Assembly (NCBI GenBank): GCA_965279035.1
Contig: OZ257142.1
Coordinates: forward strand, 2,944,001-3,008,000
Reading direction: 5' to 3'
Length of the DNA stretch: 64,000 bases
Source of the DNA: Bacteroidia bacterium
GTDB taxonomy: Bacteria; Bacteroidota; Bacteroidia; M30B66
This document shows, one piece after another, positions 1 through 64,000 of the stretch (positions are counted from its first letter, which is position 1; each line of letters begins with the position of its first letter). The translations under genes and the position numbers were made by a program. Under the pieces are notes generated by a model. That model did no database searches. It saw nothing but the letters and a program-made list of their open reading frames with translations, and had not been told where the DNA came from.

Positions 1-735
1 AATAATTCTCACATCCGTTTTGTATTCCAATTTGGAATTAACTGATAAATCTATCTTTTCAAAACATGGGTTAGGATAGAGAAATAGCTCTTCAGTCTTT
101 GAATTAATATCAAAAATTCCTGTTGGTAAAACATTGACTAAAAAATGGTCGATCACCTGACAACCAGCCGAATCAATCATAGTTAATGTAAACCACGTTG
201 TTGTATCGGGACTACTCATTGTGCTAATGGCATGTGGATTAGCCAAACAATAATTGGGTGTCCAACTATAACTAACAGGTTCAATTCCACCAAAGATGAA
301 AGGTGTAATAATGGCACTATCGCCAAGATGAATGGTCGCCGGAAAATTTTCTAAAGAAGTTATCCAATTAGAAGTCCTAACACGAATAGTATCATAACAT
401 TGGTTTCCAATGGAATCGGTTACAGTTAAGTAAAAGTAATGATAATTGTATTCTGAGAATGTTGCAATTAATTGTGGATTGGCGCTAGTTGTATCATCCA
501 ATAAATCGGAAGCATATACTTGAAATGTAACATTCCAAATTAAAAATGAATCCCGAAACGCCCACCGATACGTATATGGGGCCTCGCCTCCAGTAGCAGT
601 TGGTTCTGAGCCTAGCTGAAATCCTCCTAAACCATATTCTGCACATAAAATAGTATCACGACCTGCATGTGCAACACATTGACTTTTAACTTGAACAGAA
701 AAAATAATAAATACAAGAATTAATCTAAGTCGCAT
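1..735 (-). CDS. T9SS type A sorting domain protein (3' end runs off the window)
   Basis: Not in ORF track; manual translation from ATG at 735: MRLRLILVFIIFSVQVKSQCVAHAGRDT...TGIFDINSKTEELFLYPNP; signal peptide and YPNP CTD start. Confidence 0.8.
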   Translation of the reverse strand, partial: MRLRLILVFIIFSVQVKSQCVAHAGRDTILCAEYGLGGFQLGSEPTATGGEAPYTYRWAFRDSFLIWNVTFQVYASDLLDDTTSANPQLIATFSEYNYHYFYLTVTDSIGNQCYDTIRVRTSNWITSLENFPATIHLGDSAIITPFIFGGIEPVSYSWTPNYCLANPHAISTMSSPDTTTWFTLTMIDSAGCQVIDHFLVNVLPTGIFDINSKTEELFLYPNPCFEKIDLSVNSKLEYKTDVRII

Positions 736-838
736 GGCTAATTAAAATATCAATGAAAGATAATGAAAATTAGAAATTATATCTTCCCTTTAAACCTTAT
801 ATAAATACCCTACTCCCTCACCCGCCAAAACCCGAAAC

Positions 839-2536
839 ATGAAGAAAGTAATTCTATCCTTTTTTATCTTTTTATCGTACACAATCACCTCGTTTTCACA
901 AACCTATAATCAACTTCATATTCCCGACACCCTAAACGGAACCACCTTTAACCTCGTCATGCGCGATACCTTTGCACAGCTTCGTTCGGGAAATCAAACC
1001 ATCACCGGTGGTATAAATGCCAGTTTCTGGGGACCAACTTTATTCTTCAATCAAGGCGATACCGTTCACCTGAATGTGCAAAATAACCTCAATGATTCCA
1101 CTACCCTGCATTGGCATGGTATGCACCTACCAGCGGTGATGGATGGCGGTCCTCATCAAATCATCCCGCCAGGAACGCTTTGGCAACCTTACTGGAAAGT
1201 CACCAATAATGCCGGAACTTATTGGTATCACCCGCATCTTCACCAAATGACACTCGAACATGTAACCAAAGGTTTAGGTGGTTTAATCATCGTTCGCGAT
1301 CCTGCTGAGGCTGCACTTGCAATCCCGCGTCGCTATGGAATCGATGATTTTCCTTTGGTTCTCACATCTCGTCGTTACGATACCAACAATCAATTTCAAA
1401 CGGTTAATACTTCGTATGGCGATTATATGCTTAGCAATGGAACTCCCGATGCTGAAGTAACACTTCCTAAGCAATTCGTTCGTTTACGCATTTTAAATGG
1501 GGAAATTGAACGTGGATACGACCTCGGTTTTAGCGATAACAGAACATTTTATATCATTGGAAATGATGGTGGTTTGCTCGATGCTCCTGTGTCTGTTACG
1601 CGTGTAAAAATCATGGTGGGCGAACGTGTAGAAATCTTAGTCGATCTCAGCAACGACGCACTTGGCAGCAGCCTCGATCTAAAAGCCTTTAATTCTGGAC
1701 AAGCATTCGGATTTCCGGGTGGAGAACCAAATACATCTGGACAATTCGGAAGTTTACTTAACAACACCGATTTTAAAGTATTGCATATCAATATTGGAGC
1801 TGCTACAAATAATCCAATTACAAGCCTGCCTAGTACTTTGGTTTCCAATACCTATTTCACTGCTTCTCAAGCAACAGTAACGCGTAATGTAGCAATCACA
1901 GGTGGACAAGGTCCCAATCCATTCACGTTCGATAATACTGGTTTTGTTTTCGAAACAATTAACAAAACGGTAAATCTGAATACAATCGAAAAATGGACAG
2001 TGACGAATAACAATATTTTCGGACATGCATTTCACATTCACGATGTTGAATTTAAAATTGTCGAACGTAATGGAAGTGCCGCCAATGTTGGTTCACACGA
2101 ATCGGGATGGAAAGATGTGATGTATGTTCCAAGAAATGAATCGGTATCGTTTGTTGCTAAATTCGACGATTATGCCGATGCCATTCACCCATTTATGTAT
2201 CACTGCCATTTCAGTAATCACGAAGATGGTGGAATGATGGGACAATTTATTGTTACCGATCCGGCACTTGGTTTATCCTCTGTAAAAAAAGAATTAGCAT
2301 TCAGTGTATTTCCAAATCCGGCAAATAATCGCGTGTATTTAAAGGTAAATTCAATCGATAATGACGTGTATTATGTGACTGTTCGCAACCTTCAAGGAAA
2401 AGCATTAATCATGTTGCCAAAACCGCAATTAGAAACAGGAATTGATGTATCAACATTACCCGCAGGCATGTATTTATTGGATGTGATGGATACAAAAACT
2501 AAATCACTTCAAACGGTAAAATTCATCAAGAATTAA
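839..2536 (+). CDS. Multicopper oxidase (CueO/CotA-like) with T9SS C-terminal domain
   Basis: HWHG, WYHPH, HAFHIH and HCHFSNHEDGGMM copper motifs; signal peptide; VFPNP...GMYLL CTD. Confidence 0.93.
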   Translation: MKKVILSFFIFLSYTITSFSQTYNQLHIPDTLNGTTFNLVMRDTFAQLRSGNQTITGGINASFWGPTLFFNQGDTVHLNVQNNLNDSTTLHWHGMHLPAVMDGGPHQIIPPGTLWQPYWKVTNNAGTYWYHPHLHQMTLEHVTKGLGGLIIVRDPAEAALAIPRRYGIDDFPLVLTSRRYDTNNQFQTVNTSYGDYMLSNGTPDAEVTLPKQFVRLRILNGEIERGYDLGFSDNRTFYIIGNDGGLLDAPVSVTRVKIMVGERVEILVDLSNDALGSSLDLKAFNSGQAFGFPGGEPNTSGQFGSLLNNTDFKVLHINIGAATNNPITSLPSTLVSNTYFTASQATVTRNVAITGGQGPNPFTFDNTGFVFETINKTVNLNTIEKWTVTNNNIFGHAFHIHDVEFKIVERNGSAANVGSHESGWKDVMYVPRNESVSFVAKFDDYADAIHPFMYHCHFSNHEDGGMMGQFIVTDPALGLSSVKKELAFSVFPNPANNRVYLKVNSIDNDVYYVTVRNLQGKALIMLPKPQLETGIDVSTLPAGMYLLDVMDTKTKSLQTVKFIKN

Positions 2537-2549
2537 ATAATTAAAAATC

Positions 2550-3134
2550 ATGCGAAATTGTTTGCTAATAGGATTGATTTTTCTAGTTAAAATTGGCTTT
2601 TCACAGCTGAATTTAGGCTACGAAAAATTCAGTTTACGCAATGTCGATAATCGCATGATTTCATTCGATTCCTATCCCGAAGCCAAAGGATTTATTATTG
2701 TTTTCACCTGCAATCATTGTCCGTTTGCGAAGCTTTATAGTCAACGCTTAAATGCATTAAATTCCACTTACGCAAAACTCGGAATTCCTTTGCTGGCAAT
2801 CAATCCCATGGATACTTTGCTATACGATGAAGAGCGATTCGAACTCATGCAAAAAAAGGCAATTACCGATCAATTTAATTTCCCGTATTTACAAGATCCA
2901 ACACAAATTGCAGGTAAATATTTCAATGCCCAACATACACCGCAGGTCTTTATTGTATGGAAAGAAAATGGGAAATTAACAGTCAAATACAAAGGTGCAA
3001 TCGACGATAATGGCGATTATCCCGAATTGGCGCATTCCTATATTGCCCCAGTAATTGAGTCCTTATTACAAAATCAAGAAGTTAAAACACCCGAAACACC
3101 TTCGTTTGGCTGCAAAATATATTACCGAAAATAG
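2550..3134 (+). CDS. Thioredoxin-fold AhpC/TSA family protein
   Basis: FTCNHCPF motif, YKGAIDD, C-terminal GCKI. Confidence 0.85.
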   Translation: MRNCLLIGLIFLVKIGFSQLNLGYEKFSLRNVDNRMISFDSYPEAKGFIIVFTCNHCPFAKLYSQRLNALNSTYAKLGIPLLAINPMDTLLYDEERFELMQKKAITDQFNFPYLQDPTQIAGKYFNAQHTPQVFIVWKENGKLTVKYKGAIDDNGDYPELAHSYIAPVIESLLQNQEVKTPETPSFGCKIYYRK

Positions 3135-3136
3135 TT

Positions 3137-3252
3137 GGGGCTGCCCCTTTTAATTTCATTTCGCACATGCCTGCCCAATTAAAACGGTCGGGCTTTACGT
3201 TGCAATTTTTTGTTCGTTCCTCTCAAAAAGATTTCCGCTGCAATCCCTCAGC
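3137..3252 (+). ncRNA. Flavo-1-like structured element
   Basis: GGGGCTGCCCC...GGTCGGGCTTT...CCGCTGCAATCCCTCAGC directly after a stop codon; same architecture as 41797-41855; family assignment from memory. Confidence 0.6.
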
Positions 3253-3312
3253 CGGCTTAGCGTAAATAATGGTCGAACATCCTATATTAGAGCAGTTATT
3301 TCCAACGATTTC

Positions 3313-5640
3313 ATGAAGAAAATCTACCTCCTTTTTCTTTGCAGTTTTCTATGCTTTTCTAATGCCTTTTCTCAATGCTGTACGTATAGTATTAACATGC
3401 ACGATAGCTACGGCGATGGTTGGAATGGTGGCACTCTAGAGATATTTCGTAACAATCAATCACTCGGAATATTTACCGCTTCCAATTTCGGAACAGTCGA
3501 TACATTTCAAGTCTGCACCGGAGACTCCATCCGATTACAATACACCGCTGCCGATTATGAAGAGGAAAATTCCTATGCTTTAATCGATGCAGCCCATAAC
3601 GTGTTGTACTCGGCTGGTCCCAATCCTGACACAGGAATCGTATTCAACAATATAGCCAATTGCAATACTTTACCTGCTCCCGGAACTAGCGCCTGCACGG
3701 CCATTCCCATTGATACAGGAGCATGCGTTCAAACGTCCAACACCAATTTCCCTGGCTCGGGTTTAAATCCTGGATGTGCTAATTATGCCGGAGCGGATAT
3801 CTGGTATAAACTCATTGTTCCACCATCGGGTAATGTGTATTTCAATACTTCCAATGGTGGATTAACCGATACCGGACTTGCGCTTTGGATTCAACCCGAT
3901 AGTTCATGTTTTTCACTACAAGCAATAGCCTGCGACGATGATGGTGGAGGTGGATATTATTCCCTAGTCGCAGGTTATGACCTCATTCCCGGACAAACGC
4001 TCTACATCCAAGCATTTGGCTATGGTGGCGGAACAGGCGAATTTCAACTCTGTGCGCACGATTTAGGAATCATCCAATTTGATGGATCCGAACTTCCAAT
4101 AGTGCTTATCAATACTCAAAACCAACCCATTGTTCCCGAAACTAAAATTGATGCACTCATGGACATCAAATACAACGGTGATGGGAACTACACGCTGCTA
4201 AATCAAGAGCCGAATATTTATAGCGGACACATAGGTATTGAAATTCGTGGAGCTACATCAGCTGGTTATCCTCAACGTCCATATGGGTTCGAAACACGCG
4301 ACAATCTAGGAGAAAATTTGGATGTAGAATTATTGGGCATGCCAGCCGAAAACGATTGGGTGCTATTATCGAACTACAATGATCGTTCGTTCATACGCAA
4401 CACGTTAGCATTTAAACTGGCTAATTGGATGGGACAATATGCTTCCCGCACCAAACTCTGCGAAGTGATGATCGACAGTTCCTACAAAGGAATTTATGTA
4501 TTTGGGGAGAAAATAAAACGGAATGCAAATCGGGTGGATATTGCTAAATTATATAGCTACGAAAATGCTGGAGATGATTTAACAGGTGGATATATTTTCT
4601 CGCAAAATTATTGGGACGATAATAACAGTTTTTTATCGAATTATTCGCCTATTGACCATCCCGAAATGCAGGTGCATTTTATTTACGAATATCCCAAACT
4701 CGACTCTATTTCACAGAACCAACGGAATTATTTACGCGATTATGTTGATAGTTTAGAAACGGCTTTATACAGTCCCAATTTCGCTGATACTGCTACTGGA
4801 TATCGTAAATATTTAGACACGAAATCGTTTATCGATTATTTTCTGATTAATGAATTATCGCGCAATAACGATGGATTTAAAAAGAGTGAATTCTTTTTTA
4901 AAGATAAATTCTCCAATGGCGGAAAAGTGCATGCTGGTCCCGTTTGGGATTTTGACTGGGCTTGGAAAAATATGGCTACCTGTGATATTTTCTCTGCAAT
5001 AGATGGTTCTGGTTGGGCGCATGAAATAAATAATTGCGCAACCGACAATCCTTCTTGTGGTTGGTATGTGCGACTTTTACAAGACACATCTTTTCAAAAT
5101 GAACTACGCTGCACGTATGAGTCATACCGAGATCAATTCTTCAATACAGAATACATTTTCGGTTACATCGATAGTGTAGGAACGCTCGTACAAAATGCAC
5201 AAGCACGTCATTTTAAAAAATGGCCTATATTAGGAGTTAGCGGTCCGGCACCTGAAATCGGCATTATTCCAACTACCTACACTGCCGAATTAGACACTCT
5301 CAAAATGTGGGTCATGAAACGTCTAGCATGGTTAGATGCAGCCATTCCCGGATATTGTTGGCCTGATCAAACAGGCATTAAGGAAGTCGAAAATGGTGAT
5401 TTAACTGTATATCCTAATCCAAGCAAAGGAATCGTTGAATTAAGCGGTTGGAATGAAAGCAATTCTCCTGTGAATATTCAGGTATTCGACACTTCAGGCA
5501 GATTGATATTGCAGGAAAATTGTCAAACAAAGAATCTACAAAAACACAACATTCAATTAAGTAAACCCGGCTTGTATTTGCTCCAGGTTCAGCTTAAAAA
5601 TGGGAATGTTCGTTTGAGTAAAATACTAGTGGAAGAATAA
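3313..5640 (+). CDS. CotH kinase family protein with T9SS C-terminal domain
   Basis: IEIRGATS, NDWVL, GPVWDFD CotH motifs; DSYGDGWNG N-terminal motif; VYPNPS CTD. Confidence 0.88.
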   Translation: MKKIYLLFLCSFLCFSNAFSQCCTYSINMHDSYGDGWNGGTLEIFRNNQSLGIFTASNFGTVDTFQVCTGDSIRLQYTAADYEEENSYALIDAAHNVLYSAGPNPDTGIVFNNIANCNTLPAPGTSACTAIPIDTGACVQTSNTNFPGSGLNPGCANYAGADIWYKLIVPPSGNVYFNTSNGGLTDTGLALWIQPDSSCFSLQAIACDDDGGGGYYSLVAGYDLIPGQTLYIQAFGYGGGTGEFQLCAHDLGIIQFDGSELPIVLINTQNQPIVPETKIDALMDIKYNGDGNYTLLNQEPNIYSGHIGIEIRGATSAGYPQRPYGFETRDNLGENLDVELLGMPAENDWVLLSNYNDRSFIRNTLAFKLANWMGQYASRTKLCEVMIDSSYKGIYVFGEKIKRNANRVDIAKLYSYENAGDDLTGGYIFSQNYWDDNNSFLSNYSPIDHPEMQVHFIYEYPKLDSISQNQRNYLRDYVDSLETALYSPNFADTATGYRKYLDTKSFIDYFLINELSRNNDGFKKSEFFFKDKFSNGGKVHAGPVWDFDWAWKNMATCDIFSAIDGSGWAHEINNCATDNPSCGWYVRLLQDTSFQNELRCTYESYRDQFFNTEYIFGYIDSVGTLVQNAQARHFKKWPILGVSGPAPEIGIIPTTYTAELDTLKMWVMKRLAWLDAAIPGYCWPDQTGIKEVENGDLTVYPNPSKGIVELSGWNESNSPVNIQVFDTSGRLILQENCQTKNLQKHNIQLSKPGLYLLQVQLKNGNVRLSKILVEE

Positions 5641-5644
5641 GGAA

Positions 5645-6052
5645 TTAAAGTTCAATAGAAAGCAATTCATTACCCAATTGGTGTAATGCTTTTTCTATTT
5701 TCTTTAATTGAGGTTTACGTGGCGATTTTAACCCAGAAGCATAATGCTGCAATTGTCGTTGATTGATTCCTGTTAGCTTTTCCAAAGCTGAATGAGTAAA
5801 TATTCCTTTATAATAATTCAGAATACTAATGCAGTCGAGTTGATAGATTAACGTGAATTTCCCTTTTAATACAAGAGGCAAATCGGCATTGTTATGCATG
5901 TATAAAACCAATGATTTTTCCAAAGATTTTTTTGCTTCAGCAGCAGAATCTCCTGCACCATATATACCCGGAATATCTGCTATATAAGCACCAAAATCAT
6001 CCGAACCTTTGGTAATGATTACCTTAATTTTCTCAGTATTCATTTTTTTCAT
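5645..6052 (-). CDS. hicB: HicB family antitoxin with C-terminal HTH
   Basis: FGAYIADIPGIYGAGDS RNase H-like fold; TGINQRQLQHYASG HTH; immediately follows a HicA-like ORF. Confidence 0.85.
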   Translation of the reverse strand: MKKMNTEKIKVIITKGSDDFGAYIADIPGIYGAGDSAAEAKKSLEKSLVLYMHNNADLPLVLKGKFTLIYQLDCISILNYYKGIFTHSALEKLTGINQRQLQHYASGLKSPRKPQLKKIEKALHQLGNELLSIEL

Positions 6053-6229
6053 TTAAATATTCATGTCTTTGAAAATTTTAAAACGCAATCCCTCACTCAT
6101 TTCTTTACTTCCATGAAATGGTACCGGATAAACACGACCATCTTTTTCATAGAGATAATGGCTTCCTTCTGCTTTTAAATATTTCCACCCAGCCTTTCTA
6201 ATTCTTTTATGTACCTCAGAGTATTTCAT
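6053..6229 (-). CDS. hicA: HicA family toxin (58 aa, below ORF track cutoff)
   Basis: Manual translation MKYSEVHKRIRKAGWKYLKAEGSHYLYEKDGRVYPVPFHGSKEMSEGLRFKIFKDMNI; GW...GSH...VPxH pattern. Confidence 0.88.
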   Translation of the reverse strand: MKYSEVHKRIRKAGWKYLKAEGSHYLYEKDGRVYPVPFHGSKEMSEGLRFKIFKDMNI

Positions 6230-6248
6230 AAAAGAACTGACTGATTTC

Positions 6249-6268
6249 CAAAGGTAGTAATTCTACTA
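6249..6268 (-). promoter_or_regulatory. hicAB -7 promoter box with overlapping palindromic operator
   Basis: TACCTTTG on minus strand (6249-6256) fits TAnnTTTG; palindrome TAGTA-ATTC-TACTA at 6255-6268. Confidence 0.6.
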
Positions 6269-6551
6269 TCATATATGCTAATTTTTAACTATAATTTCTA
6301 GTGTAAAATTAAACCGTAACGAAATAAGAAAAGAAAAAAGATATCCAGTTTAACTATAAATAATTCTCCTAGAAATGAGCTATTTCAATCAAAAAGTAGA
6401 ATACAATGCAAACAACTAGGAGACAAAATTTTGAATAAATGATGATTTAAACTATTAAACTTATTACTGACTCGCTTTCAAAAGAGTATTTTGAAATAGC
6501 ATTTTTAGCTTTATAATTAATAAAATATTGGTCAATTCTAAATATCTAAAT

Positions 6552-6582
6552 AAAAAAAAAGACGCCATAAAGCGTCTTTTTT
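6552..6582 (-). terminator. Intrinsic terminator, probably the original tRNA-Met terminator
   Basis: AAAAAAGACGC-CATAAA-GCGTCTTTTTT hairpin with T tracts, just beyond the duplicated tRNA 3' end. Confidence 0.7.
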
Positions 6583-6587
6583 ATATC

Positions 6588-6636
6588 TAGTAGCGGGGAC
6601 GGGAGTTGAACCCGTGACCTCAGGGTTATGAATCCT
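6588..6636 (-). repeat. att site: 49-bp duplicate of tRNA-Met 3' part
   Basis: Identical to 24424-24472 (TAGTAGCGGGGACGGG...TTATGAATCCT). Confidence 0.95.
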
Positions 6637-6689
6637 AAAATGTATGTCTTCAAACAAAAGTGGACTTTTACTTAGAGAGTATTTCATTA

Positions 6690-7706
6690 TCAAATCAAAA
6701 TTAGATTTAAATTTTGATTTTGTGATTTGAGTTTAGATTTTATCATCTCATATTCCATTCTTCTTGAGTTTAATGCTTCGTGTTTTAAGCGTTTTCTTTC
6801 TTTAAGGATTTGATCACCTCTTCCATAGTATATATCAGCAGGAGTTAGGTTTTGCAATGATTCATGATAACGTTGGTTATTGTAATTATCAACAAATTTT
6901 CCCAGGGCATCTTCAAGTTCTTCCGGACAATAATAGTGATTTAGCTTAACCACGTTTTTCATTGTACGATGATAACGTTCTATTTTACCTTGTGTTTGAG
7001 GATGAAAAGGCCTACCGTGTATTTGATCTATCTCATGGTTTTGCTTAAGGTAAGCACTGAGTTCCGCAGCAATATAACATGAACCATTATCCGATAATAG
7101 TTTGGGACGAGGCTTTGACAGTAATTTGGCCTTTTTAATGGCTCTATCAACGGTTCTTTTTACATCTTCAACTTTCATCCCAGAACAGAGTTCCCAATGC
7201 ACAATATATCGGCTGTAATCATCTAAGATGGTACTTAAATAATACCAGCCCCAACCAATGATTTTAAAGTAAGTAAAGTCTGTTTGCCACATTTGATGAA
7301 CAAATCCTGTTTTCTTAGAAAATTCATCGGCTGCTGAAATGAAAATATGGGCTGGTGAATTGATTAAGCCTCTCGATTTCAAAATACGATAAACGCTCGA
7401 TTCTGAAATGAAAATCTGTTGCTCATCAGTTAGCTTAAAAGCAAGTTCACGAGATGATAATTCAGGATAATTCAAAGCAAGATCTACTACAAGATTCTTT
7501 TGCTGTTGTGGAATACTATTCCATTGCCTTTTTAAAACCCGCTTGCTTGGATTTAAGCCATCAACGCCGTTGTCAGCATATGATTTATACCATTTGTAAA
7601 ATGTGCTCTTATTAAGCCCTATTTCACGTAAGGTGCGATTGACACCAATTTCAGATTGAACAACGAGATCGATGAGTTCCTGCTTTTCGGATGCTGTAAA
7701 ACGCAT
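6690..7706 (-). CDS. Transposase OrfB (rve DDE integrase core)
   Basis: WQTDFTY, LSDNG, PQTQGKIER; frame open back to the A-run slippery site in orfA (-1 frameshift). Confidence 0.93.
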   Translation of the reverse strand: MRFTASEKQELIDLVVQSEIGVNRTLREIGLNKSTFYKWYKSYADNGVDGLNPSKRVLKRQWNSIPQQQKNLVVDLALNYPELSSRELAFKLTDEQQIFISESSVYRILKSRGLINSPAHIFISAADEFSKKTGFVHQMWQTDFTYFKIIGWGWYYLSTILDDYSRYIVHWELCSGMKVEDVKRTVDRAIKKAKLLSKPRPKLLSDNGSCYIAAELSAYLKQNHEIDQIHGRPFHPQTQGKIERYHRTMKNVVKLNHYYCPEELEDALGKFVDNYNNQRYHESLQNLTPADIYYGRGDQILKERKRLKHEALNSRRMEYEMIKSKLKSQNQNLNLILI

Positions 7707-7726
7707 ATATTTTTTCAGTTTTACAG

Positions 7727-8080
7727 TTAATCCAGCATGGACAAGCTTTTTTTTACAATGTCATAGCGCAAAACCAAATCAGCGACCATTTCCTTTAAGC
7801 GCTGATTTTCTTTGCGAAGCTCTGACACTTCATCACTCGTAGCTTCGCGGGTTACATCACCGGAGAGACGCTTCTTACCTGCTTCCAAAAACTCCTTATT
7901 CCATTTATAAAATTGACTCTCCTGTATAGAATACTTCCTACACAATTCTGCTACTGACAATTCAGCACGCAATGCCTCCATAACTATCTGGATCTTCTGT
8001 TCTGAACTGAAAATTCTTCTTGTCTTTCTGCGGATTTCTTTAATGTAATTCTCGGTCGTTTGTTTTTTCTTTGTTTCCAT
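7727..8080 (-). CDS. Transposase OrfA (HTH)
   Basis: FSSEQKIQIV...SVAELCRKYSI...FYKW; GTAAAAAAAAGC slippery motif near the end. Confidence 0.9.
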   Translation of the reverse strand: METKKKQTTENYIKEIRRKTRRIFSSEQKIQIVMEALRAELSVAELCRKYSIQESQFYKWNKEFLEAGKKRLSGDVTREATSDEVSELRKENQRLKEMVADLVLRYDIVKKSLSMLD

Positions 8081-8162
8081 GGTTGTTAAAATTAAAAATA
8101 TAACTTAGAAACACTCTCTTAGTTTTGACTATATTTAGTCCACTTTATGCTGACGATTTACA

Positions 8163-11100
8163 AGTAATAGAAGACGGAGTAATGTTTACAGGAACTATAG
8201 TACTATTATTACCAATGCTTCCTCTACTGTTAAATGTGTTAGGACTAACATTCCAAGTCCCAAATGCCCAATTGGCATTACAATCAGTAAAATCTGAAGG
8301 AGGTATAATCCAACATGCATATGTGCGTGATTCGCTAACATAAGGTGGATAGATTGTTCCATAATCATTAGAGTTTGATAAAACAGTCCATCCAGAAGTT
8401 GATCCACTAGTAGTTGATTGATTTACCCCTTGTTTATAATACCATCTATATTGGTAACCTTGAAGGCAATTACTTTCAATATAATCGCCTGGGACGTTCT
8501 CAAATGAGATCGATGATGAAGTTGTACCTGAACAATATTCAATATTTCCATTCCCAATTGATCCATAATCAACAATTTTATAATTGAGTAAAGTATTATT
8601 TAAAATTTTGTATCTATCACAATCATACACCCAATAAGCGTATACTCTAGATTTGAATAATAATGGAGGGTCAATATTTCCAACAACTCCAGTACTAATC
8701 CAATTTGAAATATCAATATTTCTAAGATCTACTTCAATACAATTATTATTATCAATTTGATCAAAATCCAAATAGCGCCATTCGCCATTAAGCCCATTAT
8801 TATTTATATAAATTGGGGTTGGATCGTAAGAACCACAATAATAGCCTGTGTCTGACGAGAATGAACCTGGAGGAAATGAACTCCCTGTATTTGCCCCAAT
8901 ATCTAAATATGAAAAATTATTATTGGATATTCCATAAACAAGCGGCAAATAACCTTCACACCCAATCTGACCAATAGTAATATAACCATCAGATGCATAT
9001 AAATTATATAAATTAAAGTGCCCATTAGGACTTCTGTTAATATAACCAGTTCTATTAGAAACTAGATTATCAATAGTTCCATCTCCAAATTGAATATTAT
9101 AGTTATAATAGTAGGCAATTTGATTTATGTCTATTGGTAAATCAAATTGAAATGATCCTGAATTGGAGGGTTCATAGCCACAACTTGGATTTATTATTGG
9201 GTTTAGAATTGAAATTTGATTCCCACTGGCTTTTATCTTTATCGTATTTCCACACCATCCACTAGGTAAACAATTTTGTGCAACATTTCTGCTAACATAA
9301 CATGCATAGGTCCTATCAGAATTAAAAATAGTTGTTGTTGCGCCCGAAGTTGAATCTAAATCACCATTTAGTGGCAACCATCCTGTAACATCATTTCCAA
9401 AAGGAACATCTTCTATTATCCCCTCTTTATAATACCATTGTATATTTATATTTGGATTTGCTCCAATAACATCTTGAAGTAACAAAGAGATTGAAATATC
9501 ATCTTGACCACAATAATTATAAACTCCGTTTCTTAAAAAAATATAATCTGAAGCAGGACTTGTATATGTATCTAATACTGCAGTACCTAAACTGTAATTT
9601 TCATTTAAAGTAATATTAGATAAATTGGGATTTCCAGTAATTGCTGGATTTGAAGAAACAACCCTAATTCTGTAACTAGAACCAATTTGAGAAGAAATAG
9701 GTATATTCGAAATTATAGGACTGGTTAAACCAATTCCAATATATGTTGGATTAGCAAATGAACCTAATGGATCTGATAATTGAGCTACAAAAGAGTTTCC
9801 AGATTGAAAAATACTAGTTGTTGAAAAAGGTATAGATACTTGATCTCCTATACAAAAACTTCCCAATGCTAGATTTGAAGTTGTAATTGTAGGATAATTT
9901 GAAACAATTACTGAAATAGATGCTTTAGGACTTTCGCATACGCCAACTGTTTGACTTACAAAATATTGAGTATTGCCAGCTATTAAAGTAGATGGAATTG
10001 GAGCATTTGTTAATGAATTACCCCCAACTAATTCATTATACCATTTTAAATTAGTACCAGTAGCAGACAATTGTGTACTAGTGTTTCCTAAATAATAGTT
10101 TTGTGTTGAAACAACAACAGGTGCGCTTGGTGCCAGAGTAGCACTTACATTCACAGTAATTTGGGTTCTTGGGCTTTCTGGACAGCCAATGGCAGTTTGA
10201 GATACCCAATAATTAAAAACACCAGATGAAACTGTACTAGGTATAGGAGTTGTTGTTGAAGAATTTCCCCCGGTTGATGTTGTGTACCATAAAAGACCTG
10301 TCCCAGATACATTTAAAGGTGATGAAGGTGAATTTCTGCAATATGAAATTGGGGATACAGCTGATGGAGCAACAGGTTGAGCGTTTACAATAATTTGATA
10401 TCCAATCCTTGAACTTTCACATCCAAATTCACTTGTTTGCGAAAGATAATATGTTTGAAAACCAACATTTGAACTATTGGGGGTTGGTGGTGTAGGTAAA
10501 GCATTTCCTCCTGATGAATTTGTGTACCACTTGATATTAGTTCCAATTGCTGTAAGTGCAGATGTACTAGCTCCTTGGCATATGTATAATGGTGTAGTTA
10601 TTATTGGAGAACTAGGAATTGGTTGAATTCTAACAGTAATTAAACTTCTATTACTTTCTATATTATTTTCTGTTTGAGAAACATAATATGTATAATTACC
10701 CTCAATACTTGTATTGGGTAATGGTGCTGTTAATGAGAAATTCCCTCCATTTTCTGATGTATACCATTTTAAGTTAGATCCAGTTGCATTTAATGTTGAT
10801 GATAAACTATTTTTACATAAGTCTATTGGTGAATTTACTACAGGTGAAGGTGGAATTGCAATTATAGTTTTACTTTTAGCTGAACTTCCTGAGGAATTCG
10901 TTACTGTTAGAGTTATCGTATAAGTTCCTGAAGATGTAAAACTAATTGTTGGATTTATACTAGAAGAACTTGACCCTGATTGGTAATTCCATCCTGTTGA
11001 AGGAGAAATAGTCCATAATCTAGTACTCGGAGAATTAAAGGAGTTGTCACTTATATTAATAAGTGTCCCTTGAATAACAGACACCTGATCATTAACATTT

Positions 11101-11924
11101 CCATTAATTTTAAAATTGGCAATTGGTGCAATGGGCTGAACAATAATTGTTTTACTTAACGTACTATTACCAAGAGGATTTGTAACAGTTTGATTAATGG
11201 TATAAGTACCTGGTGTTGTAAACTGAATTTGAGGATTAATAGATGTTGTATTTGTTCCTCCAACAAAATTGTACGTATTACCAGATGCATTTGAAATTGA
11301 CCACTCAATAGTTTTTGCAAAATATTGAGTACTTCCAATATTAGTATATGATAAATTGACGGTAGCATTTTGATATACAGAAACAGTTGAATTATTGGAC
11401 CCATTAATTGAAAAAGAAGCCTGAGGAGCAGAAGGGTAGTTTACTTTTATATATTGTAATCTCGGCCCAGTTCTAGAAGTATTGCATGATTGAAAAGGAG
11501 GATTGTGAGTTGAAGAAATTGTTAATGAAAGATTATAAGTTCCAGGAACTTTATATCTTATTGTTTGTGGGGTGTTGTTTACAACTTCAACAAATGAATT
11601 TTGGGCTATTGAAGTAATTGGTGGGTCTGTATTAAATTGAGGAAACCATTCTTCAGTATATGTAGCATAAGCATTGTCACAAACTGGATTTGGTGTTCCT
11701 GAAAAGTTATACCAAGGATAAGAAGTATTTTTATAACAAGTTACTACTTGATTAATTGATAAGTTAACTTGAGGAGTTGTGCATGATATTGCAGGTACAA
11801 TCGGTCCAGATTCTAATGAACCAGTTATATATACAGGAATACTAGGGCTACATTGGGCATCTAATTTGTTAATCCTTAAACTAATAAAAGAAATAATAAG
11901 CAAAATTTGAGTTAGTAATTTCAT
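8163..11924 (-). pseudogene. Large secreted PKD/Ig-like repeat protein, C-terminally truncated by the IS
   Basis: Likely start MKLLTQ at 11924; PKD repeats (PGTYTI) and four ATG.NLKWY...YYVSQT Ig-like repeats; last codons and stop come from the IS end; no T9SS CTD left. Confidence 0.75.
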
Positions 11925-12015
11925 GGTAAAAGGGATTATTTTTATTTCTCGAGAAACAAAAATATACTTCAAACCATAATTAAAAAACTATCTCCACAGG
12001 TAGTAATTCGATAAC

Positions 12016-12756
12016 TTAAAGCCCTATGAAATTCTTACGCCCGAGTTTTTTAAGGATATTTTTCCTATGATAACGAACGCCAGATTCAGATATTAGTATT
12101 GATTTTGAAATTTGATTTATGCTTAGTCCTCGCTTAATTAAATCATATATTTCTTGTTCTTTTTCTGTAAACTTTAATAAATTATTCTTTATTAAATTTT
12201 CTGGTGCATGAATATACTTAACTTGGTCTCCATATGAAATAATGCAATCTATTGGATGATTTTCTTCAGAATCAATTAGTTGACTTAGAAACCCAAGATC
12301 AAACCATGTATTAGATTTATTACGAATTACTCTATTTGTTTGTAATACCCAAGTCCCTGATCCTGCATTATGTTTTAAGCGATAGTACATTCTTGTGATT
12401 ACTTTTTCTCTCTGAATTTCTGGTAATTTATTAACAAAATTTACTGTTTCATGTATTAGAAAAACTACCCTGTCTATATCTGAAATATGAATAAGATTTA
12501 GAAATACTTGAACCCCTCCTGTTAAAATATCATCTTTAGAAACTCCGAGGATTCTACAAATTGTATTACTCAAATAGGAATATGAACCATTTTGATAGTT
12601 ATAAATATATGCTCCATTGCCCATATTATCCATAAATTCTAATTGATTCTTATGCTCAATTAAAAATTCTTCAATATTCTTTGAATTGTAAATAAATTTA
12701 TTTAGACTCCTTTCTAAGGAATCAGAATTTATATTTGATTTATTTATTTTTTTCAT
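12016..12756 (-). CDS. PAS-domain LuxR-type transcriptional regulator
   Basis: PAS-like LIHISD...YYRLKH; C-terminal FTEKEQEI...GLS.NQIS...HRKNILKKLG. Confidence 0.85.
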   Translation of the reverse strand: MKKINKSNINSDSLERSLNKFIYNSKNIEEFLIEHKNQLEFMDNMGNGAYIYNYQNGSYSYLSNTICRILGVSKDDILTGGVQVFLNLIHISDIDRVVFLIHETVNFVNKLPEIQREKVITRMYYRLKHNAGSGTWVLQTNRVIRNKSNTWFDLGFLSQLIDSEENHPIDCIISYGDQVKYIHAPENLIKNNLLKFTEKEQEIYDLIKRGLSINQISKSILISESGVRYHRKNILKKLGRKNFIGL

Positions 12757-12857
12757 ATGAAATCATAACATATTACAAATGTGATTCAAAAACAAATATA
12801 ATAATCCTTTTTAATCCAAAAGATAAATTATTCTATATTAAACGTATTTTATAGCCT

Positions 12858-12979
12858 AATGTTCAGCATACACCTAAAGAGCCGAACGATACTAACAGAA
12901 TGCTTTAGATTAGACGAATAAAACAAAAATACTAAGCATCAAACTCCAGAAATGCTTAGATTTGTTCGTGTGTGCTGTT
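12858..12979 (-). repeat. attC-like cassette repeat R1 (most diverged)
   Basis: Shares core AATGCTTTAGATTAGACGAATA...CAAACTCC.GAAATGC and terminal inverted arms with R2-R7. Confidence 0.8.
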
Positions 12980-12994
12980 GTGCGACGTTATGTT

Positions 12995-13414
12995 TCAAAG
13001 TATATATCCAGGAATCAAACTGTCAATAACTGCATTTTTTGTTTGTAAAAAGAATATCTCACTTTCTGATTTAACCGTGTACCAATCTTCGGTTCCATAA
13101 TTTTCAAGTCTGAACTTCCTGTGTATTTCGTTTTTTAATGATAACGTTTTATCTCGACTTATAGCGGCTTCTTCATACTTACCTTGGTTTGCAAGTGATT
13201 CTATCTCACGGTTTGTGTCTTCCACATTCCATTCAGGAAATTTATTGGCTGTAAATGATGCCAATGTTTCTTCATAATTTACTTCATAAGAAAATCTAAA
13301 TCCGGCTTTTGAACAAAAATTAATAATCCCTGCCAATTGACTAATGCTCATATTTGCATTCTCTTTGGATAAGTTTCTTATTATTTCATTTAATTGTTTA
13401 GTCGAATTAATCAT
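12995..13414 (-). CDS. Hypothetical cassette protein with UVR-like motif
   Basis: Likely start MINSTK (the track's longer start lies inside repeat R2); ANQGKYEEAAISRDK resembles the uvrB/uvrC motif. Confidence 0.6.
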   Translation of the reverse strand: MINSTKQLNEIIRNLSKENANMSISQLAGIINFCSKAGFRFSYEVNYEETLASFTANKFPEWNVEDTNREIESLANQGKYEEAAISRDKTLSLKNEIHRKFRLENYGTEDWYTVKSESEIFFLQTKNAVIDSLIPGYIL

Positions 13415-13439
13415 TGTTTGCTTTTTTATAATGTACCAT

Positions 13440-13563
13440 AACGTTTCACACACACCTGCAGAGCCAAACTTGGTGAATGAAATGCTTTAGATTAGACGAA
13501 TATAACAAGAAAAACGAATGTATCAAACCTACGAAATGCATCGCTTTGCTGGTGAGTGCTGTT
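13440..13563 (-). repeat. attC-like cassette repeat R2
   Basis: AACGTTTCACACACACCTGCAGAGCC...GCTGGTGAGTGCTGTT, 124 bp. Confidence 0.88.
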
Positions 13564-13695
13564 ACAAGATGGTAGCATTAATGGTAATTGTAAATTTGTG
13601 AATCGAAATGTGTTTTATTTGACAATCAAATTCTAAGATTGCTTTCAATATAAAGTGAATCAAAATAAAATCGAAAAAGAGATTTACTAATAAAT

Positions 13696-14936
13696 TGTAG
13701 GCTCCCCATTTTTAGTACGGTTCTAAATTACAATTTATTATCATTGATTAACTCTTCTTGGCTGGAGTGAAGCGTAGCGGAACGGAGGCCAAGAAGAGTC
13801 TGATTTTTACGTTTATACATCACTGGACTTAAGCCACCCAAAGCATCATGTGGCCTTTCTTCATTGTAGTCTTGCATCCATGTTTCAGTGATGCTTCTTA
13901 CCTCATAGAGAGATTCAAAAATATAATTATCAAGGATTCCTCCTCTAAAGGTTTTATTAAATCTTTCTATCAATGCATTTTGTGTTGGCTTTCCAGGCTG
14001 TATGTAATGAAAGTCTATTTCTTTTATTTCACTCCATTCTTTCGAAAGCTTGGCGATAAATTCAGGTCCGTTATCCATTCGTATTTTTTTAGGTTTTCCA
14101 TGTTTATTGATTAGGTGGTTTAGCACCCAGATTACTCTGCTACTTTTTAATGAATAATCTGTTTCGATAAATAATACCTCACGATTGTAATCATCTATAA
14201 CATTAAAGGATCTGAACTTGCGACCATTGCTGAGAACGTCATGTACAAAATCAATACTCCAAGTATGGTTAAATTCACTTGGTATTACGATTTGTTCTTT
14301 TACTCTTGCTGGCAAACGCTTTTTTGCCTTGCGTCTTAATGGTAGACCCATTTGCTTATAAACCCTGTGGAGGCGTTTGTGGTTTACTTTGACACTCTTG
14401 TTGCGTAAACGATAATAACTCTTCCAAAAGCCTTCTCTGGGGTGTTCAATGCTTAGTTTACTTAAAGCATCATTTAAAAACGAATCATCCTTTTGGGAAC
14501 GATAGTTTAAACTACTCCTGCTTGTTTGTAAAATACGACACGCCTTGCTTATGCCATGAGGATAATGATGCTTGAGCTCTTCTACAATCGCTCTTTTGTG
14601 GCAAGGCTTTAAAGCTTTTTTTCGATTATATACTTTGCCATATCTAGCTCTAAAGCTAAATCTGTATACATGCGCTTTAACTTTGCATTTTCCTCTTCTA
14701 GCCGTTTTATATTCTTCAACTCACTAGCCTCCATGCCACCGTATCGTTGTCGCCACTTGTAAAAAGTAGCCTTCGATACTCCATGCTCTCTGCTAATTGT
14801 TTCAACATCTTTTCCTTGTTCAAACTCTTTAAGGATCTTTGCAATCTGCGTCGGGGTGAATCTTGTCTTTCTCATATTACAGTTTTAAAATTAGAAATTC
14901 TTTTTTCAAACTGTACTATTTTCGGGGGAGCTTACA
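13696..14936 (-). mobile_element. IS3 family element (IS407-like, 1241 bp)
   Basis: TIRs TGTAGGCTCCCC / GGGGAGCTTACA; 4-bp target duplication AAAT. Confidence 0.93.
13728..14875 (-). CDS. IS3 transposase OrfAB (programmed -1 frameshift)
   Basis: OrfA 14609-14875; GAAAAAAAG slippery site; -1 frame runs into [20 protein letters not shown]. Confidence 0.9.
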
Positions 14937-15480
14937 AAATCATTAAAACCAATATAAGTAAAAATCTAATATTGAACTTTTTCAATATTACATTGATTAT
15001 ATTTATAAGTTGTTTATATTAAAATTTGATTAGAGTTGTTGATTAACGTTATTTAGTGCAGCAAATGATCCAATTAATTCTTCGTTTTGATATCTGTCAT
15101 ATTTACTTGCACTCTTAATTATGGATACCTTAATTATAATTGAAAAAATTGAGTAAATAACCCATAAGACTGGATTTGTAATAAAAACATCACCAACGAG
15201 ACCTAAGCATAGGTCAAGATATATTATATCAAAAGAGAATGTTGCGAATAGAATTGAATCAAAGGCTATCGACATTGACCAGTATTTTTTTAGGAAAGAT
15301 AAAGAATATCCATAGTTTAAATCTTGCCTTAAATGCGACCATAAGTATGCCAACAGAGGATAAACATTTATTTGTGTAACTGGGTAATAATTTGAAAGTA
15401 TAATGTGATTATTTAAATTATGTATTTCCAACAATGTATTAAACTCATTAAAATTATTATGAGTGCTATATAGTTTGAAT

Positions 15481-16851
15481 CACACCCGTCCAAGACGTTT
15501 GTATAACGAAAATACAATCCTGATTTGATGCGAGATTACTCATCAAAGAACGCTCTTTTGAAAATTAAACCCTCTATAATTTAAAAAAGGGACATTTGTA
15601 ATTCCAGTTTATCAATTTCGTCATCATCTAAAAAGGGTTTATCAAGCCATTTTTTGAGGTCAATTTTCACAAAGAGATTTAATCGAATAAAGGACACCAA
15701 ATTTGAGAGGTGCCAAGAGTGTTTTGCTTCCTTTTGAAGTGTCTTTAAAAGCAGTATGGTGATTAGTGCTGTCCAAATCTGTATCAGAACAGCATTCATG
15801 CTGGTTCCTATGAAAGACTTGATTTTCAGGTGTGTTTTGATCTCCTTGAAGAACGATTCGATGCTCCATCTACGTTTATATAGTTCTGAAATGGTCGATG
15901 CTGTCCAAGAAAAATTGTTTGTAAGAAGTTCAAGATATATCTGTTGTTCTTCATCCCAGATCTGAACCATTCGGAGCTTTTGCGGGTATTTTTCTTTTGA
16001 TTGAGGTAAACTCAAAAAGCCTTTCCAGTCGTATTGCAAGTCTGGATTTGCTTCATCGGTTGGGCTCTTAGTTCGCTCATAAAGTTCAAACTGAATGTTT
16101 TCTTTTCCTCGAATAACAAAGAATACTCCTTGTTCATCTAATTTTCTCATCCAGTTAAAATCGACATATCCTCTATCAGCTACAACAATGCTTCCTGTGG
16201 GAAATTCAATATCATGTGCTGCATTTACATCGTGCTTTTTGCCATCACTCAAATCAGCAAAAACGGGCATACAGCCGTCAAAGTCAAGGACTGTGTGAAG
16301 TTTTATAGCTCCCTTCTTCTTTCGAAATAGTGCCCAGTCGAACACTTTAAGACAAAGGTCAATCGTGGTTGAATCGAGCAGATAGATTTTACGTTTGGGA
16401 AGCAGCTTTCGGCTTGTTTTTAAGGTTGATTCAAACTGCTCATACAAGTTAAAATACATCGCTTGAAACAGCTCCCAGTTGCGATGTTGGTTATTATATG
16501 CCAACGATGATCGCCTCATGGCTTTTGACACTCCCAGATGATTTAAATCGCCTGTTGCTGATCGCATTCCATTGCAAACGTCATTTAAGCTATTAGACTT
16601 GGAAAACTGGCAAAAAACCATTGTCACAAAGTGAGACCAAGCATCATTGCCTTTACAATGTTTATTGGACTCAAACTTTTCTACTAGTTTATTGAAAGAA
16701 TCTCGCTTAATTTTTTGGAATATCTGAGCAAATAATGTGATCTTCATGCCGGAGTTGGTTTATGTTTTTGTGTCGTAACTCAAACATACCGGATTTAATC
16801 CGGACCAACTCTATTTTTTTACCCTATTTTAAAACGTCTTGGACGGGTGTG
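15481..16851 (-). mobile_element. IS4 family element (1371 bp)
   Basis: Perfect 20-bp TIR CACACCCGTCCAAGACGTTT; 9-bp target duplication AGTTTGAAT. Confidence 0.95.
15581..16747 (-). CDS. IS4 family DDE transposase
   Basis: LLDSTTI, VADRGY, YKRRWSIESFFK (YREK) motifs. Confidence 0.95.
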   Translation of the reverse strand: MKITLFAQIFQKIKRDSFNKLVEKFESNKHCKGNDAWSHFVTMVFCQFSKSNSLNDVCNGMRSATGDLNHLGVSKAMRRSSLAYNNQHRNWELFQAMYFNLYEQFESTLKTSRKLLPKRKIYLLDSTTIDLCLKVFDWALFRKKKGAIKLHTVLDFDGCMPVFADLSDGKKHDVNAAHDIEFPTGSIVVADRGYVDFNWMRKLDEQGVFFVIRGKENIQFELYERTKSPTDEANPDLQYDWKGFLSLPQSKEKYPQKLRMVQIWDEEQQIYLELLTNNFSWTASTISELYKRRWSIESFFKEIKTHLKIKSFIGTSMNAVLIQIWTALITILLLKTLQKEAKHSWHLSNLVSFIRLNLFVKIDLKKWLDKPFLDDDEIDKLELQMSLF

Positions 16852-17245
16852 AGTTTGAATATATTAAATCTAGTAATCAATCTTCTTAAATTTCGACCAC
16901 ATGAGAAACAAATTATACCAATCAAATAACCAATTACAATGTGCACTAGTATCAAGGAATTATTAAAGAAATTAATAGAGAAGAGATTTCCATTTTGGAA
17001 ATACCAAAAGTATATGCCTGAAATAACAGCAATTCCTGCAAGTAAAATTGATAAATCTAAAATTTCAAAAAAATCAGCAACTTTTGAAAATATTATTTTA
17101 AGTATTGAAGTGAAATCGTTCATGATTATATTTAAAGGTTTTAAACTTAGTTTATGTAGTTTTAAAAATCTAAATTAAGTTAATTATTTCAATTGAGTAT
17201 TAATGCAAATGCTTATTGAAAAGACTAAAAGAGCCACTTTCTTGT

Positions 17246-17369
17246 TATGTTCCGCACACACCTGAAGAGCCAAACGAGGTGAACGAAATGCTTTAGATTA
17301 GACGAATATAACAAGAAAAACCGATGCCTCAAACTCCCGAAATGCCTGGTTTTTCTAATGTGTGCTATT
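17246..17369 (-). repeat. attC-like cassette repeat R3 (terminal triplets mutated)
   Basis: TATGTTCCGCACACACCTGAAGAGCC...ATGTGTGCTATT, 124 bp. Confidence 0.88.
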
Positions 17370-17456
17370 ACCAGCTAATCCGTTTTGTACTTAAAGAAAT
17401 AGTCATTGAATTATTTGATTTCAGGAAATTCTTTGTTTATGAATAACCGAGACATT

Positions 17457-18152
17457 TCATTCAATTTCAATTACGATTCCGCCAAAATGGCGTTCTGCAG
17501 CTTTGCATGGAATTCCATTTACATAACAAATGTTACTACTATATTCTCTTTCAACATTTTTGTATTTCCCTTTCAAGCCTTGCCCGAACATGCCATCATT
17601 AAAAAACTCAATTGGTTTTCCATTTTCATCTGTTGTTTTGTCTATACAGTCTTTACAGATTTGTTTTGGATATCGATGGCTAAACCCAGTTTTGTTTAGA
17701 CAAATTGGGCATAATTGATATTCATGATTTTCACTGATTAAATATTCATGAAGCAACATTTCCAAATTCTTTGAAACATTAGCCTGTGAATATTTTCCAG
17801 TTTCCTTCCAAACTTTGTCATTTTCAAGATTCAATACTTTGTAACATCTTTCTAGAACCGACTTATGATGGAATAAATACCAATTATCGCCATTGGGAAA
17901 AGCAACATATAAATTTTCGCTGTTACTATATTTTATATTTAGAGTAAACCTTGATTTTAATTGTACTTTGTAGGTGACGTCATCATATTTTCTATTTATC
18001 ATCAAAAAATCCGCACCATTCCAATCGTCATTTAATCGAATAGTTTCCAAGCCATAATCAGCTAGAATGCCTGAAAGTTTTTGGAAATTAAAGGATTCTT
18101 TCTGTTTTGGGCTAAGATCCTCGTATTCAATCTTTTTAAAATGCAGTTTCAT
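17457..18152 (-). CDS. Hypothetical cassette protein; PD-(D/E)XK-like N-terminus plus Cys-rich C-terminal domain
   Basis: GADF...KVQLKSR; CPIC...CKDC. Confidence 0.55.
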   Translation of the reverse strand: MKLHFKKIEYEDLSPKQKESFNFQKLSGILADYGLETIRLNDDWNGADFLMINRKYDDVTYKVQLKSRFTLNIKYSNSENLYVAFPNGDNWYLFHHKSVLERCYKVLNLENDKVWKETGKYSQANVSKNLEMLLHEYLISENHEYQLCPICLNKTGFSHRYPKQICKDCIDKTTDENGKPIEFFNDGMFGQGLKGKYKNVEREYSSNICYVNGIPCKAAERHFGGIVIEIE

Positions 18153-18278
18153 GTGTTTTAAGTTTGTTGTATGCTTATTAAATGTAAAAATAAACCATTT
18201 GCGTTTTTCAAACTCATCATGGTTACTCGCAGTAAAAAACGAATATGCTTAAGTCGACCGAGATCGCGGCTTTGCTGG

Positions 18279-18402
18279 AACGTTCCGCACACACCTGAAG
18301 AGCCAAATGAGATGAACGGAATGCTTTAGATTAGACGAATATAACAAGAAAAACGGATGCCTCAAACTCCCGAAATGCTTGGCTTTGCAGGTGTGTGCTG
18401 TT
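18279..18402 (-). repeat. attC-like cassette repeat R4 (best preserved)
   Basis: Arms GCACACACCTGAAGAGCCAA (18287-18306) and TTGGCTTTGCAGGTGTGTGC (18379-18398) complementary 18/20; AAC and GTT ends. Confidence 0.9.
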
Positions 18403-18439
18403 AGTGGTAGTTTACTATTTCGTTACTTGTAATATCGGT

Positions 18440-18862
18440 CTACTTCAATGCAAATTTAAATGGTAATGTCCACTCGGAACTAATGGTTCTTCTCTTATTG
18501 TCTTTAATTTCTATAGCTGGATTCCATTTAGGCATAATTGAAACAATTCTTAATGCTTCGTTGTCATATGGAGGACATATTCCTTTCAGAATTTTAGGGT
18601 TATTTATTTTTCCGGTTGTGTCTATTCTAAATGTTATAAATACAGTTCCATGCTCACAACCATCTGCGATAGGCCATTTAATATTACGTCTAATAAAAGC
18701 TATTAAGCTGTCTTCACCACATGGAAAACTTGGTGCTGGATTACTTATTAAAATAGTTTTTGTCGAATCAAGTAATTTGTCTTGCCTAGTCGCTTGAGCA
18801 TGACAAAGTGTCTGCAAACTTGAAAGCAAAATAAATGTCTGTATGATGATTGTCTGTTTCAT
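18440..18862 (-). CDS. TonB C-terminal domain protein (cassette gene)
   Basis: Likely start MKQTII; PSFP.G, GTVFITFRIDTTG, EALRIVSIMPKWNPA. Confidence 0.85.
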   Translation of the reverse strand: MKQTIIIQTFILLSSLQTLCHAQATRQDKLLDSTKTILISNPAPSFPCGEDSLIAFIRRNIKWPIADGCEHGTVFITFRIDTTGKINNPKILKGICPPYDNEALRIVSIMPKWNPAIEIKDNKRRTISSEWTLPFKFALK

Positions 18863-18929
18863 TAAATTACCACTAACCTTTAGACTTGCAGTCAAAGATT
18901 TTAGCTGATAAATTTACCATAAATAAATG

Positions 18930-19085
18930 TAGTTAACCGAAAGCAGGGCGACCTATGCGCTAACAAGGATAATAGGCCTATGGAACGATATAGTGCCCTA
19001 CTTTCTGGTTATTTAAGCCTCAGATAGATATTCGGGATTCAGGCCCATTATAAAGGTTTTGAGGTACAAATAACCATTGGTTAAT
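18930..19085 (+). ncRNA. Predicted IS110 bridge RNA
   Basis: Two stem-loops with internal loops: CGCTAAC and GGAACG match the target; ATAGATAT and TAAAGG match the donor junction; ends approximate. Confidence 0.7.
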
Positions 19086-19107
19086 CCGTTTTGCTAATTA
19101 TAAAATT

Positions 19108-20121
19108 ATGAATTCAAACCAGAACAACCAAAAACATTTTGTAGGAACAGATGTTTCAAAAGAAACACTTGATGTAACGATCTTTTTCAACTCCTCAATG
19201 CATTTTCATCAGCAATTTTCAAATGACAGCAAGGGCTTTAAGCAATTGCTGAAATGGCTAGAAACCTATCCTGAATTCAGTTTTGAAAATACTTTATTCT
19301 GCATGGAACATACAGGAATTTACACTCGTCAGTTTGTTGAATTCCTCCTTTCGAAAGAAGCAAAGGTATGGATGGAGTCGGCACTGCATTTAAAGCGTTC
19401 TATGGGCATGACAAGGGGCAAAAGTGATAAGATCGATTCACTGCGAATTGCACGCTATGCAATGACTCATCAGGACCAAGCCAGGCTCGTAAATCTTTCC
19501 AATAAAACATTGTTGCTTATCAAAGACCTTATGAGTGCAAGAGAGCGGAGTAAAAAGGCCTACCAGTCCATAAAAGTCTCCATTGATGAAATGCAAAGAG
19601 TCGATGCAGCAACAGCAAAAGAGCTCTTGAGGATTAATAAACCAGCCCTTTCTGGATTATTGAAAAGCAAGATGGCGTTGGAAAAACGGATGATGGAATT
19701 AATAGCGATGGATCCTGAACTGAACGAGCTATTTGAGCTGGTTACTTCTGTCAAAGGTGTGGGTAATGTATTGGCAACCGAACTGATTGTTTATACACAT
19801 GCATTTAAAAGAATGGATGAAGCCAAACAACTGGCCTGCTATTGCGGAGTCGCTCCTTTTTCTCATACTTCCGGCACGAGTGTGCATGGAAGAAATGGAA
19901 CTTCAAACTTTGCTAACATGGGACTTAAATCAACTTTACACTTGGCTGCACTTTCTTCAATTCGTTACGTACCTGAGCTTAAAACATATTATCAGAGGAA
20001 AGTAGCTGAGGGAAAATCCAAAATGAGCGTAATTAATGCCGTGCGGAATAAACTGTTGCAACGTGTCTTAGCAGTGGTAAAAAGAGGAACGCCTTACCAA
20101 GAAAATTATCAAGTAAATTAA
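19108..20121 (+). CDS. IS110 family recombinase (DEDD)
   Basis: VGTDVSK, CMEHTG, KSDKIDS, SVKGVG, YCGVAP...SGTS. Confidence 0.95.
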   Translation: MNSNQNNQKHFVGTDVSKETLDVTIFFNSSMHFHQQFSNDSKGFKQLLKWLETYPEFSFENTLFCMEHTGIYTRQFVEFLLSKEAKVWMESALHLKRSMGMTRGKSDKIDSLRIARYAMTHQDQARLVNLSNKTLLLIKDLMSARERSKKAYQSIKVSIDEMQRVDAATAKELLRINKPALSGLLKSKMALEKRMMELIAMDPELNELFELVTSVKGVGNVLATELIVYTHAFKRMDEAKQLACYCGVAPFSHTSGTSVHGRNGTSNFANMGLKSTLHLAALSSIRYVPELKTYYQRKVAEGKSKMSVINAVRNKLLQRVLAVVKRGTPYQENYQVN

Positions 20122-20142
20122 TTTGGAAAACTCATAGATATC

Positions 20143-20261
20143 GTTCCGCACACACCTGAAGAGCCAAACGAGGTGAACGAAATGCTTTAGATTAGATGAA
20201 TATAACAAGAAAAACGAATGCTTCAAACTCCCGAAATGCTTGGCTTTGCTAGTATGCCGTT
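20143..20261 (-). repeat. attC-like cassette repeat R5 (its AAC displaced to 18875-18877 by IS110)
   Basis: GTTCCGCACACACCTGAAGAGCC...GTATGCCGTT. Confidence 0.88.
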
Positions 20262-20889
20262 AGCGGTTGCTATCGTCCCAAAAGCCAATATCAATTAGAA
20301 CCCTACTTTCAAACTCAAATTGAGTTAACTTAATTTTATCTACCGTCAATTCTTTACGAATAGGATCGTAATACATTCCTTTAATTCCAACTTTACATGC
20401 TAAAAATTGATCAGCTAAAAAATCACCTACTTTTGTATTTCCTCCATTAATATCTTCTGAAGCAAAATATCCGTTTGGCCCGCAAGTCAAAATAAAGTTT
20501 CCATTCTTTGCATATTTATCCATTTTCTTTTTTTGAACAATTAACCCACTGTTATTTCCTACTTTCTTAGCCTGGAAAATAATGGATTTCGTGGTTTTAA
20601 TATTTGTGTCTTTATCCTCAATATCTAAGGATATAATAGAGTCCGCTCCAATTCGTTTTTCTTCAGCGCCTGGTCCTCTGCCTTGAAATTTCTTATAGTA
20701 AATTATCCAATAATAAGTTTTGCTGTCAATTTTCATAGTTTTCTTTTCTGACCTAAGATTTCCTAAATAATCTCCAACTACTGAATCTTCTTCTGCATTT
20801 GAATAATCCCATCCCTTTTCGCCTCTTCTCGAACGTTTCTTTATGTGATTTTTTATAATGTCTAATAATTCTTGTGGAAGTTCATGCAT
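20260..20889 (-). CDS. Hypothetical cassette protein, possible PD-(D/E)XK nuclease fold
   Basis: EKRIGAD...IIFQAKK; stop codon TAA lies in the CTAAC end of the repeat, as is common in integron cassettes. Confidence 0.6.
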   Translation of the reverse strand: MHELPQELLDIIKNHIKKRSRRGEKGWDYSNAEEDSVVGDYLGNLRSEKKTMKIDSKTYYWIIYYKKFQGRGPGAEEKRIGADSIISLDIEDKDTNIKTTKSIIFQAKKVGNNSGLIVQKKKMDKYAKNGNFILTCGPNGYFASEDINGGNTKVGDFLADQFLACKVGIKGMYYDPIRKELTVDKIKLTQFEFESRVLIDIGFWDDSNR

Positions 20890-20918
20890 AAGATAATGAT
20901 TTTAAAATGGTTACCGTT

Positions 20919-21042
20919 AACGTTCCGCACACACCTGAAGAGCCAAATGAGATGAACGGAATGATTTAGATTAGACGAATATAACAAGAAAAACGGATGC
21001 CTCAAACTCCAGAAATGCATGGCTTTGCTGGTATGTGCTGTT
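20919..21042 (-). repeat. attC-like cassette repeat R6
   Basis: AACGTTCCGCACACACCTGAAGAGCC...GGTATGTGCTGTT, 124 bp. Confidence 0.9.
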
Positions 21043-21105
21043 ATTCTGTGGAGCGCTTAATCGAAAAGATAATCGAACTTTACTACAAACTAATTAAAAA
21101 GAAAC

Positions 21106-22551
21106 CTAATCAGTATTCCAAAGCCATTCAGGATGATCTTTAGTCATTTCTCTAAGTTCATCTCGCCCAAACTCTTCTGCAGATTTCCAATAATTATTTA
21201 GATTATTATTTTTTTCTCTTAACTTTTCTTGATCAATTTCTTTGCACACGCGATCTCTATATTCAAGATATTTATTACCATATTTAATAAAAAGTGAACT
21301 TTGGCTAGATATTATATCCATAGTCATTTGAGAAATATCAAAATCGAAATTATTATCATTAATTGTCAAATCCCATAGTCTGTTTCCAAGCATACGATGA
21401 ATATTGCATTCATCTTCATAAAACAAATCAGATGTTACAGTATTATCAATTAATCTCATCTGATATTTTAAAAACTTCAGAAGGAAAATTGGATGCAATT
21501 GGCCAATTGAGTATAATTCACAAAAATTAGCAGTAAAAGGTGTTACTGGACTAAAACCTCGAATAAAATGAATAAATTCAAATTCTTGATAAATACTAAA
21601 TAATTGGTCATCAATTATATCATTTCCAAAAATATTTTTACAACCATATTTTTGCGGATTATCGTTTGTCAAATAATAATAATTACCATTCAATAAAGAA
21701 GTTAAGCCAGATAATGTATTTTCTAAAAGTGGTTTGTTATTCTGATCAATAAAATTCCACCTCAATTCATATCTATAATATTTAGTAGCATTTGAAGTAT
21801 TTCTTCTATAATTACTTATTGCAACAGCTGCATAACCTTCTGAAAAAGATCTGGCGTCATCATAAATTGCAGGAATTACAAATTGTCCGGTCTTATTAAT
21901 AAATCCAAATAACCCATTAATTTTCACTTTAGCTAATCCATTTATATGTGAACAAGCATATTCAAATTGCTGATTTATGACAAAATCTTGTAACTTATTA
22001 TTTTTGAAACTCTCTTCTGAAATATATCCCCATAATTTATTAAAGTGTTTTACTCCAACTAATTGATCTATTGGTAATGTAATATCTTCAACAAATGAAA
22101 ATGAATATTCTTCGTTCGTTAAATTTAAAATGAGAATACCTGATGAAATATCTTTGTAGGATTCAAAATAGGTACTGTATTTCTTAAAATCATTACTTAA
22201 TAAATTGAACAACATATTAGGATTCACTGAAACAATTATCATTTCATTGAAAAAGTAATTTTTCAGAAAAAACTTATTTTGAGGAACTATAGTTTTGAAA
22301 ATTGTCTTAAAAAAACTCCATTCTTTTTGATTATCTTCTCTAAAAATGGATGATCGACCTTCTCTATCGATGATATTCCAACCTTCTGAAGTATATACAA
22401 ATGCATGTTCAAAATTCAGAGGCTTCGCATATCTATAATATCCTATATCATCGTCCTCAATTTTATAAAAATATGGCTCATCTTCATTATGTTTAGTATG
22501 AGTCAATATTGGACCAATCAATTTACTTTGAGTTTCATTCATAAAAATCAA
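21106..22551 (-). CDS. WG repeat-containing protein (cassette gene)
   Basis: LWGYI, GLAKVKINGLFGFINKTGQFVIP, FSEGYAAV, WNFID. Confidence 0.8.
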   Translation of the reverse strand: MIFMNETQSKLIGPILTHTKHNEDEPYFYKIEDDDIGYYRYAKPLNFEHAFVYTSEGWNIIDREGRSSIFREDNQKEWSFFKTIFKTIVPQNKFFLKNYFFNEMIIVSVNPNMLFNLLSNDFKKYSTYFESYKDISSGILILNLTNEEYSFSFVEDITLPIDQLVGVKHFNKLWGYISEESFKNNKLQDFVINQQFEYACSHINGLAKVKINGLFGFINKTGQFVIPAIYDDARSFSEGYAAVAISNYRRNTSNATKYYRYELRWNFIDQNNKPLLENTLSGLTSLLNGNYYYLTNDNPQKYGCKNIFGNDIIDDQLFSIYQEFEFIHFIRGFSPVTPFTANFCELYSIGQLHPIFLLKFLKYQMRLIDNTVTSDLFYEDECNIHRMLGNRLWDLTINDNNFDFDISQMTMDIISSQSSLFIKYGNKYLEYRDRVCKEIDQEKLREKNNNLNNYWKSAEEFGRDELREMTKDHPEWLWNTD

Positions 22552-22790
22552 TACAGTATTGATAGTTTAAAGTGAATTATCATATAATCGTGACGCATCG
22601 AGCATAACTCTCAAATAAAAGAAGTGATATTTCGCTAAATTAAGATAATCGAGGATAAACGCGAAATTGATAAAATTGAAATTACTGCATCAAGACAATC
22701 TCATCAAGTCCGCTTCAAGAAGAACAAAATTAGCAATGTTAATATGGATAATCAGTTCACCAAGTAATCGAGTGGTTAATTAAATTGAAA

Positions 22791-23111
22791 TCACCCATCA
22801 AAAATTAACCTTCCCTTTCCCCTCCTCTTTCTCTTCTGCTCTTCGCTATAATACCAAATTAGAAAAGCTGTCGTACCTAGAACGATTATTCCTCCAATTA
22901 TCCAATATCCCCATTTTATCTTGTTATCAGAACCAACAACCTCAACAGACTTATTTGTTGAAAATTCCATGTGTTTAGCTCCAGAAACATTGGGGGTATT
23001 TCCAAAGGAATTTGGAGCAGAAGTGCTCACTTTAAAGTCTGCAATCTTGGTTGCACCTCCAGTTGGGGCATAAAAATCAAAAATATTCGCAGGTTTCATT
23101 TTCATCATCAT
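22791..23111 (-). CDS. Hypothetical island protein with C-terminal transmembrane helix
   Basis: WGYWIIGGIIVLGTTAFLIWYY followed by basic tail; overlaps the upstream stop. Confidence 0.6.
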   Translation of the reverse strand: MMMKMKPANIFDFYAPTGGATKIADFKVSTSAPNSFGNTPNVSGAKHMEFSTNKSVEVVGSDNKIKWGYWIIGGIIVLGTTAFLIWYYSEEQKRKRRGKGRLIFDG

Positions 23112-23485
23112 TCATCGTGTTTGAATTCTATGAGCTTGACTTCAGTCTTTGATTGCAGCAGTATACCAATGTTACCATACCTAAACATTATAGTTCCTTT
23201 CTCATTAATCGTATACATGTAACCTGCTATAAAATCGAATCCCAGTTTAAGTAATTCTTCTTCCTTAATTCTCACCATTTTCCTATTCCATAAATATTCT
23301 AGGATTTGAATGTTCTTGTTTCTTGCCTTGAGCATTTTGACTTCCCACGCATAATTAGCCATCCGATAATTATACGCTGCTTGATTTTTACAATGCGGAC
23401 AACAGAATCGTTTCTTGGGGTTCTTTCCATCGAACGGTTTACCGCACACTTCATTTGCACACTTTTTTGAAATCATTGCTGCCAT
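23108..23485 (-). CDS. Hypothetical island protein with N-terminal zinc ribbon
   Basis: CANEVC...KRFCCPHCK. Confidence 0.65.
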   Translation of the reverse strand: MAAMISKKCANEVCGKPFDGKNPKKRFCCPHCKNQAAYNYRMANYAWEVKMLKARNKNIQILEYLWNRKMVRIKEEELLKLGFDFIAGYMYTINEKGTIMFRYGNIGILLQSKTEVKLIEFKHDE

Positions 23486-23486
23486 G

Positions 23487-23774
23487 TTAGAATTGGATTT
23501 TATTCTTAATCAGAAACTCATTGATGCTATTGCGTGAGTACAATATTTTTCTTCCGAATTGGGTGAACTTGATCTCACCATTGTCCCGAATCTTCTGCCA
23601 TGAGGTTTTGGACTTGAACGGAAGCAATTTCTTAGCCTCTGAAAGTGGAATCCAGTCACTCTGATAGCTTTGGGCCTTTTCAATTAGCAATTCTGCCACT
23701 GCCTCTTTCACATAACCTTTAATCTCTCGTTTCAGAGCTTCAAATACTGCTGAATCGAATGTGATTAATTCCAT
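23487..23774 (-). CDS. Excisionase-like HTH DNA-binding protein
   Basis: DWIPLSEAKKLL...WQKIRDNGEIKFTQFGRKILY, typical Bacteroidota HTH_17 protein next to an att site. Confidence 0.85.
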   Translation of the reverse strand: MELITFDSAVFEALKREIKGYVKEAVAELLIEKAQSYQSDWIPLSEAKKLLPFKSKTSWQKIRDNGEIKFTQFGRKILYSRNSINEFLIKNKIQF

Positions 23775-24396
23775 TGTCCTGTTTAAAATTTCGAATTAGA
23801 TCGAGCGTTTGGTTTGTATACCTAAACTGCGTTCGAACGATTTCGAATGCAACATTAGATAATAAATAAATCTTATTAAAAAATTTAAGCGTTACAAAAT
23901 GCCTAAAAAAAATACGAAATCCGCTATCAGTAAGGCTTGTGGTGTACACTTTGTGTATACTTTAAAGTTTAAAACCAAATTTATTCTTTCGATTTATGGT
24001 CGATTTCCAACTATTTGCCTAGAATTTTGGAATCTGTCCTTTAGAGGCAATATGAGAATTAGGTATTAGGATGCGTCAGCGATTTTGATCAATACTCGAG
24101 CAAATCACCTCAAAAACGGCAGAGACTATATATAGCCCATCCCTCTTAAAAGGTCTTTACATATATATGTCATCGCTCAAAGCGAAAACATTCCTTCTAC
24201 CAAAAAAAATTCATTGAGCTGAAAAATTTCTTCAAAAAAAATGATTCGATGGAGTTCAAAACGGCAGATTTTGGGTTCAATCTTCCCAAAAATACCTTAC
24301 GCGCTCAACACCCCTTGGTGCCTATAGGTCCAATTTGTTGTACCATTGTTGTACCTCCGCTCCAAACTCAAAAAATCGGACGGCCCTAAAAAAGAA

Positions 24397-24421
24397 AAAC
24401 CCCTTGATTATCAAGGGGTTT
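24397..24421 (-). terminator. Hairpin downstream of tRNA-Met (island-supplied terminator or att arm)
   Basis: AAACCCCTTGATTATCAAGGGGTTT near-perfect palindrome with T tract on minus strand. Confidence 0.65.
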
Positions 24422-24426
24422 CGTAG

Positions 24427-24500
24427 TAGCGGGGACGGGAGTTGAACCCGTGACCTCAGGGTTATGAATCCTGCGCTCTAACCATCTGAGCTACCCCGCC
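24427..24500 (-). tRNA. tRNA-Met (CAT), probably elongator
   Basis: GGCGGGGTAGCTCAGATGGTTAGAGCGCAGGATTCATAACCCTGAGGTCACGGGTTCAACTCCCGTCCCCGCTA cloverleaf; TATATTTG -7 box at 24512-24519. Confidence 0.95.
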
Positions 24501-24559
24501 ATTTGGGGCTGCAAATATACACGAATTGACAATTTTGCAAAGCCTCTGCAAATTTTTCT

Positions 24560-24760
24560 CTAACCGGAGCAGGTTTCACACTCGTCTTCGCCGCTGGACG
24601 CGAGTTTCAAGTTAATTAATGCTACCTGTTCGTTGGTTAATGTGCTTAAACTGGTGTCGCCCGGAATGGCATCAAGCACCTTTAACATCTGATTAAAACG
24701 AATCTGACGTGCTTCAAGCATCGCCTTCAATTGATCTTCTAAAGTGGATGGCGTGTTCAT
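24560..24760 (-). CDS. Small hypothetical protein ending in CETCSG
   Basis: 66-aa ORF filling the gap; C-terminal CxxC. Confidence 0.55.
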   Translation of the reverse strand: MNTPSTLEDQLKAMLEARQIRFNQMLKVLDAIPGDTSLSTLTNEQVALINLKLASSGEDECETCSG

Positions 24761-24894
24761 GTGTGTTTGGTCTTTTCACAAAAATCTAAAAGCACATGAA
24801 GTTCGAAACACACATTTTGGTTAGGATGCCAACCGACTTATTCACTTTTTGTTGATTCGCTCCTCGATTCCTTGTCGTTCAATCAATTAGAAAA

Positions 24895-25794
24895 TCACTG
24901 TGAAATCACCACCTTACCAGTCTCCATTTTCCCGTCAACCCAAGCACGATAGATATAAACACCAGACACAAGTGAACTCGCTGGTAACTCCACTTTACCA
25001 TCGTTGGCTTTAATAATATGCGTTCGCAATCCGGCAGTAGAATAGAGTTCAACCCAGTGTAAATTTTTCGCTTGAAAAGAGAGATTATTCATTCCATATT
25101 GAAACGAGAAGTCGCTCAAGTCTTTGGATTCTTCGATTCCAGTTATGGAGCAATTCCCTTGATAAAGCGTATCACCATTTAGTACAAAACTGGTTAAACC
25201 ATAGCCGCATTCTGGACAACCATTCCTACAAATAGGAGAACGAAAACCGGAACTTGGCCCCACACCTTCAATGAAATAATAAGCTAATGGGTAATTCGAC
25301 ATGCTAATCATCCAACGCTTTCGTCCAATTGAGCCAATACACACTGTATCATGATTCAATAGTGAAACTCCTCCAGAAAGTCCACAACTAGGAAACGGTG
25401 TTGCATTTTCTATGGCTGTACTATCTATTAAGTCGAAATTGTAGAGCAGGTATTCTTGCTCAGCACTTCGTTGAATAAATTGCTTATTGTATTCCCGAAT
25501 TAAAATGGATAATTCATCAGTCAAATTGGTATCTGTTACTTGTTCACCATTACCCATGTTATCATAAACTGTATGTGTATAATAACAAAGGCTTTGTAAG
25601 TTAATTTTAAAGTAATTGGTATCATTAATCACCGAATCTCCAGCGATGTAATAAACATCATTACAAGAAGTATGTGCATCAAAGCCCGACCAAGTATAGA
25701 CTTGATTCCAGCGCGCCGTTTCATTTAAGTAGGATTGAGCCTTAACAGAAGCGAACGAAAGGCAAATAAACAAAATGAGCAGTTTGTGTTTCAT
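24895..25794 (-). CDS. Secreted protein with T9SS C-terminal domain
   Basis: Signal peptide; FIEGVG; SGVYIYR...KVVI CTD. Confidence 0.75.
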   Translation of the reverse strand: MKHKLLILFICLSFASVKAQSYLNETARWNQVYTWSGFDAHTSCNDVYYIAGDSVINDTNYFKINLQSLCYYTHTVYDNMGNGEQVTDTNLTDELSILIREYNKQFIQRSAEQEYLLYNFDLIDSTAIENATPFPSCGLSGGVSLLNHDTVCIGSIGRKRWMISMSNYPLAYYFIEGVGPSSGFRSPICRNGCPECGYGLTSFVLNGDTLYQGNCSITGIEESKDLSDFSFQYGMNNLSFQAKNLHWVELYSTAGLRTHIIKANDGKVELPASSLVSGVYIYRAWVDGKMETGKVVISQ

Positions 25795-25830
25795 TTCACC
25801 AAACTACTCATCTAAAACAAATTATCCAAA

Positions 25831-26226
25831 TTAAGCACTTAACTTTTGAACAGAAATTGGTTTATGGTAACGCACAAAAAAATGAATCCAAATTATACGG
25901 GCTGTTCGATAAAAAATAGGAATCAATACAATTAACACGACAATAAAACTCACAAAATACTGAGTAACTGTAGCAGAAAATCCAACACACATCAATAAGT
26001 ATAACAACACTCCCAATCCTACTGTCAACGCATAACTCACATACATCGCCCCGAAGTAATATCCGGGTTCACGGCGAAAATCTTCATTACACACCTCACA
26101 ACGTTGGTTCATTTCCATGAAATGCTCCAGTTTATAAGGATTAGAATACGTAAAGAAATTGCCCTCGTGGCAATGCGGACACTTATTCGAAGCGATGCTG
26201 TAAAGTTTGCTGTCTTTAATCGACAT
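25831..26226 (-). CDS. DUF983 family membrane protein
   Basis: KCPHCHEG, CEVC, EPGYYFGAMYVSYA. Confidence 0.85.
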   Translation of the reverse strand: MSIKDSKLYSIASNKCPHCHEGNFFTYSNPYKLEHFMEMNQRCEVCNEDFRREPGYYFGAMYVSYALTVGLGVLLYLLMCVGFSATVTQYFVSFIVVLIVLIPIFYRTARIIWIHFFVRYHKPISVQKLSA

Positions 26227-26305
26227 ATTGTTCAGGTTGGTGATACAAATGTCGATCGACTAAAGCTTTCGACTATGGTACAATTTCACCGAATGATGGT
26301 ACATC

Positions 26306-27184
26306 TCAAAGGTTCTTGCGAAATGCTTCGGGTGTTAAACCGCAATGCTTTTTGAAGAAGCGACTGAAATACGAATTATCGCTAAAGTTGAGTTGCCAGG
26401 CAATTTCACTTACTGTTTTATTGGAGTAAGCCAATAACCTGCGCGCCTCTGCTATCAAGCGTTCCTGGAGTAATTCGGTTACAGTTTTATTGAGTTGTTG
26501 CCGAGTACTCGTATTCAGTTGTGATACCGAAACATGCAATTGTTCCGCATAAAAAGTGACAGGCTGATGTTCCGCATAATGCTTTTCGATCAAATGTTCC
26601 AAAGCTGGAATGATCGAAACAGCATGCGTTAATTGCTTCCGTTGAGGAGCAATCAATGCCGACAATTGAAATAATATCACATCCAAATAAGCACGTAAAA
26701 TACGTTCACGATAAGTGCTTTCCTTTAGATACGCCTGCATCATCAAACAAAATACATCAGACAATTCTTTACGCCCATTTACAGGCACTTCCGCATATCT
26801 CAACTTTCCTCCAGCTTGGTAAAATGGTAGTTCCGACAAATGCTGTGGATTAGCTTCCATGCGGTAAAACGATGCATTAAAAAACACCACATATCCGTCC
26901 GAATTATCACTTAAATTCCATTCATGAACTTCAGATGGAGACATGAAAAATACAGATCCCGCATTGACTGGATACGTTTCCAATTCTATCGTATGACTCC
27001 CCTGCCCTTTCGTGAAAAACATCAAGAGATAAAAATCATGTCCATGAGGCTTCATCACAAATGGATGCTCCTGTTTATGCTCTTGAAACGTTCGAATGTA
27101 CACGTCCGGTTTTAATGCTGCCGGGTGTGCAAATTGACTTATTTGAAAGACCGATGGACCTTGTTTCGACATAAAACGTGGCAA
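26306..27184 (-). CDS. AraC family transcriptional regulator
   Basis: PHGHDFY cupin; IAWQLNFSDNSYFSRFFKK. Confidence 0.93.
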   Translation of the reverse strand: MPRFMSKQGPSVFQISQFAHPAALKPDVYIRTFQEHKQEHPFVMKPHGHDFYLLMFFTKGQGSHTIELETYPVNAGSVFFMSPSEVHEWNLSDNSDGYVVFFNASFYRMEANPQHLSELPFYQAGGKLRYAEVPVNGRKELSDVFCLMMQAYLKESTYRERILRAYLDVILFQLSALIAPQRKQLTHAVSIIPALEHLIEKHYAEHQPVTFYAEQLHVSVSQLNTSTRQQLNKTVTELLQERLIAEARRLLAYSNKTVSEIAWQLNFSDNSYFSRFFKKHCGLTPEAFRKNL

Positions 27185-27245
27185 ACCTAAGGAATACCAA
27201 GCAGATTAACGCTTCATTCATTGACACATTTCCCTAAATTGCACC

Positions 27246-27902
27246 ATGCGTTTATTGCTAAATCGTACTGTTTCGTTTTGGATTGTCCTCGGCTTGGGAT
27301 TGCTGATTTTATTGGGGATTCTGCTATTTCAGGACAAAGCATCTGGCTTTTTAGCTTTGCAAATTCCGCATTCGTCAACTCTCAATTTAGTAGTTGGAAT
27401 TTTAACTTTTCCAGGTGATGGCCTTTTTGCCGTTGGAATGGTTTTGCTCTTATTGATTTTCAATACGTATCGTAATGCCCTAACTCTATTGGTCGCCTAT
27501 CTCAGTGGTGGTATTTTGGTTCAAGTGTGCAAAATGCTCATCTTCCATCCCACTCCTCGACCTGTAAAATGGTTTGAGTTGAATCACTATCCATTTGAAC
27601 TACCTGCTGGTTTGAATCCGCATGAATGGCACAGCTTTCCATCGGGACATTCGGCATCGGCAGCGACATTGTTTCTATTTATTGCTACGCTCACGAACAG
27701 TAAACCAGTACATGCTCTTTGTGGAATTATGGCACTTGTTACTGGCTATTCACGAATTTATCTTTACATGCACTTTCCTGAGGATGTTTTTGTAGGACTC
27801 ATCCTCGGCGCATTAGCCCTAGTTTTTACACGTATGTGGATGGATAATCGCTTTCGAGTAAAGCAACCTGCTTGGGCAAATAAAAACCTTCTCAAACGAT
27901 GA
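27246..27902 (+). CDS. PAP2 family phosphatase
   Basis: K...PRP, SFPSGH, SRIYLYMHFPEDV. Confidence 0.9.
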   Translation: MRLLLNRTVSFWIVLGLGLLILLGILLFQDKASGFLALQIPHSSTLNLVVGILTFPGDGLFAVGMVLLLLIFNTYRNALTLLVAYLSGGILVQVCKMLIFHPTPRPVKWFELNHYPFELPAGLNPHEWHSFPSGHSASAATLFLFIATLTNSKPVHALCGIMALVTGYSRIYLYMHFPEDVFVGLILGALALVFTRMWMDNRFRVKQPAWANKNLLKR

Positions 27903-29575
27903 ATCTACAAGCTTCACATTATCGGATTATTCTATTTCTGATTGGAGCGGCATTGTTTCTTCCTTTCTTGGGTGCGGCTCCACTTTTCGATTGGGATGAA
28001 ATCAACTTTGCAGAATCGGCTCGAGAGATGTTGGTTACTGGAAACTATTCACGTGTTCAAATCAATTTTCAACCATTCTGGGAAAAACCACCGCTCTTCT
28101 TTTGGATGCAAGTGCTCAGTATGAAAGTTTTTGGCATCAACGAATATGCTGCCCGCTTTCCGAATGCTGTTTTTGGAATTCTTACCATACTCACCTTATT
28201 CGAAATGGGACGCAACCTGCGTAGCGAACGTTTCGGATTTCTCTGGGCGCTTTGTATGGCAGGCAGTTTCTTGCCACTCGTGTATTTCAAATCGGGAATC
28301 ATTGACCCAGTTTTCAATTATTTCATCTTTACCTCCATCTGGTTTATTTCCCGCGCTGTTCGACATTATGGAACTAAAACCGCTACCCGACAATCGCTTT
28401 ATGCAGGATTGTGTATTGGTTTAGCCATTCTCACCAAAGGTCCGGTTGGACTCGTTCTCGCCTGTTTAACCTTTGGAATTTTCTGGGCATTTAAACGCTT
28501 CAAACCAGTTGTATCATTTAAGAATTTATTGCTATTTACGTTTAGTGCTTTGTTTGTGACATTGGCTTGGTTCGGTCCCGAAACCTACCAACACGGCACT
28601 TGGTTTTTCAACGAATTTATCACCTATCAAATCCGTCTCTTTTCCACTCCAGATGCAGGACACGCTCAACCAATCTATTACCATTTTGTAGTGGTTTTAT
28701 TAGGCTGTTTTCCGATGTCGGCTTTGGCTTTGAAAGGATTATTTCGTCGTCCACAATTTCGGGTTGATGATCCCGACTTTTTACTTTGGATGAAAATTCT
28801 ACTTTGGGTTGTATTGATATTATTTTCCATAGTTACGACCAAAATTGTGCATTATTCTTCGATGGCTTATCTGCCTCTTAGTGCCATAGCAGCTATGAGT
28901 ATGGAGGAATATTTACGTGGCCGACAAGCTTGGAAATTCTGGCAAGTGATAGGCGTGTTTTTTATTGGATTTCCTATTGGTTTGGTGATGTTGGCGATTC
29001 CATATGTTGGACTCAACATTCAGCAATTAGTTCCTTTAATGAAAGATCCATTTGCAGTGCAAAATCTTCAGGCTGTAGTTCATTGGTCGATGCTTGATTT
29101 GCTACCCGGATTGATTTGGATTATCGGCACATTGGCTGGCGCATATTGGCTATGGAAGGGAACCAATCGAAGTGCTTTGGTGGCTTTCTTTACCGTAACG
29201 GTGCTATCAACTGCCGTTTTCTTGATGACGTTTCCTAAACGTATTGCAGGCTATACACAACAAGCTGCGGTTGATTTTTACCAAGGTTTACAAGGGAAAG
29301 ATGTGTATGTAGAAACCTTGCATTTTAAAAGTTTCGCCCAATATTTTTACACACGAAAACAAGGCTTTTCAGCACTCGAAGCCACTAATTGCAAAGACAG
29401 ATCTGGGTACTATAATATCGATGTTTTGCGTGATTGGTATTTACATGGCAATATCGATAAACCCGTTTATTTTGTAGTAAAATCGGTCCATGCACATGAA
29501 TACCTTAACATGCCGGGCATAGAAAAAGTGGGAGAAAAAAACGGCTTTGTTTTCCTTCTTCGTAAACCTAATTAA
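27899..29575 (+). CDS. ArnT-like GT-C glycosyltransferase
   Basis: DWDEINFAESAREM, EKPPLFFW, LTKGPVG; many TM helices. Confidence 0.9.
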   Translation: MNLQASHYRIILFLIGAALFLPFLGAAPLFDWDEINFAESAREMLVTGNYSRVQINFQPFWEKPPLFFWMQVLSMKVFGINEYAARFPNAVFGILTILTLFEMGRNLRSERFGFLWALCMAGSFLPLVYFKSGIIDPVFNYFIFTSIWFISRAVRHYGTKTATRQSLYAGLCIGLAILTKGPVGLVLACLTFGIFWAFKRFKPVVSFKNLLLFTFSALFVTLAWFGPETYQHGTWFFNEFITYQIRLFSTPDAGHAQPIYYHFVVVLLGCFPMSALALKGLFRRPQFRVDDPDFLLWMKILLWVVLILFSIVTTKIVHYSSMAYLPLSAIAAMSMEEYLRGRQAWKFWQVIGVFFIGFPIGLVMLAIPYVGLNIQQLVPLMKDPFAVQNLQAVVHWSMLDLLPGLIWIIGTLAGAYWLWKGTNRSALVAFFTVTVLSTAVFLMTFPKRIAGYTQQAAVDFYQGLQGKDVYVETLHFKSFAQYFYTRKQGFSALEATNCKDRSGYYNIDVLRDWYLHGNIDKPVYFVVKSVHAHEYLNMPGIEKVGEKNGFVFLLRKPN

Positions 29576-29578
29576 AGC

Positions 29579-31234
29579 TTAGGAACGACTAGAAGGATGG
29601 TTCATTAGATTCAATTCGGCGATGTTCTTGATTCGATTTCGTTCCAAGAATTCATCAATGGTTTCAAGGTGTTCTATCACCCGTTTATCCTTGAATTCGA
29701 ATACTTTCTTAGCCAATCCCATCAAAAAGGCACGATCGTGAGAAACTAGAATCAAGGTTCCATCAAAATCGAGTAGTGCTTCCTTCAAAACATCCTTCGA
29801 TTTTAGATCGAGGTGATTGGTTGGCTCATCCAGAATAAGCAGATTCACCGGCTCAAGCAGAAGTTTGACCATTGCCAAACGTGTGCGTTCTCCACCCGAT
29901 AAGACAGACACTTTCTTATTGATATCATCGCCACTAAACATGAAACGCCCAAGCATATTCTTGACTTGAGTTCGAATATCACCTTCGGCAACTTGATCTA
30001 CCGTTTCGAAAACCGTAAGCGTAGGATCGAGCAATGTCGCTTGATTTTGAGCAAAATATCCCACTTTCACATTGTGACCCAAATGCACTTGTCCTTCCAC
30101 TTCCAATTCGCCTAAAATGGCTTTTATCATGGTGGATTTACCTTCCCCATTTCGTCCGACAAAAGCTACTTTTTCACCACGGGTAATGGACATATTCGCT
30201 TGATTGAAAATCACCTGATCACCATACGATTTCGACACATCGCGAACGGTAACTGGATGTTCTCCTGAACGTGGTGAGGGTGGAAATCTCAAACGTAAAG
30301 CAGCTGTTTCCACTTCGTCAATTTCGATGATATCTAATTTTTCCAACATCCGCTCTCGTGATGAAACCTGATTTGTTTTGGAATACGTGCCTTTGAAACG
30401 TTCGATAAAAGCCATGTTATCGGCAATAATCTTTTGCTGTTCCTGCCAAGCTTTAACTTGATGCGATCGTCGTTCTTCACGCAGTTGCAGATAATGTGTG
30501 TAATTAGCTTTGTAATCGTACATCCGCCCCATCGTGATTTCGATTGTACGGTTGGTGATATTATCGATAAATGCCTTGTCGTGCGAAATAACTAAAACAG
30601 CATTCGCTTTATTCACCAAGAAATCCTCTAACCACATTACCGATTCAATGTCGATGTGATTCGTAGGCTCATCCAACAAAATTAAATCGGGTTTTTTGAG
30701 GAGGATTTTTGCCAATTCAATTCGCATTCTCCAACCACCGCTAAACTCACTTGTTGGACGATATAAATCTTCCTGCTTAAAGCCAAGTCCTTTCAGAGCT
30801 TTTTCTACTTCTGCGTCGTAATTAACCTCTTCAAGTGCATAGTATTTCTCAGATAAATCCGACACCCGTTCGATGATTTGCATGTATTCTTTGCTCTCGT
30901 AATCAGTACGCGTTTCGAGTTCTTTATTGAGAAATTCCATCTCATCGCGCATCGCAAACACATGACTAAACGCCTTAGCTGCTTCGTCGAAAACAGTTGT
31001 ATTATCTTCGGTCAATAAATGCTGAGGTAGATAGGCTATAACTGCTTCTTTAGGAGCCCGAACAGCACCACGAGTAGCATTTGATTCGCCTGCAATAATT
31101 TTCATTATGGTTGATTTCCCTGCCCCGTTTTTACCCATGAGGGCAATTTTATCAGTTGGGTTGATGGCGAAGGAAATACCGCTGAATAAGGTTTTACCCG
31201 TGTATTCTACTGTTAGATTGTCGACCGTGATCAT
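29579..31234 (-). CDS. ABC-F family ATP-binding protein
   Basis: Two ABC domains (GKNGAGKS/FSGGW/LDEPTNH; GRNGEGKS/LSGGE), no TM; likely start MITVDN. Confidence 0.93.
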   Translation of the reverse strand: MITVDNLTVEYTGKTLFSGISFAINPTDKIALMGKNGAGKSTIMKIIAGESNATRGAVRAPKEAVIAYLPQHLLTEDNTTVFDEAAKAFSHVFAMRDEMEFLNKELETRTDYESKEYMQIIERVSDLSEKYYALEEVNYDAEVEKALKGLGFKQEDLYRPTSEFSGGWRMRIELAKILLKKPDLILLDEPTNHIDIESVMWLEDFLVNKANAVLVISHDKAFIDNITNRTIEITMGRMYDYKANYTHYLQLREERRSHQVKAWQEQQKIIADNMAFIERFKGTYSKTNQVSSRERMLEKLDIIEIDEVETAALRLRFPPSPRSGEHPVTVRDVSKSYGDQVIFNQANMSITRGEKVAFVGRNGEGKSTMIKAILGELEVEGQVHLGHNVKVGYFAQNQATLLDPTLTVFETVDQVAEGDIRTQVKNMLGRFMFSGDDINKKVSVLSGGERTRLAMVKLLLEPVNLLILDEPTNHLDLKSKDVLKEALLDFDGTLILVSHDRAFLMGLAKKVFEFKDKRVIEHLETIDEFLERNRIKNIAELNLMNHPSSRS

Positions 31235-31269
31235 ATTGAAAAGATGGGCGGCAAAAGTAAACAAATAGG

Positions 31270-31336
31270 AAGTACTAAGTATAGAGTAGAAAGTATAGAG
31301 TAATATGTATAAAGTGGAAAGTGGAAAGTGGAAAGT
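31270..31336. repeat. Degenerate heptamer tandem tract (AAGTGGA/AAGTATA), continued at 32775-32810
   Basis: AAAGTGGAAAGTGGAAAGTGGAAAGT; interrupted by the IS3 element. Confidence 0.65.
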
Positions 31337-31440
31337 TGTCCTTGCCTAAAATAGGTTGACTTTTTATTATCACTTTCTACTTTGTTAAAGTAGTTTATTG
31401 TTTGTTGTTTTAAGTTTCTTTTTTGGTTCTTTTTTCTTTG

Positions 31441-32307
31441 TTAAGAAGTTGTATTTCTGTTGATATTTCCTGAATTCCAGTTATATATGGTCATAGAAGG
31501 ATTTTGATTTCTTTGGTTATTCACTTTTTCATATTCAGTAGGTGTTAGCATGCCTAATTCACTGTGTGGTCGTTCATTATTGTAAAGATCCATTGCCTTT
31601 TTTGCCATCTCATTGAGATTGCTTTTGGTTAGATTCCATTGAAGTAAGTACTCGTTTTTTATGATGCCATTTATTCGTTCAACATAAGCATTTTCTTGTG
31701 CTATTGACGCCATACTGATTCGTATTCCTTTGCTTTTTAGCATCTCTTTATGCATCGTGCTGATGTATTGTGAACCTCGATCAGAATGAAAAATGCAATT
31801 ATCTAAATCGTGCCCTTTCCTTATTTTAAAGGCTTTTCTAAGTGCTTTGATATTTTCCTCCGCTCTTAAGCTTGGAGACAGATGTAGAGCTAATAAGCGC
31901 CTTGAATAGACATCTTCAATACAGATTCCATAATGATGTGCATGCTCTACATCGAGATAAAATATGTCAGATTGCCAAAGCATATTCACATCATTAATCG
32001 TTATTCCATTTATCAGATTGTCATATATCTCAACGCGTTGAGACCAAGTCGTTCGTATTGGATTTCTCTTCTTCTTAACCTTATATCCGTACCTAAAACC
32101 AATCCGCTCAAAAGCATCCCTACCTATTGGATGGCGTTGTGGATCCATAAAATAGATCTTTCTACAACCCATTTGGCGATGATTATGACGCACTTTTGAT
32201 ATGTAACGAACGATACTTTCTTCCACCTTTAATTGGTCGCGACTTCGTCTTTCACTCTTCCAAAGTGCTTGCTTACTAAGGCCTGCCACTTCTAACAGAC
32301 TCTTCAT
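31441..32307 (-). CDS. IS3 transposase OrfB
   Basis: WQSDI, FHSDRGSQY, ENAYVERINGIIKNE. Confidence 0.92.
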   Translation of the reverse strand: MKSLLEVAGLSKQALWKSERRSRDQLKVEESIVRYISKVRHNHRQMGCRKIYFMDPQRHPIGRDAFERIGFRYGYKVKKKRNPIRTTWSQRVEIYDNLINGITINDVNMLWQSDIFYLDVEHAHHYGICIEDVYSRRLLALHLSPSLRAEENIKALRKAFKIRKGHDLDNCIFHSDRGSQYISTMHKEMLKSKGIRISMASIAQENAYVERINGIIKNEYLLQWNLTKSNLNEMAKKAMDLYNNERPHSELGMLTPTEYEKVNNQRNQNPSMTIYNWNSGNINRNTTS

Positions 32308-32726
32308 TTTGTACCCGTGCTTTTGTCCTTTTGTGGATCGGAACCAGAGTAAGGCTGGTTTAATAAATTTTTTTTTAAATCAGTTTGGAACTCCTCATTT
32401 GCTAACTCAATGACCTTGCTCAATAAATCAAGTTCCATCTGTTTTCGGCCCAATGCGGCTTCCAATTCACGGATGCGCTGCTCAAGCTCTTTGCTTTTGT
32501 ATGATTCGCTTTGCACTTCCACTACTAAGATTTTTCCTCTCTTCAAATATCGACTATATTGATAAATCCATCGATAAACTGAAGTTATTGTTACTCCTAG
32601 TTCCTGGGCTACTTTAGATACTGAAGCCACTCCGGATTCAATATCCTTAACTGTTTGACGCTTTAATTCTTCACTAAAAACTCTTCGTGGCCGAATTACT
32701 TCTTTGCGATTTAAATGCTTTTTCAT
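32304..32726 (-). CDS. IS3 transposase OrfA
   Basis: RRVFSEELK...SVSKVAQELGV...VYRW; leucine zipper; ATGA overlap with orfB. Confidence 0.9.
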   Translation of the reverse strand: MKKHLNRKEVIRPRRVFSEELKRQTVKDIESGVASVSKVAQELGVTITSVYRWIYQYSRYLKRGKILVVEVQSESYKSKELEQRIRELEAALGRKQMELDLLSKVIELANEEFQTDLKKNLLNQPYSGSDPQKDKSTGTK

Positions 32727-32811
32727 GTCCCGTTTTTTAAGTTGATTTTGGTCAACCTATTTCAGTCACGGACAAGTGGAAATTAAAAAAGTAGAGAATG
32801 AGGAATAGGAT

Positions 32812-32846
32812 TGATAATAAAAGTCAACCTATTTTAGGCAAGGACA
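32812..32846. repeat. Orphan copy of the IS3 terminal inverted repeat
   Basis: Reverse complement of 31337-31372 apart from one base indel. Confidence 0.85.
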
Positions 32847-33314
32847 AGTATTTAAGAATATACAATTGCCTTATTAGATTTACTTAAACAACAAATAGTA
32901 TTGAAGGACAATCTACTATTAAAGCTGCATAAAAGGATTTATATAACATCCTTTACGATATTGATTTATGGGGATTGAAATAAAATCAATTACATTAATC
33001 CAGCATCGATTCTTCGTAAAGACAAATCGAGTTGTTCTAAAAATTGACGAAGCCGTTCACTAATAGGTTTTGATACACTAATCGTCTTATTCCCTGCTGA
33101 TTGATTGGAATAATTTTGATTATTCGATTGAGCGAATACAGAATGCAGTTCTGGATTTGAATTCCCTGAGCTTATCATATACAAAGTTCTTAGCGTATCC
33201 GTGTTGCATCTTGAGTTCGAAACGTCGATTTGGTTTAATTCGTATGTCGTAAAGAAAAATCTCGAAAAAAAGCCAACATTTACTCGATTTGATTCATTGG
33301 GCTGAAATTATACT

Positions 33315-33908
33315 ATGTGGCATTTATACCTTCTTGTTTTTCTTATTGCATTTTTATTTGATGTAGTTCCATTGCCATTGCCCCCTGCTTTTACAGCCAT
33401 GATATTTTTACAGATTTATTTTAAGCTGGATGTTTGGACGGTCATTTATTTTGGTGTTGCTGGTTCTGTATTAGGCAGATATATTCTCACTTTATACATT
33501 CCTCGTGTTGCTGGTACTTTATTTAATCCAGCTAAAAATGCTGATGTTCAATACCTTGGTAAAAAGTTAAAAGAAAAAAGTTGGAAAGGACATTTGGTCA
33601 TTTTCACGTATTCGCTTTTACCCTTACCAACAACACCTTTATTTATTGCAGGTGGAATGGCGAAAATGAAACCTTATCTCATTTTACCTGGATTTATTAT
33701 TGGGAAATTTATCAGTGATTCGATAAGTGTTTTTGCTGGAAAATATACTGCCGATAATTTACCTGAAATTTTTAGTGGAATTATTTCCTGGAAATCAATA
33801 ACATCAATCGTTGTTGGAATATTGCTCTTGTTTTCATTGCTTTTTATAAATTGGCGTGAGTTATTTCAGTCTAAAAAATTCAAACTCAATTTTAATATTT
33901 GGAAATAA
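33315..33908 (+). CDS. Membrane protein (DedA/VTT-like)
   Basis: Hydrophobic; GSVLGRY, LLPLPTTPLF. Confidence 0.65.
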   Translation: MWHLYLLVFLIAFLFDVVPLPLPPAFTAMIFLQIYFKLDVWTVIYFGVAGSVLGRYILTLYIPRVAGTLFNPAKNADVQYLGKKLKEKSWKGHLVIFTYSLLPLPTTPLFIAGGMAKMKPYLILPGFIIGKFISDSISVFAGKYTADNLPEIFSGIISWKSITSIVVGILLLFSLLFINWRELFQSKKFKLNFNIWK

Positions 33909-34326
33909 ACTACTTCTTCGATAAACAAGTTATTAGTAAGGCGGGTTGGCATCATCCTAAGACAACCTATCGTTAACCAAAAGCAATATTAATTTTAAAT
34001 AAATAGGCAGCCTTTCCTGCAAAAAAGTTTCAATCTCCCTTCCACTTCACTAATGACGATAATTTCCAACATTATAATTTTCCTTTCAGTAATGTTATCA
34101 AGGTAAGCCGTATAGTTAAGCACAAGGAGTGAAAAATTCTACGTAGATAAATTTCACTCGACAATTAAACATTCAGAAAACAAAATACCCCACTTTTCAG
34201 CGGTGTGTTTCCACGTTTCATCACATTTATAAACATCAATATTTAATCAATAAGTTGTTCAAAATAATTTTGACTAAATCTTAATATACTTACAATCAAC
34301 ACCATAAATATATTTTCAATACCTAA

Positions 34327-34359
34327 TTTGCAAATACATAATATTCTTATGTATGTTTG
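34327..34359 (+). promoter_or_regulatory. Promoter and palindromic operator of PadR gene
   Basis: TTTG-N21-TATGTTTG; ATACATAA-TATTC-TTATGTAT inverted repeat at 34334-34354. Confidence 0.7.
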
Positions 34360-34363
34360 TGTT

Positions 34364-34708
34364 ATGTATTCATCAGAGCTAATAAAAGGAACTTTAAAAA
34401 CGATAGTTCTAAAGTTGTTATCCGAAACAAAACATATGTACGGATATGAGATTACCCAAAAAGTAAAAGAGTTAACTGATTCTAAAATTGTTATAACAGA
34501 AGGTGCACTTTACCCTTTGCTTCATCAGCTGGAAGCTGAAGGAACAGTAACAACAGAAACGGTTAACATTGGAAAACGCGTAAGGAAATACTATACACTC
34601 ACTCAAACCGGAAATGAGCGGGCTAAAGAAAAGCTTTATGAATTTGCCGATTTCATTAACACAATGAATATTTTACTTGATCTCAAGCCAAGCGTAAAGT
34701 ATGTTTAG
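34364..34708 (+). CDS. PadR family transcriptional regulator
   Basis: LIKGTL, MYGYEI, EGALYPLLHQLE, RKYYTLT; ATG at 34364. Confidence 0.92.
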   Translation: MYSSELIKGTLKTIVLKLLSETKHMYGYEITQKVKELTDSKIVITEGALYPLLHQLEAEGTVTTETVNIGKRVRKYYTLTQTGNERAKEKLYEFADFINTMNILLDLKPSVKYV

Positions 34709-35954
34709 TTTAAACGATCAGCAAATCGCCTTTATTGAAAACGATATTAGAGTCAGGGGGATAACTTCTCCTGACTTAAATATCGATCTGTTGGATCATA
34801 TCTGTTGCTTAATTGAAAACAATCTGGATGAATGCAGGAACTTCGAAACGGTATATCAAGAAACTCTTTTGCTTTTTGGCGAAAAAGGATTGAAAGAAAT
34901 ACAAGAAGAAACAAATCGACTACTCACATTTAAACACTATTATATCATGAACTCAACAATGAAAATTAGTGGATACGCTTCATCATTGATGATATTATCT
35001 GGAGCATTTTTTAAATATAAACACTGGCCTGGAGATGACGCTTTAATGCAATTGGGAGTATTTATTCTTGCTGTACTTTTTTTACCATTGCTCTTTATTT
35101 TAAAATTTAAATCGAGTGCAGAAAATAACAGAAGTATTGTTTTAAGTATGATTGCCGGTGTTGCATCAGGTCTACTTTGTTTTGGTGTATTATTTAAAAT
35201 TATGCATTGGCCTTATGCAGAAATGTTGACTGTTTCTGGCTGTTTACTTCTAATCTTGGGTTACCTACCGATTTATTTTATTAGTATTTATAAAAACACA
35301 ACCAACAAAATAAATGCAACGGCAACGGTAATTATAATTATAGCTGGAGTGGGATTGTTTGTAGCTCAATCCAACTCCGGAATGTCAAGACCAGTATCAG
35401 ATAGTTTTTGGAGAGGGGTAACAGAAAGTGATCAGCTTTTATCTTTTATCAAAAAAGAGAATCAAACTTTTTATGAAAATGTAGATAAGAAAATTGTAAT
35501 TGAAGATTCTCCAAAATCAATGAATTCTATTCATCTTTTAAAATCAAAAACTGACGAGTTGGTTGATTATATTGATGAAATGAAAATAAAGGTAATTTCC
35601 GCTTCAGAACAAATCTCGGAAGAAGATGCCAGAAAAATTAAATTGGATGACTTGCGCTCATCAAGTGGAGAAGAAATTATTCATTCAATTTTGTTTGACA
35701 ATACTAATTCAAAGTATAGTGCTGTTGAATTGAAAAATAAAATTGAAAATTATAAGCAATTTGTTAATGCAAATTCGAGTTCAATTGATTTATCCATTTT
35801 AAAAACAGGAATGTTGAATATGAATGATGAACAAGTTTCCTGGGAACAATCCAATTTCGATCAGTTGCCAACAGCATTAGTTGTGTTTAATCTTATTCGA
35901 ATAGAGTTAGCTATAAAGAATATAGAGAGTGCGGTTTTAAGTCAATTAATTTAA
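34701..35954 (+). CDS. PadR-associated membrane protein with GldL/GldM-like segments
   Basis: LLDHICC N-terminal domain; repeated FK..HWP TM units; C-terminal SWEQSNFDQLP. Confidence 0.65.
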   Translation: MFSLNDQQIAFIENDIRVRGITSPDLNIDLLDHICCLIENNLDECRNFETVYQETLLLFGEKGLKEIQEETNRLLTFKHYYIMNSTMKISGYASSLMILSGAFFKYKHWPGDDALMQLGVFILAVLFLPLLFILKFKSSAENNRSIVLSMIAGVASGLLCFGVLFKIMHWPYAEMLTVSGCLLLILGYLPIYFISIYKNTTNKINATATVIIIIAGVGLFVAQSNSGMSRPVSDSFWRGVTESDQLLSFIKKENQTFYENVDKKIVIEDSPKSMNSIHLLKSKTDELVDYIDEMKIKVISASEQISEEDARKIKLDDLRSSSGEEIIHSILFDNTNSKYSAVELKNKIENYKQFVNANSSSIDLSILKTGMLNMNDEQVSWEQSNFDQLPTALVVFNLIRIELAIKNIESAVLSQLI

Positions 35955-36038
35955 AAATACCCTTCGGAAATACTCACTATAACAATTAGATAACAAGTTA
36001 CAGCATAAAATTCCCTTCTTTAAAACAAAACCTTCACA

Positions 36039-37850
36039 ATGAAAACCTCTCTTTTGTTAACTATCATTTTGCTATTTAGCTCGGTTGTTTTTTCCCAAAC
36101 AAATTATTCTTCCGAAACACTCGAAAAAATAAAAGAGGTCGAAAACAATATTACAGGAAGAATTATCCTTAATGATGACCAACCAAGCACGATTATAGAG
36201 CGGATGGCTAAATACAATTTAAAAGGCATGAGTATCGCGGTTATCCAAGATTACAAAATTGTTTGGGCAAAAGGTTATGGCTGGGCCGATGAGGAACAGA
36301 AAATACCTGTAACAACCGAAACCTTATTTGAACCAGGATCAATAAGTAAATCATTGAACGCTCTTGGCATTTTAAAATTAGCACAAGAAAAAAAAATTGA
36401 TCTTAATACTGACATTAATACCTATTTAACTTCCTGGAAATTCCCATACGATTCACTTTCAAAAGAAAAAAAAATAACATTAGCTCAGATACTTAGCCAT
36501 ACTGCAGGGTTATCAGTGCATGGTTTCCCTGGTCATGATATCAACGGACCAATTCCAACGGTGTTTGATGTTTTAGACGGAACAAAACCCGCTGTTACAC
36601 CTGCTGTCCGAAGTATGTTTGAACCCGGTTTAAGGTTTGAGTATTCAGGAGGAGGCACTACTATTTCGCAATTACTGCTTATGGATGTTACGAAGCAAGC
36701 ATATGCTACCTGGATGTATGAAAATGTTTTAAAACCAATCGGTATGGAAAATAGTTCTTTTGCACAGCCTCCTGCAAAAGATAAGCAATTGTTGTGCGCC
36801 TCGGGTTTCTATTCCGATGGCTCTCCTGTCTCAAACAAATTTCATGTTTACCCAGAGCAGGCAGCAGCAGGTTTGTGGATGACGCCAAGCGATCTATGTA
36901 ATTATATTATTGACATGCAATTGGCTTATCAGGGCAAACCATCTAAAGTATTGACACCTGAAATGGTAAAACTGCATTTAACAACTTATAATGACGGACC
37001 TACATCACTTGGTTCCTTTATTGAGGACCACAATGGAGCTAAATATTTTGAGCACGGAGCTGCCAATGATGGTTTTTGTGGAGACTTTTATGGCAGTTTA
37101 GAAGGCGGCTATGGTGTAGTTGTATTTTTAAATAAGGAAGATCAAAAAATTTTACCCGAAGTAATAAATAGTGTTGCGAAAGCATACAACTGGAAAAATT
37201 TTTATCACGAGCCAATAAGGAAAAAAAGCATCGAGCTTGACGATAAAACACTTAAGTCTTATGAAGGTATTTATTTATTTGATGATGGAACATGGGAAGC
37301 TATTACTAAAAGAGATGGCGAATATTATTACTATCTATCCCATACATATCTAAAAATGTATTATAGTGCTCCCACTGTTTTTTTTACTGAATTTTTCTCA
37401 GTTGCAAGAGAATTTTTAAAAGATGAAAAAGGAAACATACTTGGTTATACTAGCAATGTAGATGGTAATACAAATCCAAAAGCCACAAAGATTAGAAGTA
37501 CGGACACGTTAATGGGTTCAGTTGAATTTTTAAACGACATTGGGTGGTATTTGTTAGAAAATAAACAATACGATGTGGCATTGGAGTATATTAAACGTGG
37601 TTTACAGCTATACCCTAAGAACTTGCTTTTGGAAGGAAATCTTGCACATTGTTATTTATTTAAAAACGAATATGACAAGGCCATAGAAATTTACAAAAGA
37701 AATTTAACGCAAACTATTGAACCTTCTTTTTCGTGGGAGAATATGATAGAACAGGATTTTGAATTTTTTAAAGCAAACAAGTTCCCAACAGATCAGATGG
37801 ATAAAGTAAGTAGCGAATTAAAAATTAAAAAAACTATATCAAGCGAATAA
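36039..37850 (+). CDS. Serine hydrolase (beta-lactamase family) with C-terminal TPR
   Basis: SISK (SxxK), YSG, HGA motifs; TPR-like helices. Confidence 0.88.
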   Translation: MKTSLLLTIILLFSSVVFSQTNYSSETLEKIKEVENNITGRIILNDDQPSTIIERMAKYNLKGMSIAVIQDYKIVWAKGYGWADEEQKIPVTTETLFEPGSISKSLNALGILKLAQEKKIDLNTDINTYLTSWKFPYDSLSKEKKITLAQILSHTAGLSVHGFPGHDINGPIPTVFDVLDGTKPAVTPAVRSMFEPGLRFEYSGGGTTISQLLLMDVTKQAYATWMYENVLKPIGMENSSFAQPPAKDKQLLCASGFYSDGSPVSNKFHVYPEQAAAGLWMTPSDLCNYIIDMQLAYQGKPSKVLTPEMVKLHLTTYNDGPTSLGSFIEDHNGAKYFEHGAANDGFCGDFYGSLEGGYGVVVFLNKEDQKILPEVINSVAKAYNWKNFYHEPIRKKSIELDDKTLKSYEGIYLFDDGTWEAITKRDGEYYYYLSHTYLKMYYSAPTVFFTEFFSVAREFLKDEKGNILGYTSNVDGNTNPKATKIRSTDTLMGSVEFLNDIGWYLLENKQYDVALEYIKRGLQLYPKNLLLEGNLAHCYLFKNEYDKAIEIYKRNLTQTIEPSFSWENMIEQDFEFFKANKFPTDQMDKVSSELKIKKTISSE

Positions 37851-38225
37851 AGAAAGAGAAAAGAAATAGTGTAAGCTTCATAAAACGGGAAAGGCTGCAT
37901 AACCTTACTCGAATTGAATTAAAATAAATATCCCGTTTTGCCGAACGGGTTTTTTATTGTGAAAATTTATATGTAATGCAAAAAAATCATACTGCAAGGA
38001 CAGCTAAATTTTTCATAGCCAACTATGGAGCTTTGACTTGCCATCTTCTTCCTTGCATGTGTATGCGTAGTGTGAAAAGAGAAAGTTTCCCTTCACTCCT
38101 GTAAAAATTAAAACTGAGACCGCTCATGTCAAGACAACAAAGCAAAAAAAGAACATTTCGGAAAAGGTAACTATACTTCTCTGTAGACACATTAACGAAA
38201 GTAATAATACATCCGCCCAACTTAT

Positions 38226-38345
38226 AACAGCACACACCATCAAAGCCAAGCATTTCGGGAGTTTGAGGTATTCGTTTTACTTGTTATTTTCGTCTAATCT
38301 AAAGCATTCCATTCACCTCATTTGGCTATTATAGTGTGGAATGAC
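38226..38345 (+). repeat. attC-like repeat R7, solo and opposite in orientation to the array
   Basis: AACAGCACACACC...CATTTCGGGAGTTTGAGG...CGTCTAATCTAAAGCATT...TTTGGC is the reverse complement of R1-R6; distal end degenerate. Confidence 0.85.
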
Positions 38346-38464
38346 AGCATCTAATAAATTCCTATTATTTTTAATTGATTAGGTCCATTTGGTGAATTAG
38401 GAAAAATCAAACATTCTGGATTTTAGTACTGTTCATCCATTTCTACTTTAATCTTATTTGAATC

Positions 38465-39556
38465 CTATTCTACTGTTTCCCACCAAGAAGAATATGTCTT
38501 AAGTTCTTTTAATACACTCAATTCACCAATCATCGGATGAATAATAGGCATATTGAATTTTTTACTTTCAGCAAGTACACGTTTGATCGGTTCATCCCAC
38601 GCATGCATCGATAAACTGAATTTAGCCCAATGAACAGGAAGCAGCACTTCGGCTTTAAGATCGATTGCCGCAAGAACCACTTCTTCGGGCATCATGTGAA
38701 TATGACTCCAGTTTTTATTGTACTGCCCACATTCGAGTATGGCCAAATCGAATGGTCCATATTGTTCTCCTATTTCTTTAAAATGTGAATCATATCCACT
38801 ATCACCGCCAAGAAAAAGTGAGAAGCTAGGTGTTTTCAAAACATAGGAAGTCCATAAGCTGGATTGGCGCCGAATTCCTCTTCCAGAAAAATGCCGCGAA
38901 GGTGTGTAGAATATGTCAAAACCAGATTCAAGGGTATGCGATTGATGCCAATTTTTTTCCAAAATGATTTCCTTAGAAAATCCCCAATGTTCGAGGTGAG
39001 CACCAACACCGAGAGGACAAATCACTTTATTTACGCGTGGTAGAAGTGCTTTTACAGTTTTATAATCTAAATGATCCCAGTGATCGTGGGTAATGATTAG
39101 ATAATCGATATCCGGAATATCGGAAACCTGAAAGGCATCGCTTCCTTTGAAACTTCGCGTTGTAGAAGCAATGGGAGATGCTGTTCCATTGAGTACTGGA
39201 TCGATTAAAAATTTCTTCCCATCTACTTGAAGAAAATAGGAAGAATGTCCAAACCAAACGAGACAATTTTCATTGGGCGAAATTGATTTTAAATTGGTTT
39301 TGATTGTAGGAATTGGAGATGAAGGAACGCTACGTTTGTCTTTGTTTAAAAGGAAATCGCGCATAACCGAAAACACAGTTGCTCCATTCGTAAAATCGGG
39401 AGTTGGACTGCTATTTTGAAACTTTTTCTTCTGATAATTAGGAGATTGTTCTATTATATTTAATCGATCGCCTTGTGGATGTTTCCCAAAACGTTTGGTT
39501 TGAAGAAATGCATAAATGCCAATACAAAAAAGAATCGGTATTAGGAGATAGAACAT
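38465..39556 (-). CDS. MBL-fold metallo-hydrolase (RomA/NAPE-PLD-like)
   Basis: WFGHSS, THDHWDHLD, GGDSGY, PVHW. Confidence 0.9.
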   Translation of the reverse strand: MFYLLIPILFCIGIYAFLQTKRFGKHPQGDRLNIIEQSPNYQKKKFQNSSPTPDFTNGATVFSVMRDFLLNKDKRSVPSSPIPTIKTNLKSISPNENCLVWFGHSSYFLQVDGKKFLIDPVLNGTASPIASTTRSFKGSDAFQVSDIPDIDYLIITHDHWDHLDYKTVKALLPRVNKVICPLGVGAHLEHWGFSKEIILEKNWHQSHTLESGFDIFYTPSRHFSGRGIRRQSSLWTSYVLKTPSFSLFLGGDSGYDSHFKEIGEQYGPFDLAILECGQYNKNWSHIHMMPEEVVLAAIDLKAEVLLPVHWAKFSLSMHAWDEPIKRVLAESKKFNMPIIHPMIGELSVLKELKTYSSWWETVE

Positions 39557-39611
39557 TGAATATAATGTCTGTTAAAATGAGTGAATTAAAACAGTCATCA
39601 GTAAAAGAAGT

Positions 39612-40013
39612 TTAGCTTTTGGGTTGAAATAAATTTAAAGAAATAATTTCTTCCATGATTGGAATATCGGCTTCGGACCAATCGAGTTTTCTTAATTCAT
39701 TTTCATCACACCAACAATAGTGATCATGTTCCTGTAGTTTCAAATTGCCATGAATTATTTTTACTAAAAAAGGGATGAGTTGTATATGCATTGTTTCATA
39801 TCGATGCTCTACTGTTTTTAAAGATTGAATAATTTCAATATCGAGATTCAATTCTTCTTTTATTTCTCGTTGAATACACTGTTCTGCTGATTCTCCTAAT
39901 TCAATTTTACCACCTGGGAATTCCCATTTACCGGGCATGTTCATGTGAGCTGATCGGCGCACAGCAAAAACTTTATTTTCACATACTATAATGGCGCAAC
40001 AAACTCGAATCAT
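39612..40013 (-). CDS. NUDIX hydrolase (MutT-like)
   Basis: WEFPGGKIELGESAEQCIQREIKEEL. Confidence 0.9.
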   Translation of the reverse strand: MIRVCCAIIVCENKVFAVRRSAHMNMPGKWEFPGGKIELGESAEQCIQREIKEELNLDIEIIQSLKTVEHRYETMHIQLIPFLVKIIHGNLKLQEHDHYCWCDENELRKLDWSEADIPIMEEIISLNLFQPKS

Positions 40014-40115
40014 GGAATGATTTATAGGCTAAAAATAATATTTAGTGTTAATTTAAAAGGTTCTTGAACTATTTTAAATATTTATAAAAACGATTTAACG
40101 CAATACTTCCAAATA

Positions 40116-40550
40116 TTAAAGGAATGATTCATTGAACACTATGGAATGTTGATTTACAAATTGTTTAGTCCAAGATTTAATTTGATTTCTTACTGAACGA
40201 AATGATTGCATGATTTCATTTTCAGTTCCTAAAGCCTTTGCTGGATCGGGAAAATTTTGATGAATTCGAATGGCTTTGCCGGAAAAATAAGGACAGTTTT
40301 CATTGGCATTATCGCATACAGTAATGATATAATTGAATTCAATTCCTAAATATTCATCCAAAACAGTGGAGGTATGATTTGAAATATCAATACCGTCTTC
40401 TTTCATAACAGCAATTGCACGTTGATTCAGTCCATGCGCTTCGATTCCAGCTGAATAGATTTGAGCTTTATTTCCCAAGAAATGTCGAAAATATCCTTCG
40501 GCCATTTGGGATCGACAGGAGTTTCCAGTGCAGAGAATGAGGATGTTCAT
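40116..40550 (-). CDS. arsC: Arsenate reductase (LMW-PTP type)
   Basis: CTGNSCRSQMAEG, TVCD...CP, DPA; ars context. Confidence 0.92.
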   Translation of the reverse strand: MNILILCTGNSCRSQMAEGYFRHFLGNKAQIYSAGIEAHGLNQRAIAVMKEDGIDISNHTSTVLDEYLGIEFNYIITVCDNANENCPYFSGKAIRIHQNFPDPAKALGTENEIMQSFRSVRNQIKSWTKQFVNQHSIVFNESFL

Positions 40551-40551
40551 T

Positions 40552-40614
40552 TAATTACGGATTTTCAATTACGAATTGGCAATTACGAATTACGAATGAT
40601 CAATTACGAAATGG
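40552..40614. repeat. Heptamer tandem tract (AATTACG/AATGATC)
   Basis: CAATTACGAATTACGAATGATCAATTACGAA. Confidence 0.75.
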
Positions 40615-40655
40615 GAATTGAGGTACGTGCATTTGAAATGACTTGGCTGAAGTGT

Positions 40656-41693
40656 TTAAGATGTTTGAAATTTTGATTTTTGAGAGCGGGCAAAACGAAC
40701 AAGTAAAATTAAAACGGGCACTTCGATAAGAGGACCGATAACGGCGGCAAATGCAGCACCTGATGATAATCCGAAAACGGCAATGGCAACTGCAATTCCT
40801 AATTCGAAATTATTTCCAGAAGATGTGAATGCAATGGTAACTGCTTCGGAATACTGAGCACCGGTTTTACGAGCAAGATAAAAAGCTAAGAAAAATATGA
40901 TTCCAAAAAAGATGCTTAATGGAATGGCAATTCGGATAACATCAAGTGGAAGATTGATGAGTGTTTGTCCTTTAAGACTGAACATGAGCACAATAGTAAA
41001 TAATAATGCAATGAGTGTTATTGGGCTAATGCGGGGAAGAAAAACGTTTGAATACCAGCTTTTTCCTTTCATTGGAATTAAACAAGTGCGCAATAAAATG
41101 CCGATAATAAATGGAATGCCTAAATAAATAAAAACAGTTCCTGCAATTTCGCTCATGGGTATATCGACCACAATGCCTGTAAAACCAAATAATTCGGGCA
41201 GGAACGTTATAAAAAACCAAGCATAAATAGAATAAAACACAACTTGAAAAATGCTATTAAATGCAACAAGTGCGGCCACATAATCGCGATCACCACCAGC
41301 CAAATCATTCCAAACAATAACCATTGCAATGCAAGGTGCAATTCCAATTAGCATAAGTCCAACCGTATATTCAACTTCATTTGGCAAAAAAATACGAGCC
41401 AATAAAAACATAAGAAGCGGTGAAAGAACCCAATTGAAAAGAAAAACAATTCCAAATAATTTTATATTTCGAAATAGTACAGGTATTCGGCTGTAATTGA
41501 CTTTTGCTAATGGAGGAATCATCATCAGAATGAGTCCTATAGCAAGTGGAATATTGGTACTGCCCTGCCCCATTTGATTAATGAAATTGGGTAAACTAGG
41601 AAAGACTAAGCTTAAAACAATTCCAGCTGTCATTGCTAGAAAAATCCAAAGTGTTAAAAAGCGATCAAGGAAAGACATGGGGAGAATTAGCAA
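40656..41693 (-). CDS. acr3: ACR3 family arsenite efflux transporter
   Basis: FLDRFLTLWIFLAM, APCIAMVIVWN, GNNFELGIAVAI, GPLIEVP; start may be MSFLDR. Confidence 0.93.
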   Translation of the reverse strand: MLILPMSFLDRFLTLWIFLAMTAGIVLSLVFPSLPNFINQMGQGSTNIPLAIGLILMMIPPLAKVNYSRIPVLFRNIKLFGIVFLFNWVLSPLLMFLLARIFLPNEVEYTVGLMLIGIAPCIAMVIVWNDLAGGDRDYVAALVAFNSIFQVVFYSIYAWFFITFLPELFGFTGIVVDIPMSEIAGTVFIYLGIPFIIGILLRTCLIPMKGKSWYSNVFLPRISPITLIALLFTIVLMFSLKGQTLINLPLDVIRIAIPLSIFFGIIFFLAFYLARKTGAQYSEAVTIAFTSSGNNFELGIAVAIAVFGLSSGAAFAAVIGPLIEVPVLILLVRFARSQKSKFQTS

Positions 41694-41745
41694 TTACGAA
41701 TGATCAATTACGAATTAAGAATGATCAATTACGAATGATTGAATA
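41685..41745. repeat. Heptamer tandem tract (AATTACG/AATGATC)
   Basis: CAATTACGAATGATCAATTACGAATTAAGAATGATCAATTACGAATG. Confidence 0.75.
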
Positions 41746-41796
41746 TGTATGAATGAATACACTGCTCAATCTACTTTGTACTTTCTACTAGTTCAA

Positions 41797-41855
41797 GCGT
41801 GAAGGATTGAGCGGAGTTCCTACGACGCGAAAGCCTGACCCGAAGGGGCACGCCC
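41797..41855 (-). ncRNA. Flavo-1-like structured element (compact)
   Basis: Minus strand GGGCGTGCCCCTTCGGGTCAGGCTTTCGC...CCGCTCAATCCTTCACGC, 5 nt after the arsM stop. Confidence 0.6.
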
Positions 41856-41860
41856 TCATT

Positions 41861-42706
41861 TTAACAACAGCCCGAATTGGGTGCGCAACACGGTTCTTTT
41901 CCTGGTTTTTCACCATACACTGTTATGCTATAAATCACATCACCTTGAGCACGGAAATTAGCTAGTTCGGAATCGTTTAAATAGTTATTTAAAATATCGT
42001 CAGGAACAATGATTGGTTTTTGCTTCTGAATGCTCACATTCTGAAAACCAGCGCGGAAAATTGAACCCATATAGGTATCAATTTGCAATGCCCCTGAAAC
42101 ACATCCTGCATACATTTCGGCTGCTTGACGAATATGCTCAGGCAAAGTTCCTGTGAGAACAATATCTGAAATACTAAAATGTCCACCTGGCTTGAGAACA
42201 CGCATGATTTCTGAGAAAACTGCAGCTTTATCGGGTACAAGATTTAGTACACAATTACTCACAACAACATCCGCCACATTCGAAGTAAGAGGTAGTTTTT
42301 CGATATCGCCTTGACGAAATTCTACATTTGAAAATCCTCGTACTTCTGCATTTTGACGAGCTTTTGTGATCATTTCGGGTGTGAAATCAATACCAATTAC
42401 ATGTCCTGTTTCGCCTGCTTCGGCACGAGCGATAAAACAATCGTTCCCCGCTCCAGATCCTAAATCGATGACCGTATTTCCAGTTTTGATCTTGGCAAAT
42501 TGAGTTGGTAAACCGCAACCTAATCCTAAATCGGCATCGGGATGATAGCCTTCCAGTTGGGAATAATCATCGCTCATGATCGTATACACTTCTTGCGAAA
42601 CAGGTCCGCTTCCACAACAGGATGCGGCATTGTCTGATTTATCCTGTAAGGCGATGGTTGCGTATTTTTCGCGTACGGTATTTTTTATTTCTTCGGAGGT
42701 TTTCAT
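41861..42706 (-). CDS. arsM: Arsenite S-adenosylmethionine methyltransferase
   Basis: LGLGCGLP, DLGSGAGND, SNCVLNL, YAGCVSGA; Cys pairs at both ends. Confidence 0.92.
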   Translation of the reverse strand: MKTSEEIKNTVREKYATIALQDKSDNAASCCGSGPVSQEVYTIMSDDYSQLEGYHPDADLGLGCGLPTQFAKIKTGNTVIDLGSGAGNDCFIARAEAGETGHVIGIDFTPEMITKARQNAEVRGFSNVEFRQGDIEKLPLTSNVADVVVSNCVLNLVPDKAAVFSEIMRVLKPGGHFSISDIVLTGTLPEHIRQAAEMYAGCVSGALQIDTYMGSIFRAGFQNVSIQKQKPIIVPDDILNNYLNDSELANFRAQGDVIYSITVYGEKPGKEPCCAPNSGCC

Positions 42707-42746
42707 GGTTAGATATTTTAATTTAGGAATGTTGATTTGTTGATGT

Positions 42747-42929
42747 TTGAGTCTCAGGACTGAAGTCTGGTTGTGTATGAGTGATGATTTATTTGTTATT
42801 TGAGTCTCAGGACTGAAGTCCTGAGTTGCTGGGGGTATGAAGATTCATTTAGTTGATTCGAGATTTCTATGTCTTCGGTATGTGGTCTAGTGTTGTTGAG
42901 TCTCAGGACTGAAGTCCTGAGTTGCTGGG
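42747..42929. repeat. Three REP-like palindromes
   Basis: TTGAGTCTCAGGACTGAAGTCCTGAGTTGCTGGG at 42800 and 42896; partial copy at 42747. Confidence 0.8.
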
Positions 42930-42973
42930 AATAAAGATGTATTCATTTAGAAGATTTTAGATTCTAGGCATAA

Positions 42974-43309
42974 CTAACAACACGTTGAATTCATTGGTTT
43001 ATCTAAATCAATATGAAAGGTTTGAAATGCCTGTAGCATTTTATTCCAGTTTTCGCGATGGATACAATAGCAAGATTTTACACCTGAAACAGTGCCTTTG
43101 ATGAGTCCTGCTTTTTTTAAAGCAAGAAGATGTTGAGATACTGTTGCTTGAGCTAAGGGTAAACCTTCCACAATCTCACCACAGATACAAGTATCTCGTT
43201 CTGAAAGAATCTGTAAAATAGCCAAGCGTGCAGGATGAGCAATTGCTCTTGCAAACTCAGCCATTTCAACAAGTTCAGACGAAAATTCAGCTTTTCTATT
43301 GAGTGCCAT
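42974..43309 (-). CDS. arsR: ArsR family repressor
   Basis: AIAHPARLAIL, CICGE, LAQATVSQHL, terminal CC; likely start MALNRK. Confidence 0.9.
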   Translation of the reverse strand: MALNRKAEFSSELVEMAEFARAIAHPARLAILQILSERDTCICGEIVEGLPLAQATVSQHLLALKKAGLIKGTVSGVKSCYCIHRENWNKMLQAFQTFHIDLDKPMNSTCC

Positions 43310-43349
43310 AATGCAGTTTGTAGGACAAAGTAAAAACATATTTATCATA

Positions 43350-43367
43350 TATCGTAGATTTACGATA
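43350..43367. promoter_or_regulatory. Putative ArsR operator
   Basis: Palindrome TATCGTA-GATT-TACGATA upstream of arsR. Confidence 0.65.
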
Positions 43368-43462
43368 AATAAATTTTAGTGCATTCAGGTTGTTAGAATA
43401 AAAACGTGTTAGACTAAGGTGTAGAAATGACAATTTCGTATACTTGAAACTTAGAACTGAGT

Positions 43463-46165
43463 ATGAAAAAAATCTACCACTTTCCTTTAATAATTAGCAT
43501 TTTTCTTCTTTTTCCCCTGGTTGTGAGTAGTCAATCCGATACTGAATTTTGGTTTGCAGCACCAGAAGTTTCTATCACACATGGCGATAATCCAATCTAT
43601 TTACGGATGAGTGCTCAAAGTCAGGATGCGAATGTACTTATTAGTATTCCCGCCAATCCTGCCTTTGCTCCAATAGGAATCACCATTCCAGCTGATAGTT
43701 CATGGACATTGGATCTAACAGCCTACAAAGCATTGCTCGAGAATATTCCAGCCAATACGGTATTGCCTCGAGGATTGTATGTACACTCAAACAAACCTAT
43801 CACAGTTTATTACGAAGTCAGTGCGCCCAATAATCCAGACATTTTCCCGCTTAAAGGAAGAAATGCACTAGGCACTCACTTTTACACCCCTTTTCAGAAT
43901 ATTTTCGATAATGGAGCATTCTCCGTTCAGCCTTATTCCAGTTTTGACATTGTAGCAACCGAAGACAATACAACTGTTACGATTACGCCAAGTATTGCAA
44001 TTAATAGTCATCCTGCAGGTGTTCCATTTACTATTACCTTAAACCGAGGAGAAACCTATTCGTGTTTAGCAGCTGGAACTTTGGCAGCAAATCACCCAGC
44101 AGGTTCGGAAATCAGTTCTAATCGTCCCATTTGTGTGACTATAAAGGATGATTCTATGTCCAACGACACTTGCCGCGATTTATGGGGTGATCAGATTATT
44201 CCCGTTGAATTAGTTGGCTTGCAATACATTGTGATGCGTGGTTTTTTACTAACCGATGAATATGCATTTGTTCTTGCTACAGAAGATGCTACCGATATTT
44301 TTGTTGCTGGAAATTCAACTCCTGTTGCCACCATTAATACTGGCGAGCAATACATGTATACGATACCTTTAGGACAATCAACAACATTTATTGAAACTAG
44401 CAAACCTGCCTATGTCTTGCATATTTCAGGGTATGGATGTGAAGTTGGAGGAGCTGTCCTTCCTCCTATTCAATGTACAGGTTCTGATGCTGTTTATTTT
44501 ACTCGTGCAACCGGCGATTTATTTGGATTGAACATCATGACACGAAGCGGTTCTCAAGGGAATTTCTTGTTGAATGGAAATAGTACATTGGTTCCGGCTT
44601 CAGCATTTCAACCTGTTGCAGGTACATCAAATGCTTGGGTTGCAGCACAAATTAGTTTCACAACGAGTCAAGTTCCAGTTGGTGAAACGAGTGTACTTAT
44701 TAATACATCAACTACGTCTAATTTATTTCATTTAGGAATGATTGATGGCGGTTCTTCGACTGGTTGTCGCTATGGTTATTTTTCTGATTTCAGCACTGCA
44801 AACCTTGGTGGCAATCGTTTGGTATGTTTGGGCGATACACTTCGTTTAGATGCTGGTGCAAACATGGATTCTTACCAATGGAACACGGGTGCAAATACAC
44901 AAGAAATCACTGTTTTTCTTCAAGGACAGTATTCTGTAACAACCACTTACAATGGCTGTACATCAACCGATACGATTATAGTTGCAAAAGACACAACTCA
45001 TATTCAATTTGATAATGAACACATAGTCGTGTGCGGTTCAAATGATGTTTTTTTAAATGCACATTCAGGCTTTATTACCTACGAATGGATGGATTTGAGC
45101 AGCAATAATGATTCTTTATACTATGTAAATACCGAGGGAGATTATTGGGTAGAAGTGATGTCGCTTGGTGGATGTTATTCAAGGGATACATTAGGAGTTG
45201 AATTTGGCGTTGTTCCTCCAATGCTTACTGTTCAAGCTACTACTCCTATTTGTGAGGGCGAAGATTTAACGTTGACTGCTACAGGTGCCACCTATCCTGT
45301 TACTTGGGATGGTATTAACTTCTTTCATGCTGATGGCGCAGTTCAAACTATTCCAAACGCCTCTTTATTAGCCGATGGTTTTTACAATGCATATCAGGAC
45401 AATGGACAATGTAAAAGTCCGCTCGCTTTTGTTGAAGTGAATATCATCCCATTACCCAATCAAGTCATTTTAGGTGATACAATTTTATGTGAAGGAGAAA
45501 ACACACTTTTGAGCATTGGTAATGGTCCTTTTGATGATTTTACTTGGTCAACTTCGGATACAGTTGCAAGTATTACCGCTTTGCCAGGAACTTATAGCAT
45601 ATCTGCAACAAAAGATGGTTGTAGTAGAACCGTTTCAGCAACAGTACATTTGGCTGAGCCGATTGCCAATTTTATAACAGCACCTAATTATTACGTTTTC
45701 CTTGGAAATGAATTTCAGTTTAGCGATTCCTCGATTGTTTCTCCCTATTCTCAAAATGTAATTTTCAATTGGGATTTCGAAGATGGCGATTTTGGATCAG
45801 GGACAACGATCAATCATTTATACGCTGATACCGGAACATATTCTGTTATGTTAGTAGTAACAAATCAAGAAGGATGTATTGATACTACCTATGAGACGGT
45901 TTTGGTTGTGAAAGATGTTGTTGTGCCGAATGCATTTTCACCAAATGGTGATGGAATTAATGATGTGTTTAAGATTGCGAACCTCAATTTATTTGAGAAT
46001 TCCAAACTCCTGATTTTCAATCGCTGGGGAAATGAACTATACAGCAGTGATAATTATAAAAACAATTGGGATGGAGGCGATGCACCAGCTGGAACCTATT
46101 TTTATATTTTGGATATAGGCAAAGGAGTTGCGCCATTAAAGGGTACTATGTTGATGGCGAAATAA
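43463..46165 (+). CDS. IgGFc-binding/PKD surface protein with T9SS type B C-terminal domain
   Basis: TEFWFA, IVATEDNTTVTI; WDFEDG PKD; PNAFSPNGDGIND...IFNRWG. Confidence 0.88.
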   Translation: MKKIYHFPLIISIFLLFPLVVSSQSDTEFWFAAPEVSITHGDNPIYLRMSAQSQDANVLISIPANPAFAPIGITIPADSSWTLDLTAYKALLENIPANTVLPRGLYVHSNKPITVYYEVSAPNNPDIFPLKGRNALGTHFYTPFQNIFDNGAFSVQPYSSFDIVATEDNTTVTITPSIAINSHPAGVPFTITLNRGETYSCLAAGTLAANHPAGSEISSNRPICVTIKDDSMSNDTCRDLWGDQIIPVELVGLQYIVMRGFLLTDEYAFVLATEDATDIFVAGNSTPVATINTGEQYMYTIPLGQSTTFIETSKPAYVLHISGYGCEVGGAVLPPIQCTGSDAVYFTRATGDLFGLNIMTRSGSQGNFLLNGNSTLVPASAFQPVAGTSNAWVAAQISFTTSQVPVGETSVLINTSTTSNLFHLGMIDGGSSTGCRYGYFSDFSTANLGGNRLVCLGDTLRLDAGANMDSYQWNTGANTQEITVFLQGQYSVTTTYNGCTSTDTIIVAKDTTHIQFDNEHIVVCGSNDVFLNAHSGFITYEWMDLSSNNDSLYYVNTEGDYWVEVMSLGGCYSRDTLGVEFGVVPPMLTVQATTPICEGEDLTLTATGATYPVTWDGINFFHADGAVQTIPNASLLADGFYNAYQDNGQCKSPLAFVEVNIIPLPNQVILGDTILCEGENTLLSIGNGPFDDFTWSTSDTVASITALPGTYSISATKDGCSRTVSATVHLAEPIANFITAPNYYVFLGNEFQFSDSSIVSPYSQNVIFNWDFEDGDFGSGTTINHLYADTGTYSVMLVVTNQEGCIDTTYETVLVVKDVVVPNAFSPNGDGINDVFKIANLNLFENSKLLIFNRWGNELYSSDNYKNNWDGGDAPAGTYFYILDIGKGVAPLKGTMLMAK

Positions 46166-46270
46166 ACAAAATGTCATTGTTAACTGTACTGTGAAGATTT
46201 TTTAATAAAACTCTGGTATAAACCAATTGCTCGGTGTATTTTAGGTTTTCCTTAAAATTGAACTACAAGG

Positions 46271-49084
46271 ATGCCTATGCGAATTGTTCTATCCTGTTTG
46301 CTTACTTTCAGTTTAACAATCTTTTCATCACTAACACTTGAAGCTCAGCAGTTGCGAGGCACGATAAGTAGTGCCAAAAATGGTGAAACATTAATTGGAG
46401 CAACAGCTGTCATAAAAGGTACTTCGATTGGAGCAAGTGCAGATATTGATGGGAATTTTGTCATTCAAAATCCGGGAAATCCACCCTTTGTCTTAGTTGT
46501 ATCCTTTGTAGGATTTACGACCAAAGAAATGCAAGTAAATTCCTTAGATCAAAAACTTATCATCAAGTTAAGTCCGAACGAGAAGTTGCTCAAAGAGGTT
46601 GAAATTGTTGATTCTCGTTTAACTGAAAAGCAAAGAGAATCTCCATTAACGGTTGAAGCAATGGATCTCTTAGCCATAAAAGAAACACCTGCTGCCAACT
46701 TTTATGATGGACTTGGAACGCTAAAAGGTGTCGATTTAACGGCAGCTAGTTTGGGTTTTAAGATTATCAATACACGAGGATTCAATAGCACATCGCCCGT
46801 TCGTTCTTTGCAAATTATAGATGGGGTAGATAATCAATCACCTGGATTAAACTTTTCACTTGGGAACTTTTTAGGTTCATCCGAATTGGATGTTCAAAAG
46901 GTGGATATTATCGTTGGAGCAAGTTCGGCCTTTTATGGACCGAATGCTTTCAATGGAGTAATAAGCATGACAACCAAAAACCCTTTTGACTATACTGGAT
47001 TGTCGGTTCAGACGAAAGTGGGTGAACGGAATTTATATGAAACGGCCATTCGGTATGCGGAAAAATTTCAGAATAAAAAGGGAGAAGATAAGTTTGCTTT
47101 TAAGCTCAATATGTCGTTCATGCGTGCTTATGATTGGGTAGCTGATAATATGGATGCGACGGATCAATCGGTTGGAAAAGTTGGGAATCCGGGAGGTTAT
47201 GATGCTGTTAATCGGTACGGTGATGAAGAATTGGGTGGCTATCGGAACAATTATGCTTCAAGCTCACTTTTAAAATCAACCTATTCGGGTTTAGGAACAA
47301 TTTATCGAACAGGATATAATGAAAAAGATTTGGTGGATTATAATACACGAAACATCAAGCTCAATGCGGCATTTCACTATCGTTTGAAGCCGGATGTAGA
47401 ATTGATTTTGAGTAGTAATTTCGGAACAGGAACTACAATCTATCAAGGAGAGAATCGCTTCAGTTTGAAGAATATTTTATTCTTTCAACAGCGGTTTGAG
47501 ATAACTAAAAAAGATAAATTTTTCCTTCGTGTTTATGCTACAAACGAGGATGCTGGAGATTCGTTCGACGCTGTTGTATCAGCATTTGAGATGCAAAATC
47601 TTTCAAAGTCGAATAATCAGTGGAAACAAGATTATCAAAATGGATGGACAGCAGGTGGATTTAATGCACCCCGATTTATTGTGAAAGGATTTGATGGTTA
47701 TCCAACACCATTTAATGAATCGAAATATGATTCGGTAATGGCAGCAAATTATGATCGTTTAGTTGTTTTGCATGATTCGGTGAGAGCAAAAACGGATAGA
47801 GGGAATGGTGTTTCGTCGATCAATTTTTTCAAACCGGGAACTGCACGTTTTGATTCTGCCTTTGCTGCTGTAAAATCAAGAACATTAGCGAATAAAGGTT
47901 CATTATTAAAAGATAAATCGGCACTGTATCATGCCCATGCTGAATACAAATTCAATTTTGGGAAATTTAGTCGTTTGGTTGTTGGCTCCAATGTGAGAAT
48001 GTATCGTCCAAATTCAAATGGAACTATTTTCAGTGATACACTCATTATAGATAAAATTTCGGGTGCAGATACAACGTATAAAAGACGTGTTATTGTTAAC
48101 AAGGAGTTTGGTGCTTATGCTGGTTTTCAACGAAAATTATTGGCCGAACGTTTAAGTTTGAATGCCACCTTGCGTGTTGATAAGAATCAAAATTTCAATT
48201 GGATTTCCACTCAGAGTTTTTCGGGAATTTATACTCACAATAACAACCATACTTTCCGTGCGGTTTATTCATCAGCAGTAAGAAACCCCACATTAGCTGA
48301 TCAGTATTTATATTATAACGTAGGTCGAGCCATTCTTTTAGGAAACATTACAGGGAAAGATTCTTTGATTGAAATTAATTCATTCTTTAATTACCTCAAT
48401 ACGTTGAATCCAAAAGAACTGAGATACTTTAATGTGGATCCAATTCGTCCCGAAAAAGTGCAAACCGTAGAATTCGGTTATCGAAGTACTTTATTCAAAC
48501 GACTTTTTGTGGATGCAAGTTATTACTACTCACAATACCGCGATTTTATTGGTTATAAAATTGGCTTGGATGTAAAATTCACAGGAAGTGTTCCTCAAAT
48601 TCAAGCTTATCGACTTGCTGCCAATACCAAAGATTTAGTCTATACACAAGGACTTTCGCTTGGATTAAATTATTACCTGTTTAATAAACTCGAACTTTCG
48701 GGTAATTATTCTTACAATTTCCTCAGTCGTCCCAATATCACCGATGAAATTATCACGGCATTCAACACTCCCTACAATAAATTCAATCTAGGATTAAGTG
48801 GAAGGAAAATCAAACTTCCTTGGATTAAGGGAGAACGCTTTTCTTTTAACACGAATTACAAATGGGTTCAAGGATTCCGATTTGAAGGATCTCCACAATT
48901 TACTGGATCAATTCCTTCGTATGGAATGCTCGACGGACAAATTAGTTATGCTGTTGAAAAATGGAGGAGCGTATTTAAATTGGGTGCATCTAACTTGTTA
49001 AATAACAAAGTTTCGATGGTTTATGGTGGCCCGAAAGTAGGTCGTTTGGCTTATTTCTCAGTGCTTGTAGACCTTAGTAACTAA
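46271..49084 (+). CDS. TonB-dependent receptor
   Basis: CarboxypepD_reg-like N-terminus, plug (INTRGFN, GASSAFYGPNAFNGVI), beta-barrel. Confidence 0.9.
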   Translation: MPMRIVLSCLLTFSLTIFSSLTLEAQQLRGTISSAKNGETLIGATAVIKGTSIGASADIDGNFVIQNPGNPPFVLVVSFVGFTTKEMQVNSLDQKLIIKLSPNEKLLKEVEIVDSRLTEKQRESPLTVEAMDLLAIKETPAANFYDGLGTLKGVDLTAASLGFKIINTRGFNSTSPVRSLQIIDGVDNQSPGLNFSLGNFLGSSELDVQKVDIIVGASSAFYGPNAFNGVISMTTKNPFDYTGLSVQTKVGERNLYETAIRYAEKFQNKKGEDKFAFKLNMSFMRAYDWVADNMDATDQSVGKVGNPGGYDAVNRYGDEELGGYRNNYASSSLLKSTYSGLGTIYRTGYNEKDLVDYNTRNIKLNAAFHYRLKPDVELILSSNFGTGTTIYQGENRFSLKNILFFQQRFEITKKDKFFLRVYATNEDAGDSFDAVVSAFEMQNLSKSNNQWKQDYQNGWTAGGFNAPRFIVKGFDGYPTPFNESKYDSVMAANYDRLVVLHDSVRAKTDRGNGVSSINFFKPGTARFDSAFAAVKSRTLANKGSLLKDKSALYHAHAEYKFNFGKFSRLVVGSNVRMYRPNSNGTIFSDTLIIDKISGADTTYKRRVIVNKEFGAYAGFQRKLLAERLSLNATLRVDKNQNFNWISTQSFSGIYTHNNNHTFRAVYSSAVRNPTLADQYLYYNVGRAILLGNITGKDSLIEINSFFNYLNTLNPKELRYFNVDPIRPEKVQTVEFGYRSTLFKRLFVDASYYYSQYRDFIGYKIGLDVKFTGSVPQIQAYRLAANTKDLVYTQGLSLGLNYYLFNKLELSGNYSYNFLSRPNITDEIITAFNTPYNKFNLGLSGRKIKLPWIKGERFSFNTNYKWVQGFRFEGSPQFTGSIPSYGMLDGQISYAVEKWRSVFKLGASNLLNNKVSMVYGGPKVGRLAYFSVLVDLSN

Positions 49085-49164
49085 ATTGTATGTTATTCCA
49101 TTGAACACTTGCAAAAGTCGAAATCTTCATCAACTTTGTACATTGCACATTAAACCCCTTAATC

Positions 49165-50877
49165 ATGAATAAACTATACAAACTTTCGCTCGCACTTGTT
49201 ATGGGGGGATTTTCCTTCCAAGCAAATGCACAACGATACCTCACAGAGGTATTCACTGATGCTCAGATTACTATTCAAAATGACGTTCAATACGGAGAAA
49301 ACCTATCAATACAAAATACGGTTTTAGGTGCACTTGCAACACCGCCTCAAAATATTGCGCCTAGTATACTTCCATTGTTAATGGATGTTTATTATCCAAC
49401 CATAGCTGGGGATAATATTACAGAACGCCCTTTAGTTATTTATGCACCAACAGGAAACTTTCTACCTGCAGGTATCAATGGCTCACCTACAGGTAGTCGT
49501 AAAGACAGCTCGTGTGTGAACATGGCTAAACAATTTGCTAAACGCGGATATGTGTGTGCTGTTGTTGATTATCGTTTAGGATGGAATCCATTTTCAACTG
49601 ATCAAATCATTCGTACAGGAACTATTTTGAATGCAGCCTATAAAGGTCAGCAGGATACCAAAGCGGCTGTTCGATTTTTCCGTAATGATCGCGCTACAAC
49701 AAATACTTTTAAAATTGACCCAACTCGCGTAGTGCTTTTTGGAGAAGGTACTGGTGGATATGTAGTGATGGCGCATGCTTTCCTAGATCAACCATGGAAA
49801 ATTGGACGTTTACCTGGATTAGGGGATGATAAATTCCTTCGTACACAAGCTCCCGATTCTTCTGTTATTGATACAACACGTATAGGTAATTTTGATGGAA
49901 CAAATGATATTACTGTTAACTTGATTCCATTTGCTACGAGTGGTAATTTCTTGAAAATAACAGGAAACGTTGCCAATAACCCTGGCTATTCTTCAGATGC
50001 AAATATTGTAATCAATATGGGTGGAGCATTGGGAGATACATCTTGGTTAGATGATGGTCAAATTCCAATGATTGGAATCCATGCTGTACGCGATCCAAAT
50101 GCACCTTATCAAATTGGTGATGTAATCGTTCCTACTACAGGTGACCTTGTTATTCCATTTGCATCTGGAGCAGGATTTAACATTGAAAAAGCCAATGCAT
50201 ATGGTAACAATGCCTCTTTTTCAACACGTATTTATCCTGATGCCATTACTGCTGCTGTAGAATCTCATTATGGACAAAGCATTCCATTTGCAAGTTCTAC
50301 TATCAATATTGGAACTGGAAAAGGTTTGCTTCCTTTCATTCTTCCTGAAGCTTCCATTTATCCATATAATAACGGAAGTCCTTGGCAGTTCTGGAATTCA
50401 GGACAAGCTACTGCAAATTACCCAGTAGTAGTTGGAGGAAATACCATCACAACTCACCAAGCTTCTGCTGCTAGCAATCCTGCAATGGCTACTAGCAATG
50501 AAGTTGGTCGTACTTCTGGATTAACATACATTGATACTGTTCAACGTTATATCAATCCACGTATCGTTTGTGCATTGAATTTAGCTGAATGTAATTTGTT
50601 TGATGCTGAAGGTATCCATGAAATCAACGCTTCTAATAACTTGGTAAGTGCTTATCCAAATCCATCAAACGGAACTGTGATGATTCGTTCTATTGTTGGT
50701 GCTGGTCAATTGAATTCTCTTGCGATGTTCGATCTTACTGGTCGTCAAGTTTTAGTTGAAAGTGGTTTGAAAACATCTACATACCAAATTAACCGTAACG
50801 ATCTTCCTTCAGGTATTTACCTTCTACAGGTTGTTACCGAAAAAGGTCGCGGTACTATCAAATTGATTTTCGAATAA
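49165..50877 (+). CDS. Alpha/beta-hydrolase-fold protein with T9SS C-terminal domain
   Basis: MDVYYP, RGYV...DYRLG, KAAVRFFR; GEGTGG at the elbow; YPNPS CTD. Confidence 0.8.
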   Translation: MNKLYKLSLALVMGGFSFQANAQRYLTEVFTDAQITIQNDVQYGENLSIQNTVLGALATPPQNIAPSILPLLMDVYYPTIAGDNITERPLVIYAPTGNFLPAGINGSPTGSRKDSSCVNMAKQFAKRGYVCAVVDYRLGWNPFSTDQIIRTGTILNAAYKGQQDTKAAVRFFRNDRATTNTFKIDPTRVVLFGEGTGGYVVMAHAFLDQPWKIGRLPGLGDDKFLRTQAPDSSVIDTTRIGNFDGTNDITVNLIPFATSGNFLKITGNVANNPGYSSDANIVINMGGALGDTSWLDDGQIPMIGIHAVRDPNAPYQIGDVIVPTTGDLVIPFASGAGFNIEKANAYGNNASFSTRIYPDAITAAVESHYGQSIPFASSTINIGTGKGLLPFILPEASIYPYNNGSPWQFWNSGQATANYPVVVGGNTITTHQASAASNPAMATSNEVGRTSGLTYIDTVQRYINPRIVCALNLAECNLFDAEGIHEINASNNLVSAYPNPSNGTVMIRSIVGAGQLNSLAMFDLTGRQVLVESGLKTSTYQINRNDLPSGIYLLQVVTEKGRGTIKLIFE

Positions 50878-50895
50878 TTTCTGATTTTGTTTAAG

Positions 50896-50927
50896 AAAGT
50901 CCTGGTGGTAACATCAGGACTTTTTTT
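50896..50927 (+). terminator. Intrinsic terminator
   Basis: AAAGTCCTG...CAGGACTTTTTTT. Confidence 0.7.
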
Positions 50928-50937
50928 ATTTTACCAC

Positions 50938-52701
50938 ATGCAAAGCAAGCGGACACATATCCTATTCATCATTCTTATTCTGCTGTTTGCATTCAGTCGT
51001 TTCATATTTCTCGAGTCCGATCCAGCTTGGTGGAAAAGTACCGACGACATTCATGATGAAGCTTGGTGGGCAGAGAATGTGCGTAGACTTTTTTATGGCG
51101 AACCTTGGCCTGGAGATGCATTTGCCCGCTCATTTGCAGTTGGGCCAATCACTGCATTGATTCATTGGATTCACTTCAAATTATTTGGGTTGAATTTTTT
51201 TAGTTTACGACTCATTGCACTTATTCCAGCAACAGCAAGTGTGATTCTCGTATTATGGAAAAAAATTCCAGGAATTGATAAAACCCAAGGCATTCAAGCT
51301 TCTGCACTGCTTGTTGTTATGCCTATTTTTTGGTCGATGAGTCGTATTGGACATGTGGAAGCATTGCTTAGTTTTATGTTGATTCTCATTGCACTTTTAT
51401 CATTTCATACAAAAGCAACAACTTGGTTTGTAATTGGGATTTTGTTGACTTGTGCACTACTTATCAAACTCTCATTCATTTACTTTCTACCAGCTTTGGG
51501 TTCTTGGTTTCTATACCGACATATTGGAATTAAAAACCTACTTGTTGCATTTGTTACGTTTTTCCTTCTTAGCAGCTTAAGCTATCTTTTTTACTTCTAT
51601 CCTTTCAATCAGGATTTCGAACAATTCAATGCCTATTTTTCAAAGAGCTATTATCCAATCCATCAATTACTCGATCCGAGAGGTTGGTTTATTCGTCTTG
51701 CTTGGCTGCCTGAGAAATTGAGTGTCACAACTCCTATGAATTGTTTATTAATTAGTGGAATTCTTATTCGAATAGGTCAAGGGACTTTGCCTTCAAGAAA
51801 GACTGGATTTGCTTCATTAGCGGCATTGTGCTTATTCTTCCTGCTGTTTTCAGATTTCTCTGATCGAAGAATCCTTGTTTTACTCGTGCTACTTCCATTG
51901 GTACTTGTTGAACCACACGAAAGAACATCAAAAGCTAATTTCAGAACTGCCTTTGCTTGGATTCTTGGAATTCCTTTGTTTACCAGTTTTACAGCGATCA
52001 TTCATCCTGGTAATCCGAATACATTCAATCAGCTATTCGAAAGTATTCCTTGGTTTTTATTGATTTATACAAGTCTTTTTCTTGGAGCATTTTATCTTTT
52101 AAAGAAGTTTAAGTTGGATGCACCATTGATCATATTTAGATCGGGAATTCTATATTGGATTTTGTTATCAATTTATCATAGTTCGATATTTCTTAATCAA
52201 AGCACTCATTGGGGATTTTTACCATGCATGATTGCACATGGTGTAGTGATTGGATTCGGACTTTTAACTGCTTGGAAATTAAACTGGAAATATCAATTCA
52301 GCATTTCATGGGTATCGATAGTCGTAATCACCTCATTAGCAATATTATCAACAGAAATAATTCAACCGCATTTTACATTACGAGAAGCGGCCATTGAAAC
52401 TAGGAATCTTTGCGAAACACAAGGCAATGGAATTGGTCCTGAAACGCTAGTTGAATTGAGTTTGTTAAGTTCGTGTAAGCCTATGTTGTATTTGGATGTT
52501 GCACAAAAACAAAATTCGAAACAATATCATTGGTTTGCTGGTATAACAACACCAAAGGCAAATATGGATTCCTTAAATCGCTTGTTTTTAAACAATGCCT
52601 TTCTTTTATCGGATACAAATGGAATGGTCTTGAAAAAGAAACCTGTATTATGGTCACCAGTAGGTTATCGAGAATCAGTAATATTTCGCTATCATCCTTG
52701 A
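50938..52701 (+). CDS. Polytopic membrane protein, GT-C glycosyltransferase-like
   Basis: HDEAWW loop motif, LFGLNFFSLRL; likely start MQSKRT. Confidence 0.65.
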   Translation: MQSKRTHILFIILILLFAFSRFIFLESDPAWWKSTDDIHDEAWWAENVRRLFYGEPWPGDAFARSFAVGPITALIHWIHFKLFGLNFFSLRLIALIPATASVILVLWKKIPGIDKTQGIQASALLVVMPIFWSMSRIGHVEALLSFMLILIALLSFHTKATTWFVIGILLTCALLIKLSFIYFLPALGSWFLYRHIGIKNLLVAFVTFFLLSSLSYLFYFYPFNQDFEQFNAYFSKSYYPIHQLLDPRGWFIRLAWLPEKLSVTTPMNCLLISGILIRIGQGTLPSRKTGFASLAALCLFFLLFSDFSDRRILVLLVLLPLVLVEPHERTSKANFRTAFAWILGIPLFTSFTAIIHPGNPNTFNQLFESIPWFLLIYTSLFLGAFYLLKKFKLDAPLIIFRSGILYWILLSIYHSSIFLNQSTHWGFLPCMIAHGVVIGFGLLTAWKLNWKYQFSISWVSIVVITSLAILSTEIIQPHFTLREAAIETRNLCETQGNGIGPETLVELSLLSSCKPMLYLDVAQKQNSKQYHWFAGITTPKANMDSLNRLFLNNAFLLSDTNGMVLKKKPVLWSPVGYRESVIFRYHP

Positions 52702-52753
52702 TGCTTGTTTTAGGATGTAGAATTAATCATATTTGTCGGAAGAAGTTTCATTT

Positions 52754-53248
52754 ATGAAAAAAATACTCATTCCTTTCACAGTCCTTTTGTTTACACTGTT
52801 TTTGATTACTCAATCATCCTGTAAAAAAGACAAAGTAAAGGGCTGTATGAATTCTGAAGCCAAAAACTATTCGGCTGATGTAAATGAAGATGATGGTTCG
52901 TGTACATTCAAACGTGATAAATTTCTGGGTTCTTATTCAGGTAAGCGTTTATGCAATACACCAACAACTGATACATTGATTTCTATTTCAGTCACTGCTG
53001 ATGGAAATGAATATTCGAAAATTATCATCAACGATTTTCCTGTAAGTGGTTCCAATGTTCATGCTTCCGTAAATAGTCAAAATGAGTTGCTATTAATTAT
53101 TGCTTCACAAACGATTTCGAACGATTTAGAAACCTATACCATTTCAGGATCAGCTTCTTATTACGAAGATCAAATTGTTTTGAATTATATAACAGACAAT
53201 TTAGGAACCTTGGACACCTGTGGTATTTCGGTAAATAAAATCAAATAA
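52754..53248 (+). CDS. Lipoprotein
   Basis: QSSCKKD lipobox; GCMNSEAKNY...DDGSC...RDKFLG. Confidence 0.75.
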   Translation: MKKILIPFTVLLFTLFLITQSSCKKDKVKGCMNSEAKNYSADVNEDDGSCTFKRDKFLGSYSGKRLCNTPTTDTLISISVTADGNEYSKIIINDFPVSGSNVHASVNSQNELLLIIASQTISNDLETYTISGSASYYEDQIVLNYITDNLGTLDTCGISVNKIK

Positions 53249-53349
53249 TGCAACTCTCCTTACAACTTTTCGTATTCAGTACGATCTTGTTTTTTCTTTA
53301 GTTAGTTTAACAACAAGTTTTACTATCTTTGTGTAGCACGTATTATTTC

Positions 53350-53823
53350 ATGATTCGACCACTTCTATATAAATCTGTTTTCTCTTTGGTAATTTTATCA
53401 TCATTCCTTTTCAGTGGATGTGATAAAAAGCAAGGATGTACTGATCCATTAGCTGAAAACTACGATCCCTCTGCTGAGATTGAAAATGCTACGTGCATCA
53501 CTCAAAGACAAAAGTTTTTGGGATTATATGATGCTCAAGAACAATGCATTATTACAAATACGAATGCTTTCTTTTCTGAAGTTCGTAAGGCAAACGATAA
53601 TCTAACAGACATTCTCATATTTAATTTCAATAATACGTATATCAATCCAGTTAGAGCAACAGTGAACCGAACCACTTTTGTAATTGATCGTCAAGATCCT
53701 GATGGAACTGGTCATGCAATACAAGGAGAAGGTTCAATTCAAGGAAATATTATTACTATTCAGTATAAAATCCGTATCAATGCAGTTGTCAATAACGATT
53801 GTATTGTGAATATGACTAAATAA
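53350..53823 (+). CDS. Lipoprotein, paralog of upstream gene
   Basis: FSGCDKK lipobox; GCTDPLAENY...RQKFLG. Confidence 0.75.
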   Translation: MIRPLLYKSVFSLVILSSFLFSGCDKKQGCTDPLAENYDPSAEIENATCITQRQKFLGLYDAQEQCIITNTNAFFSEVRKANDNLTDILIFNFNNTYINPVRATVNRTTFVIDRQDPDGTGHAIQGEGSIQGNIITIQYKIRINAVVNNDCIVNMTK

Positions 53824-53824
53824 G

Positions 53825-55513
53825 TTAGTCATTTCGAACTGCTTGAATTTCTAATAGATACGTTTTTCTAAGTACATCAGGCCTCTTTTGAGGATTCCCA
53901 AAATTCATACTTAATAAAGCTGCTGGATAATCATCGTTTTTTCGAATGACTTTCCATTGACAGTTACCAGCATCTATTATTTCTTGCAACCCTTCTTCAT
54001 TTGTAAAAAGATAAAATCTCGGATTTCTTTTTAAGAGTGTATCAAGATCCGAAGTGCTTATTTCAATTGCCGTCTTGTGAGTATAAACGTCAATAGAGCG
54101 TGCATTTACTTTAGTGATATAGAGTGGTTGATTTGCTAATCCATTTTCCAACATCCATTTTCCTGTTTGAGAGGAAGATTGGTAATTCAACACTTGAGGA
54201 TAAAACCAAGTTGCCATCAATACATTTACACTCAGTGAGGAAACGAGCGACATCCAAAGGAATTTCGATAATCGCTGTTCAAAATGATGGATCAAAGCCC
54301 AAAGGAAGGCAACAAATCCACCGATTCCGATGAGAATAAGAACTGGGTTAGTGATTGGGAAAAACCATACAAATATGAGCGCTCCAAATCCCCAGCATCC
54401 AAAAAGAACAACAGCTTGTGGAATATTTAGCCAATTAAAATTGAATTTACTTTCGCGCTGTTCAATTTCATGAAGAAAATTAGCAGTCATTACAGCTGCC
54501 ATTGGAAATACTACATAGATGTAATGTGGCAATTTATAGTGAGATGCCGATAATGCTATAAATGGCAACCAAAATCCACCAAAACTTATCCATTCTGATT
54601 TTGACCGTATGAATTCAGTCCAGTTTTTAATTGCTGATTGAATAAATAGAACACCTGCTCCAATGAGTCCTAAGGTCCAAGGCAAAAATGACCAAGCAAG
54701 GCTATGCACAAAGAAGAAAGGACCGGTATCATTCTTCCACACATTTTCACCGGTAATTCGACCAAAGCTTTGTTCCCAAAAGAAAAACCGGATTCCAGAA
54801 ACACCTTGATTTCCATTGACTGTTTTCTCAGGATGTAAATCAAATTGTTGATATAAACCCCAAACCATAGGAGAAAGAACAATAGCGGTAATGAATAAAC
54901 CAATCAGCCATTCCCAACGAAAAATATTCTTCCAATCTCCTTTCAAGAGTAAATGAGTACCTAAAGCCATCACAGGAACTACAATTCCCAATGGTCCTTT
55001 AGCTAGCATGCCAATTCCAATGAAGAAAAATGCTGGAATCCAATAATATCCTCGGCTTTGTCGAATCTGTTCACTTAAAAGCCAGATGGCGGCAATTACT
55101 GCATTCGTAAGGTAAACGTCGGTTCGGACATCGTTTGTAAAATGAAAATAACCTTGTGATGTTGCTAAAATAATGGCAGCCAAAACTGCAGTTCGTTCAG
55201 GATACCAAATGCGAGTAAATCGATAAATGGAATAGATTCCTAAAAGTGCGAAAAGTATAGCTGGGAGTTTAAAAGCAAGCTCCCCTACTCCGAAAATGCT
55301 GTAGAATAAAGCAGTAATCCAAAAAATGAAAGGTGGTTTATCGAGATATTCTTTACCTCGATCAAAAACATGAAGGAAGTCGCCACTGCTGAGCATTTCG
55401 CGCGACATATTTGCATACTGCGCAGAATCTACTTCCATGATATCCACAGGAATCGCCAAGAGATAAACAATAACAGCTAGGGCGACGATCCAAAGTGGAT
55501 GGCGGAACTTCAT
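53825..55513 (-). CDS. ArnT-like GT-C glycosyltransferase
   Basis: [23 protein letters not shown]; likely start MKFRHP overlapping the upstream stop. Confidence 0.88.
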
Positions 55514-56235
55514 TTTCGGATAAAGAGATTGTATTTTAAGATGCACCAAATTGCACGGAAACCATCTTTCCAACCGATTTTCTTTCCTTCGGCATAGGTT
55601 CTTCCATAATAGGAAATACCCACTTCATAAATCCGAATGTTAGGGATACGTGCAATGCGAGCAGTAACCTCAGGCTCAAAACCAAAACGCTTCTCCCTTA
55701 GGTTAAGCGATTGTATGGTTTCGCGACGAAAAAGTTTGTAGCAGGTTTCCATATCCGACAAGTTCAAATTCGTGAACATGTTTGATAGGAAAGTGAGCAG
55801 TCGATTTCCGATCGTATGCCAGAAAAATAAGATTCGATGGGGGTTTCCTCCAATAAAGCGACTACCATAAACGACATCAGCAAAACCATCGAGAATAGGT
55901 TTTAACAGGATGAGGTATTCTTGAGGATCATACTCCAAATCGGCATCTTGAATGATGACAAAATCGCCCGTTGCACGTTTGATTCCTGTGTGAAGTGCAG
56001 CACCTTTTCCTGCATTCACTTCGTGTTTTACATACACAATACCTGTTTCAGGATATTGGTCCATATATCGTTGAACCGCTAGTTCTGTATCATCTTTAGA
56101 GCAATCATTCACAATGATTACTTGTTTTTCCATGTTTTCGGGTAAAACAACTGCTCGCACTTTATCCAATATGAAATGGATAGTAGCACCTTCGTTGTAA
56201 GCAGGAATGACGATTGAAAGAATGCGGTTTGCCAT
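55510..56235 (-). CDS. GT2 family glycosyltransferase (polyprenol-phosphate sugar synthase-like)
   Basis: [28 protein letters not shown]. Confidence 0.92.
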
Positions 56236-56246
56236 GACAAAAAAAT

Positions 56247-56342
56247 GGGTAAGTTACTTATATCGCACCGCTCAACCACCTACCCTTGCTACCTTCCGGT
56301 CCTGGGGGATTTCAGCAGGAGCTGGTCGTACAAGACTTACCC
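56247..56342 (-). ncRNA. ffs: Signal recognition particle RNA (4.5S)
   Basis: Minus strand CAGGACCGGAAGGTAGCA domain IV; terminal GGGTAAGT/ACTTACCC stem; TATTTTTG -7 box at 56347-56354. Confidence 0.92.
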
Positions 56343-56516
56343 GCCGCAAAAATAGGAAAATGAACGTATGAAAGTTTGATATCGCTCTATTTTTTTGAAA
56401 GCGCCTATTATTCAAGTATTTATATTAAGCAGCTAATTAAGCAGTGCAAGAATCAAATGGAAAGGAAGGAATTTCGCATGCTGAAACTGTTATATTTGCC
56501 CCTAAATCAAATTAAA

Positions 56517-57062
56517 ATGGCTCAAATAGTCAATGCTCCCATGATGCCGCCGGCTTCTCGTCATGGTTTTTTTCTGGGACTTTCTTTAGTGATCATGCAA
56601 ACGGTCTTTTATCTAGCAGATATTAAACTAGATTCAGGATTGGGTTATATTTCATACGTAATATTAATTACTGGGCTATTTCTTTCGATACGTAATTACC
56701 GTGATCAACTCAATGGAGGATTTGTATCTTATGGTAAATCCGTTGGCTATGGTGTTCTTGTTTCGCTCATGGCAGGAATCATTTCATCTGTATTTGTATT
56801 TGTACTTTATAAATACATCGATGCTTCAATCATTGATAAATTATTGATTGAATCAGAAGCAAAACTAGAAGAACAAAATTTAGCACCGGAGCAGCTTGAA
56901 ATGGCGATGGAAATGAATCGTAAAATATTCACTCCCTTTGCTATTGCTATCATGTCGGTTATTGGATATGTATTTATGGGACTTGTTTTCAGCCTCGTAC
57001 TTTCAGTGTTTCTCAAAAAAGAAAATGAAAGCAGTGGAACATTCGATAATGATACACTTTGA
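56517..57062 (+). CDS. DUF4199 family membrane protein
   Basis: YRDQLNGGFVSYGK; four TM helices; likely start MAQIVN after TATATTTG box. Confidence 0.8.
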   Translation: MAQIVNAPMMPPASRHGFFLGLSLVIMQTVFYLADIKLDSGLGYISYVILITGLFLSIRNYRDQLNGGFVSYGKSVGYGVLVSLMAGIISSVFVFVLYKYIDASIIDKLLIESEAKLEEQNLAPEQLEMAMEMNRKIFTPFAIAIMSVIGYVFMGLVFSLVLSVFLKKENESSGTFDNDTL

Positions 57063-58006
57063 TGATCGACATTTCTGTTGTTGTTCCACTTTATAACGAG
57101 GAAGAATCCCTTCCTGAACTATGTGCCTGGATTGCCAAAGTAATGCAGGAAAACCAGTTTTCGTGGGAAGTTATTTTGGTGGATGATGGTAGTAGTGATT
57201 CTTCCTGGGAGGTGATCTCCAACTTACAAAAAGAAGATTCACATATTAAAGGCATTCGATTCCGCAGGAATTATGGAAAATCAGGAGCGCTCAATGTTGG
57301 ATTTGAGGCCTGTTCAGGAAATGTGGTTATAACAATGGATGCTGATTTACAAGATAGCCCAGACGAAATACCACAGCTTTATCGAATGATTACCGAAGAA
57401 GGATTTGATTTGGTAAGTGGTTGGAAGCAGAAACGATTTGATCCAATAACGAAGACAGTTCCTACTAAATTATTCAATTGGGCAGCGCGCAGAATGAGTG
57501 GAATTTATTTGCACGATTTCAACTGTGGATTAAAAGCCTATCGTGGTGAAGTGGTGAAAAGTATCGAAGTGTATGGAGAAATGCATCGCTATATTCCGGT
57601 GTTAGCCAAATGGGCAGGATTTAAAAAGATTGGTGAAAAAGTAGTTCAACATCGTGCTCGCAAATATGGAACTACCAAGTTTGGTTGGGAGCGATTTGTA
57701 AATGGCTTTCTCGATTTATTAAGCATCACCTTTGTTTCCCGATTTGGTAAACGTCCCATGCATTTATTTGGTTTGCTTGGGACCTTGAGTTTTATGATTG
57801 GATTTTTTATTGCGGCATATCTCACGTTTGCAAAATTTGCCCATCAAGCCTATAAAATGACCGAACGTCCTTTGTTTTATTTCGGATTGTTCTTTATGGT
57901 TGTTGGAACACAATTATTTTTGGCCGGTTTTCTGGGTGAATTAATTTCACGCAACGGGCATGATCGGAATTCTTATCAAATCAGAGAAAAAACGAGTAAT
58001 TTATAA
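57059..58006 (+). CDS. GT2 family glycosyltransferase (ArnC-like)
   Basis: VVPLYNEEE, VDDGSSD, RNYGKS, MDADLQD; two C-terminal TM helices. Confidence 0.92.
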   Translation: MMIDISVVVPLYNEEESLPELCAWIAKVMQENQFSWEVILVDDGSSDSSWEVISNLQKEDSHIKGIRFRRNYGKSGALNVGFEACSGNVVITMDADLQDSPDEIPQLYRMITEEGFDLVSGWKQKRFDPITKTVPTKLFNWAARRMSGIYLHDFNCGLKAYRGEVVKSIEVYGEMHRYIPVLAKWAGFKKIGEKVVQHRARKYGTTKFGWERFVNGFLDLLSITFVSRFGKRPMHLFGLLGTLSFMIGFFIAAYLTFAKFAHQAYKMTERPLFYFGLFFMVVGTQLFLAGFLGELISRNGHDRNSYQIREKTSNL

Positions 58007-58022
58007 TACTGAGCTAAATAGC

Positions 58023-60887
58023 TCAAGCACTTAATTTTTGAATAACGAGTTCTATCGTATTTCCAATGATTGGAATATGCTTTTTGAGTAAATCTAAATT
58101 ATGCTCTTCAGCAGCCTGTTCTGTTTCGGGTAAGATATCTTTCAAACTGATAATTCCCATGTCTTTGATTGATGGCTTTAAGCGGTGTGCATAAGCTTTC
58201 ATATCTGTATAATTCTCTTCTGCTAAGGCCTTTTTCAATTTTGCTAAAGTATTTGGTACTTCTTTTATGAAAATCGATACCATATGATTTAGAAATTCTT
58301 TGTCTCCCCTACTGAGTTTTTCGAGTTTTGATAAATCGTAAAGAGGAAAATCACTTGCTTGAATTTCAGATTGAACGATTGGTTCAATAGAAGCTGTTTG
58401 AGGCAAAATTTGAACGTCCGTTTTTAATAAACTCGTAATCTTCGCTATCAAATCTTCTTCTTCAAATGGTTTTGCTAAAAAATCGTTCATTCCACTTTCT
58501 TTGCATTTTATCTGCATAGGTAGAAGTACATTCGCTGTTAAGGCGATAATTGGAAATTCATTCCCATAGAGTTCACGAATCCTTCGGGTTGTTTCTAGTC
58601 CATCAATACCGGGCATTTGTATATCCATGAGAATAATATCCGGTTTGAATTGTTTTAATAAATCCAAGGCGATATACCCATCTTCTGCTTCGGTAAGTTC
58701 AATCCCATAAGGCATAAGCATCGAACTTGCAACAATTCTATTCGTTGGATTGTCTTCAACCAAGAGCACTTTTTTGCTTTTTAAATTGAAAATAGAATCG
58801 GGAAGAATGTTTTTTTCTTGTTGAATTGGTGCTGTTGAAATTTCAAATGGAAATTCAATAGTGACAGTAGTACCTGAACCTTTTTGACTACTCAAATTCA
58901 ATTTCCCATCCATCAATTTTACCAATTCACTGGTAATGGTCATTCCTAATCCAGTTCCACCATATTGTTTAGAAACACGTTGATCTTCCTGAGTAAATTT
59001 CTCAAATATTTTATTTAAGAAATCGCCTTCCATCCCAATACCAGTATCAGAGACACTCATCCGAATGAGTTGATTATTTCCTTCCGAACGAATTAAACTG
59101 CATTGAATGGTAATACTTCCTTCACTTGTAAATTTGATCGCATTACTTAATAAATTCATCATGATTTGATTGAGACGCGATGGATCTCCAATTAACCAAG
59201 GTGAAATGCGATTGTCGTAATTATAAAAAATGGCCACCCCTTTTTCTTCCGCTTTATATCCTAAAATATTGACCGATTTTTCTATGGATTCTTTTAAACT
59301 AAATTGAATTTTTTCGATGGTTAATTTGCCCGCTTCCAGCTTAGAATAGTCGAGCACATCATTTAAAATGACCAGTAAATTTTTTGCCGAATTATTAATA
59401 TGATTTAAGTATTTATCTTGAACTGGATCTAATTCTGTTTTTGCCATTAAAGCACCCAAACCAATGATAGCATTCATCGGAGTTCGAATTTCGTGGCTCA
59501 TATTAGCAATAAAGGAATCGCGTGCTATAACCGATTGATCGGCTCGTTCTTTTTCTTCAATTAATTCAGATTGAAGTTTCTTTTGATTGGTAATATCGAG
59601 GTGAATTCCAATAGAACCAATTTGAACACCATCATCATTAAAACGAGGAGCCCCAGAAATAAGCCACCATTTTTCTTCTCCATTTCGAATAGTAACAGGC
59701 ATTTCGTATGCATCTGAAATCCCTTTCTGACGTAAATTAATCTTCTCTTCGATTAATTCATCATGCGAATGAGAAATAAATAATTCAGATGCATTTTTAC
59801 CAATTAATTCATCCAATGAATAGCCACTCATTTTGCAAAAACTTTGATTGGCATATTGAATGGTTTCATCCGTATTGACTTCGAGAATCCCTAGATTCAT
59901 ATTCTCGATAATTGAACGGTATTTTTCTTCTCGCCTACGTAGCTTGTTTTCTTGCGTTTTTCGTTCGGTTATATCCCGGTATTTCCAGAGGTTTCCTCGG
60001 TATTCATCATCAATAAAAAGAGGAATGTAATCACGTTCAAATACGCGCCCATCAGCTAAATCTAATTCTTCATTTACTACAAGTTCTCTTTTTTCTAAAA
60101 GTTGTTTTATTCGTTGAATAAATAAATCAGAATCCAGAAATAATTGAGCAGTTTCTTTTGCTGTATTTTCACAATTTATTCCAATCATTTTTTCGGCTGG
60201 AACTGGAACTCGAAATAATTGACAGAATGTTTGATTCACTAAAGCGATATCTCGGTTTTCGTCTTCCACCAAAACACCCATTTGAATGTTCTCGAGAAGT
60301 CCAGAAAATCGACGTGCAATAATTTTAAATTGCTCCTCAATTACTTTTTGGTAGGTGATGTCGATTGTTTCACCTAGAATCAAAACCGGAACGCCTTGAG
60401 TATCACGTTCAATGATTTGTGCTTTTTCTAAAACCCAACGGTAATCACCATCAACAGTCATTAATTGACAGGTTGTTTGGATTGTATCTTCGAGATGATC
60501 TTCCGAATTAATTAAATCTACTATGATTGAATATCCTTCGGGATTTCCAATAAGACGAAGTTGAGTAATTACTTCATTTAATTCATCATTATGAATTCCG
60601 AATTTTTTACAAAATCCAGGAGAAAAAGAGGCGATTCGGTTTTTTATATCTAAATGCCAAATACCATCACCATCGAAATCAAAGCCTTTCGCTTCGGAGC
60701 GTTTACCACCAGGAGTTGAAAAAGCAACATTGTTTTTTAAGATCCGAGACGCATTTAAAGCAGTAGAAAATTTCTTTTCTAATTCATGAATTCGGCGTTC
60801 GGCTTTTTTTAATTCCGATTCAGCACGAATACGAGATTCTCGTTCGTTAATTAATACTTGCTTTAAATCATCCTCTTGATTTAACAT
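58023..60887 (-). CDS. Cytoplasmic PAS hybrid histidine kinase (PAS-HisKA-HATPase-REC-HPt)
   Basis: MSHEIRTPMN, NAIKFT, GGTGLG, LMDIQMP, AHRLKPS. Confidence 0.93.
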   Translation of the reverse strand: MLNQEDDLKQVLINERESRIRAESELKKAERRIHELEKKFSTALNASRILKNNVAFSTPGGKRSEAKGFDFDGDGIWHLDIKNRIASFSPGFCKKFGIHNDELNEVITQLRLIGNPEGYSIIVDLINSEDHLEDTIQTTCQLMTVDGDYRWVLEKAQIIERDTQGVPVLILGETIDITYQKVIEEQFKIIARRFSGLLENIQMGVLVEDENRDIALVNQTFCQLFRVPVPAEKMIGINCENTAKETAQLFLDSDLFIQRIKQLLEKRELVVNEELDLADGRVFERDYIPLFIDDEYRGNLWKYRDITERKTQENKLRRREEKYRSIIENMNLGILEVNTDETIQYANQSFCKMSGYSLDELIGKNASELFISHSHDELIEEKINLRQKGISDAYEMPVTIRNGEEKWWLISGAPRFNDDGVQIGSIGIHLDITNQKKLQSELIEEKERADQSVIARDSFIANMSHEIRTPMNAIIGLGALMAKTELDPVQDKYLNHINNSAKNLLVILNDVLDYSKLEAGKLTIEKIQFSLKESIEKSVNILGYKAEEKGVAIFYNYDNRISPWLIGDPSRLNQIMMNLLSNAIKFTSEGSITIQCSLIRSEGNNQLIRMSVSDTGIGMEGDFLNKIFEKFTQEDQRVSKQYGGTGLGMTITSELVKLMDGKLNLSSQKGSGTTVTIEFPFEISTAPIQQEKNILPDSIFNLKSKKVLLVEDNPTNRIVASSMLMPYGIELTEAEDGYIALDLLKQFKPDIILMDIQMPGIDGLETTRRIRELYGNEFPIIALTANVLLPMQIKCKESGMNDFLAKPFEEEDLIAKITSLLKTDVQILPQTASIEPIVQSEIQASDFPLYDLSKLEKLSRGDKEFLNHMVSIFIKEVPNTLAKLKKALAEENYTDMKAYAHRLKPSIKDMGIISLKDILPETEQAAEEHNLDLLKKHIPIIGNTIELVIQKLSA

Positions 60888-61186
60888 TGCTGAATTTGAA
60901 TTTCTCCTGAAGCAATTAACTCATATAATTTTGTCTTTCCAATCTCGAGCAAAACAGCCGTCTTTACAACATTATAGCTATTCTCTTCGAGACATTGTTG
61001 AATGATTCTCCGATTAATTTCTTTCAAACTTAATCCACGATACAACACGCTTAAGAATTCTTTAGCTCCTTCAATTTCGGTTATTTCCTCTTCATTTTTT
61101 TTACATAACTGAATGAGAGAATCCGAATTCCAAGGATCACTTTTTTTGAGAACAATTTTCAATGCAGTATTTTTCATATGCTTCAA
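60881..61186 (-). CDS. Small Fis-type HTH protein
   Basis: SLKE...IIQQCLEENSYNVVKTAVLLEIGKTKLY. Confidence 0.7.
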   Translation of the reverse strand: MKHMKNTALKIVLKKSDPWNSDSLIQLCKKNEEEITEIEGAKEFLSVLYRGLSLKEINRRIIQQCLEENSYNVVKTAVLLEIGKTKLYELIASGEIQIQQC

Positions 61187-62274
61187 ATTGTTACTCCAGT
61201 ATCAGTCATTTCATAGCGACGAATAAAGCGATACCAACGATTGAAATTAGTGATAGTATGCACAATCTTCGTGTAGGCAATCACAATAAAAAACTGAATA
61301 ATTAGAATAAAGAAAAGTGAAAATCCACTGTATATCATTCCAATAGTAAAAGGCAAAATACTGGTATGTAGTGTGAGGATTCTTAAGGTAGCAATTTTAT
61401 GAGGAATTCGATTGCGAATAATCCAGTGATGTAAATGGTTTCGATCTGCAGAATACGGCGATCTACCTTGTGAAATACGAAAGGCAAAAACACGCAGCGT
61501 ATCGGTAACTGGAACGATTAACAATGCTGATAAAATAGCTAAAGAATCGGCAGGAGAAAGCCATTTTTGGACAAGTTCATATTGGCGAAACGACAATCCC
61601 ATGGCGATGAAAAAGAATCCAAAAACAAGTGATCCACCATCGCCCATAAATACTTTGGCAGGTGACCAATTAAAGAATAAGAATGCTAGAACCATGGCGG
61701 CCCAAGTAACTGAAATCATAAATAAACCTTGATCAGCCGATAGATAACCAATGAATCCAAAAACTAAGAGATTTAACATGGCCATTCCGCCGGCTAAACC
61801 ATCAATTCCATCAATTAAATTAAATGCATTGGTAACACCAGTAACAGCTATAATTGTGAGAATTGCATCAAACCAAAAGGGTAATTCATTGAGTCCAAAT
61901 AATCCACCTAGATTATTAATGGTAATTCCGTTGATGACTAAAAATGCACCGCATCCGATTTGTATCATAAATCGGAATCCAGAGGAAAGATTGCGTTGAT
62001 CGTCCCAAGCACCTGTAATCATGAGCAGTAACAAAGGAGCAGAAACGGCAATGTGCTCATACCAAAATTCACGTACCGATCCAAAAATGAGGGTCATTTC
62101 AATCCAGGTAATTCCTAATGCCAAACCACCAATTGCAGGAATCGCCTTTTTATGGGTTTTACGTTCATCGGGCTTGTCTAATAAACTGAATTTATGAAAC
62201 AGTTTAATGAGCAAGGGAAGTTGGACAATCACGAGGATTGTTCCAGTAAGTAGTTCTATCCAGAAGCTTTTCAT
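61183..62274 (-). CDS. WecA/MraY family polyprenyl-phosphate GlcNAc-1-phosphate transferase
   Basis: DKPDERKTH, WDD, NAFNLIDGIDGL, FMGDGGS, DRNHLHH. Confidence 0.92.
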   Translation of the reverse strand: MKSFWIELLTGTILVIVQLPLLIKLFHKFSLLDKPDERKTHKKAIPAIGGLALGITWIEMTLIFGSVREFWYEHIAVSAPLLLLMITGAWDDQRNLSSGFRFMIQIGCGAFLVINGITINNLGGLFGLNELPFWFDAILTIIAVTGVTNAFNLIDGIDGLAGGMAMLNLLVFGFIGYLSADQGLFMISVTWAAMVLAFLFFNWSPAKVFMGDGGSLVFGFFFIAMGLSFRQYELVQKWLSPADSLAILSALLIVPVTDTLRVFAFRISQGRSPYSADRNHLHHWIIRNRIPHKIATLRILTLHTSILPFTIGMIYSGFSLFFILIIQFFIVIAYTKIVHTITNFNRWYRFIRRYEMTDTGVTI

Positions 62275-62277
62275 AAA

Positions 62278-63525
62278 TCAACGTTTTTCAAAAAAGTGGT
62301 AAGTGTGACGTAAATGCGGTATTCCAAACTGATCAAATTCTTCTTTCCTAAATACACGAGAAGCAATGGATACCAATCGTTTTGAAGGGCGGCCTTCATA
62401 CACGCGTTTTACGAGATGCAAATAGCGCGAAGCGATTGTTTCCCATGTGTAGCGTTTTAATGCAATCTGTTTCATGACAGAAGCATTTTCGTTTAATTTT
62501 TCGATGTTGATATTGCTCAGAATTTCTGATAAGGTTCGAGCATCTTTAAAATAAATGGCATGTCCTTGCGTGGTGGTGACATTGTATTTTACACCAAAGG
62601 CAATCACAGCACAACCGAGATACATAGCTTCAACAAGGGAAGGATTTGTTCCACCAGCTGAATGACCATGCACGTAGGCTACAGCCGTGCTGCGCAATAC
62701 ATCCAATGTGCGTTGATCGTAGATTGGATCGAGAATGATCAGATTAGAAAATGTAGCATATTTTTCCCGAAGTGCTTTTCCATATTCGCTATGGTTCCAA
62801 TTTCCAACAAACACGTAAGTTTTATCGGTGAATTCGGAAAATGCTTTTAATAAAATGTGCACATTGTTTTCGGGTTCAATGCGACAAACACTGAAATAAT
62901 AAGGAGCATTTAAGAAAGGATATTTCTCACGATCCTCCGGAATTGGTTCTTGAAAAGAGGCATGATCAGCGCCATATTCGATAATATGACTCAGGCTCTT
63001 ATATCGAATCGCAGTATAATCCTGAATTGCTTCATTGTCGGCAATATCAGCATCGCTGAATTTTACAGCCAAATATTCCGCAAACCACAAATACCAACGT
63101 GCATATTTGCCCCATTTAGCTCGCTTCCATTCAATTCCATCGATAGAAACAATGAGCTTTCGTCGCGTAAACCATTTCACAAAAGGAAATAAAAATCCAC
63201 CACTTACGCCCAGTACTATTAATACATCCGAAAATAAAACGGCATGTAGTATACTCAAACAATCGTATAAAATGGACGATTTTCCATTTGCATCCAAGGG
63301 AATATAAACCAGTTTTGCGCCTTTATACGATTTTAAACGTTCCGATTTCTTATATTTTTTACCACTGCAATAGACTGTCATATCGCAGCTTTCGGACATA
63401 TTTGTTGCAAGATGCTCTGCCAATGTTTCAAAACCACCATAGCAGGCTGGCAATCCTACGGTACCTATTACGGCAACACGGGTTTTGCGCTTTTCTTTTC
63501 CGTTCGTTTGTTCTGGTGTTTTCAT
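62278..63525 (-). CDS. GT4 glycosyltransferase (DUF1972 type)
   Basis: GTVGLPACYGGFET, DGIEWKRAKW, RIEPENN, HGHSAGGTNPSLVEAM. Confidence 0.88.
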   Translation of the reverse strand: MKTPEQTNGKEKRKTRVAVIGTVGLPACYGGFETLAEHLATNMSESCDMTVYCSGKKYKKSERLKSYKGAKLVYIPLDANGKSSILYDCLSILHAVLFSDVLIVLGVSGGFLFPFVKWFTRRKLIVSIDGIEWKRAKWGKYARWYLWFAEYLAVKFSDADIADNEAIQDYTAIRYKSLSHIIEYGADHASFQEPIPEDREKYPFLNAPYYFSVCRIEPENNVHILLKAFSEFTDKTYVFVGNWNHSEYGKALREKYATFSNLIILDPIYDQRTLDVLRSTAVAYVHGHSAGGTNPSLVEAMYLGCAVIAFGVKYNVTTTQGHAIYFKDARTLSEILSNINIEKLNENASVMKQIALKRYTWETIASRYLHLVKRVYEGRPSKRLVSIASRVFRKEEFDQFGIPHLRHTYHFFEKR

Positions 63526-64000
63526 GAGTTCAAATCGGTATAAGAAATAGTTGAAACGGTATTTTCATCAATTGATTGACGAGAGAAATTGTGTGTTAAT
63601 TCGTGTATTTTATGATGTAGTGATTCATAGTTTCGTGAATCGATTAACCAACCATCATCGGGTTCTGAAACAATTTCTGCCGGACCACCAATAGGCGGAG
63701 CAATGACCCGAATGCCATAGGCTTTAGCTTCTAAAATGGTCATTCCAAATGTTTCTATCCATTGATCAGGCAGACTTAAATTCATGACTAAATCGGCTTG
63801 TTGATAAGCGGGATGCGTATTGCGTGTTGGTGATAGAATTTCGCAATTCGCAGGTGGTTTTTCTTTTTCAATAAAATCTTGAATATCTCCTTCGGAAGCA
63901 TTTAACATTAATCGAAAACGTACATGTGGAAAATCTTTGGCTAAGCGGGTAAAAACATACACGCCTTTATATTCTTTTAAACTACAAAGCATCAACACGG
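63522..64000 (-). CDS. GT4 glycosyltransferase (5' part outside the window)
   Basis: ETFGMTILEA, GGPAEIV. Confidence 0.85.
   Translation of the reverse strand, partial: VLMLCSLKEYKGVYVFTRLAKDFPHVRFRLMLNASEGDIQDFIEKEKPPANCEILSPTRNTHPAYQQADLVMNLSLPDQWIETFGMTILEAKAYGIRVIAPPIGGPAEIVSEPDDGWLIDSRNYESLHHKIHELTHNFSRQSIDENTVSTISYTDLNS

Follow-up and report, generated by a model that had tools for sequence, protein, structure and literature searches.

A decaying, recombinase-less array of attC-like repeats as a probable member of an integron-like gene-cassette system in Bacteroidota

Introduction

What is a ~124-nt repeat, present in six co-oriented minus-strand copies between genes of a low-GC island in a Bacteroidia genome, doing there? 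Sedentary chromosomal integrons combine an IntI integrase and an attI site with arrays of attC-bounded cassettes (the Vibrio cholerae array has ~120-nt repeats), and their canonical attC sites have roughly symmetric ~5-nt central spacers, an R box, an L box with extrahelical bases and a variable terminal structure. A first-pass annotation of the 64-kb stretch of DNA analysed here (the window) had read the repeats as a cassette system with integron grammar, driven by a tyrosine recombinase encoded elsewhere or deleted. We judge it probable (about 80%) that they belong, as attC-like recombination sites, to an integron-like gene-cassette system native to Bacteroidota, with a XerA/IntI-like recombinase as the likely enzyme. 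Literature searches found no published description of such an integron-like system, which would be widespread in Bacteroidota and apparently undescribed.

Results

Repeats and cassettes in the window

A 23-nt core of the repeat gave seven matches in the window at up to three mismatches and none in each of 100 shuffles, so the six related repeats of the first-pass annotation are real. Their starts were confirmed save that 20143 should be 20142, and the seventh copy it had counted does exist, but outside the array, on the opposite strand and with a decayed 3' end (Table 1). Every copy is laid out in gene orientation as AAC-A-[~20-nt arm]...[arm]-GGAAC-GTT, and the AAC-hairpin-GTT reading with ~20-bp arms held in each window copy. 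Mutated end triplets were also found as claimed, AAT/ATA in the copy at 17246, ATT at 12858 and GAT at 20142, the last because an IS110 has inserted at the crossover point; the stop codon reported inside a CTAAC is the TAA of ORF 20260-20889, within the CTAAC of site 2. Single-sequence DNA folding of the repeats gained only modestly over shuffles (z -2.8 to +1.2), so it is the comparison between sites, and not the folding energies, that carries the structural case.

Table 1. Coordinates of the repeats, cassettes, insertion sequences and neighbouring features in the window.
Feature	Position	Strand	Remarks
attC-like site 1 (family 1)	20919..21042	-	AAC and GTT intact; arm complementarity 15/20 (generic structural scan)
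attC-like site 2	20142..20261	-	5' arm with 2-nt deletion; 3' crossover point broken by IS110
attC-like site 3	18279..18402	-	best-preserved copy; arm complementarity 18/20
attC-like site 4	17246..17369	-	both end triplets mutated (AAT / ATA)
attC-like site 5	13440..13563	-	AAC/GTT intact; 14/20
attC-like site 6	12858..12979	-	last and most diverged copy of the array; ATT replaces GTT
Solo seventh copy	38226..38343	+	3' end decayed; between convergent genes
WG_beta_rep ORF	21106..22551	-	upstream of site 1
Cassette ORF, 209 aa	20260..20889	-	without Pfam family
IS110-family insertion sequence	18878..20141	+	transposase ORF 19108-20121, antisense to cassettes; Pfam DEDD_Tnp_IS110, Transposase_20
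Cassette with TonB_C-domain ORF	18440..18877	-	begins at GTTAGTGGT (18877-18869); probable ATG 18862
Cassette ORF, 231 aa	17457..18152	-	without credible Pfam family
Large interval, sites 4 to 5	13564..17245	-	IS4-like element, IS3 remnants, 134-aa ORF
IS4-like element	15468-16864		33-nt inverted repeats; transposase 15581-16747
134-aa ORF	15030-15434		between sites 4 and 5
IS3-type orfA/orfB remnants	14609-14875, 13728-14351		between sites 4 and 5
Cassette ORF, 152 aa	12995..13453	-	
tRNA-Met	24426..24500	-	borders low-GC island (about 6-24 kb) containing the array

The earlier description of single co-oriented genes between repeats fails in two intervals, which carry IS elements, one of them with a plus-strand transposase. 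Reading of its junctions placed the IS110 element between ...GGAACG and GTTAGTGGT, and the latter, the start of the TonB_C cassette, is the perfect complement of the site 3 flank ACCACT. This element lies in a multi-copy unitig (18900-20155) in runs X19 and X22; 14 nt of the site 3' end, shared within that unitig, give no more than a hint of target specificity. Upstream of site 1, it is uncertain whether the WG_beta_rep ORF is the first cassette, its sole candidate start, GTTATGCTC (~22606), fitting four of the six expected flank bases.

The window yielded no attI, and neither Pfam scans of 40 ORFs nor phmmer searches with three recombinase queries against all ORFs of at least 80 aa found a tyrosine recombinase there, bearing out the claim that the 64 kb hold no local integrase. 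Contigs aligned to the array were uninformative, with no usable evidence of excision or circles. Because of its mutated triplets and three IS insertions we call the array decaying: it is probably a recombinase-less (CALIN-like), IS-invaded member of the integron-like system described below.

Flank complementarity and reuse of cassettes

A pattern scan of metagenomes returned 94 stretches, and nhmmer found 230 repeat matches in 85 of 99 sources (the window, L001-L004 and L020-L099), with 27 more in L100-L113, searched later. Arrays reach 11 co-oriented copies, and in every array the copies are co-oriented with the preceding gene; the system also occurs on a Chryseobacterium plasmid. We compared the 6 nt after the GTT of one repeat with the 6 nt before the AAC of the next in 113 adjacent pairs from the window and metagenome contigs. 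Complementarity was 6/6 in 90 pairs, 5/6 in 14 and lower in nine, with a mean of 5.60/6 as against 2.90 when the two flanks of one site were compared (n = 138) and 2.88 in 20,000 random pairings. Since it is the flanks of neighbours that are complementary, each inter-repeat segment is a discrete cassette. In the window, four of the five neighbour pairs are perfect or off by one base or indel once the IS110 is removed.

The 147 internal cassettes, with a median body of 805 nt, fell into 117 clusters. One cluster is represented three times in array L069 and recurs among other neighbours in four further arrays, arrays L083 and L092 differ by one cassette swap, and both of these contain the 152-aa cassette of the window at 87-88% nucleotide identity, again with different neighbours. 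Shared cassettes in different neighbourhoods and the repetition of one cassette within an array would thus indicate, indirectly, that cassettes are mobile. Flank complementarity and the same cassettes in different contexts bear out the integron grammar proposed at first pass, and neither fixed gene order nor MITE/REP behaviour, the outcomes named there as contrary, was seen.

Site architecture across sequence families

Family 1, to which the window repeats belong, is at least 90% conserved at nearly every position (132 unique copies) and alone is too conserved to show covariation (0 compensatory pairs). Other sequence families, with which family-1 sites share arrays (L002, L003), follow the same plan, AAC-1 nt-20-bp stem-loop-stem-5 nt-GTT. 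Among 54 unique sites there are 42 distinct 5' arms, yet stem position 14 is A·C in 53 and the 5' spacer is A in 52, the 3' spacers being mostly NNAAC/AAACC-type 5-mers. In a gapless alignment of 25 sites both sides change in 19 of the 20 stem pairs, and covariation is 0.725, compared with 0.174 after shuffling (reached in 0/500) and 0.07-0.11 with slid partners; alignment column 18·103 is unpaired in all 25. These sites were mostly chosen by arm complementarity, hence the percentage paired is circular there. The sole test free of that circularity is a search by end motifs only, independent of the stem: 51 of 77 candidates downstream of and co-oriented with a recombinase gene had arm complementarity of at least 13/20, whereas the maximum among 19 candidates elsewhere was 9/20.

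An R box and a long covarying stem closed by a loop can be made out in the sites, with a spacer of 1 by 5 nt, arms of equal length, and an invariant A·C mismatch but no bulged bases. The 1-nt versus 5-nt asymmetry that had been noted is therefore real and kept across unrelated families, and with it the departure from canonical attC is conserved.

A recombinase linked to site arrays in relatives

In 80 Bacteroidota loci we found a tyrosine recombinase that is XerA/IntI-like and lacks the IntI-specific insertion. Sites cluster on one side of its gene: 61 lie downstream and co-oriented in 248 kb, as against five in all other sectors (one downstream on the opposite strand and 1+3 upstream, in 621 kb). 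Where at least 1 kb of downstream sequence was available, a site was present in 30 of 48 loci, the structural scanner finding none in the other 18. A first-cassette junction was found in 28 of the 32 loci with sites, in 22 of them 70-113 nt after the gene, and its attI-like context, after the recombinase stop codon, is conserved in these relatives (...ATATA[A/T]ACAA, then GTT across the junction). One contig (C4 of genome G002) carries the recombinase gene, a first cassette boundary 105 nt past its stop codon and four heterogeneous sites, which also obey the flank-pairing logic. In none of the 80 loci did a family-1 site, the type in the window, lie directly beside the recombinase gene, and G002 holds a family-1 site and the recombinase-linked array on different contigs; the tie of family 1 to this recombinase family is indirect, through shared arrays and G002. 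Array L051 and its relative L114 are preceded by a different, SAM_5/CTnDOT-type integrase.

Linked recombinases scored 227.5 and 221.1 bits on NF040815 (XerA-type), marginally above its cut-off of 220, with 75-200 extra N-terminal residues uncovered by the model. On the integron integrase model TIGR02249 they scored 204-227 bits, below the cut-off of 265, in a two-piece alignment that skips model positions ~180-238; likewise, against VchIntIA (2a3v), query residues 255-273 (19 residues) stand opposite chain residues 186-246. The closest solved structures are archaeal XerA 4a8e and 5hxy. The linked recombinase thus falls outside the IntI family as defined by TIGR02249 plus the additional domain, in keeping with the 'distinct cassette system' of the first-pass annotation, and a candidate family adjoining site arrays in relatives also favours its idea that a recombinase elsewhere is the likely driver. 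No TIGR02249 match above 265 bits occurs in any of four genomes with the repeat (G001-G004); the genomes also carry separate Xer paralogues of ~300 aa.

Discussion

In the explanation that we favour, a cassette would comprise GTT-flank ... gene(s) ... flank-AAC-site, and the ~124-nt site would fold into an R box of 9-10 bp (N5-Y-AAC pairing with GTT-R-N5), an asymmetric internal loop of 1 nt against 5 nt, a 20-bp stem free in sequence but kept in pairing, and a closing loop of ~70 nt. At stem position 14 the stem has its invariant A·C mismatch, which on the complementary strand reads as a G·T wobble. Crossover is predicted inside or beside the conserved GTT, which would make each arrayed site a chimera of two cassettes, as in integrons. 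The putative enzyme, of ~347 aa, would lack the IntI-specific insertion and consist of SAM_4 and catalytic domains preceded by an N-terminal extension of ~75 aa. Its gene would lie upstream of the array in the same orientation, and the enzyme would insert cassettes at an attI-like site ~100 nt past the stop codon of that gene. We infer recombination of a folded single strand, and likewise the strand used, the exact bond cleaved and current activity; the recombinase family of the relatives may also act on the window's own sites.

A cassette grammar identical to that of integrons would also be expected of an ordinary integron remnant (CALIN) with canonical attC sites and a true IntI elsewhere in the genome, and the 204-227 bits on the IntI model lean the same way, as do Bacteroidetes integron integrases without recognised attC sites (In0), reported in PMC9024848. 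We nevertheless consider a remnant of this kind unlikely, given spacers of 1 by 5 nt in 52 of the 54 sites, a linked recombinase that in the 80 loci lacks the ~40-residue IntI insertion and has XerA-type NF040815 as its best family, its orientation, the same as that of the cassettes, with attI following its stop codon, and the four genomes without an IntI-model match over the cut-off. Similarly improbable is recombination of duplex DNA in the manner of Xer/dif modules, with the inverted arms serving as two protein-binding half-sites. Acinetobacter plasmids do carry modules bounded by Xer sites, and the nearest solved relatives of the recombinase are archaeal XerA proteins, but half-site recognition predicts conserved arms, whereas arm pairing is kept while arm sequence varies (42 distinct arms in 54 sites, four different stems beside one recombinase on the G002 contig), and the invariant A·C mismatch is readily understood if the strand is folded.

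That the repeats are MITE/REP elements or 3'-UTR RNA elements (terminators, small RNAs) with no part in cassette movement seems very unlikely indeed. The solo intergenic copy between convergent genes would fit, as would four MAGs with one family-1 copy each after a co-oriented gene and the one-sided C-to-T changes in the 5' arm that keep sense-strand G·U pairing. Several such 'single' copies, however, proved to adjoin sites of other families, target-site duplications were not seen, the repeats had no Rfam match at gathering thresholds, and neither transposition nor an RNA role explains the inverse-complement flanks of neighbouring copies. The sites are also tightly linked in position to a recombinase and a conserved junction. 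A MITE/REP element was rejected on the unrelatedness of a copy's own flanks (2.90 versus 2.88 of 6 at random) and the co-orientation of copies with the preceding gene.

The integron-like reading places the system closest to sedentary chromosomal integrons, with which it shares cassettes of about 0.5-1.2 kb that are co-oriented and mostly carry a single gene, an imperfect-palindrome site after each gene, AAC...GTT ends, cassette-specific flanks pairing across the cassette, a stem set by structure rather than sequence, sites homogeneous per lineage, an insertion point adjoining the recombinase gene (in relatives), and antisense IS110-family and group II intron elements in arrays. It differs from them in a linked recombinase without the IntI insertion, below the IntI cut-off and with an extra N-terminal region, in the co-orientation of that gene with the cassettes and in an attI that follows the gene's stop codon instead of preceding a divergent gene; its sites depart from canonical attC in their 1-nt by 5-nt spacer and in having an invariant A·C in place of the extrahelical bases. 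The window's array resembles a CALIN in its six sites, decayed triplets, IS invasion and the lack of a recombinase within 64 kb, but that class is defined by IntegronFinder's attC model and the window sites are of a non-canonical class. Xer recombinases can act on phage DNA that is single-stranded and folded, and plasmid modules flanked by dif sites are known; the linked recombinase is like XerA/XerCD in its best family and structure matches and in catalytic-domain length, and unlike them in its long arrays of ~124-nt hairpin-type sites, as opposed to 28-bp dif-like duplex sites. Integron attC sites have parasites of their own, the IS1111-attC insertion sequences and group IIC-attC introns; correspondingly, the antisense IS110-family element interrupts window site 2 precisely at its AAC/GTT core, and a plasmid array contains an IS110 and a group II intron reverse transcriptase, both antisense.

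We lean, by a little over even odds, towards a second integron lineage, a Bacteroidota-wide cassette-capture platform with a XerA/IntI-like recombinase, a differently built folded site and its own parasites. Its recombinase would never have had, or would have lost, the IntI insertion, its site would have the 1 by 5 loop and an invariant A·C or G·T, and its range would take in Flavobacterium, Chryseobacterium plasmids, Algoriphagus, Chitinophagales and others, with abundance in wastewater and freshwater metagenomes. If so, a non-IntI recombinase and a divergent site would explain why the system has been invisible to integron-finding software, and this second lineage would even be host to IS110 and group II intron parasites that target its sites.

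Repeats and inserted elements in the window

Repeat finding and alignment identified six copies of a ~124-nt element (family 1) on the minus strand of the window, as the first-pass annotation had described, which we number from site 1 (20919–21042) down to site 6 (12858–12979), and a 23-nt core of the element matched the window seven times at ≤3 mismatches but not once in 100 shuffled sequences. Written in gene orientation, the consensus is (Y)TAAC-A-[~20-nt arm]-~70 nt-[arm]-GGAAC-GTT(A), with end triplets mutated in several copies (AAT/ATA, ATT, GAT), and the stop codon of the ORF at 20260–20889 is the TAA of CTAAC, so that the earlier account of AAC...GTT ends, ~20-nt arms, some altered triplets and a stop codon within CTAAC stands. 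Searched at gathering thresholds, Rfam gave no match within the array. The same account had the intervals filled by single co-oriented genes, which is true of the small cassette ORFs but not of the IS110 element on the plus strand, the IS4-like element and the IS3 remnants that also lie inside. We looked in the window for a start of the WG_beta_rep ORF as the first cassette, and found no convincing one.

Features of the array and of the repeat family in the window
Feature	Coordinates	Strand	Evidence
Repeat copy (site 6)	12858–12979	−	Repeat finding, alignment
Repeat copy (site 5)	13440–13563	−	Repeat finding, alignment
IS3-like stretch with orfA/orfB remnants	13510–14936		Pfam
IS4-like element, 33-nt inverted repeats, DDE_Tnp_1 and DUF4372	15468–16864		Pfam
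Repeat copy (site 4)	17246–17369	−	Repeat finding, alignment
Repeat copy (site 3)	18279–18402	−	Repeat finding, alignment
IS110-family transposase ORF	19108–20121	+	Pfam
Repeat copy (site 2)	20142–20261	−	Repeat finding, alignment
Repeat copy (site 1)	20919–21042	−	Repeat finding, alignment
TonB_C ORF, WG_beta_rep ORF and small family-less ORFs	array intervals; WG_beta_rep ORF upstream of site 1		Pfam
Seventh repeat copy, 3′ end decayed, between convergent genes	38226–38343	+	

The IS110 element (about 18878–20141), antisense to the cassettes, interrupts site 2 precisely at its AAC/GTT crossover, between ...GGAACG and GTTAGTGGT. In the public sequencing runs X19 and X22, the IS110 unitig (18900–20155) shows ~11-fold the depth of neighbouring cassettes, depth here not being copy number, and it contains 14 nt of the 3′ end of the site. 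This hints at a shared insertion point within such sites for most IS110 copies, comparable to that of IS1111-attC elements in integrons. In both runs the IS4-like element reaches ~14-fold the baseline contig depth, so that many copies of it seem to be present in the organism sequenced; for the IS3-like stretch the figure is ~1.7-fold.

The stretch containing the array has a low GC content (0.30–0.34 versus 0.38–0.41), and the array adjoins a tRNA-Met gene. Between the two, at 22791–23774, are three small co-oriented ORFs, one with an HTH_17 (excisionase-like) domain, which appear to be left over from an integrative element that lacks its integrase. The window belongs to Bacteroidota/Flavobacteriales, judging from Rfam matches to Flavo-1 RNA and Bacteroidales small SRP RNA (3182–3261, 56243–56349) and from its many Por_Secre_tail (T9SS) proteins. 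No tyrosine recombinase was found in the 64-kb window, in keeping with the lack of a local enzyme reported earlier. From the mutated triplets and three IS insertions, we read the window array as a recombinase-less, decaying CALIN-like remnant, with six family-1 sites in a tRNA-flanked island.

Cassette grammar in related arrays

A between-strain comparison for empty sites failed because, in the genome collection, the flanking gene at 24895–25794 has one relative only and the contig bearing it spans 3 kb; the metagenome-assembled genome (MAG) of that relative, G005, has diverged repeat copies and only a generic 297-aa Xer match. Logan contigs of runs X19–X22 cover 0.95–0.96 of the window array, and those of many wastewater or sludge metagenomes ~0.2. 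The contig joints listed all fall at repeat ends and have short sides (22–34 nt, one of 113 nt), being indistinguishable from multi-mapping, and neither these contigs nor the missing cover over 12800–13460 in X19 and X22 is informative on excision.

Related arrays were found more widely. A pattern scan of metagenome contigs yielded 94 stretches, and nhmmer found 230 repeat matches in 85 sources (the window and loci L001–L004 and L020–L099), with 27 further matches in L100–L113. The largest arrays hold 11 copies, and orientation is always uniform within a contig. In integrons, the next cassette contributes the bases directly beyond GTT, which are expected to be complementary to those directly before AAC in the site of that cassette. 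We compared the 6 nt after GTT of each repeat with the 6 nt before AAC of the following one. Mean complementarity was 5.60 of 6 for adjacent repeats (n = 113; 90 pairs at 6/6, 14 at 5/6 and nine lower), compared to 2.90 for the two flanks of one repeat (n = 138) and 2.88 for random pairings (n = 20,000). In the window, TCTTGT pairs with ACAAGA at 6/6, GCTGGT with CCAGC at 6/6 given a 1-nt deletion, ACCACT with AGTGGT at 6/6 once IS110 is set aside, ACCGCT with the complement of AACGGT at 5/6, and the last pair reaches 3/6. Complementarity between neighbours locates the crossover within the conserved GTT or next to it, bears out the integron-like grammar first proposed from the window alone, and rules out transposon-like or RNA-only repeats.

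Clustered by sequence, the 147 internal cassettes form 117 groups; the median body is 805 nt (interquartile range 651–1113 nt). Several of these clusters turn up in more than one gene neighbourhood, one is represented three times within one array, and the otherwise collinear contigs L083 and L092 differ by the replacement of one cassette; the 152-aa cassette of the window is among those shared (87–88% nucleotide identity). Products in the loci examined include TIR, STAND-NTPase, toxin-antitoxin and secreted proteins. Genes in cassette position encode a TIR-domain protein (L051, 3356–4063) and a 937-aa STAND/NB-ARC NTPase with TPR repeats (L031, 198–3011), which recall the anti-phage defence cassettes reported in Vibrio integrons.

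A XerA/IntI-like recombinase upstream of arrays in relatives

Four MAGs bearing family-1 repeats (G001–G004) had no match above the integron-integrase cut-off, and two of the four gave unusually strong split matches to the model. The recombinase that precedes, and is co-oriented with, such arrays in relatives has ~347 aa with Pfam SAM_4 and Phage_integrase domains. At 227.5 bits it passes the cut-off of NF040815 'recomb_XerA_Arch' (220), and at 204 bits it falls short of that of TIGR02249 (265); its best solved relatives are XerA structures (4a8e, 5hxy). It aligns with VchIntIA (2a3v) on both sides of residues 186–246, opposite which it has only 19 residues, so the IntI-specific insertion is absent. 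Public annotation calls it 'site-specific tyrosine recombinase/integron integrase' or XerD. A 475-aa relative with a ~200-aa N-terminal extension (L169, G001 contig C17, 8021–9442) lies 1 kb from a contig end, and its short downstream stretch yielded no site.

In G002 (contig C4), where the recombinase is the gene with the split match, GTTAACTGC, 105 nt after its stop codon, is the exact partner of the left flank of the first site, and four heterogeneous sites obeying cassette logic follow. A scan of the genome collection found 571 relatives, the best 80 of which were kept with flanks. In these 80 loci, our structural scanner detected 61 co-oriented sites in 248 kb downstream of the gene, against one on the opposite strand there and 1 + 3 on either strand in 621 kb upstream. 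Of the 48 loci whose downstream sequence extends for 1 kb or more, 30 have a site, and cultured strains with sites include Flavobacterium saccharophilum DSM 1811 and F. limicola DSM 15094 (seven each), F. palustre (three) and F. psychrophilum DSM 3660 (two). Many draft contigs end 0.1–1 kb after the recombinase gene, as expected if repeats follow. The first-cassette junction could be located in 28 of 32 loci with sites, lying 70–113 nt after the gene in 22 of the 28, where it follows a small hairpin and the conserved sequence ...ATATA[A/T]ACAA|GTT. We regard this junction as an attI equivalent. Gene content beside the recombinase was conserved on neither side among 12 loci, a test that did not discriminate.

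No family-1 site was observed directly beside a recombinase gene in the 80 loci. The proposed tie of family 1 to this enzyme rests on identical architecture and cassette logic, on mixed arrays (L002, L003) in which family-1 sites occur with other families, and on G002, which has both a family-1 site and a recombinase-linked array. A SAM_5/CTnDOT-type integrase preceding array L051/L114 was considered as the cassette recombinase and rejected: among 54 relatives with flanks, only L114 and L118 have a convincing downstream site, and it was taken as the enzyme of a neighbouring mobile element. Arrays L031 and L039 have no integrase upstream.

The recombinase family also occurs on plasmids. In Chryseobacterium sp. 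SNU WT5 plasmid NZ_CP041688.1 (9001–17081), the gene is followed by an attI-like junction ~100 nt past its stop codon and an array of co-oriented small genes (Crp/Fnr, RidA, metallophosphoesterase, GLPGLI), in which an IS110 transposase and a group II intron reverse transcriptase lie antisense. This locus also has a duplicated 38-nt mini-cassette-like unit, GTTGGGAAA...TTTCCCAAC. A protein sharing 53% identity with residues 99–347 of the Bacteroidota recombinase, and annotated simply as a tyrosine-type recombinase, is found on plasmids of Klebsiella michiganensis, K. pneumoniae and Aeromonas veronii. Family-1 repeat DNA had no match in the plasmid collection.

Conserved structure of the site

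Single-sequence DNA folds of the window copies were only modestly better than those of shuffled sequences. Within family 1 (132 unique full copies), conservation is 90% or higher at almost all positions between AAC and GTTA inclusive, and an 11-copy alignment had no compensatory pairs, the copies being too alike to reveal structure. Tracing the starts of 'first' cassettes led to other site families that have unrelated arm sequences and keep the layout, including the 1-nt by 5-nt spacers, confirming the asymmetry first noted in the window. The 54 unique sites found beside recombinase genes have 42 distinct 5′ arms. In 52 of them the 5′ spacer is A, 31 are 124 nt long, and 53 have A opposite C at stem position 14.

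In a gapless alignment of 25 sites (three from the window), the invariant columns are A1, A2, C3, A4, A18, C103, A119, C121, G122, T123 and T124. Nineteen of 20 stem pairs change on both sides, with covariation of 0.725 compared to 0.174 in shuffled alignments (0/500 reach the observed value) and 0.07–0.11 with slid partners, and column 18·103 is unpaired in 25/25. Because most of these sites had been chosen by arm complementarity, we ran a second search that used just the end motifs (YAACA ... NNAMC-GTTR), which yielded 77 candidates downstream of and co-oriented with the recombinase, 51 with at least 13/20 arm complementarity (mode 17), and 19 elsewhere, with at most 9/20. In-register complementarity was 16.7/20 versus 5.3–6.5 in slid registers. 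Read on the complementary (bottom) strand, the invariant A·C is a G·T wobble. For the window copies, folding of the bottom strand gives slightly more stable structures than folding of the top strand. By analogy, we infer that this position may mark strand or orientation, the role that extrahelical bases have in canonical attC.

Relation to integrons

The system resembles integrons in its cassette grammar, structure-defined site and insertion point beside the recombinase, and in its sedentary and plasmid forms and the IS110 and group II intron elements inside arrays. It differs in that the linked recombinase fails the defining integrase test, and in spacer geometry, a mismatch in place of bulged bases, and gene orientation. 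Integrons are considered nearly absent from Bacteroidota. The accessible text of the IntegronFinder 2.0 complete-genome survey gives one complete integron (Salinibacter) in Bacteroidetes proper, and earlier only In0 (PMC9024848), and its supplements may list Bacteroidetes CALINs. Reviews, in their accessible portions, mention Bacteroidota at phylum level only, and the available part of a tyrosine-recombinase classification calls the IntI insertion 'not fully conserved' in an integron-like subgroup. Searches of the openly accessible full-text literature found no account of Flavobacteriales or Bacteroidota cassette arrays associated with a Xer-like recombinase.

We put at about even the probability that this is an undescribed second integron lineage. 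If the arrays are what they seem, surveys of integrons and annotation of mobile elements in Bacteroidota would require a new site model and recombinase profile, and the site and recombinase would be a new pair for genetic tools. Integron-style recombination of structured sites would be possible without the IntI-specific domain, whose dispensability bears on how integrons evolved from Xer-like enzymes. Moreover, a major phylum, with soil, water, gut and fish-associated bacteria, would have its own cassette-capture system and hundreds of unexplored cassettes.

Follow-up and report, generated by a model that had tools for sequence, protein, structure and literature searches.

A probable integron-like cassette array with long-stem sites in a Bacteroidia genome

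The stretch of DNA analysed here (the window) comprises 64 kb of a Bacteroidia bacterium genome, in which six repeats of approximately 121 nt follow one another on the + strand at 12861–21042 and five gene cassettes lie between them, with the ORFs of all five on the minus strand (Table 1). A 20-nt word of the repeat, with up to 3 mismatches allowed, has 7 matches in the window against 0.03 expected; six of these seven copies are on the + strand and one, decayed, is on the − strand. Of the window copies, 6/7 retain GTT at their right edge, and 4/6 repeats retain AAC at the left edge, the latter count taking the arm before the IS110-family element as the left flank of repeat a4. Repeat a0, the most diverged copy of the array, has AAT rather than AAC on its left flank. 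No Rfam family matches the repeat. The ORF of cassette 4 carries a TonB_C domain, and Pfam searches gave no match for the ORFs of cassettes 1 and 5 and no significant family for that of cassette 3. No recombinase gene or remnant was found anywhere in the 64-kb window.

Three insertion sequences interrupt the array. The IS3-family element has imperfect terminal inverted repeats (read by eye), and the IS4-type element has perfect ones of 17 bp and a 9-bp target duplication (15472–15480 and 16852–16860). At a related locus (L004), 147 nt from the end of the same IS110-family element (98.6% identity) lie against another repeat, again at the point used in the window. Such a fixed insertion point, with AAC on one side and the repeat on the other, recalls the IS1111-attC group of the IS110 family, which differs from the element here in host phylum and site family. 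An island of 17.8 kb, delimited by direct repeats (49 nt) of a tRNA-Met 3′ end, contains the window array.

Table 1. Repeats, cassettes and insertion sequences in the window
Feature	Position	Strand	Remarks
Repeat a0	12861-12979	+	Putative constant middle of an attC-like hairpin; left end of array
Cassette 1	12977-13442	-	Arms 12977-12991 and 13428-13442; ORF 12995-13453 as listed
Repeat a1	13443-13563	+	
Cassette 2	13561-17248	-	Arms 13561-13575 and 17234-17248; body split by two insertion sequences; ORF pieces 15030-15434 and 16824-17123
IS3-family element	13696-14936	-	Inside cassette 2; HTH_Tnp_1 ORF 14609-14875, rve ORF 13728-14351
IS4-type element	15481-16851	-	DDE_Tnp_1 transposase 15581-16747; splits the cassette-2 gene
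Repeat a2	17249-17369	+	Outer-stem position 1 is A/T, not G/C, on both flanks
Cassette 3	17367-18281	-	Arms 17367-17382 and 18267-18281 (one gap); ORF 17457-18152
Repeat a3	18282-18402	+	Predicted 20-bp stem; unpaired: 5 nt left, 1 right
Cassette 4	18400-18877	-	Arms 18400-18414 and 18863-18877 (best pair); ORF 18440-18862
IS110-family element	18878-20142	+	Transposase 19108-20121; exactly between the cassette-4 arm AAC and repeat a4
Repeat a4	20143-20261	+	Right half of stem with 2-nt deletion
Cassette 5	20259-20921	-	Arms 20259-20273 and 20907-20921; ORF 20260-20889
Repeat a5	20922-21042	+	Right end of array
Solitary repeat copy	38226-38344	-	Partly decayed; outside the array, opposite orientation

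The original prediction proposed that the start of each cassette is complementary to its own end, and the five pairs of arms are present where it had placed them, with 10/14, 10/15, one gap, 12/13 and 11/15 for cassettes 1–5. Counted over arm positions 4–16, which leave out GTT/AAC, the ungapped identities of the cognate pairs are 8, 10, 3, 11 and 8, the value of 3 belonging to the pair that needs a gap (cassette 3). The other 31 combinations of arms have 0–6 identities, and arms around one same repeat have 1–6 (the left arm of a0 was taken at 12864 in this matrix and at 12860 elsewhere, which touches non-cognate cells only). No partner was found for the right arm of repeat a5. With gap-tolerant anchored scores that again exclude GTT/AAC, the cognate pairs reach 4, 7, 6, 10 and 4, a sum of 31 that the true ordering alone attains among 120 orderings, and the 44 orderings in which no arm meets its own partner give a maximum sum of 15. 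With GTT/AAC left out, the duplex energies of the cognate pairs add up to −37.2 compared with a permutation mean of −25.3, and 2/120 orderings are as low as the cognate one. In folds of the whole site, cognate arms add −6.6 kcal/mol (n = 30) and other arm pairs −3.1 (n = 186). Individually, cassettes 1 and 5 score only 4, a value of at least which is also found in 20/190 comparisons with foreign arms. The cognate pairing thus outscores shuffled pairing with the shared GTT excluded, and the condition set for refuting the original prediction does not hold. Two further parts of the prediction are supported: that each pair of arms makes up one stem, whole only in the circularised cassette, and that the pairing, with an outer stem of approximately 15 bp, is longer than a 7-bp R box. 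No circle junction was found in the reads, and run X19, which probably stems from the source organism, has no clean excision joint.

The same or structurally equal repeats occur among toxin-antitoxin cassettes in Flavobacteriales/Bacteroidia assemblies. We compared the five window cassettes with 38 cassettes from ten Flavobacteriales loci (43 in total), the repeats of which were chosen by a filter demanding AAC, GTT and a paired stem, so that these features are partly present by construction. The median cognate arm score is 8 (n = 43) compared with 1 for 1806 non-cognate pairs, and a score of at least 8 is reached by 29/43 cognate and 5/1806 non-cognate pairs. Scores of 2 or less are found in 6/43 cognate pairs, one of which was traced to a repeat missed by the filter. 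Among the 33/43 cassettes that align in register, stem positions 1–9 are Watson-Crick paired in 31–33, whereas the fraction for non-cognate pairing at positions 5–7 and 9 is only 0.40–0.47. Position 11 is G·T in 28/33, with T as the left base in 33/33, and the flipped arrangement (right A, left C) is found in 0/33. Positions 12–15 are paired in 28 to 32 of the 33, G·T counted, and position 16 in 7/33; the outer stem thus ends at 15 bp. From the outside in, the predicted site consists of 5 unpaired nt (GTTCC type), one half of a stem of approximately 20 bp, a large terminal loop, the other half and 1 unpaired nt, and the predicted folds have no single-base bulges in the stem beside this 5:1 loop. 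Repeat length is nearly constant (121–122 nt in 37/55), and repeats that are unrelated in sequence have one common geometry and junction motif. In three pairs of unrelated cassettes both arms are nearly identical (13–15/15 nt) and neither flanking repeat is related, hence the arms are not unique tags.

Ten related arrays, L017 and L019 among them, sit directly downstream of an Xer/IntI-like tyrosine recombinase. Where the recombinase is 63–77% identical to the first one, 8/8 retrieved loci carry a downstream array in one fixed orientation, and at 20 loci with more distant homologues (40–54% identity) a repeat within 1.5 kb was found in 0/20. The recombinase has all catalytic residues and scores 227.3 bits on NF040815 (XerA; cut-off 220) and 203.9 bits on TIGR02249, in two stretches and below the cut-off of 265; the XerC and XerD models score it far below their own cut-offs. 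Its best matches among solved structures and profiles are XerA-type proteins, aligned continuously along the whole catalytic core, and 16 profile positions face 58 residues of the solved integron integrase 2a3v. Judged by these alignments, the recombinase is devoid of the IntI-specific additional domain; it has an additional N-terminal stretch of approximately 80–90 residues. Among the matches listed, 7587 of 8000 scored candidates have E ≤ 1e-80, and the source names of the candidates are “site-specific tyrosine recombinase/integron integrase” or “XerD”. Its place at the heads of arrays argues for a role other than Xer/dif dimer resolution. In 9/10 arrays the recombinase-adjacent cassette ends ...AAC and is followed by approximately 100 nt of non-repeat, attI-like sequence up to the recombinase stop codon, and the longest ORF runs in the direction of the recombinase in 36/41 cassettes.

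We regard 12861–21042 as probably the cassette array of a Flavobacteriales integron-like system with long-stem sites, exchange between AA and C (AA↓C) and, in relatives, an Xer/IntI-like platform. Each repeat of approximately 121 nt would form the constant central part of a hairpin site for recombination, and the 15 nt to the left and to the right of a gene would each supply one half of the outer (R-like) stem in the site of that gene. In the array the gene would separate these halves; in the excised circle they would flank one repeat and close the hairpin. The platform, seen in relatives only, would consist of the recombinase, approximately 100 nt of attI-like sequence and then cassettes with genes in the same direction. 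The + strand, antisense to the genes, would be the folded recombining strand, with exchange at the left edge of the repeat, and the role of the extrahelical bases in classical attC, which the extra domain of IntI reads, may here fall to the stem length, the position-11 G·T and the 5:1 loop. This reading accounts for the repeats of the window, for the order of its genes and for its three insertion sequences.

The original prediction had placed the crossover at the + strand GTT, which is probably the wrong side. Insertion at + strand G↓TT cannot yield the AAC/attI-like end of the 9/10 related arrays, in which the recombinase-adjacent cassette has no repeat on its right. The G·T wobble, which turns into a C·A mismatch when the opposite strand folds, makes the + strand fold better, and by analogy with other tyrosine recombinases the 5′ arm of a folded + strand would be cut at AA↓C. 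Together with the ORF direction in 36/41 cassettes, these points make it likely that exchange falls at AA↓C of the + strand, which reads G↓TT on the coding strand; the gene would then travel with the left-hand repeat in window coordinates and not with the right-hand one. The same integron-like array with exchange at + strand G↓TT, the gene moving with its right-hand repeat and lying antisense to the top strand of the site (as it would in 36/41 cassettes), is unlikely but has specific points in its favour. In run X3, one contig has both arms and the body of cassette 4 (18397–18877, 13 differences) beside a different repeat on the left, which tells against the AA↓C side, where the left repeat is expected to move with the gene; homogenisation of repeats within the genome could account for this contig, although that is an excuse and not a result. 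One pair of paralogous cassettes, with 71% identity between the bodies, has right-hand repeats at 77% identity, near the value for the bodies, and left-hand repeats at 92%, a level also found among several unrelated copies of the array that holds this pair. GTT is also kept more often than AAC in the window, and the extra unpaired nucleotides belong to the 5′ arm of the + strand, as they do in the classical attC top strand.

The arms are inverted repeats on both sides of each gene, their sequences recur with unrelated genes, and Bacteroidota are known for invertible segments worked by tyrosine recombinases, so gene-specific inversion of the inverton or shufflon type, with the repeats as fixed spacers, has to be weighed. 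It would sit poorly with the longest ORF running in one direction in 36/41 cassettes, with the 0/33 count for a flipped position 11 and with the finding of no strand-changing joint among the joints listed for four read runs, and it leaves the conserved repeat hairpin and the recombinase-anchored arrays with their attI-like junction unexplained; we consider it very improbable. The repeat is multi-copy, with word depths of 3139.9–5584.4 in run X19 compared with 179.8 for unique sequence (approximately 17–31 times), and it is also present singly, as would suit a MITE- or REP-like element inserted into intergenic palindromes such as terminators, with the arms as leftovers. Such insertion predicts pairing of the arms around one same repeat, which the arm matrix contradicts, since their identities are only 1–6/13 compared with 8–11 for the four ungapped pairs across genes. 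Since repeats of unrelated sequence have one geometry and junction motif, and arrays begin at a recombinase, this origin is scarcely credible.

The preferred reading, an integron-like array, shares several features with the integrons of class 1 and of Vibrio chromosomes: tandem promoterless genes, imperfect palindromes bounded by AAC...GTT, an outer stem that is whole only in the circular cassette, repeats that resemble each other within one chromosomal array and, in relatives, toxin-antitoxin cassettes and arrays headed by a tyrosine recombinase, to which an attI-like junction connects them. In the standard integron model the start of a cassette belongs to the R box of its own attC, and an outer stem rebuilt in the circle is, as a principle, integron logic and not new. 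Integron recombination uses the folded bottom strand and cuts between A and C of AAC, for which the + strand G·T wobble and the layout of the arrays give indirect support here. The departures from textbook integrons are the stem length, the 5:1 loop and the type of recombinase. Passages of PMC5027507 and PMC2727003 give classical attC a 7-bp R box, compared with the 15-bp outer stem and fixed position-11 G·T here; those of PMC5027507 also describe extrahelical bases and an unpaired spacer of 5–6 nt in each arm, whereas the sites here are predicted to have 5 nt against 1 nt and no single extrahelical bases. Other differences are the nearly fixed repeat length and the apparent absence of the IntI-specific insertion from the recombinase of relatives. 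Integrons with a reverse-oriented integrase (Treponema and others) are similar in that recombinase and cassette genes are co-directional and the array starts just past the recombinase stop; their integrases are described as having the IntI domain, unlike the recombinase here. The XerA-type best matches recall Xer recombinases (XerA, XerC/XerD) at dif, and the 10–11 well-paired outer-stem positions have about the length of an Xer binding arm; the additional N-terminal residues, the place at the head of cassette arrays and sites that are long hairpins set the system apart from Xer and its dif site, a 28-bp duplex. Six sites in a row with no recombinase gene in the window also resemble, in layout, a CALIN (cluster of attC sites lacking an integron integrase), a class that IntegronFinder assigns from two or more hits of its attC covariance model with no integrase close by.

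Passages of two preprints, on IntegronFinder 2.0 and on archaeal integrons, describe integrons as rare or absent in Bacteroidetes and integron searches as using an integrase profile built on the IntI-specific domain. For Flavobacteriales, those on IntegronFinder 2.0 mention no arrays of this kind; for Bacteroidetes, they list nothing beyond In0 and a single complete integron of Salinibacter ruber. More tentatively, the arrays may represent a separate branch of cassette capture in Flavobacteriales, possibly in Bacteroidota more widely, in which an Xer-like recombinase without the IntI domain acts on folded single-stranded sites. Recognition might then proceed via the 15-bp cassette-specific stem, the fixed G·T and the 5:1 loop instead of extrahelical bases, and the branch might either preserve a stage that preceded the gain of the special IntI domain or have arrived at the integron principle independently. 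Should the arrays be active, cassette platforms have been overlooked in large number. Hairpin sites that are apparently used without the IntI domain would test what single-strand recombination needs, and engineering would gain from them a second set of structure-specific sites with a different code.

Between the six repeats a0–a5 (about 121 nt each) lie five gene-carrying cassettes, numbered 1–5, with ends of about 15 nt that we call the left and right arms. With up to 3 mismatches allowed, a 20-nt repeat word matches seven times in the window, where 0.03 matches are expected. The repeats start with a GTTCC-type pentamer, end in ...GCT GTT and are predicted to form a roughly 20-bp stem with a large terminal region and unpaired bases that number five on the left and one on the right. 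Each inter-repeat segment carries a minus-strand ORF, one of them with a TonB_C domain and the others without a clear family. Rfam gave no family at E ≤ 1 for positions 12000–22000.

Features of the cassette array, its surroundings and related loci (window coordinates unless a locus is named)
Feature	Coordinates	Strand	Remark
Repeat a0	12861-12979	+	~121-nt repeat family
Repeat a1	13443-13563	+	~121-nt repeat family
Repeat a2	17249-17369	+	~121-nt repeat family
Repeat a3	18282-18402	+	~121-nt repeat family
Repeat a4	20143-20261	+	~121-nt repeat family
Repeat a5	20922-21042	+	~121-nt repeat family
Seventh copy a6, partly decayed	38226-38344	-	opposite orientation; right half intact, left stem half decayed; outside island
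Position 11 in window cassettes	12987/13432, 13571/17238, 18410/18867, 20269/20911		right-arm G / left-arm T wobble site
IS3-type element	13696-14936		inside cassette 2
IS4-type element	15481-16851		inside cassette 2; 17-bp perfect inverted repeats, 9-bp target duplication (with duplications 15472-16860)
IS110-family element	18878-20142		exactly between cassette-4 arm AAC and repeat a4
Perfect 49-nt direct repeat	6588-6636 and 24424-24472		copy of tRNA-Met 3' part
tRNA-Met	24426-24500	-	
HTH_17 (excisionase-like) ORF	23487-23774		inside 17.8-kb segment
attI-like stretch, last cassette to recombinase stop	L051 ~3914-4010; L052 ~9926-10026; L054 ~6589-6690		

The start of each cassette is complementary to its own end, and all five arm pairs were recovered exactly as the original prediction had placed and counted them. 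The advantage of cognate over shuffled pairs persists when the shared GTT/AAC is excluded: ungapped identities at positions 4–16 are 8, 10, 3, 11 and 8 for the cognate pairs (the 3 belonging to the pair that requires one gap), compared with 0–6 for the 31 other combinations and 1–6 for arms flanking one repeat. A gap-tolerant anchored score gives 4, 7, 6, 10 and 4 for cassettes 1–5, and the sum of 31 is reached by the true order alone among 120, with orders lacking any true pair scoring at most 15. By duplex energy without GTT/AAC, 2 of 120 orders are as low as the true one, and when reconstituted sites are folded the cognate arms add -6.6 kcal/mol versus -3.1 for other arm pairs. Cassettes 1 and 5 give a modest signal within the window, since 20 of 190 foreign-arm comparisons also reach their score of 4.

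By an exact-pattern scan, the repeat is present in eight contigs from Flavobacteriales/Bacteroidia assemblies, in which neighbouring repeats differ in sequence, are equal in geometry and enclose small genes, including ParDE, PIN and HigB-like pairs. From these loci and the recombinase loci described below we drew a strict set of 55 repeats, six of them from the window, for which AAC, a G(G/T)T-type pentamer, a paired stem and GTT were required, so that these features are partly present by construction. The set defines 43 cassettes with repeats on both sides (5 from the window and 38 from ten loci) and leaves out one cassette with Ns (locus L056) and one decayed site with an unclear left boundary (locus L003). 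Loose structure scans gave about 2 false matches per 10 kb per strand in shuffled sequence. Relaxing the filter in a second version cut true cassettes apart (57 "cassettes", of which 41 score at least 6), and we therefore report the strict set. The median arm score is 8 for the 43 cognate pairs versus 1 for 1806 non-cognate pairs, with scores of at least 8 in 29 of the former and 5 of the latter. For six cognate pairs the score does not exceed 2, in one case because the filter missed a repeat.

Thirty-three of the 43 cassettes align in register, and their outer stem has a fixed architecture. Positions 1–9 are Watson-Crick paired in 31–33 of the 33 with bases that vary among cassettes, compared with a non-cognate pairing rate of 0.40–0.47 at positions 5–7 and 9. 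Position 10 comprises 22 Watson-Crick pairs, 4 G·T pairs and 7 mismatches. At position 11 all 33 have a left-arm T, which in 28 faces a right-arm G as a G·T wobble, often with a mismatch at position 10 before it and four more pairs after it. Positions 12–15 are paired in 28 to 32 of the 33 (G·T counted) and position 16 in 7, so the stem ends at 15 bp; the predicted pairing of 13–16 bp is real and corresponds to this defined length. The + strand folds better, since the other strand has a C·A mismatch in place of the wobble. In three cassette pairs (L050/L055, L052/L057 and L056/L057) both arms are nearly identical (13–15 of 15 nt), with unrelated bodies and neither flanking repeat related; hence the arms are not unique labels and, judged by their sequences, seem to fall into recurring types.

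At the related locus L017 the gene of a 361-aa tyrosine recombinase has its stop codon about 100 nt from the end of the array, an arrangement also seen at L019. A search of 201 same-order genomes with this recombinase gave 54 homologues at E ≤ 1e-60. Downstream DNA of eight close homologues (63–77% identity) carries repeat arrays in every case, in constant orientation relative to the recombinase gene; no repeat lies within 1.5 kb in 20 loci of more distant homologues, or near the 44%-identical homologue at L018. The recombinase has SAM-like and catalytic domains with invariant columns that include the catalytic Arg, His-x-x-Arg, His and Tyr. It scores 227.3 bits (cut-off 220) on the XerA model NF040815, named by NCBI "site-specific tyrosine recombinase/integron integrase". 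Its match to the integron-integrase model TIGR02249 falls into two stretches and scores 203.9 bits against a cut-off of 265. Its profile aligns unbroken to XerA structures but in two blocks to the Vibrio integron integrase structure 2a3v, where 16 profile positions stand opposite 58 residues, and thus it lacks the IntI-specific insertion, which PMC4792948 and other papers treat as defining for integron integrases. The wider family is large, with E ≤ 1e-80 for 7587 of the 8000 candidates scored; members are mostly 347 aa long and named XerD or "site-specific tyrosine recombinase/integron integrase". By eye, the attI-like stretch before the recombinase stop codon contains inverted repeats of about 16–18 bp and a motif present twice. 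In the window itself, Pfam scans of 30 ORFs (29 from the window) detected no recombinase, and tblastn with a related recombinase detected neither a recombinase nor a remnant (best E 4.1).

The anatomy of arms, repeats and genes follows integron logic, and we consider it probable that this is an integron-like cassette array with exchange at the left repeat edge, between AA and C on the + strand (G|TT on the coding strand). In a circular cassette, left arm, repeat and right arm would make up one complete hairpin site; on insertion, recombination inside the outer stem would part the arms and leave them at opposite ends of one gene, and each gene would travel with its left-hand repeat in window coordinates. 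The original prediction that the hairpin is complete only in the circle agrees with this site anatomy, whereas its placement of the crossover at the + strand GTT, the right repeat edge, is disfavoured by the junctions, the gene direction and the folding strand. In 9 of 10 arrays a partner arm can be recognised for the recombinase-proximal cassette (9–14 of 15 identities), and in those nine AAC closes the arm, with non-repeat sequence immediately after it; in the tenth array, the best arm match pointed to a further repeat missed by the filter. Exchange at AA|C is favoured because this recombinase-proximal junction has an AAC arm but no repeat, because the genes are co-directional with the recombinase (longest ORF, 36 of 41 cassettes) and because the + strand is the better-folding one. 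By analogy with other tyrosine recombinases, cleavage of the + strand would fall in its 5' arm, beside the spacer. Both flanks of repeat a2 have A/T at stem position 1, a single case that fits exchange after this position on either side. Counting against the reading are the window's want of a recombinase or remnant, the failure to see an excision junction, the recurrence of arms among unrelated cassettes and the contig described next.

Exchange at the + strand GTT, which we regard as unlikely, would explain a 515-nt contig from sequencing run X3, in which the cassette-4 body with both arms (18397–18877, 13 differences) follows the end of another, differing repeat. Exchange at AA|C predicts the gene's own repeat on the left, although homogenisation of repeats within the genome could reconcile the two. 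BLAST among the 43 cassette bodies gave one paralogous pair, with flanking repeats indecisive on the crossover side. The outermost arms (a0 left, a5 right and both of a6) have partner matches not above those of random 15-mers (for a6, a best match of 12/15, equalled or exceeded by 43 of 200), which leaves the side unsettled at the array ends. No excision junction was seen in reads or contigs, run X19, likely the source organism, included; of runs X1–X3 only the covered parts of the stretch are informative. Cassette 1 DNA had no match in 401 genomes of the order, and a metagenome scan with the cassette-4 protein gave 9 loci at 31–44% identity, too distant to be of use. Five "skip" joints in X19 have short sides of 23–34 letters, separated by unknown letters; further copies of the repeat and of the IS110 element are their most likely source, and they were rejected as excision events. 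It is unlikely that each gene inverts between its arms: 36 of 41 cassettes share one orientation, none of 33 shows position 11 in its flipped state, and the joints listed include no strand-changing one. A small mobile repeat that split intergenic palindromes is highly improbable, since arms flanking one repeat should then pair with each other, and no such pairing was found.

Over 17200–18950 the summed word depth in X19 is 3139.9–5584.4 across the repeat versus 179.8 in unique cassette DNA, about 17–31 times higher; the genome should therefore hold more than the window's seven sites, and probably some 17–31 copies of the family. The IS4-type element divides the cassette-2 gene into ORF pieces (15030–15434 and 16824–17123), and the IS110-family element seems to target these repeat sites. 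A 147-nt stretch from the end of the IS110-family element, with 98.6% identity, likewise adjoins a different repeat in the same position at locus L004 (481–626). In X19 the contig of this element begins at 18874, at a depth of about 12 times that of unique parts. The whole array lies in a 17.8-kb segment enclosed by the 49-nt direct repeats and, because these copy the 3' part of tRNA-Met, is bounded like an integrated island. The segment also carries an IS3-type transposase pair, a 1275-aa Ig/PKD-repeat protein and a LuxR/PAS regulator, and looks like an integrated island without an integrase of its own.

In the standard integron model, the first bases of a cassette belong to the R box of its own site, and complementarity of a cassette's start to its own end is thus already known as a principle. 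For classical attC sites, the 7-bp length of the R box is a figure quoted from passages of PMC5027507 and PMC2727003. In0 elements, plus a single complete integron in Salinibacter ruber, are all that passages of the IntegronFinder 2.0 preprint report for Bacteroidetes, and the literature searched contained no description of such arrays in Flavobacteriales. Because the defining feature of the integrase was looked for and is absent, the arrays are not strict members of the integron family. We infer that recognition of strand and site, which IntI owes to extrahelical bases and its extra domain, is provided here by the long stem, the 5:1 loop and the wobble. The principle is known, but the 15-bp stem with its fixed wobble, the asymmetric spacer and the near-constant repeat length set these sites apart from described attC sites, as the recombinase without the IntI domain sets the system apart from described integrons.

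Follow-up and report, generated by a model that had tools for sequence, protein, structure and literature searches.

Organization of the locus

The window, a stretch of 64,000 nucleotides from a Bacteroidia genome, carries an insertion sequence (IS) of the IS110 group within an array of attC-like repeats and gene cassettes. The element and its immediate surroundings comprise the following features, given in window positions.

18440-18863, minus strand: cassette ORF with a TonB_C domain, on the strand opposite to the IS; its start adjoins the IS, the ATG lying 14 nt from the left junction
18871-18877, plus strand: left target CACTAAC, which ends in the core C at 18877 and is the reverse complement of the next cassette's start, GTTAGTG
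18878-20142, plus strand: IS110-group insertion sequence of 1265 bp, its ends set against uninterrupted repeat copies
18878-19107, plus strand: left end of 230 nt, non-coding and ORF-free, encoding the predicted bridge RNA and aligning with the left ends of relatives
19108-20121, plus strand: recombinase gene of 337 aa with DEDD RuvC-like and Tnp domains, assigned by Pfam, NCBIfam and structure matches
20122-20142, plus strand: right end, 21 nt past the stop codon
20143-20147, plus strand: right target GTTCC, the first 5 nt of the adjoining repeat copy
20143-20263, plus strand: attC-like repeat copy adjoining the IS, found by repeat families, alignment and pattern search

A sequence-only reading of the window had placed the element in the motif CACTAAC|GTTCCGC. 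Inspection of the letters and of the repeat alignment bore this out and put the motif at the end of an attC-like repeat of ~125 nt; every motif and coordinate in that reading agreed with the window. Its span for the element, 18871-20150, does contain an IS and takes in 7 nt of flank per side; the element proper runs from 18878 to 20142. The right flank, GTTCCGCACACACC..., opens a copy of the repeat, five uninterrupted copies of which lie in the window. Two of the uninterrupted copies read AAC-GTTCCGC with no insertion, and the empty site is thus ...TAAC|GTTCC.... Positions 18877 and 20142 both hold a C, so that the element boundary can be set in two ways, one base apart. The end motifs CTTTAG... 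and ...CATAGAnnTC are common to the element and 64 related loci. No target-site duplication and no CT dinucleotide accompany the insertion; a single C is common to both junctions in 65/65 rows, and the earlier claim that donor and target have this one base in common holds in every row examined.

The long non-coding left end upstream of the transposase gene and the short right end place the element in the IS110 group. The published IS110-type arrangement, as given in PMC11208160 and PMC11187229, likewise has a long left end, a short right end and a sense guide 5' of an antisense guide, and the element reproduces it with ends of 230 and 21 nt and the same guide order. The element had no DNA match in a plasmid collection. 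An Rfam search over the left end returned no family at gathering thresholds and, at E up to 10, two chance-level lncRNA hits.

The recombinase

In the Tnp domain of the IS110 family, a conserved serine acts as the nucleophile. The product of the 337-codon gene has the domain composition of this group, with an N-terminal DEDD domain and a C-terminal Tnp domain that contains the conserved serine. It matches the Pfam families PF01548 (DEDD_Tnp_IS110) and PF02371 (Transposase_20) and scores 157 bits against the NCBIfam model NF033542 'IS110 family RNA-guided transposase' (cut-off 140). The closest solved structures are the transposases of IS621 (8wt6) and ISCro4 (9t56), to which it aligns over its full length with E ~1e-26. 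An alignment of 33 homologues shows D15, E67, D107, D110, S255 and S258 without variation. The ORF is uninterrupted and retains every conserved residue at the catalytic positions. The protein probably uses IS621-like chemistry.

A predicted bridge RNA in the left end

The left end has the layout of an IS621 bridge RNA, that is a target-binding and a donor-binding loop, in both of which the left guide is sense and the right one antisense. Its parts are listed below.

18927-19077, plus strand: predicted bridge RNA, its span being that of a 151-nt RNA-library contig; structured core ~18936-19066
18939-19005, plus strand: target-binding loop module; the outer stem 18939-18949 / 18995-19005 encloses both target guides
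18957-18964, plus strand: left target guide GCGCTAAC, sense to the DNA left of the cut
18982-18987, plus strand: right target guide GGAACG, antisense to the DNA right of the cut
18988-18989, plus strand: AT after the right target guide, resembling a handshake guide
19018-19064, plus strand: donor-binding loop module with the stem CCTCA 19018-19022 / TGAGG 19060-19064
19024-19031, plus strand: left donor guide ATAGATAT, which varies between clades in step with the right end
19051-19056, plus strand: right donor guide TAAAGG, antisense to the left end, with TT next to it at 19057-19058

The outer stem of the target module is formed by GAAAGCAGGGC (18939-18949) and GCCCTACTTTC (18995-19005), and an inner hairpin separates the left and right target guides. 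The left guide, which includes CGCTAAC at 18958-18964, matches the left flank in the window at 6/8 positions (GCGCTAAC vs CCACTAAC). When folded as a single sequence, the left end is modestly better than shuffled sequences (z = -2.45, 2/200). The donor guides match the predicted joined ends of an excised circle, ...ATAGATAT-C-CTTTA..., in which the right and left ends would meet as ...CATAGATATC-CTTTAGACTTG... (...GATATC-CTTTAG...).

Joining of the ends may also create a promoter. The Bacteroidota-type promoter consensus is TTTG / TAnnTTTG. TTTG at 20122-20125 in the right end and TAGACTTG at 18881-18888 in the left end, which fit this consensus, would come together as a predicted promoter once the ends join in the circle. 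The arrangement is conserved among distinct junctions, with nTTG exactly 17 nt from the right end in 45/47 and a TAGnnTnn box at left-end positions 4-11 in 47/47. Use of this junction promoter and formation of a circular intermediate are predicted. The circle junction itself (20142 -> 18878) was not among the contig joints of the runs examined, in which contigs drop rare forms. A joint 20209 -> 18866, unexplained, was seen in run contigs.

The bridge RNA is probably made in the source organism. A metatranscriptome (run X20) yielded one 151-nt contig over 18927-19077 at a depth of 2.3 and with two differences, including A>C at 18984. This contig is weak evidence for the RNA because contigs show no true ends, DNA carry-over is possible and its length is perhaps that of a single read.

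Covariation of guides and stems among relatives

The sequence-only reading had inferred a bridge RNA programmed against the repeat and had proposed comparing the loops of homologous copies with their targets. Relatives were collected with a homologue-alignment query, which found 80 loci (a single-protein query found none) in Bacteroidota hosts, 64 of them with a recognisable left end. In this collection the target loops covary with the flanks and the donor loops with the element's own ends, so that the programming of the RNA against the repeat is supported. The 5-nt right target guide was compared with the right flank in the 53 rows with at least 7 nt of flank; it matches at 5/5 positions in 28 rows, at 4/5 in 20, at 3/5 in three and at 2/5 in two. 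Over the 47 unique guide/flank pairs the mean match is 4.34, against 1.82 for permuted pairs (maximum 2.49), and 0/10000 permutations reach the observed value, a count that overstates independence because the sequences are related. There are 27 distinct right-guide pentamers, and 18 of these have a member with a perfect 5/5 match.

The left guide behaves differently within and beyond the clade. Within the clade it typically matches the left flank at 4-7 of 8 positions. Among distant relatives (43-45% identity), six loci (L059, L060, L065, L072, L078 and L079) have wholly different left guides that equal their left flanks at 8/8 positions. The frequent mismatches, in the window as in the clade, suggest that left-side recognition tolerates mismatches or uses ~5 nt. 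The left donor guide follows the clade's own right end, with ATAGATAT accompanying ...GATATC, ATAGAAAT ...GAAATC, ATAGATTT ...GATTTC and ATAGAAAA ...GAAAAC. Two loci depart from the general picture; in L001 the right end is degenerate and the flank does not match, and in L002 the right end is missing.

The right target guide is followed by AT, AA or TT, which complements the two final bases of the right end in 46/60 rows; the TT after the right donor guide complements the AA preceding the core in 60/65 rows. The stems covary as well. When pairing of each sequence's own arms was compared with pairing between arms of different sequences, 0/2000 permutations reached the observed value for each of four helices. 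The P1 stem scores 9.82 with its own arms vs 6.45 with arms from other sequences; for the three short helices the differences are small (3.8 vs 3.2, 4.5 vs 3.9 and 4.3 vs 3.8). RNAalifold recovers only 3 pairs from the raw alignment because the outer stem is shifted by one column between clades. Elements of the IS110 group have a two-loop RNA that corresponds to the target flanks and to the joined element ends, and whose guides covary with the DNA they read; the element and its relatives display this property too.

These data bear on the notion that the protein itself reads folded or palindromic repeat DNA, the matches between loops and flanks being coincidence or the outcome of the left end copying its target. 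The target is indeed a structured palindrome, the left guide match in the window is imperfect, and the z value of the single-sequence fold is modest. Such direct reading is nevertheless very improbable: the 27 right-guide pentamers track 27 flanks beyond any of the permutations, the six relatives with unrelated, non-palindromic targets carry left guides of their own, and the guides sit in internal loops of covarying helices. Moreover, in the experiments on IS621 and ISEc21 described in PMC11208160 and PMC11187229, the RNA sets the target.

Nature of the target repeats

An integron attC site is an imperfect palindrome of the form R''(RYYYAAC)...L''...L'...R'(GTTRRRY) that follows each promoterless cassette ORF. 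In the window, the repeats alternate with single co-oriented ORFs at spacings of 582, 1033, 596 and 779 bp, and each of these ORFs is followed by a TAAC...arm...arm-GGAAC-GTTA unit, in which the 5-nt spacer is one-sided only and the conserved 125-nt body is unusual. When units are delimited at the G|TT crossover, they display the cassette-specific R'/R'' complementarity of such sites. The start of a unit is complementary to its own end at 13/14, 10/14 and 9/14 positions, and to other repeats in the same rows at no more than 8. The 14 nt to the left of the IS pair with the distal arm of repeat r18279 at 13/14 positions, and with other repeats at no more than 6. Two further cassettes, whose arms were compared by eye, gave 9/13 and, with one gap, 12/16. 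In relatives, those reconstructed empty sites that were folded as examples form ...CTAAC-arm...arm-spacer-GTTAG... hairpins.

An ORF on the opposite strand starts within 100 nt of the IS in 39/43 relatives with TAAC-type targets, vs 0/10 relatives with other targets and 165/500 random positions, and in those 39 the IS lies just upstream of the antisense ORF. A scan of right flanks for inverted-repeat 10-mers did not separate real from shuffled flanks and missed the degenerate copy in the window itself; loci with 1, 2, 3 and 4 mismatches numbered 5, 23, 15 and 6 among observed flanks and 30, 282, 562 and 106 among shuffled ones.

No integron integrase, that is an IntI with its specific extra segment, was found in the window or beside the array. 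In the genomes of five relatives, no match exceeded the TIGR02249 cut-off and only weak Xer-type matches appeared. The best neighbours are XerA-like, scoring 219-227 bits with NF040815 (cut-off 220) and missing profile positions 178-240. Two IS copies (L015; L025/L083) have a Xer/XerA-like recombinase at a distance of 1-2.5 kb. As no integrase lies close by, the repeats are putative integron attC sites. The sequence-only reading had set the insertion exactly at a cassette crossover: the cassette-specific complementarity of the arms speaks for the cassettes, and the crossover is a presumed one, as the array has no integrase close to it.

The repeats may instead be a REP-like or MITE-like intergenic family and no integron sites, in which case targeting would be RNA-guided as described, the 'crossover' would have no enzymatic meaning and the insertion would reflect the ordinary habit of IS110 elements to home to repeated palindromes, as IS621 and ISPa11 do on REPs. 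This is a possible reading, if a rather unlikely one. It gains from the absence of a tyrosine recombinase in or beside the array, from the weak Xer-type matches below the cut-off and without positions 178-240 in relatives, and from IS copies scattered over megabases in the complete genomes of relatives. IntegronFinder 2.0 is reported to have found only one complete integron in Bacteroidetes, and targeting of REPs by IS110/IS1111 members is established. It accounts poorly, however, for the alternation with single co-oriented ORFs, for unit starts that pair with their own ends better than with neighbouring repeats, for the hairpins of the relatives' empty sites and for the Xer/XerA-like recombinases close to IS copies.

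Copy number and flanks in sequencing runs

Reads of the source organism (run X1) gave a 1282-nt contig over 18874-20155 at a depth of 1117, compared with ~100 for unique flanks (~11-fold). The contig is unbranched, has no differences and extends at its left into TAAC and at its right into GTTCCGCACACAC. Insertion of further copies at unrelated sites with unchanged loops had been named as an outcome that would speak against RNA guidance; the ~11 copies instead form one unbranched contig with the same TAAC and GTTCCGCACACAC flanks. In runs X5 and X19, near-identical copies have other outer flanks and the same TAAC and GTTCCGC.

The element could in principle be an inactive relic, a single ancient insertion inherited with the array and without ongoing homing. 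The 64-kb window does hold only one copy, and two other perfect or near-perfect sites of the array are empty (perfect TAACGTTCC sites at 20918-20926 and 41201-41209). The intact ORF with its full set of residues at catalytic positions, the ~11-fold depth over the flanks in a contig without differences and the near-identical copies with different outer flanks in the two other runs make such a relic extremely improbable.

Proposed mechanism of target recognition

The element is very probably an active IS110-group IS that guides its recombinase with a bridge RNA encoded in its left end and homes to cassette junctions. According to this model, the bridge RNA transcribed from the left end would direct the recombinase through two loops. 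In the target loop, the left guide GCGCTAAC and the right guide GGAACG would overlap on the single core C, and in the donor loop, ATAGATAT and TAAAGG would recognise the circle junction at which the right end of the excised element meets its left end. The site programmed in the target loop, ...CTAAC|GTTCC..., would be the junction between the attC-like repeat of one cassette and the start of the next. Read in cassette sense it is GGAAC-G-TTAG, which would coincide with the place where the canonical attC crossover, G|TT, occurs. Of the two target guides, the left one would recognise the GTTAGCG-type core, which is conserved and differs little from host to host; the right one would read the adjacent 5-nt spacer, which varies with the host, and would be re-programmed to match. 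With a constant left guide and a re-programmed right guide, the element could thereby home to the boundaries of cassettes anywhere in an array, each time in the orientation opposite to the cassette genes.

Comparison with known mobile elements

With IS621 and ISCro4 (Durrant et al., 2024, PMC11208160; Hiraizumi et al., 2026, PMC13626964) the element has in common the domain order of the recombinase, which aligns end to end, and a long left end that holds a bridge RNA. Both internal loops of this RNA have a left guide in sense and a right guide in antisense orientation, and all these guides extend over the core. On the 3' side of the right guides stand dinucleotides that complement the partner DNA as handshake guides do. 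Protein identity to both systems is low, however, and the target is a cassette-junction site here and an E. coli REP in IS621. In place of the CT dinucleotide core of IS621, a lone C links donor and target, and the left donor guide has a U where C would be expected at its core position. The Bacteroidota-type junction-promoter boxes are a further difference from IS621 and ISCro4.

ISEc21 (Siddiquee et al., 2024; PMC11187229) resembles the element in its upstream non-coding region, in a bottom-strand match 5' of the top-strand match, in the lack of a target duplication and in the natural re-direction of relatives by few changes of guide bases. It differs in its linear site within IS3-family transposase genes, as opposed to the attC-like palindromes targeted here.

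The sequence-only reading had cited the IS1111-attC subgroup as precedent. The members ISKpn4, ISPst6 and ISPa25 insert at the end of attC sites in fixed position and orientation (Tetu and Holmes, 2008; Post and Hall, 2009; both via PMC11187229), and seekRNA-guided targeting has been demonstrated for ISKpn4 and ISPst6 (PMC11187229). The likeness lies in the fixed, RNA-guided insertion at one end of cassette sites and in the expected disabling of the occupied site. In the IS1111-attC elements, however, the non-coding region and its RNA lie downstream of the transposase gene, the order of the guides is reversed, long subterminal inverted repeats are present and the hosts are Proteobacteria with canonical IntI integrons, in contrast to Bacteroidota here. 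Neither a downstream seekRNA nor subterminal inverted repeats of 7-17 bp occur in the element, which has 21 nt past the stop codon and its guides upstream. With its long left end and upstream bridge RNA it belongs to the IS110 group and is no IS1111-attC member, although it acts like one towards cassettes. Judged from the 230- and 21-nt ends and the Bacteroidota hosts, the cassette-homing habit appears to have arisen separately from that of IS1111-attC.

Group IIC-attC introns (PMC3001079) are likewise mobile elements specialised on cassette attC sites; they are retroelements with a ribozyme and a reverse transcriptase, unlike a DEDD recombinase with a guide RNA. A literature search, outside which the supplementary orthologue and core tables of Durrant et al. 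lay, returned no description of IS110-group elements that target attC.

Biological significance

The element represents a well-supported new lineage of known RNA-guided mobile elements and not a new mechanism. Homing to gene-cassette recombination sites, already in print for the IS1111-attC elements of Proteobacteria, would have been reached a second time, by the IS110 group in Bacteroidota. The relatives provide a natural re-programming series of 27 right-guide pentamers with matching flanks and a left guide fixed on the GTTAGCG-type core. For bridge recombinases, the series offers design rules that can be tested directly: one guide stays constant while the other adapts to the host, donor and target have a single core base in common, and dinucleotides resembling handshake guides follow the right guides.

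A more far-reaching interpretation, which at present seems unlikely, is that a Bacteroidota-wide lineage with a one-base crossover, unlike the 2-nt CT core of IS621, acts as an RNA-guided shuffler and spreader of cassettes and not as a parasite alone. Two copies, one at its left and the other at its right junction, could then recombine and so excise and re-insert whole blocks of cassettes, which might be possible because many identical copies in the same orientation stand at cassette junctions of integrase-less arrays. With regard to the homing element itself, each insertion comes between a repeat and the cassette after it and is expected to lock the junction; with ~11 copies in ~50 repeats, the effect on the array would be strong. 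The insertions may also serve as an independent marker for non-canonical cassette arrays of Bacteroidota, which are mostly missed by current integron finders.

Anatomy of the element and its recombinase

The insertion sequence (IS) comprises a non-coding left end, a single ORF and a short right end:

18878-20142: insertion sequence, 1265 bp; boundary ambiguous by one base (single C at 18877 and 20142)
upstream of the ORF within 18878-20142: non-coding left end, 230 nt
19108-20121: sole ORF of the element, 337 aa
past the stop codon of the ORF: right end, 21 nt

The 337-aa product is matched by both Pfam DEDD_Tnp_IS110 and Transposase_20, scores 157 bits against NCBIfam NF033542 ('IS110 family RNA-guided transposase'; cut-off 140) and aligns end to end with the solved transposases of IS621 (8wt6, E = 2.7e-26) and ISCro4 (9t56, E = 8.2e-26). 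All 33 homologues in an alignment keep the same residues at the DEDD and serine positions (D15, E67, D107, D110, S255 and S258), the catalytic ones among which are assigned as in the IS621 literature.

Insertion at a cassette boundary

CACTAAC precedes the IS and GTTCCGCACACACC… follows it. The latter is the start of a ~125-nt attC-like repeat with five more copies in the window (12858, 13440, 17246, 18279 and 20919), spaced by 582, 1033, 596 (IS length subtracted) and 779 bp and separated by single minus-strand ORFs. Two uninterrupted copies read AAC-GTTCCGC, and the empty site is therefore …TAAC|GTTCC…. In gene sense, each repeat is laid out as TAAC-arm…arm-GGAAC-GTTA. Of the 14 nt adjoining the IS on its left, 13 can pair with the far arm of the following repeat, r18279, which ends the same cassette; the remaining repeats give 6 matches at most. 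Cassette start and own end are likewise complementary in two other cassettes (10/14 and 9/14, versus at most 8 in the same rows) and, by eye, in two further ones (9/13, and 12/16 with a gap). The two flanks therefore come from different units, the left one from one cassette and the right one from the repeat of the cassette before it. Canonically, attC crossover takes place at G|TT; as read from the sequence, the IS position is a cassette unit boundary, with GGAAC-G-TTAG, in gene sense, as the predicted place of this crossover.

A perfect TAACGTTCC site without an IS is found at 20918-20926 (+), the equivalent junction of the neighbouring repeat, and a second one beyond the array at 41201-41209 (-). 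A 49-nt exact direct repeat (6588-6636 and 24424-24472), corresponding to the 3' part of a tRNA gene (24427-24500, -), brackets ~17.8 kb that contain the cassette array, an IS3-type pair (6690-8080), an rve fragment (13728-14351) and a DDE transposase (15581-16747). This stretch looks like an island integrated at the tRNA; a search for the integrase gene of the putative island found none. Elsewhere in the window, clusters of 14-nt AATTACGAAT-type tandem repeats (40547-40624 and 41665-41749, ~1.1 kb apart) lie on either side of an ORF (40656-41693). Matches to Flavo-1 RNA (3182-3261, -) and to the Bacteroidales-type small SRP RNA (56243-56349, -) place the organism in Bacteroidota.

A predicted bridge RNA in the left end

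In IS621 (PMC11208160), each internal loop carries two guides that both include the core: the 5' guide has the same sense as the DNA on the left side of the core, and the 3' guide is antisense to that on the right side. The two loops of the RNA predicted for the window element have a like layout:

18957-18964: left target guide GCGCTAAC, compared with left flank CCACTAAC
18982-18987: right target guide GGAACG, reverse complement of C-GTTCC
19024-19031: left donor guide ATAGATAT, identical to the right end …ATAGATAT-C
19051-19056: right donor guide TAAAGG, reverse complement of C-CTTTA

A sequence-only reading had proposed that this RNA is programmed against the repeat, and every motif and coordinate it gave for guides and stems proved correct when checked. 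The guides follow the IS110-type order, in which the bottom-strand match lies 5' of the top-strand match, the opposite of the order in IS1111-type seekRNAs (PMC11187229). The left end folds modestly better as a single sequence than its shuffles (z = -2.45), and no Rfam family matches it.

Covariation of guides and flanks among relatives

A single-protein query had returned no relatives; a protein-profile scan with one genome per species then yielded 80 loci. A left end (CTTTAG…) was recognisable ahead of the gene in 64 of these, giving 65 rows with the window element, and 16 loci were left out for lack of the motif within 450 nt or because of a contig end (L024, L042, L048, L052, L055, L058, L063, L064, L066, L067, L070, L074-L077 and L080). 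The right end (…CATAGAnnTC) was present in 60 of the 65 rows, with at least 7 nt of right flank in 53. Element ends were set by motifs independent of the target loop, and the pentamer 5' of the core-complement G, within the right target guide, was scored against the first five bases of the right flank, reverse-complemented.

Guide and flank agreed at all five positions in 28 of the 53 rows, at four in 20, at three in 3 and at two in 2. The covariation of loops and targets that the earlier reading had put forward as its test was borne out: the 47 unique pairs had a mean of 4.34, compared with 1.82 (maximum 2.49) when flanks were shuffled among elements, and 0 of 10000 shuffles reached the observed value, in a test that relatedness inflates. 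The best match was 5/5 for 18 of the 27 distinct right-guide pentamers, 4/5 for seven and lower for two. Close relatives carry the guide/flank pairs GGAAC/GTTCC (window, L004), CAAAC/GTTTG (L003, L005) and AAAAC/GTTTT (L006, L007), and guide AGACC accompanies flank GGTCT in L043, with one mismatch in L008. Misses are L001, with a degenerate right end and a flank that does not match, and L002, which is without a right end.

The left guide is near-constant, (G/C/T)CGCTAAC, in all relatives of at least 50% identity, whose left flanks end in TAAC or CAAC and share 4-8 of 8 bases with it. At 43-45% identity, left guides are very different yet identical to their own flanks at 8/8 positions (L059, L060, L065, L072, L078, L079). 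The left donor guide tracks the right end of each clade (GATATC, GAAATC, GATTTC, GAAAAC). Outside the guide-specified bases, flanks differ among loci with the same guide, which therefore represent separate insertions.

An opposite-strand ORF of at least 50 aa starts within 100 nt of the junction, mostly at 10-60 nt, in 39 of the 43 TAAC-type loci whose left flank extends to 250 nt or more, compared with 0 of 10 relatives with other targets and 165 of 500 random control positions. Reconstructed empty sites of several relatives (e.g. L020, L033, L007, L043, L004) fold as …CCGCTAAC-arm…arm-5-6 nt-GTTAGCGG…; real and shuffled flanks were not told apart by a cruder count of inverted repeats, and folding is therefore claimed for these examples only. 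The constant left guide would read a conserved GTTAGCG-type core and the variable right guide the host-specific spacer beside it.

RNA structure and a predicted junction promoter

RNAalifold recovered only 3 pairs from the raw alignment because the outer stem is offset by one column between clades. Each 5' arm was therefore scored against its own 3' arm and against those of other sequences, with 2000 shuffles.

Mean helix scores with own arms and with other sequences' arms
Outer stem of target loop: 9.82; 6.45
Shorter helix 1: 3.80; 3.16
Shorter helix 2: 4.53; 3.89
Shorter helix 3: 4.31; 3.81

The own-arm mean was reached by 0 of 2000 shuffles in each of the four helices, the effects in the short ones being small.

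Promoter boxes were read against the Bacteroidota consensus. Among 47 distinct predicted circle junctions, 45 have an nTTG at a distance of exactly 17 nt from the right end, and all 47 have a TAGnnTnn box at left-end positions 4-11; the predicted promoter of the window element is TTTG(20122-20125)-N20-TAGACTTG(18881-18888). A TAAATTTA box lies at 18909-18916, 20 nt past the TTG of the left end (18886-18888), and the close clade keeps TAnATTTG/A. Read against this consensus, the box may serve as a second promoter that does not depend on the circle, shortly before the start of an RNA-library contig (18927).

The AT after the right target guide is complementary to the last two right-end bases in 46 of 60 rows; AA (8 rows) occurs only with right ends carrying TT, and TT (1 row) only with AA. 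Similarly, 60 of 65 rows allow the TT that follows the right donor guide to pair with the AA preceding the core. By analogy, these dinucleotides seem to behave like the 'handshake guides' of IS621 (PMC13626964).

Copies and RNA-library contigs in sequencing runs

In X1, a run labelled with the source organism, a single 1282-nt contig spans 18874-20155 with zero differences at a depth of 1117, compared with 99.9 and 107.6 for the unique contigs that flank it, which gives about 11 IS copies. The contig is unbranched at TAAC (left) and at GTTCCGCACACAC (right), which implies that the copies share both, although the assembly may have dropped minor variants. The conserved middle of the repeat (20158-20211) has a summed depth of 5145, or ~50 copies. 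In another X1 contig (depth 110), 20209 is joined to 18866, the shorter side being 34 nt. This joint of mid-repeat and the sequence just left of the IS is not the circle junction and may represent another locus with a truncated repeat ahead of an IS copy.

A lake-water metagenome (X5) contains an IS copy with 19 differences in 1197 nt and a different outer left flank that still ends in TAAC. In an RNA library (X19), a contig covers the 3' part of the gene, passes through GTTCCGC and continues into unrelated sequence. A lake-water metatranscriptome (X20) yielded one 151-nt contig (18927-19077, depth 2.3) that covers the predicted bridge RNA region and none of the gene. It is only a hint of the RNA, being about one read long, in a type of library that may contain DNA, and contigs show no true ends. 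Its A>C at 18984 changes the right target guide from GGAACG to GGCACG and suggests that a close relative has been re-programmed for another spacer.

Relation to integrons

No tyrosine recombinase was found in the array or island of the window, and no integron integrase match above cut-off in the genomes of five relatives. The recombinases nearest the IS copies L015 and L025, 1-2.5 kb away, are XerA-like (NF040815, 219 and 227 bits, cut-off 220). Against TIGR02249 the same genes score 192-199 bits (cut-off 265), and profile positions 178-240, presumably the IntI-specific segment, are missing from the match. The two genes lie in two Cytophagales-type genomes:

L015:4595-5572 (-): XerA-like tyrosine recombinase, same strand as the cassette genes
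L083:1135-2304 (+): XerA-like tyrosine recombinase, near the IS copy L025 of the window element's family

The XerA-like neighbours are candidate recombinases for non-canonical cassette arrays. A single complete integron in Bacteroidetes is reported by IntegronFinder 2.0. Given this, the integrase not found and the sub-cut-off neighbours, the repeats are termed attC-like.

A one-base core

Donor (…T-C-C…) and target (…A/G-C-N…) have no base in common but the C in 65 of 65 rows, and the single shared core base of the sequence-only reading holds throughout these rows; guides match their own DNA on both sides of it. With a two-base heteroduplex containing one mismatch, traces of donor or target bases would be expected at the junctions; the T of the donor occurs at none of the left junctions and the following base of the target at none of the left ends. 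This single shared base differs from the CT dinucleotide of IS621 (PMC11208160 and PMC13626964).

Membership in the IS1111-attC group, which treats cassettes in the same way, is ruled out: its RNA lies downstream of tnp (PMC11187229), whereas the guides of the window element are in the left end, upstream. No description of IS110-group elements targeting attC-like sites was found in the literature searched, supplements being outside its scope. Judged on sequence, the window element falls among the bridge-RNA elements of the IS110 group and would work like them. It is well supported as belonging to a known kind of mobile element, and its points of interest are an unusually clean natural re-programming series and the one-base core.

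Follow-up and report, generated by a model that had tools for sequence, protein, structure and literature searches.

Results

The window analysed here, a 64,000-nucleotide stretch of a Bacteroidia (M30B66) genome, contains three consecutive plus-strand genes, encoding a PadR-family regulator, a membrane protein and a secreted serine hydrolase, that are followed by a single copy, R7, of an imperfect palindrome. Six related copies, R1-R6, form an array on the opposite strand. The features of the block and of its surroundings are listed below.

12857..21043, minus strand: reference array, made up of six sites of the R7 family (R1-R6) together with cassettes and a number of IS elements
33315..33908, plus strand: left flanking gene, 197-aa hydrophobic protein, outside the proposed cassette
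33917..33928, plus strand: left half of the proposed target site, ending ATAAACAA directly before the crossover G; resembles an attI-like junction
33929-33944, plus strand: proposed cassette start GTTATTAGTAAGGCGG, G|TT and then the cassette-specific arm, complementary to 38213-38228
33945..34364, plus strand: non-coding leader preceding PadR, approximately 0.4 kb, without any ORF of at least 60 aa
34328..34708, plus strand: PadR-family transcriptional regulator (Pfam PF03551, 72.1 bits, cut-off 27)
34701..35954, plus strand: membrane protein of 417 aa, GldL_N-like and GldM_1st-like (Pfam PF12081, 62 bits; PF22827, 34.5 bits)
36039..37850, plus strand: secreted serine hydrolase of 603 aa, beta-lactamase/PBP fold with C-terminal TPR repeats (Pfam PF00144, 154.9 bits; TPR families)
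37932..37949, no strand assigned: terminator-like site after the hydrolase gene, a G+C-rich hairpin with a T run on both strands
37960..38212, plus strand: spacer of about 250 nt from terminator to repeat, with ORFs of at most 76 aa only
38213-38228, plus strand: outer arm CCGCCCAACTTATAAC, cassette-specific, ending TAAC; extended R'' box of R7
38225-38347, plus strand: R7, attC-like site of about 126 nt (covariance model E 1.8e-19)
38465..39556, minus strand: right flanking gene, MBL-fold hydrolase (Pfam PF12706, 131.6 bits)

The match of the regulator exceeds the Pfam gathering score, and the NCBIfam PadR models match it below their own cut-offs. Its Pfam domain begins at residue 27 of the frame opened by the TTG at 34328, and the probable translation start is not that TTG but the ATG at 34365. 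Read from the sequence, the start of the membrane-protein gene overlaps the PadR stop codon by 8 nt. PadR probably regulates the operon, and a promoter and an operator of the cassette's own are presumably located in the leader; a sigma-70 consensus scan of the leader gave nothing above shuffled sequence. Assignment of the hydrolase to class C beta-lactamases was rejected (NCBIfam 71 bits against a cut-off of 415), and the protein is placed in the wider PF00144 fold only. Between its stop codon, the last of the block, and the arm of R7 lie 362 nt that include the terminator, a longer distance than in most array cassettes; the one ORF of the spacer that was tested has no Pfam match, and the spacer itself has no similarity to any compared locus. 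The three genes occur together elsewhere, since contigs from a peat metagenome span 34457-36313 and 36336-37697 with 110 and 96 differences, respectively, and a second organism has pieces matching parts of 34307-37605.

In base composition, the block and its flanks do not differ. The left flanking protein matches no family in Pfam or NCBIfam, and the stop codon of its gene is 20 nt upstream of 33929; the right flanking gene, convergent with the block and with its stop codon 117 nt from the end of R7, has 543 relatives in the genome contigs, the best at 60% identity. The first-pass annotation had placed the element between ordinary chromosomal genes. An IS3 copy at 31441-32726 shows about 7.6-fold depth, and IS3, IS4 and IS110 copies are present in the array. 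Only four sequencing runs, all from one sample, cover the whole stretch, and they show an uninterrupted contig, with neither an empty site nor a circular junction among them.

R7 is a true seventh member of the set of imperfect palindromes, each approximately 126 nt long, of which the array at 12.8-21.0 kb is built. It can be aligned over its full length with all six array copies, and it scores within their range both with nhmmer (120, against 106-139) and with the covariance model of the family (96.7 bits, against 92-141). The order of gene and then repeat is likewise shared, on the minus strand in the array and on the plus strand at R7, in keeping with the earlier observation that R7 follows the three genes in the proper orientation. 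When the covariance model was run over the window without filters, it returned only the seven known copies, none of them upstream of 33929, the best match outside the family having an E-value of 0.18. Of the other sites, the closest to R7 is 17 kb away, ending at 21043, and there is nothing in 21044-38224 or downstream; R7 stands alone as an attC-type site, with neither a second att site nor a recombinase in its vicinity.

The sites of this family are structured hairpins, nearly all of the 30 aligned sites having the form TAAC...GTTA. In the alignment, 84.7% of the cells are paired, compared with 32-38% when the partners are slid, and both partners vary in 17 of 23 pairs, the observed value being reached by none of 500 shuffles; folds of single sequences are weak on their own (z from -1.75 to +0.9). 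R7 has the TAAC end, and its GTT end reads CAT. Its sequence is conserved up to 38327 and departs from the family consensus from 38328 on, in a region where other copies in the same organism (loose ends at 38327) keep the consensus. It retains 15 of the 23 stem pairs, and one of four in the R box, so that the distal end is indeed degenerate, as the first reading of the sequence had it. The crossover triplet is G|CA, not G|TT, so the right junction reads G|CA where a clean insertion would be expected to leave G|TT or G|WT, and 10 of the 20 surrounding bases differ from the consensus; because it lies inside this degenerate stretch, that junction cannot be read. Since the 3' arm has decayed and the crossover GTT appears lost, the cassette is probably fixed in place. 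The element proposed by the first-pass annotation was retained, but its end was moved from 38345 to 38347, the position at which the family model puts the crossover G of R7.

The left boundary is defined by the outer arm of R7. Both arm sequences were found where they had been reported, at 38213-38228 and 33929-33944, and their complementarity at 13 of 16 positions was reproduced; it is the sole match of at least 13 in the window on either strand, the arm itself excepted, against an expectation from base composition of 0.011 per 4.3 kb. The underlying rule, that a cassette begins with the complement of the arm at its end, was checked on 116 cassettes from metagenome arrays, each lying between two full sites. 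In 110 of them, the reverse complement of the end arm finds its best match starting at the crossover G, and the arm score is 13-15 of 16 in 78 of the 116. In a set of 76 distinct arm pairs, the match frequency is 91-100% at positions 1-9 and 12-15 and zero at position 11, the start having A and the arm C (G in the reverse complement). The start/end rule is therefore real and general. The pair formed by R7 and 33929 follows it position by position, with matches at 12 of the 13 informative positions and the position-11 signature including the invariant A; its one informative mismatch is at position 6, which pairs in 99% of the family. When 141 foreign arms were run against both strands of the window, a match satisfying the rule arose by chance once in 18,048 kb, equivalent to 2.4e-4 per 4.3 kb. 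A cognate start directly follows an upstream site for 128 of 200 full sites and occurs without one for only eight, comprising five at contig starts, one further metagenome locus (L185), R4, where an IS110 element intervenes between upstream site and start, and R7. For R6, which ends the first cassette of the array, the cognate start is absent from the entire window. The cassette-specific complementarity of start and end that a G|TT crossover in a circular intermediate would leave as its footprint is present at R7, and we consider it likely that 33929-38347 is one gene cassette of an integron-like system, as the earlier reading of the start/end rule had proposed.

The family is not confined to this organism: the site model matches 40 of 151 sampled Bacteroidota genomes, and in other genomes the sites are linked to an IntI-like recombinase. 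In three genomes (G017, G128 and G052), a co-oriented tyrosine recombinase of IntI/Xer architecture is encoded directly upstream of large arrays, and site-model matches are present in 14 of 15 genomes with a close homologue of it (E-value of 1e-106 or better). In G017 and G128, 22 of 32 consecutive pairs satisfy the arm rule at 12 or more of 16 positions, and the cognate start of the first cassette lies about 100 nt past the recombinase stop codon. The intervening attI-like region, directly after the recombinase gene, is non-coding (about 100 nt) and contains an internal palindrome. The array-linked recombinases score 197-211 bits with TIGR02249 (cut-off 265), aligned in two pieces, and have 15 residues in place of residues 188-245 (58 residues) of IntI4 in PDB 2a3v, a segment which we take to be the IntI additional domain. 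No recombinase of this type was found in the window, its array included, or in the 119 metagenome loci; one weak in-frame match in the window falls inside an adhesin gene (E-value 0.007).

From 12 recombinase-proximal junctions in 12 genomes, which have TATAAAnnA|GTT in common, we built a weight matrix. The left junction of the R7 cassette, G|TT at 33929, reads GATAAACAA|GTT and has a matrix score reached by only two of the 2370 GTT sites in the window. Its score of 6.9 is well below those of the true junctions (12.1-16.9), and the upstream part of the matrix is unmatched; over the nine bases before the crossover it is identical to the G128 junction at eight. The covariance model detects no attC-like site at the left half of the target. 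Insertion at a secondary site, in the spacer that separates two convergent genes, is the most likely origin of the cassette at this place.

That cassettes can carry whole operons, another claim of the first annotation, is supported by two multi-gene cassettes in metagenome arrays, one of 4383 nt with three ORFs and the other with a kinase and PP2C phosphatase pair, both obeying the arm rule with matches of 14 of 16 (L116 and L113, respectively). The search for this particular operon inside repeat arrays elsewhere, suggested at the same time, came out negative: it is inside no array in the 119 metagenome loci, and the hydrolase occurs in none of them. Homologues of the membrane protein are encoded at two loci (L108 and L128), the first of which also has a PadR homologue, beside a small array and not inside it.

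Proposed history and alternatives

The history that we consider probable, judging from the sequence, is that a circular cassette was inserted away from any array and subsequently decayed. A tyrosine recombinase would exchange strands at G|TT, at the 3' end of the folded site of about 126 nt. The free circle would hold one complete hairpin, whose outer arm would be split upon integration, about 15 nt going to the start of the cassette and the complement remaining just before the site at its end. Here, a 4.4-kb circle carrying PadR, the translationally coupled GldL/GldM-like membrane protein and the serine hydrolase with its own terminator would have recombined not with an array but with a chromosomal GTT in the spacer between convergent genes, where the upstream bases mimic the attI-like core. 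As the window encodes no recombinase, action in trans is proposed. Later decay would have affected the 3' inner arm of R7 and the crossover triplet; with R7 decayed and no partner site upstream, the cassette would no longer be excisable and would have become a resident, probably PadR-regulated operon. The circular intermediate, insertion rather than deletion, and the action of a recombinase in the M30B66 organism are what we infer from these features.

Alternatively, the cassette could be the remnant of an array, brought to its present position by a deletion or inversion between a preceding attC-like site and a chromosomal pseudo-site, or by IS rearrangements, with no circle inserted. An array of the same family does lie 13 kb away on the opposite strand, the R6 cassette has no cognate start in the window, IS elements are dense in the region (that at 31441-32726 and those in the array), and for classical integrons the loss of DNA through excision between an attC and a genomic site has been described (bioRxiv 10.1101/2022.09.11.507474). 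However, two separate events would be needed, the right side is an ordinary convergent gene with no further cassette, neither boundary shows an IS end or a repeat remnant, and a random deletion would not place the left junction exactly at G|TT of an attI-like core; we regard this course as unlikely. Were the GTT at 33929 instead a true attI whose recombinase gene has been lost, with the cassette as the last member of its array, the similarity of the nine preceding bases to the G128 junction and their fit to the 12-junction consensus would be explained, but the junction here comes only 20 nt after the stop codon of a membrane-protein gene that is intact and unrelated, in place of a region of about 100 nt behind a recombinase gene, the upstream part of the matrix finds no counterpart, and the adhesin-gene match is the only recombinase-like trace in the window. 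Such a decayed platform is very improbable. The slightest chance of all is given to coincidence, in which R7 would be the solitary decayed site of a short or lost downstream cassette and the operon ordinary chromosome. The strong terminator and 250 nt of non-coding DNA that separate the hydrolase gene from R7 would fit, as would the unremarkable base composition and the two plain 12 of 16 arm matches within 8 kb upstream. Against it stand the empirical rate of rule-satisfying matches and the nature of the match itself, which is intergenic, begins with GTT, at a site that is among the window's two most attI-like ones, and has the invariant A at position 11; moreover, 37851-38212 contains no candidate start for R7.

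Implications

If the insertion of a circle is accepted, the locus illustrates, at the level of sequence, how an operon complete in itself can be taken up as a single cassette and then be domesticated outside an array. This kind of event is known from classical integrons; here the unit would be an entire small operon, and the system a version from Bacteroidota that has been little described. Two rules emerge. The split outer stem of 15 nt with its obligatory mismatch at position 11 maps cassette boundaries without a neighbouring site, and the motif TATAAAnnA|GTT, common to the attI-like sites and the off-array target, predicts landing sites. Standard searches define integrons by the IntI insert, and almost none are reported in Bacteroidetes (PMC9024848); because the site model matches so many of the sampled Bacteroidota genomes, the extent of cassette-based gene flow in this phylum has probably been underestimated. 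A bolder and rather doubtful generalization is that the system moves whole regulated operons, and not merely single genes without promoters, to any chromosomal GTT that follows a short mimic of the attI core, decay of the 3' arm making them resident. If so, a sizeable share of Bacteroidota accessory operons could have come as cassettes, and the split arm of 15 nt, mismatched at position 11, would still identify such operons once the hairpin itself had faded.

Comparison with known integron systems

Sedentary chromosomal integrons have uniform long attC sites, as in the superintegron of Vibrio cholerae with its repeats of about 120 nt. The Bacteroidota arrays resemble the latter in their co-oriented cassettes, in closely similar imperfect palindromes of about 125 nt with AAC...GTT ends and a G|TT crossover, and in a single recombinase gene at one end of the array, next to attI. 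Unlike in V. cholerae, the recombinase gene is co-oriented with the cassettes and its product lacks the segment corresponding to IntI4 188-245, the center and inner stem of the site are conserved whereas the outer stem is cassette-specific, and the outer stem invariably has an A-C mismatch at position 11. Of the features that define classical integrons, the related arrays have attI next to the recombinase and do not have the IntI-specific additional domain.

Elements of the IS1111-attC group are IS110-family elements that target attC sites. In the window, an IS110-family element (approximately 18878-20141) occupies precisely the interval from the crossover G of R5 to the cognate start of the following cassette. 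The G128 array contains five copies of a related transposase gene. In contrast to the IS1111-attC group, the window and G128 transposases are only 29% identical to each other, and their targeting is deduced from position.

Clusters of attC sites without an integron integrase are known from IntegronFinder analyses as CALIN, and complete integrons are described as very rare in Bacteroidetes genomes (PMC9024848). The array at 12.8-21.0 kb, with six sites and no recombinase within reach, has the form of a CALIN. For the R7 cassette the closest counterpart is SALIN, isolated integron cassettes at secondary genomic sites termed attG; since cassette insertion at non-att GTT/GWT sites has been published for classical integrons (bioRxiv 10.1101/2022.09.11.507474), the secondary-site insertion proposed by the first-pass annotation is less novel than was assumed there. 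As in SALIN, a single cassette with an attC-type site lies away from array and integrase, is joined to the host at G|TT on its left side, and should be difficult to excise and amenable to domestication. It differs in several respects: the recombinase linked to sites of the R7 family has no IntI insert, a cassette-specific outer stem of 15 nt is part of the site, the target goes beyond a plain GWT in its similarity to the attI-like core of the system itself, and three genes, one of them for a regulator, make up a cargo of 4.4 kb, in an event deduced from sequence. On this comparison, the R7 cassette would correspond to the SALIN/attG phenomenon in a Bacteroidota integron-like variant whose recombinase is without the IntI insert.

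R7 and the start of its cassette

R7 (38225-38347, + strand), the copy of the attC-like repeat that lies off the array, aligns over its full length (126 nt) with the six array copies, R1-R6 (12857-21043, - strand), and scores 120 against a profile of the seven copies, within the range of R1-R6 (106-139). It is also recovered, at 96.7 bits (E 1.8e-19), by a covariance model for which 30 sites from three subtypes were used. The first-pass annotation had R7 following its three genes in the proper orientation, and indeed R7 is on the + strand after three + strand genes, just as the array copies are on the - strand after - strand genes.

Features of the target and of the cassette (33929-38347), in order
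ATAAACAA, + strand: upstream motif at the target around 33929
+ strand: PadR gene, 72.1 bits
+ strand: gene for a 417-aa membrane protein with GldL_N- and GldM_1st-like domains, its start overlapping the PadR stop codon
+ strand: serine hydrolase gene (PF00144) with signal peptide and TPR repeats, 85 nt after the membrane-protein gene

The same annotation had paired the cassette-specific outer arm of R7 with a 16-mer upstream of the operon. Both 16-mers are present where it had placed them, and the complementarity is borne out, with 33929-33944 matching the reverse complement of the 16 nt before R7 (38213-38228) at 13/16 positions; this is the sole match of 13/16 or better for the R7 arm on either strand of the whole window.

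At least 119 metagenome contigs contain the repeat's 20-nt core; among the matches listed, true repeat copies are found in 85 of the 119 loci (228 profile hits, 180 with a score of at least 90), while 34 have the 20-mer alone without the repeat and were excluded from later counts. Same-strand copies are mostly spaced at 565-2356 nt, the size of a gene cassette. The metagenome loci among the matches listed supplied 116 cassettes with a full site at either end, and in each the 16 nt beginning at the upstream crossover G were compared with the 16 nt that end in TAAC before the downstream site, reverse-complemented. The start/end rule proposed in the first-pass annotation proved real: the best register falls exactly on the crossover G in 110/116 cassettes, and the score is 13-15/16 in 78/116. 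Across 76 distinct pairs, positions 1-9 and 12-15 are matched at rates of 91-100%, position 10 in 47% and position 11 in none, the start always having A and the reverse-complemented arm nearly always G.

In the R7 pair the mismatches fall at positions 6, 10 and 11, so that 12/13 informative positions are matched and the position-11 signature is kept. Arms from other loci, 141 in all, were compared with the window on both strands; in 18,048 kb a single match was as good as the R7 pair, or 2.4e-4 per 4.3 kb. We accept 33929 as the genuine start of the cassette closed by R7.

At position 11 of the split outer stem, A stands opposite C, or a one-base bulge variant is found, in 76/76 pairs and in the arrays of three unrelated genomes; the corresponding pairs in the window are 18877/18400 and 33929/38228. 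Extrahelical bases in attC sites serve strand choice and register, and by analogy the position-11 mismatch may have a role in one or the other.

Structure and distribution of the sites

The arrays contain several site subtypes that share a length of 124-128 nt, TAAC and GTTA ends and a conserved centre, and that differ, compensatorily, in the inner stem. Pairing was counted on an alignment that had not been fitted to the structure: 84.7% of cells are paired, versus 32-38% with slid partners, both-sided changes are seen in 17/23 pairs, and the observed values were reached by 0/500 shuffles. Support for the hairpin thus comes from covariation, since the folding energies of single sequences are unremarkable. 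Apart from the two differences given below, the architecture is that of integron attC sites. A search with the exact 20-nt core, one mismatch allowed, gave single hits in 6/401 sampled Bacteroidota genomes versus 3 for the reversed control, which is chance level; the core had no match in viral_contigs, and Rfam had no family on the repeats.

A recombinase linked to the sites

No cassette recombinase is encoded in the window. The site model matches 40/151 sampled Bacteroidota genomes at an E-value of 1e-5 or better, and five array regions fetched from them yielded 60 sites. Three of these genomes (G017, G128 and G052) encode, directly upstream of the first cassette and on the same strand as the cassettes, a tyrosine recombinase of 310-355 aa with Phage_integrase and SAM_4 matches, the three proteins being 72-73% identical to one another. 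Against the integron-integrase model they score 197-211 bits (cut-off 265), in an alignment that falls into two pieces; compared with IntI4 (PDB 2a3v), the array-linked recombinase has 15 residues in place of residues 188-245, and archaeal XerA aligns to it in one piece. A close homologue (E 1e-106 or better) is present in 15 genomes, of which 14 are among the 40 with site matches. The arm rule, including A at position 11, is kept in the G017 and G128 arrays in 22/32 consecutive pairs.

The tyrosine integrase that adjoins an array of the same repeats at locus L125 was rejected as belonging to another family, with a SAM_5-type N-terminus and 25% identity to the array-linked recombinases; we take it to be an island integrase and not the cassette recombinase. 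A weak in-frame tblastn match to the catalytic part of the recombinase at 10221-10628 (- strand; 24% identity, E 0.007) lies inside an ORF of 1275 aa with Ig/PKD domains and is probably spurious.

Probable landing site and state of the cassette

A model search of the window with filters off returned no site beyond the seven already known (next best hit, E-value 0.18), and nothing lies next to 33929. Of the 200 full sites in the whole set of loci, 128 belong to a cognate start that directly adjoins an upstream site and 64 have no detectable start, many of these being at contig ends or having the bulged arm variant. The remaining 8 have a start and no upstream site: five are at most 28 nt from a contig start, and the others are one site in locus L185, R4, where an IS110 element sits exactly at the R5 crossover, and R7.

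Behind the array-linked recombinase genes, about 100 nt separate the stop codon from the first cassette, in front of which stands a motif common to 12 genomes, TATAAAnnA/GTT (the slash marking the junction). A weight matrix was made from 12 recombinase-proximal junctions, leaving out G052, whose first-cassette junction was not located, and G116 and G136, whose loci were too short. The window junction, GATAAACAA/GTT, scores 6.9, a value reached by 2 of the 2370 GTT sites in the window and lower than those of the true junctions (12.1-16.9). The roughly 100-nt stretch between recombinase stop codon and first cassette (L226-L240, for example L227 and L226) contains an inverted repeat around conserved CTATCTACCC...TTTGGGTGTATA and ends in TATAAAnnA/GTT; its sequence makes it a candidate attI with a hairpin of its own.

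Position 33929 is 20 nt past the stop codon of the 197-aa membrane-protein gene (33315-33908, +), and the other end of the cassette is 117 nt from the stop codon of the convergent MBL-fold gene (38465-39556, -); this spacer is a place where an insertion would harm little.

The distal end is degenerate, as the first-pass annotation had held. R7 follows the consensus as far as 38327, beyond which 10/20 bases differ and the crossover triplet is gone, and other copies in the same organism keep the consensus past this point. Read depth suggests that roughly eight more copies of the repeat are present there. R7 retains 15/23 stem pairs, compared with 18-21/23 in R2-R6 and 15 in R1, and 1/4 R-box pairs. 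With neither an upstream partner site nor a downstream crossover site, the cassette is most likely immobile.

The closest relative of the flanking MBL gene in genome_contigs is 60% identical, and none of 80 loci of MBL relatives has a homologue of either the 197-aa gene or the NUDIX gene. No run contig joins 33928 to 38348 or the cassette ends head to tail, and in the peat metagenome and a second organism (organism A) hardly any sequence of 80% likeness, if any, covers the flanks and the non-coding cassette ends; both comparisons concern contigs only and are uninformative either way. Leader, tail and both flanks show no similarity to any fetched locus.

Cargo

The serine hydrolase falls far under the class C beta-lactamase cut-off. 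Its gene is followed by a terminator-like hairpin and then by 250 nt in which nothing was recognised. In base composition the cassette resembles its surroundings, and a sigma-70 promoter scan, with a consensus unsuited to Bacteroidota promoters, was not above shuffles. Peat-metagenome contigs cover 34457-36313 with 110 differences and 36336-37697 with 96 differences, and pieces from the second organism cover parts of 34307-37605, so the three genes travel together elsewhere as well; these copies of the operon are about 93-94% identical to that of the window. That cassettes can carry whole operons, as had been proposed, agrees with multi-gene cassettes that obey the rule inside arrays: one of 4383 nt with three ORFs (L116, duplicate L122) and a kinase and PP2C pair (L113).

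At L108 (6383-10483) and L128, a mini-array of two Fic-domain cassettes, whose sites belong to R7's family, has as convergent neighbours a PadR gene (52% identical) and a membrane-protein homologue (29%). Two PF00144-like genes, 23-27% identical to the window hydrolase, lie inside the array span of G045 (L222, 372-1052 and 7503-8084); PF00144-type hydrolases may be recurrent cassette cargo.

Other features of the window

Two identical 49-nt copies of the 3' portion of tRNA-Met (24426-24500, -), in direct orientation at 6588-6636 and 24424-24472, bracket 17.8 kb. Inside lie the cassette array, the gene for the 1275-aa adhesin-like protein, several IS elements and a LuxR regulator; this block is a tRNA-integrated island without a remaining integrase. 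The IS110-family element at about 18878-20141 (transposase 19108-20121, +) lies exactly between the R5 crossover G and the next cognate start, 18877, and the G128 array (L216, L217) has five copies of an IS110-family transposase gene, 29% identical. This exact position and the five copies suggest site-specific targeting of these hairpins by IS110-family elements. An IS3-family element (31420-32748; two ORFs, 31441-32726, -) has about 7.6x the depth of its flanks in runs containing the window, and several copies are therefore present in the genome. The repeat bin holds about 14 further copy-equivalents.

An ATTACGA-like 7-nt unit (14-nt register) is repeated in runs at 40547-40624 and 41665-41749, on both sides of an ACR3 arsenite-efflux gene (40656-41693, -), and the spacer preceding the gene at 42974-43348 contains a 34-nt palindromic repeat three times (42747-42929). 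RNA features are a Flavo-1 RNA (3182-3261, -; 47.8 bits) and a Bacteroidales-type small SRP RNA (56243-56349, -; 97.1 bits). With 71% identity of the ABC-F protein to that of a Flavobacterium genome and 69% to one from Prolixibacteraceae, close representatives of the lineage are lacking.

Comparison with known systems

Compared with integron attC sites, the outer stem is here long and cassette-specific and the centre is conserved. A review lists integrons for Bacteroidota, and the IntegronFinder 2.0 paper gives a single complete integron in Bacteroidetes (PMC9024848). A literature search that was not full-text returned no description in print of the Bacteroidota system; within its coverage, a recombinase without the IntI insert, a split stem of 15 nt with one invariant mismatch, a target mimicking the attI-like core and a three-gene regulated cargo appear to be undescribed. 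For classical integrons, off-array insertion of cassettes at GWT sites (attG, genomic secondary sites) and single isolated cassettes (SALIN) have been published (bioRxiv 10.1101/2022.09.11.507474), and the present case therefore represents, in a variant system, a type of event already known.
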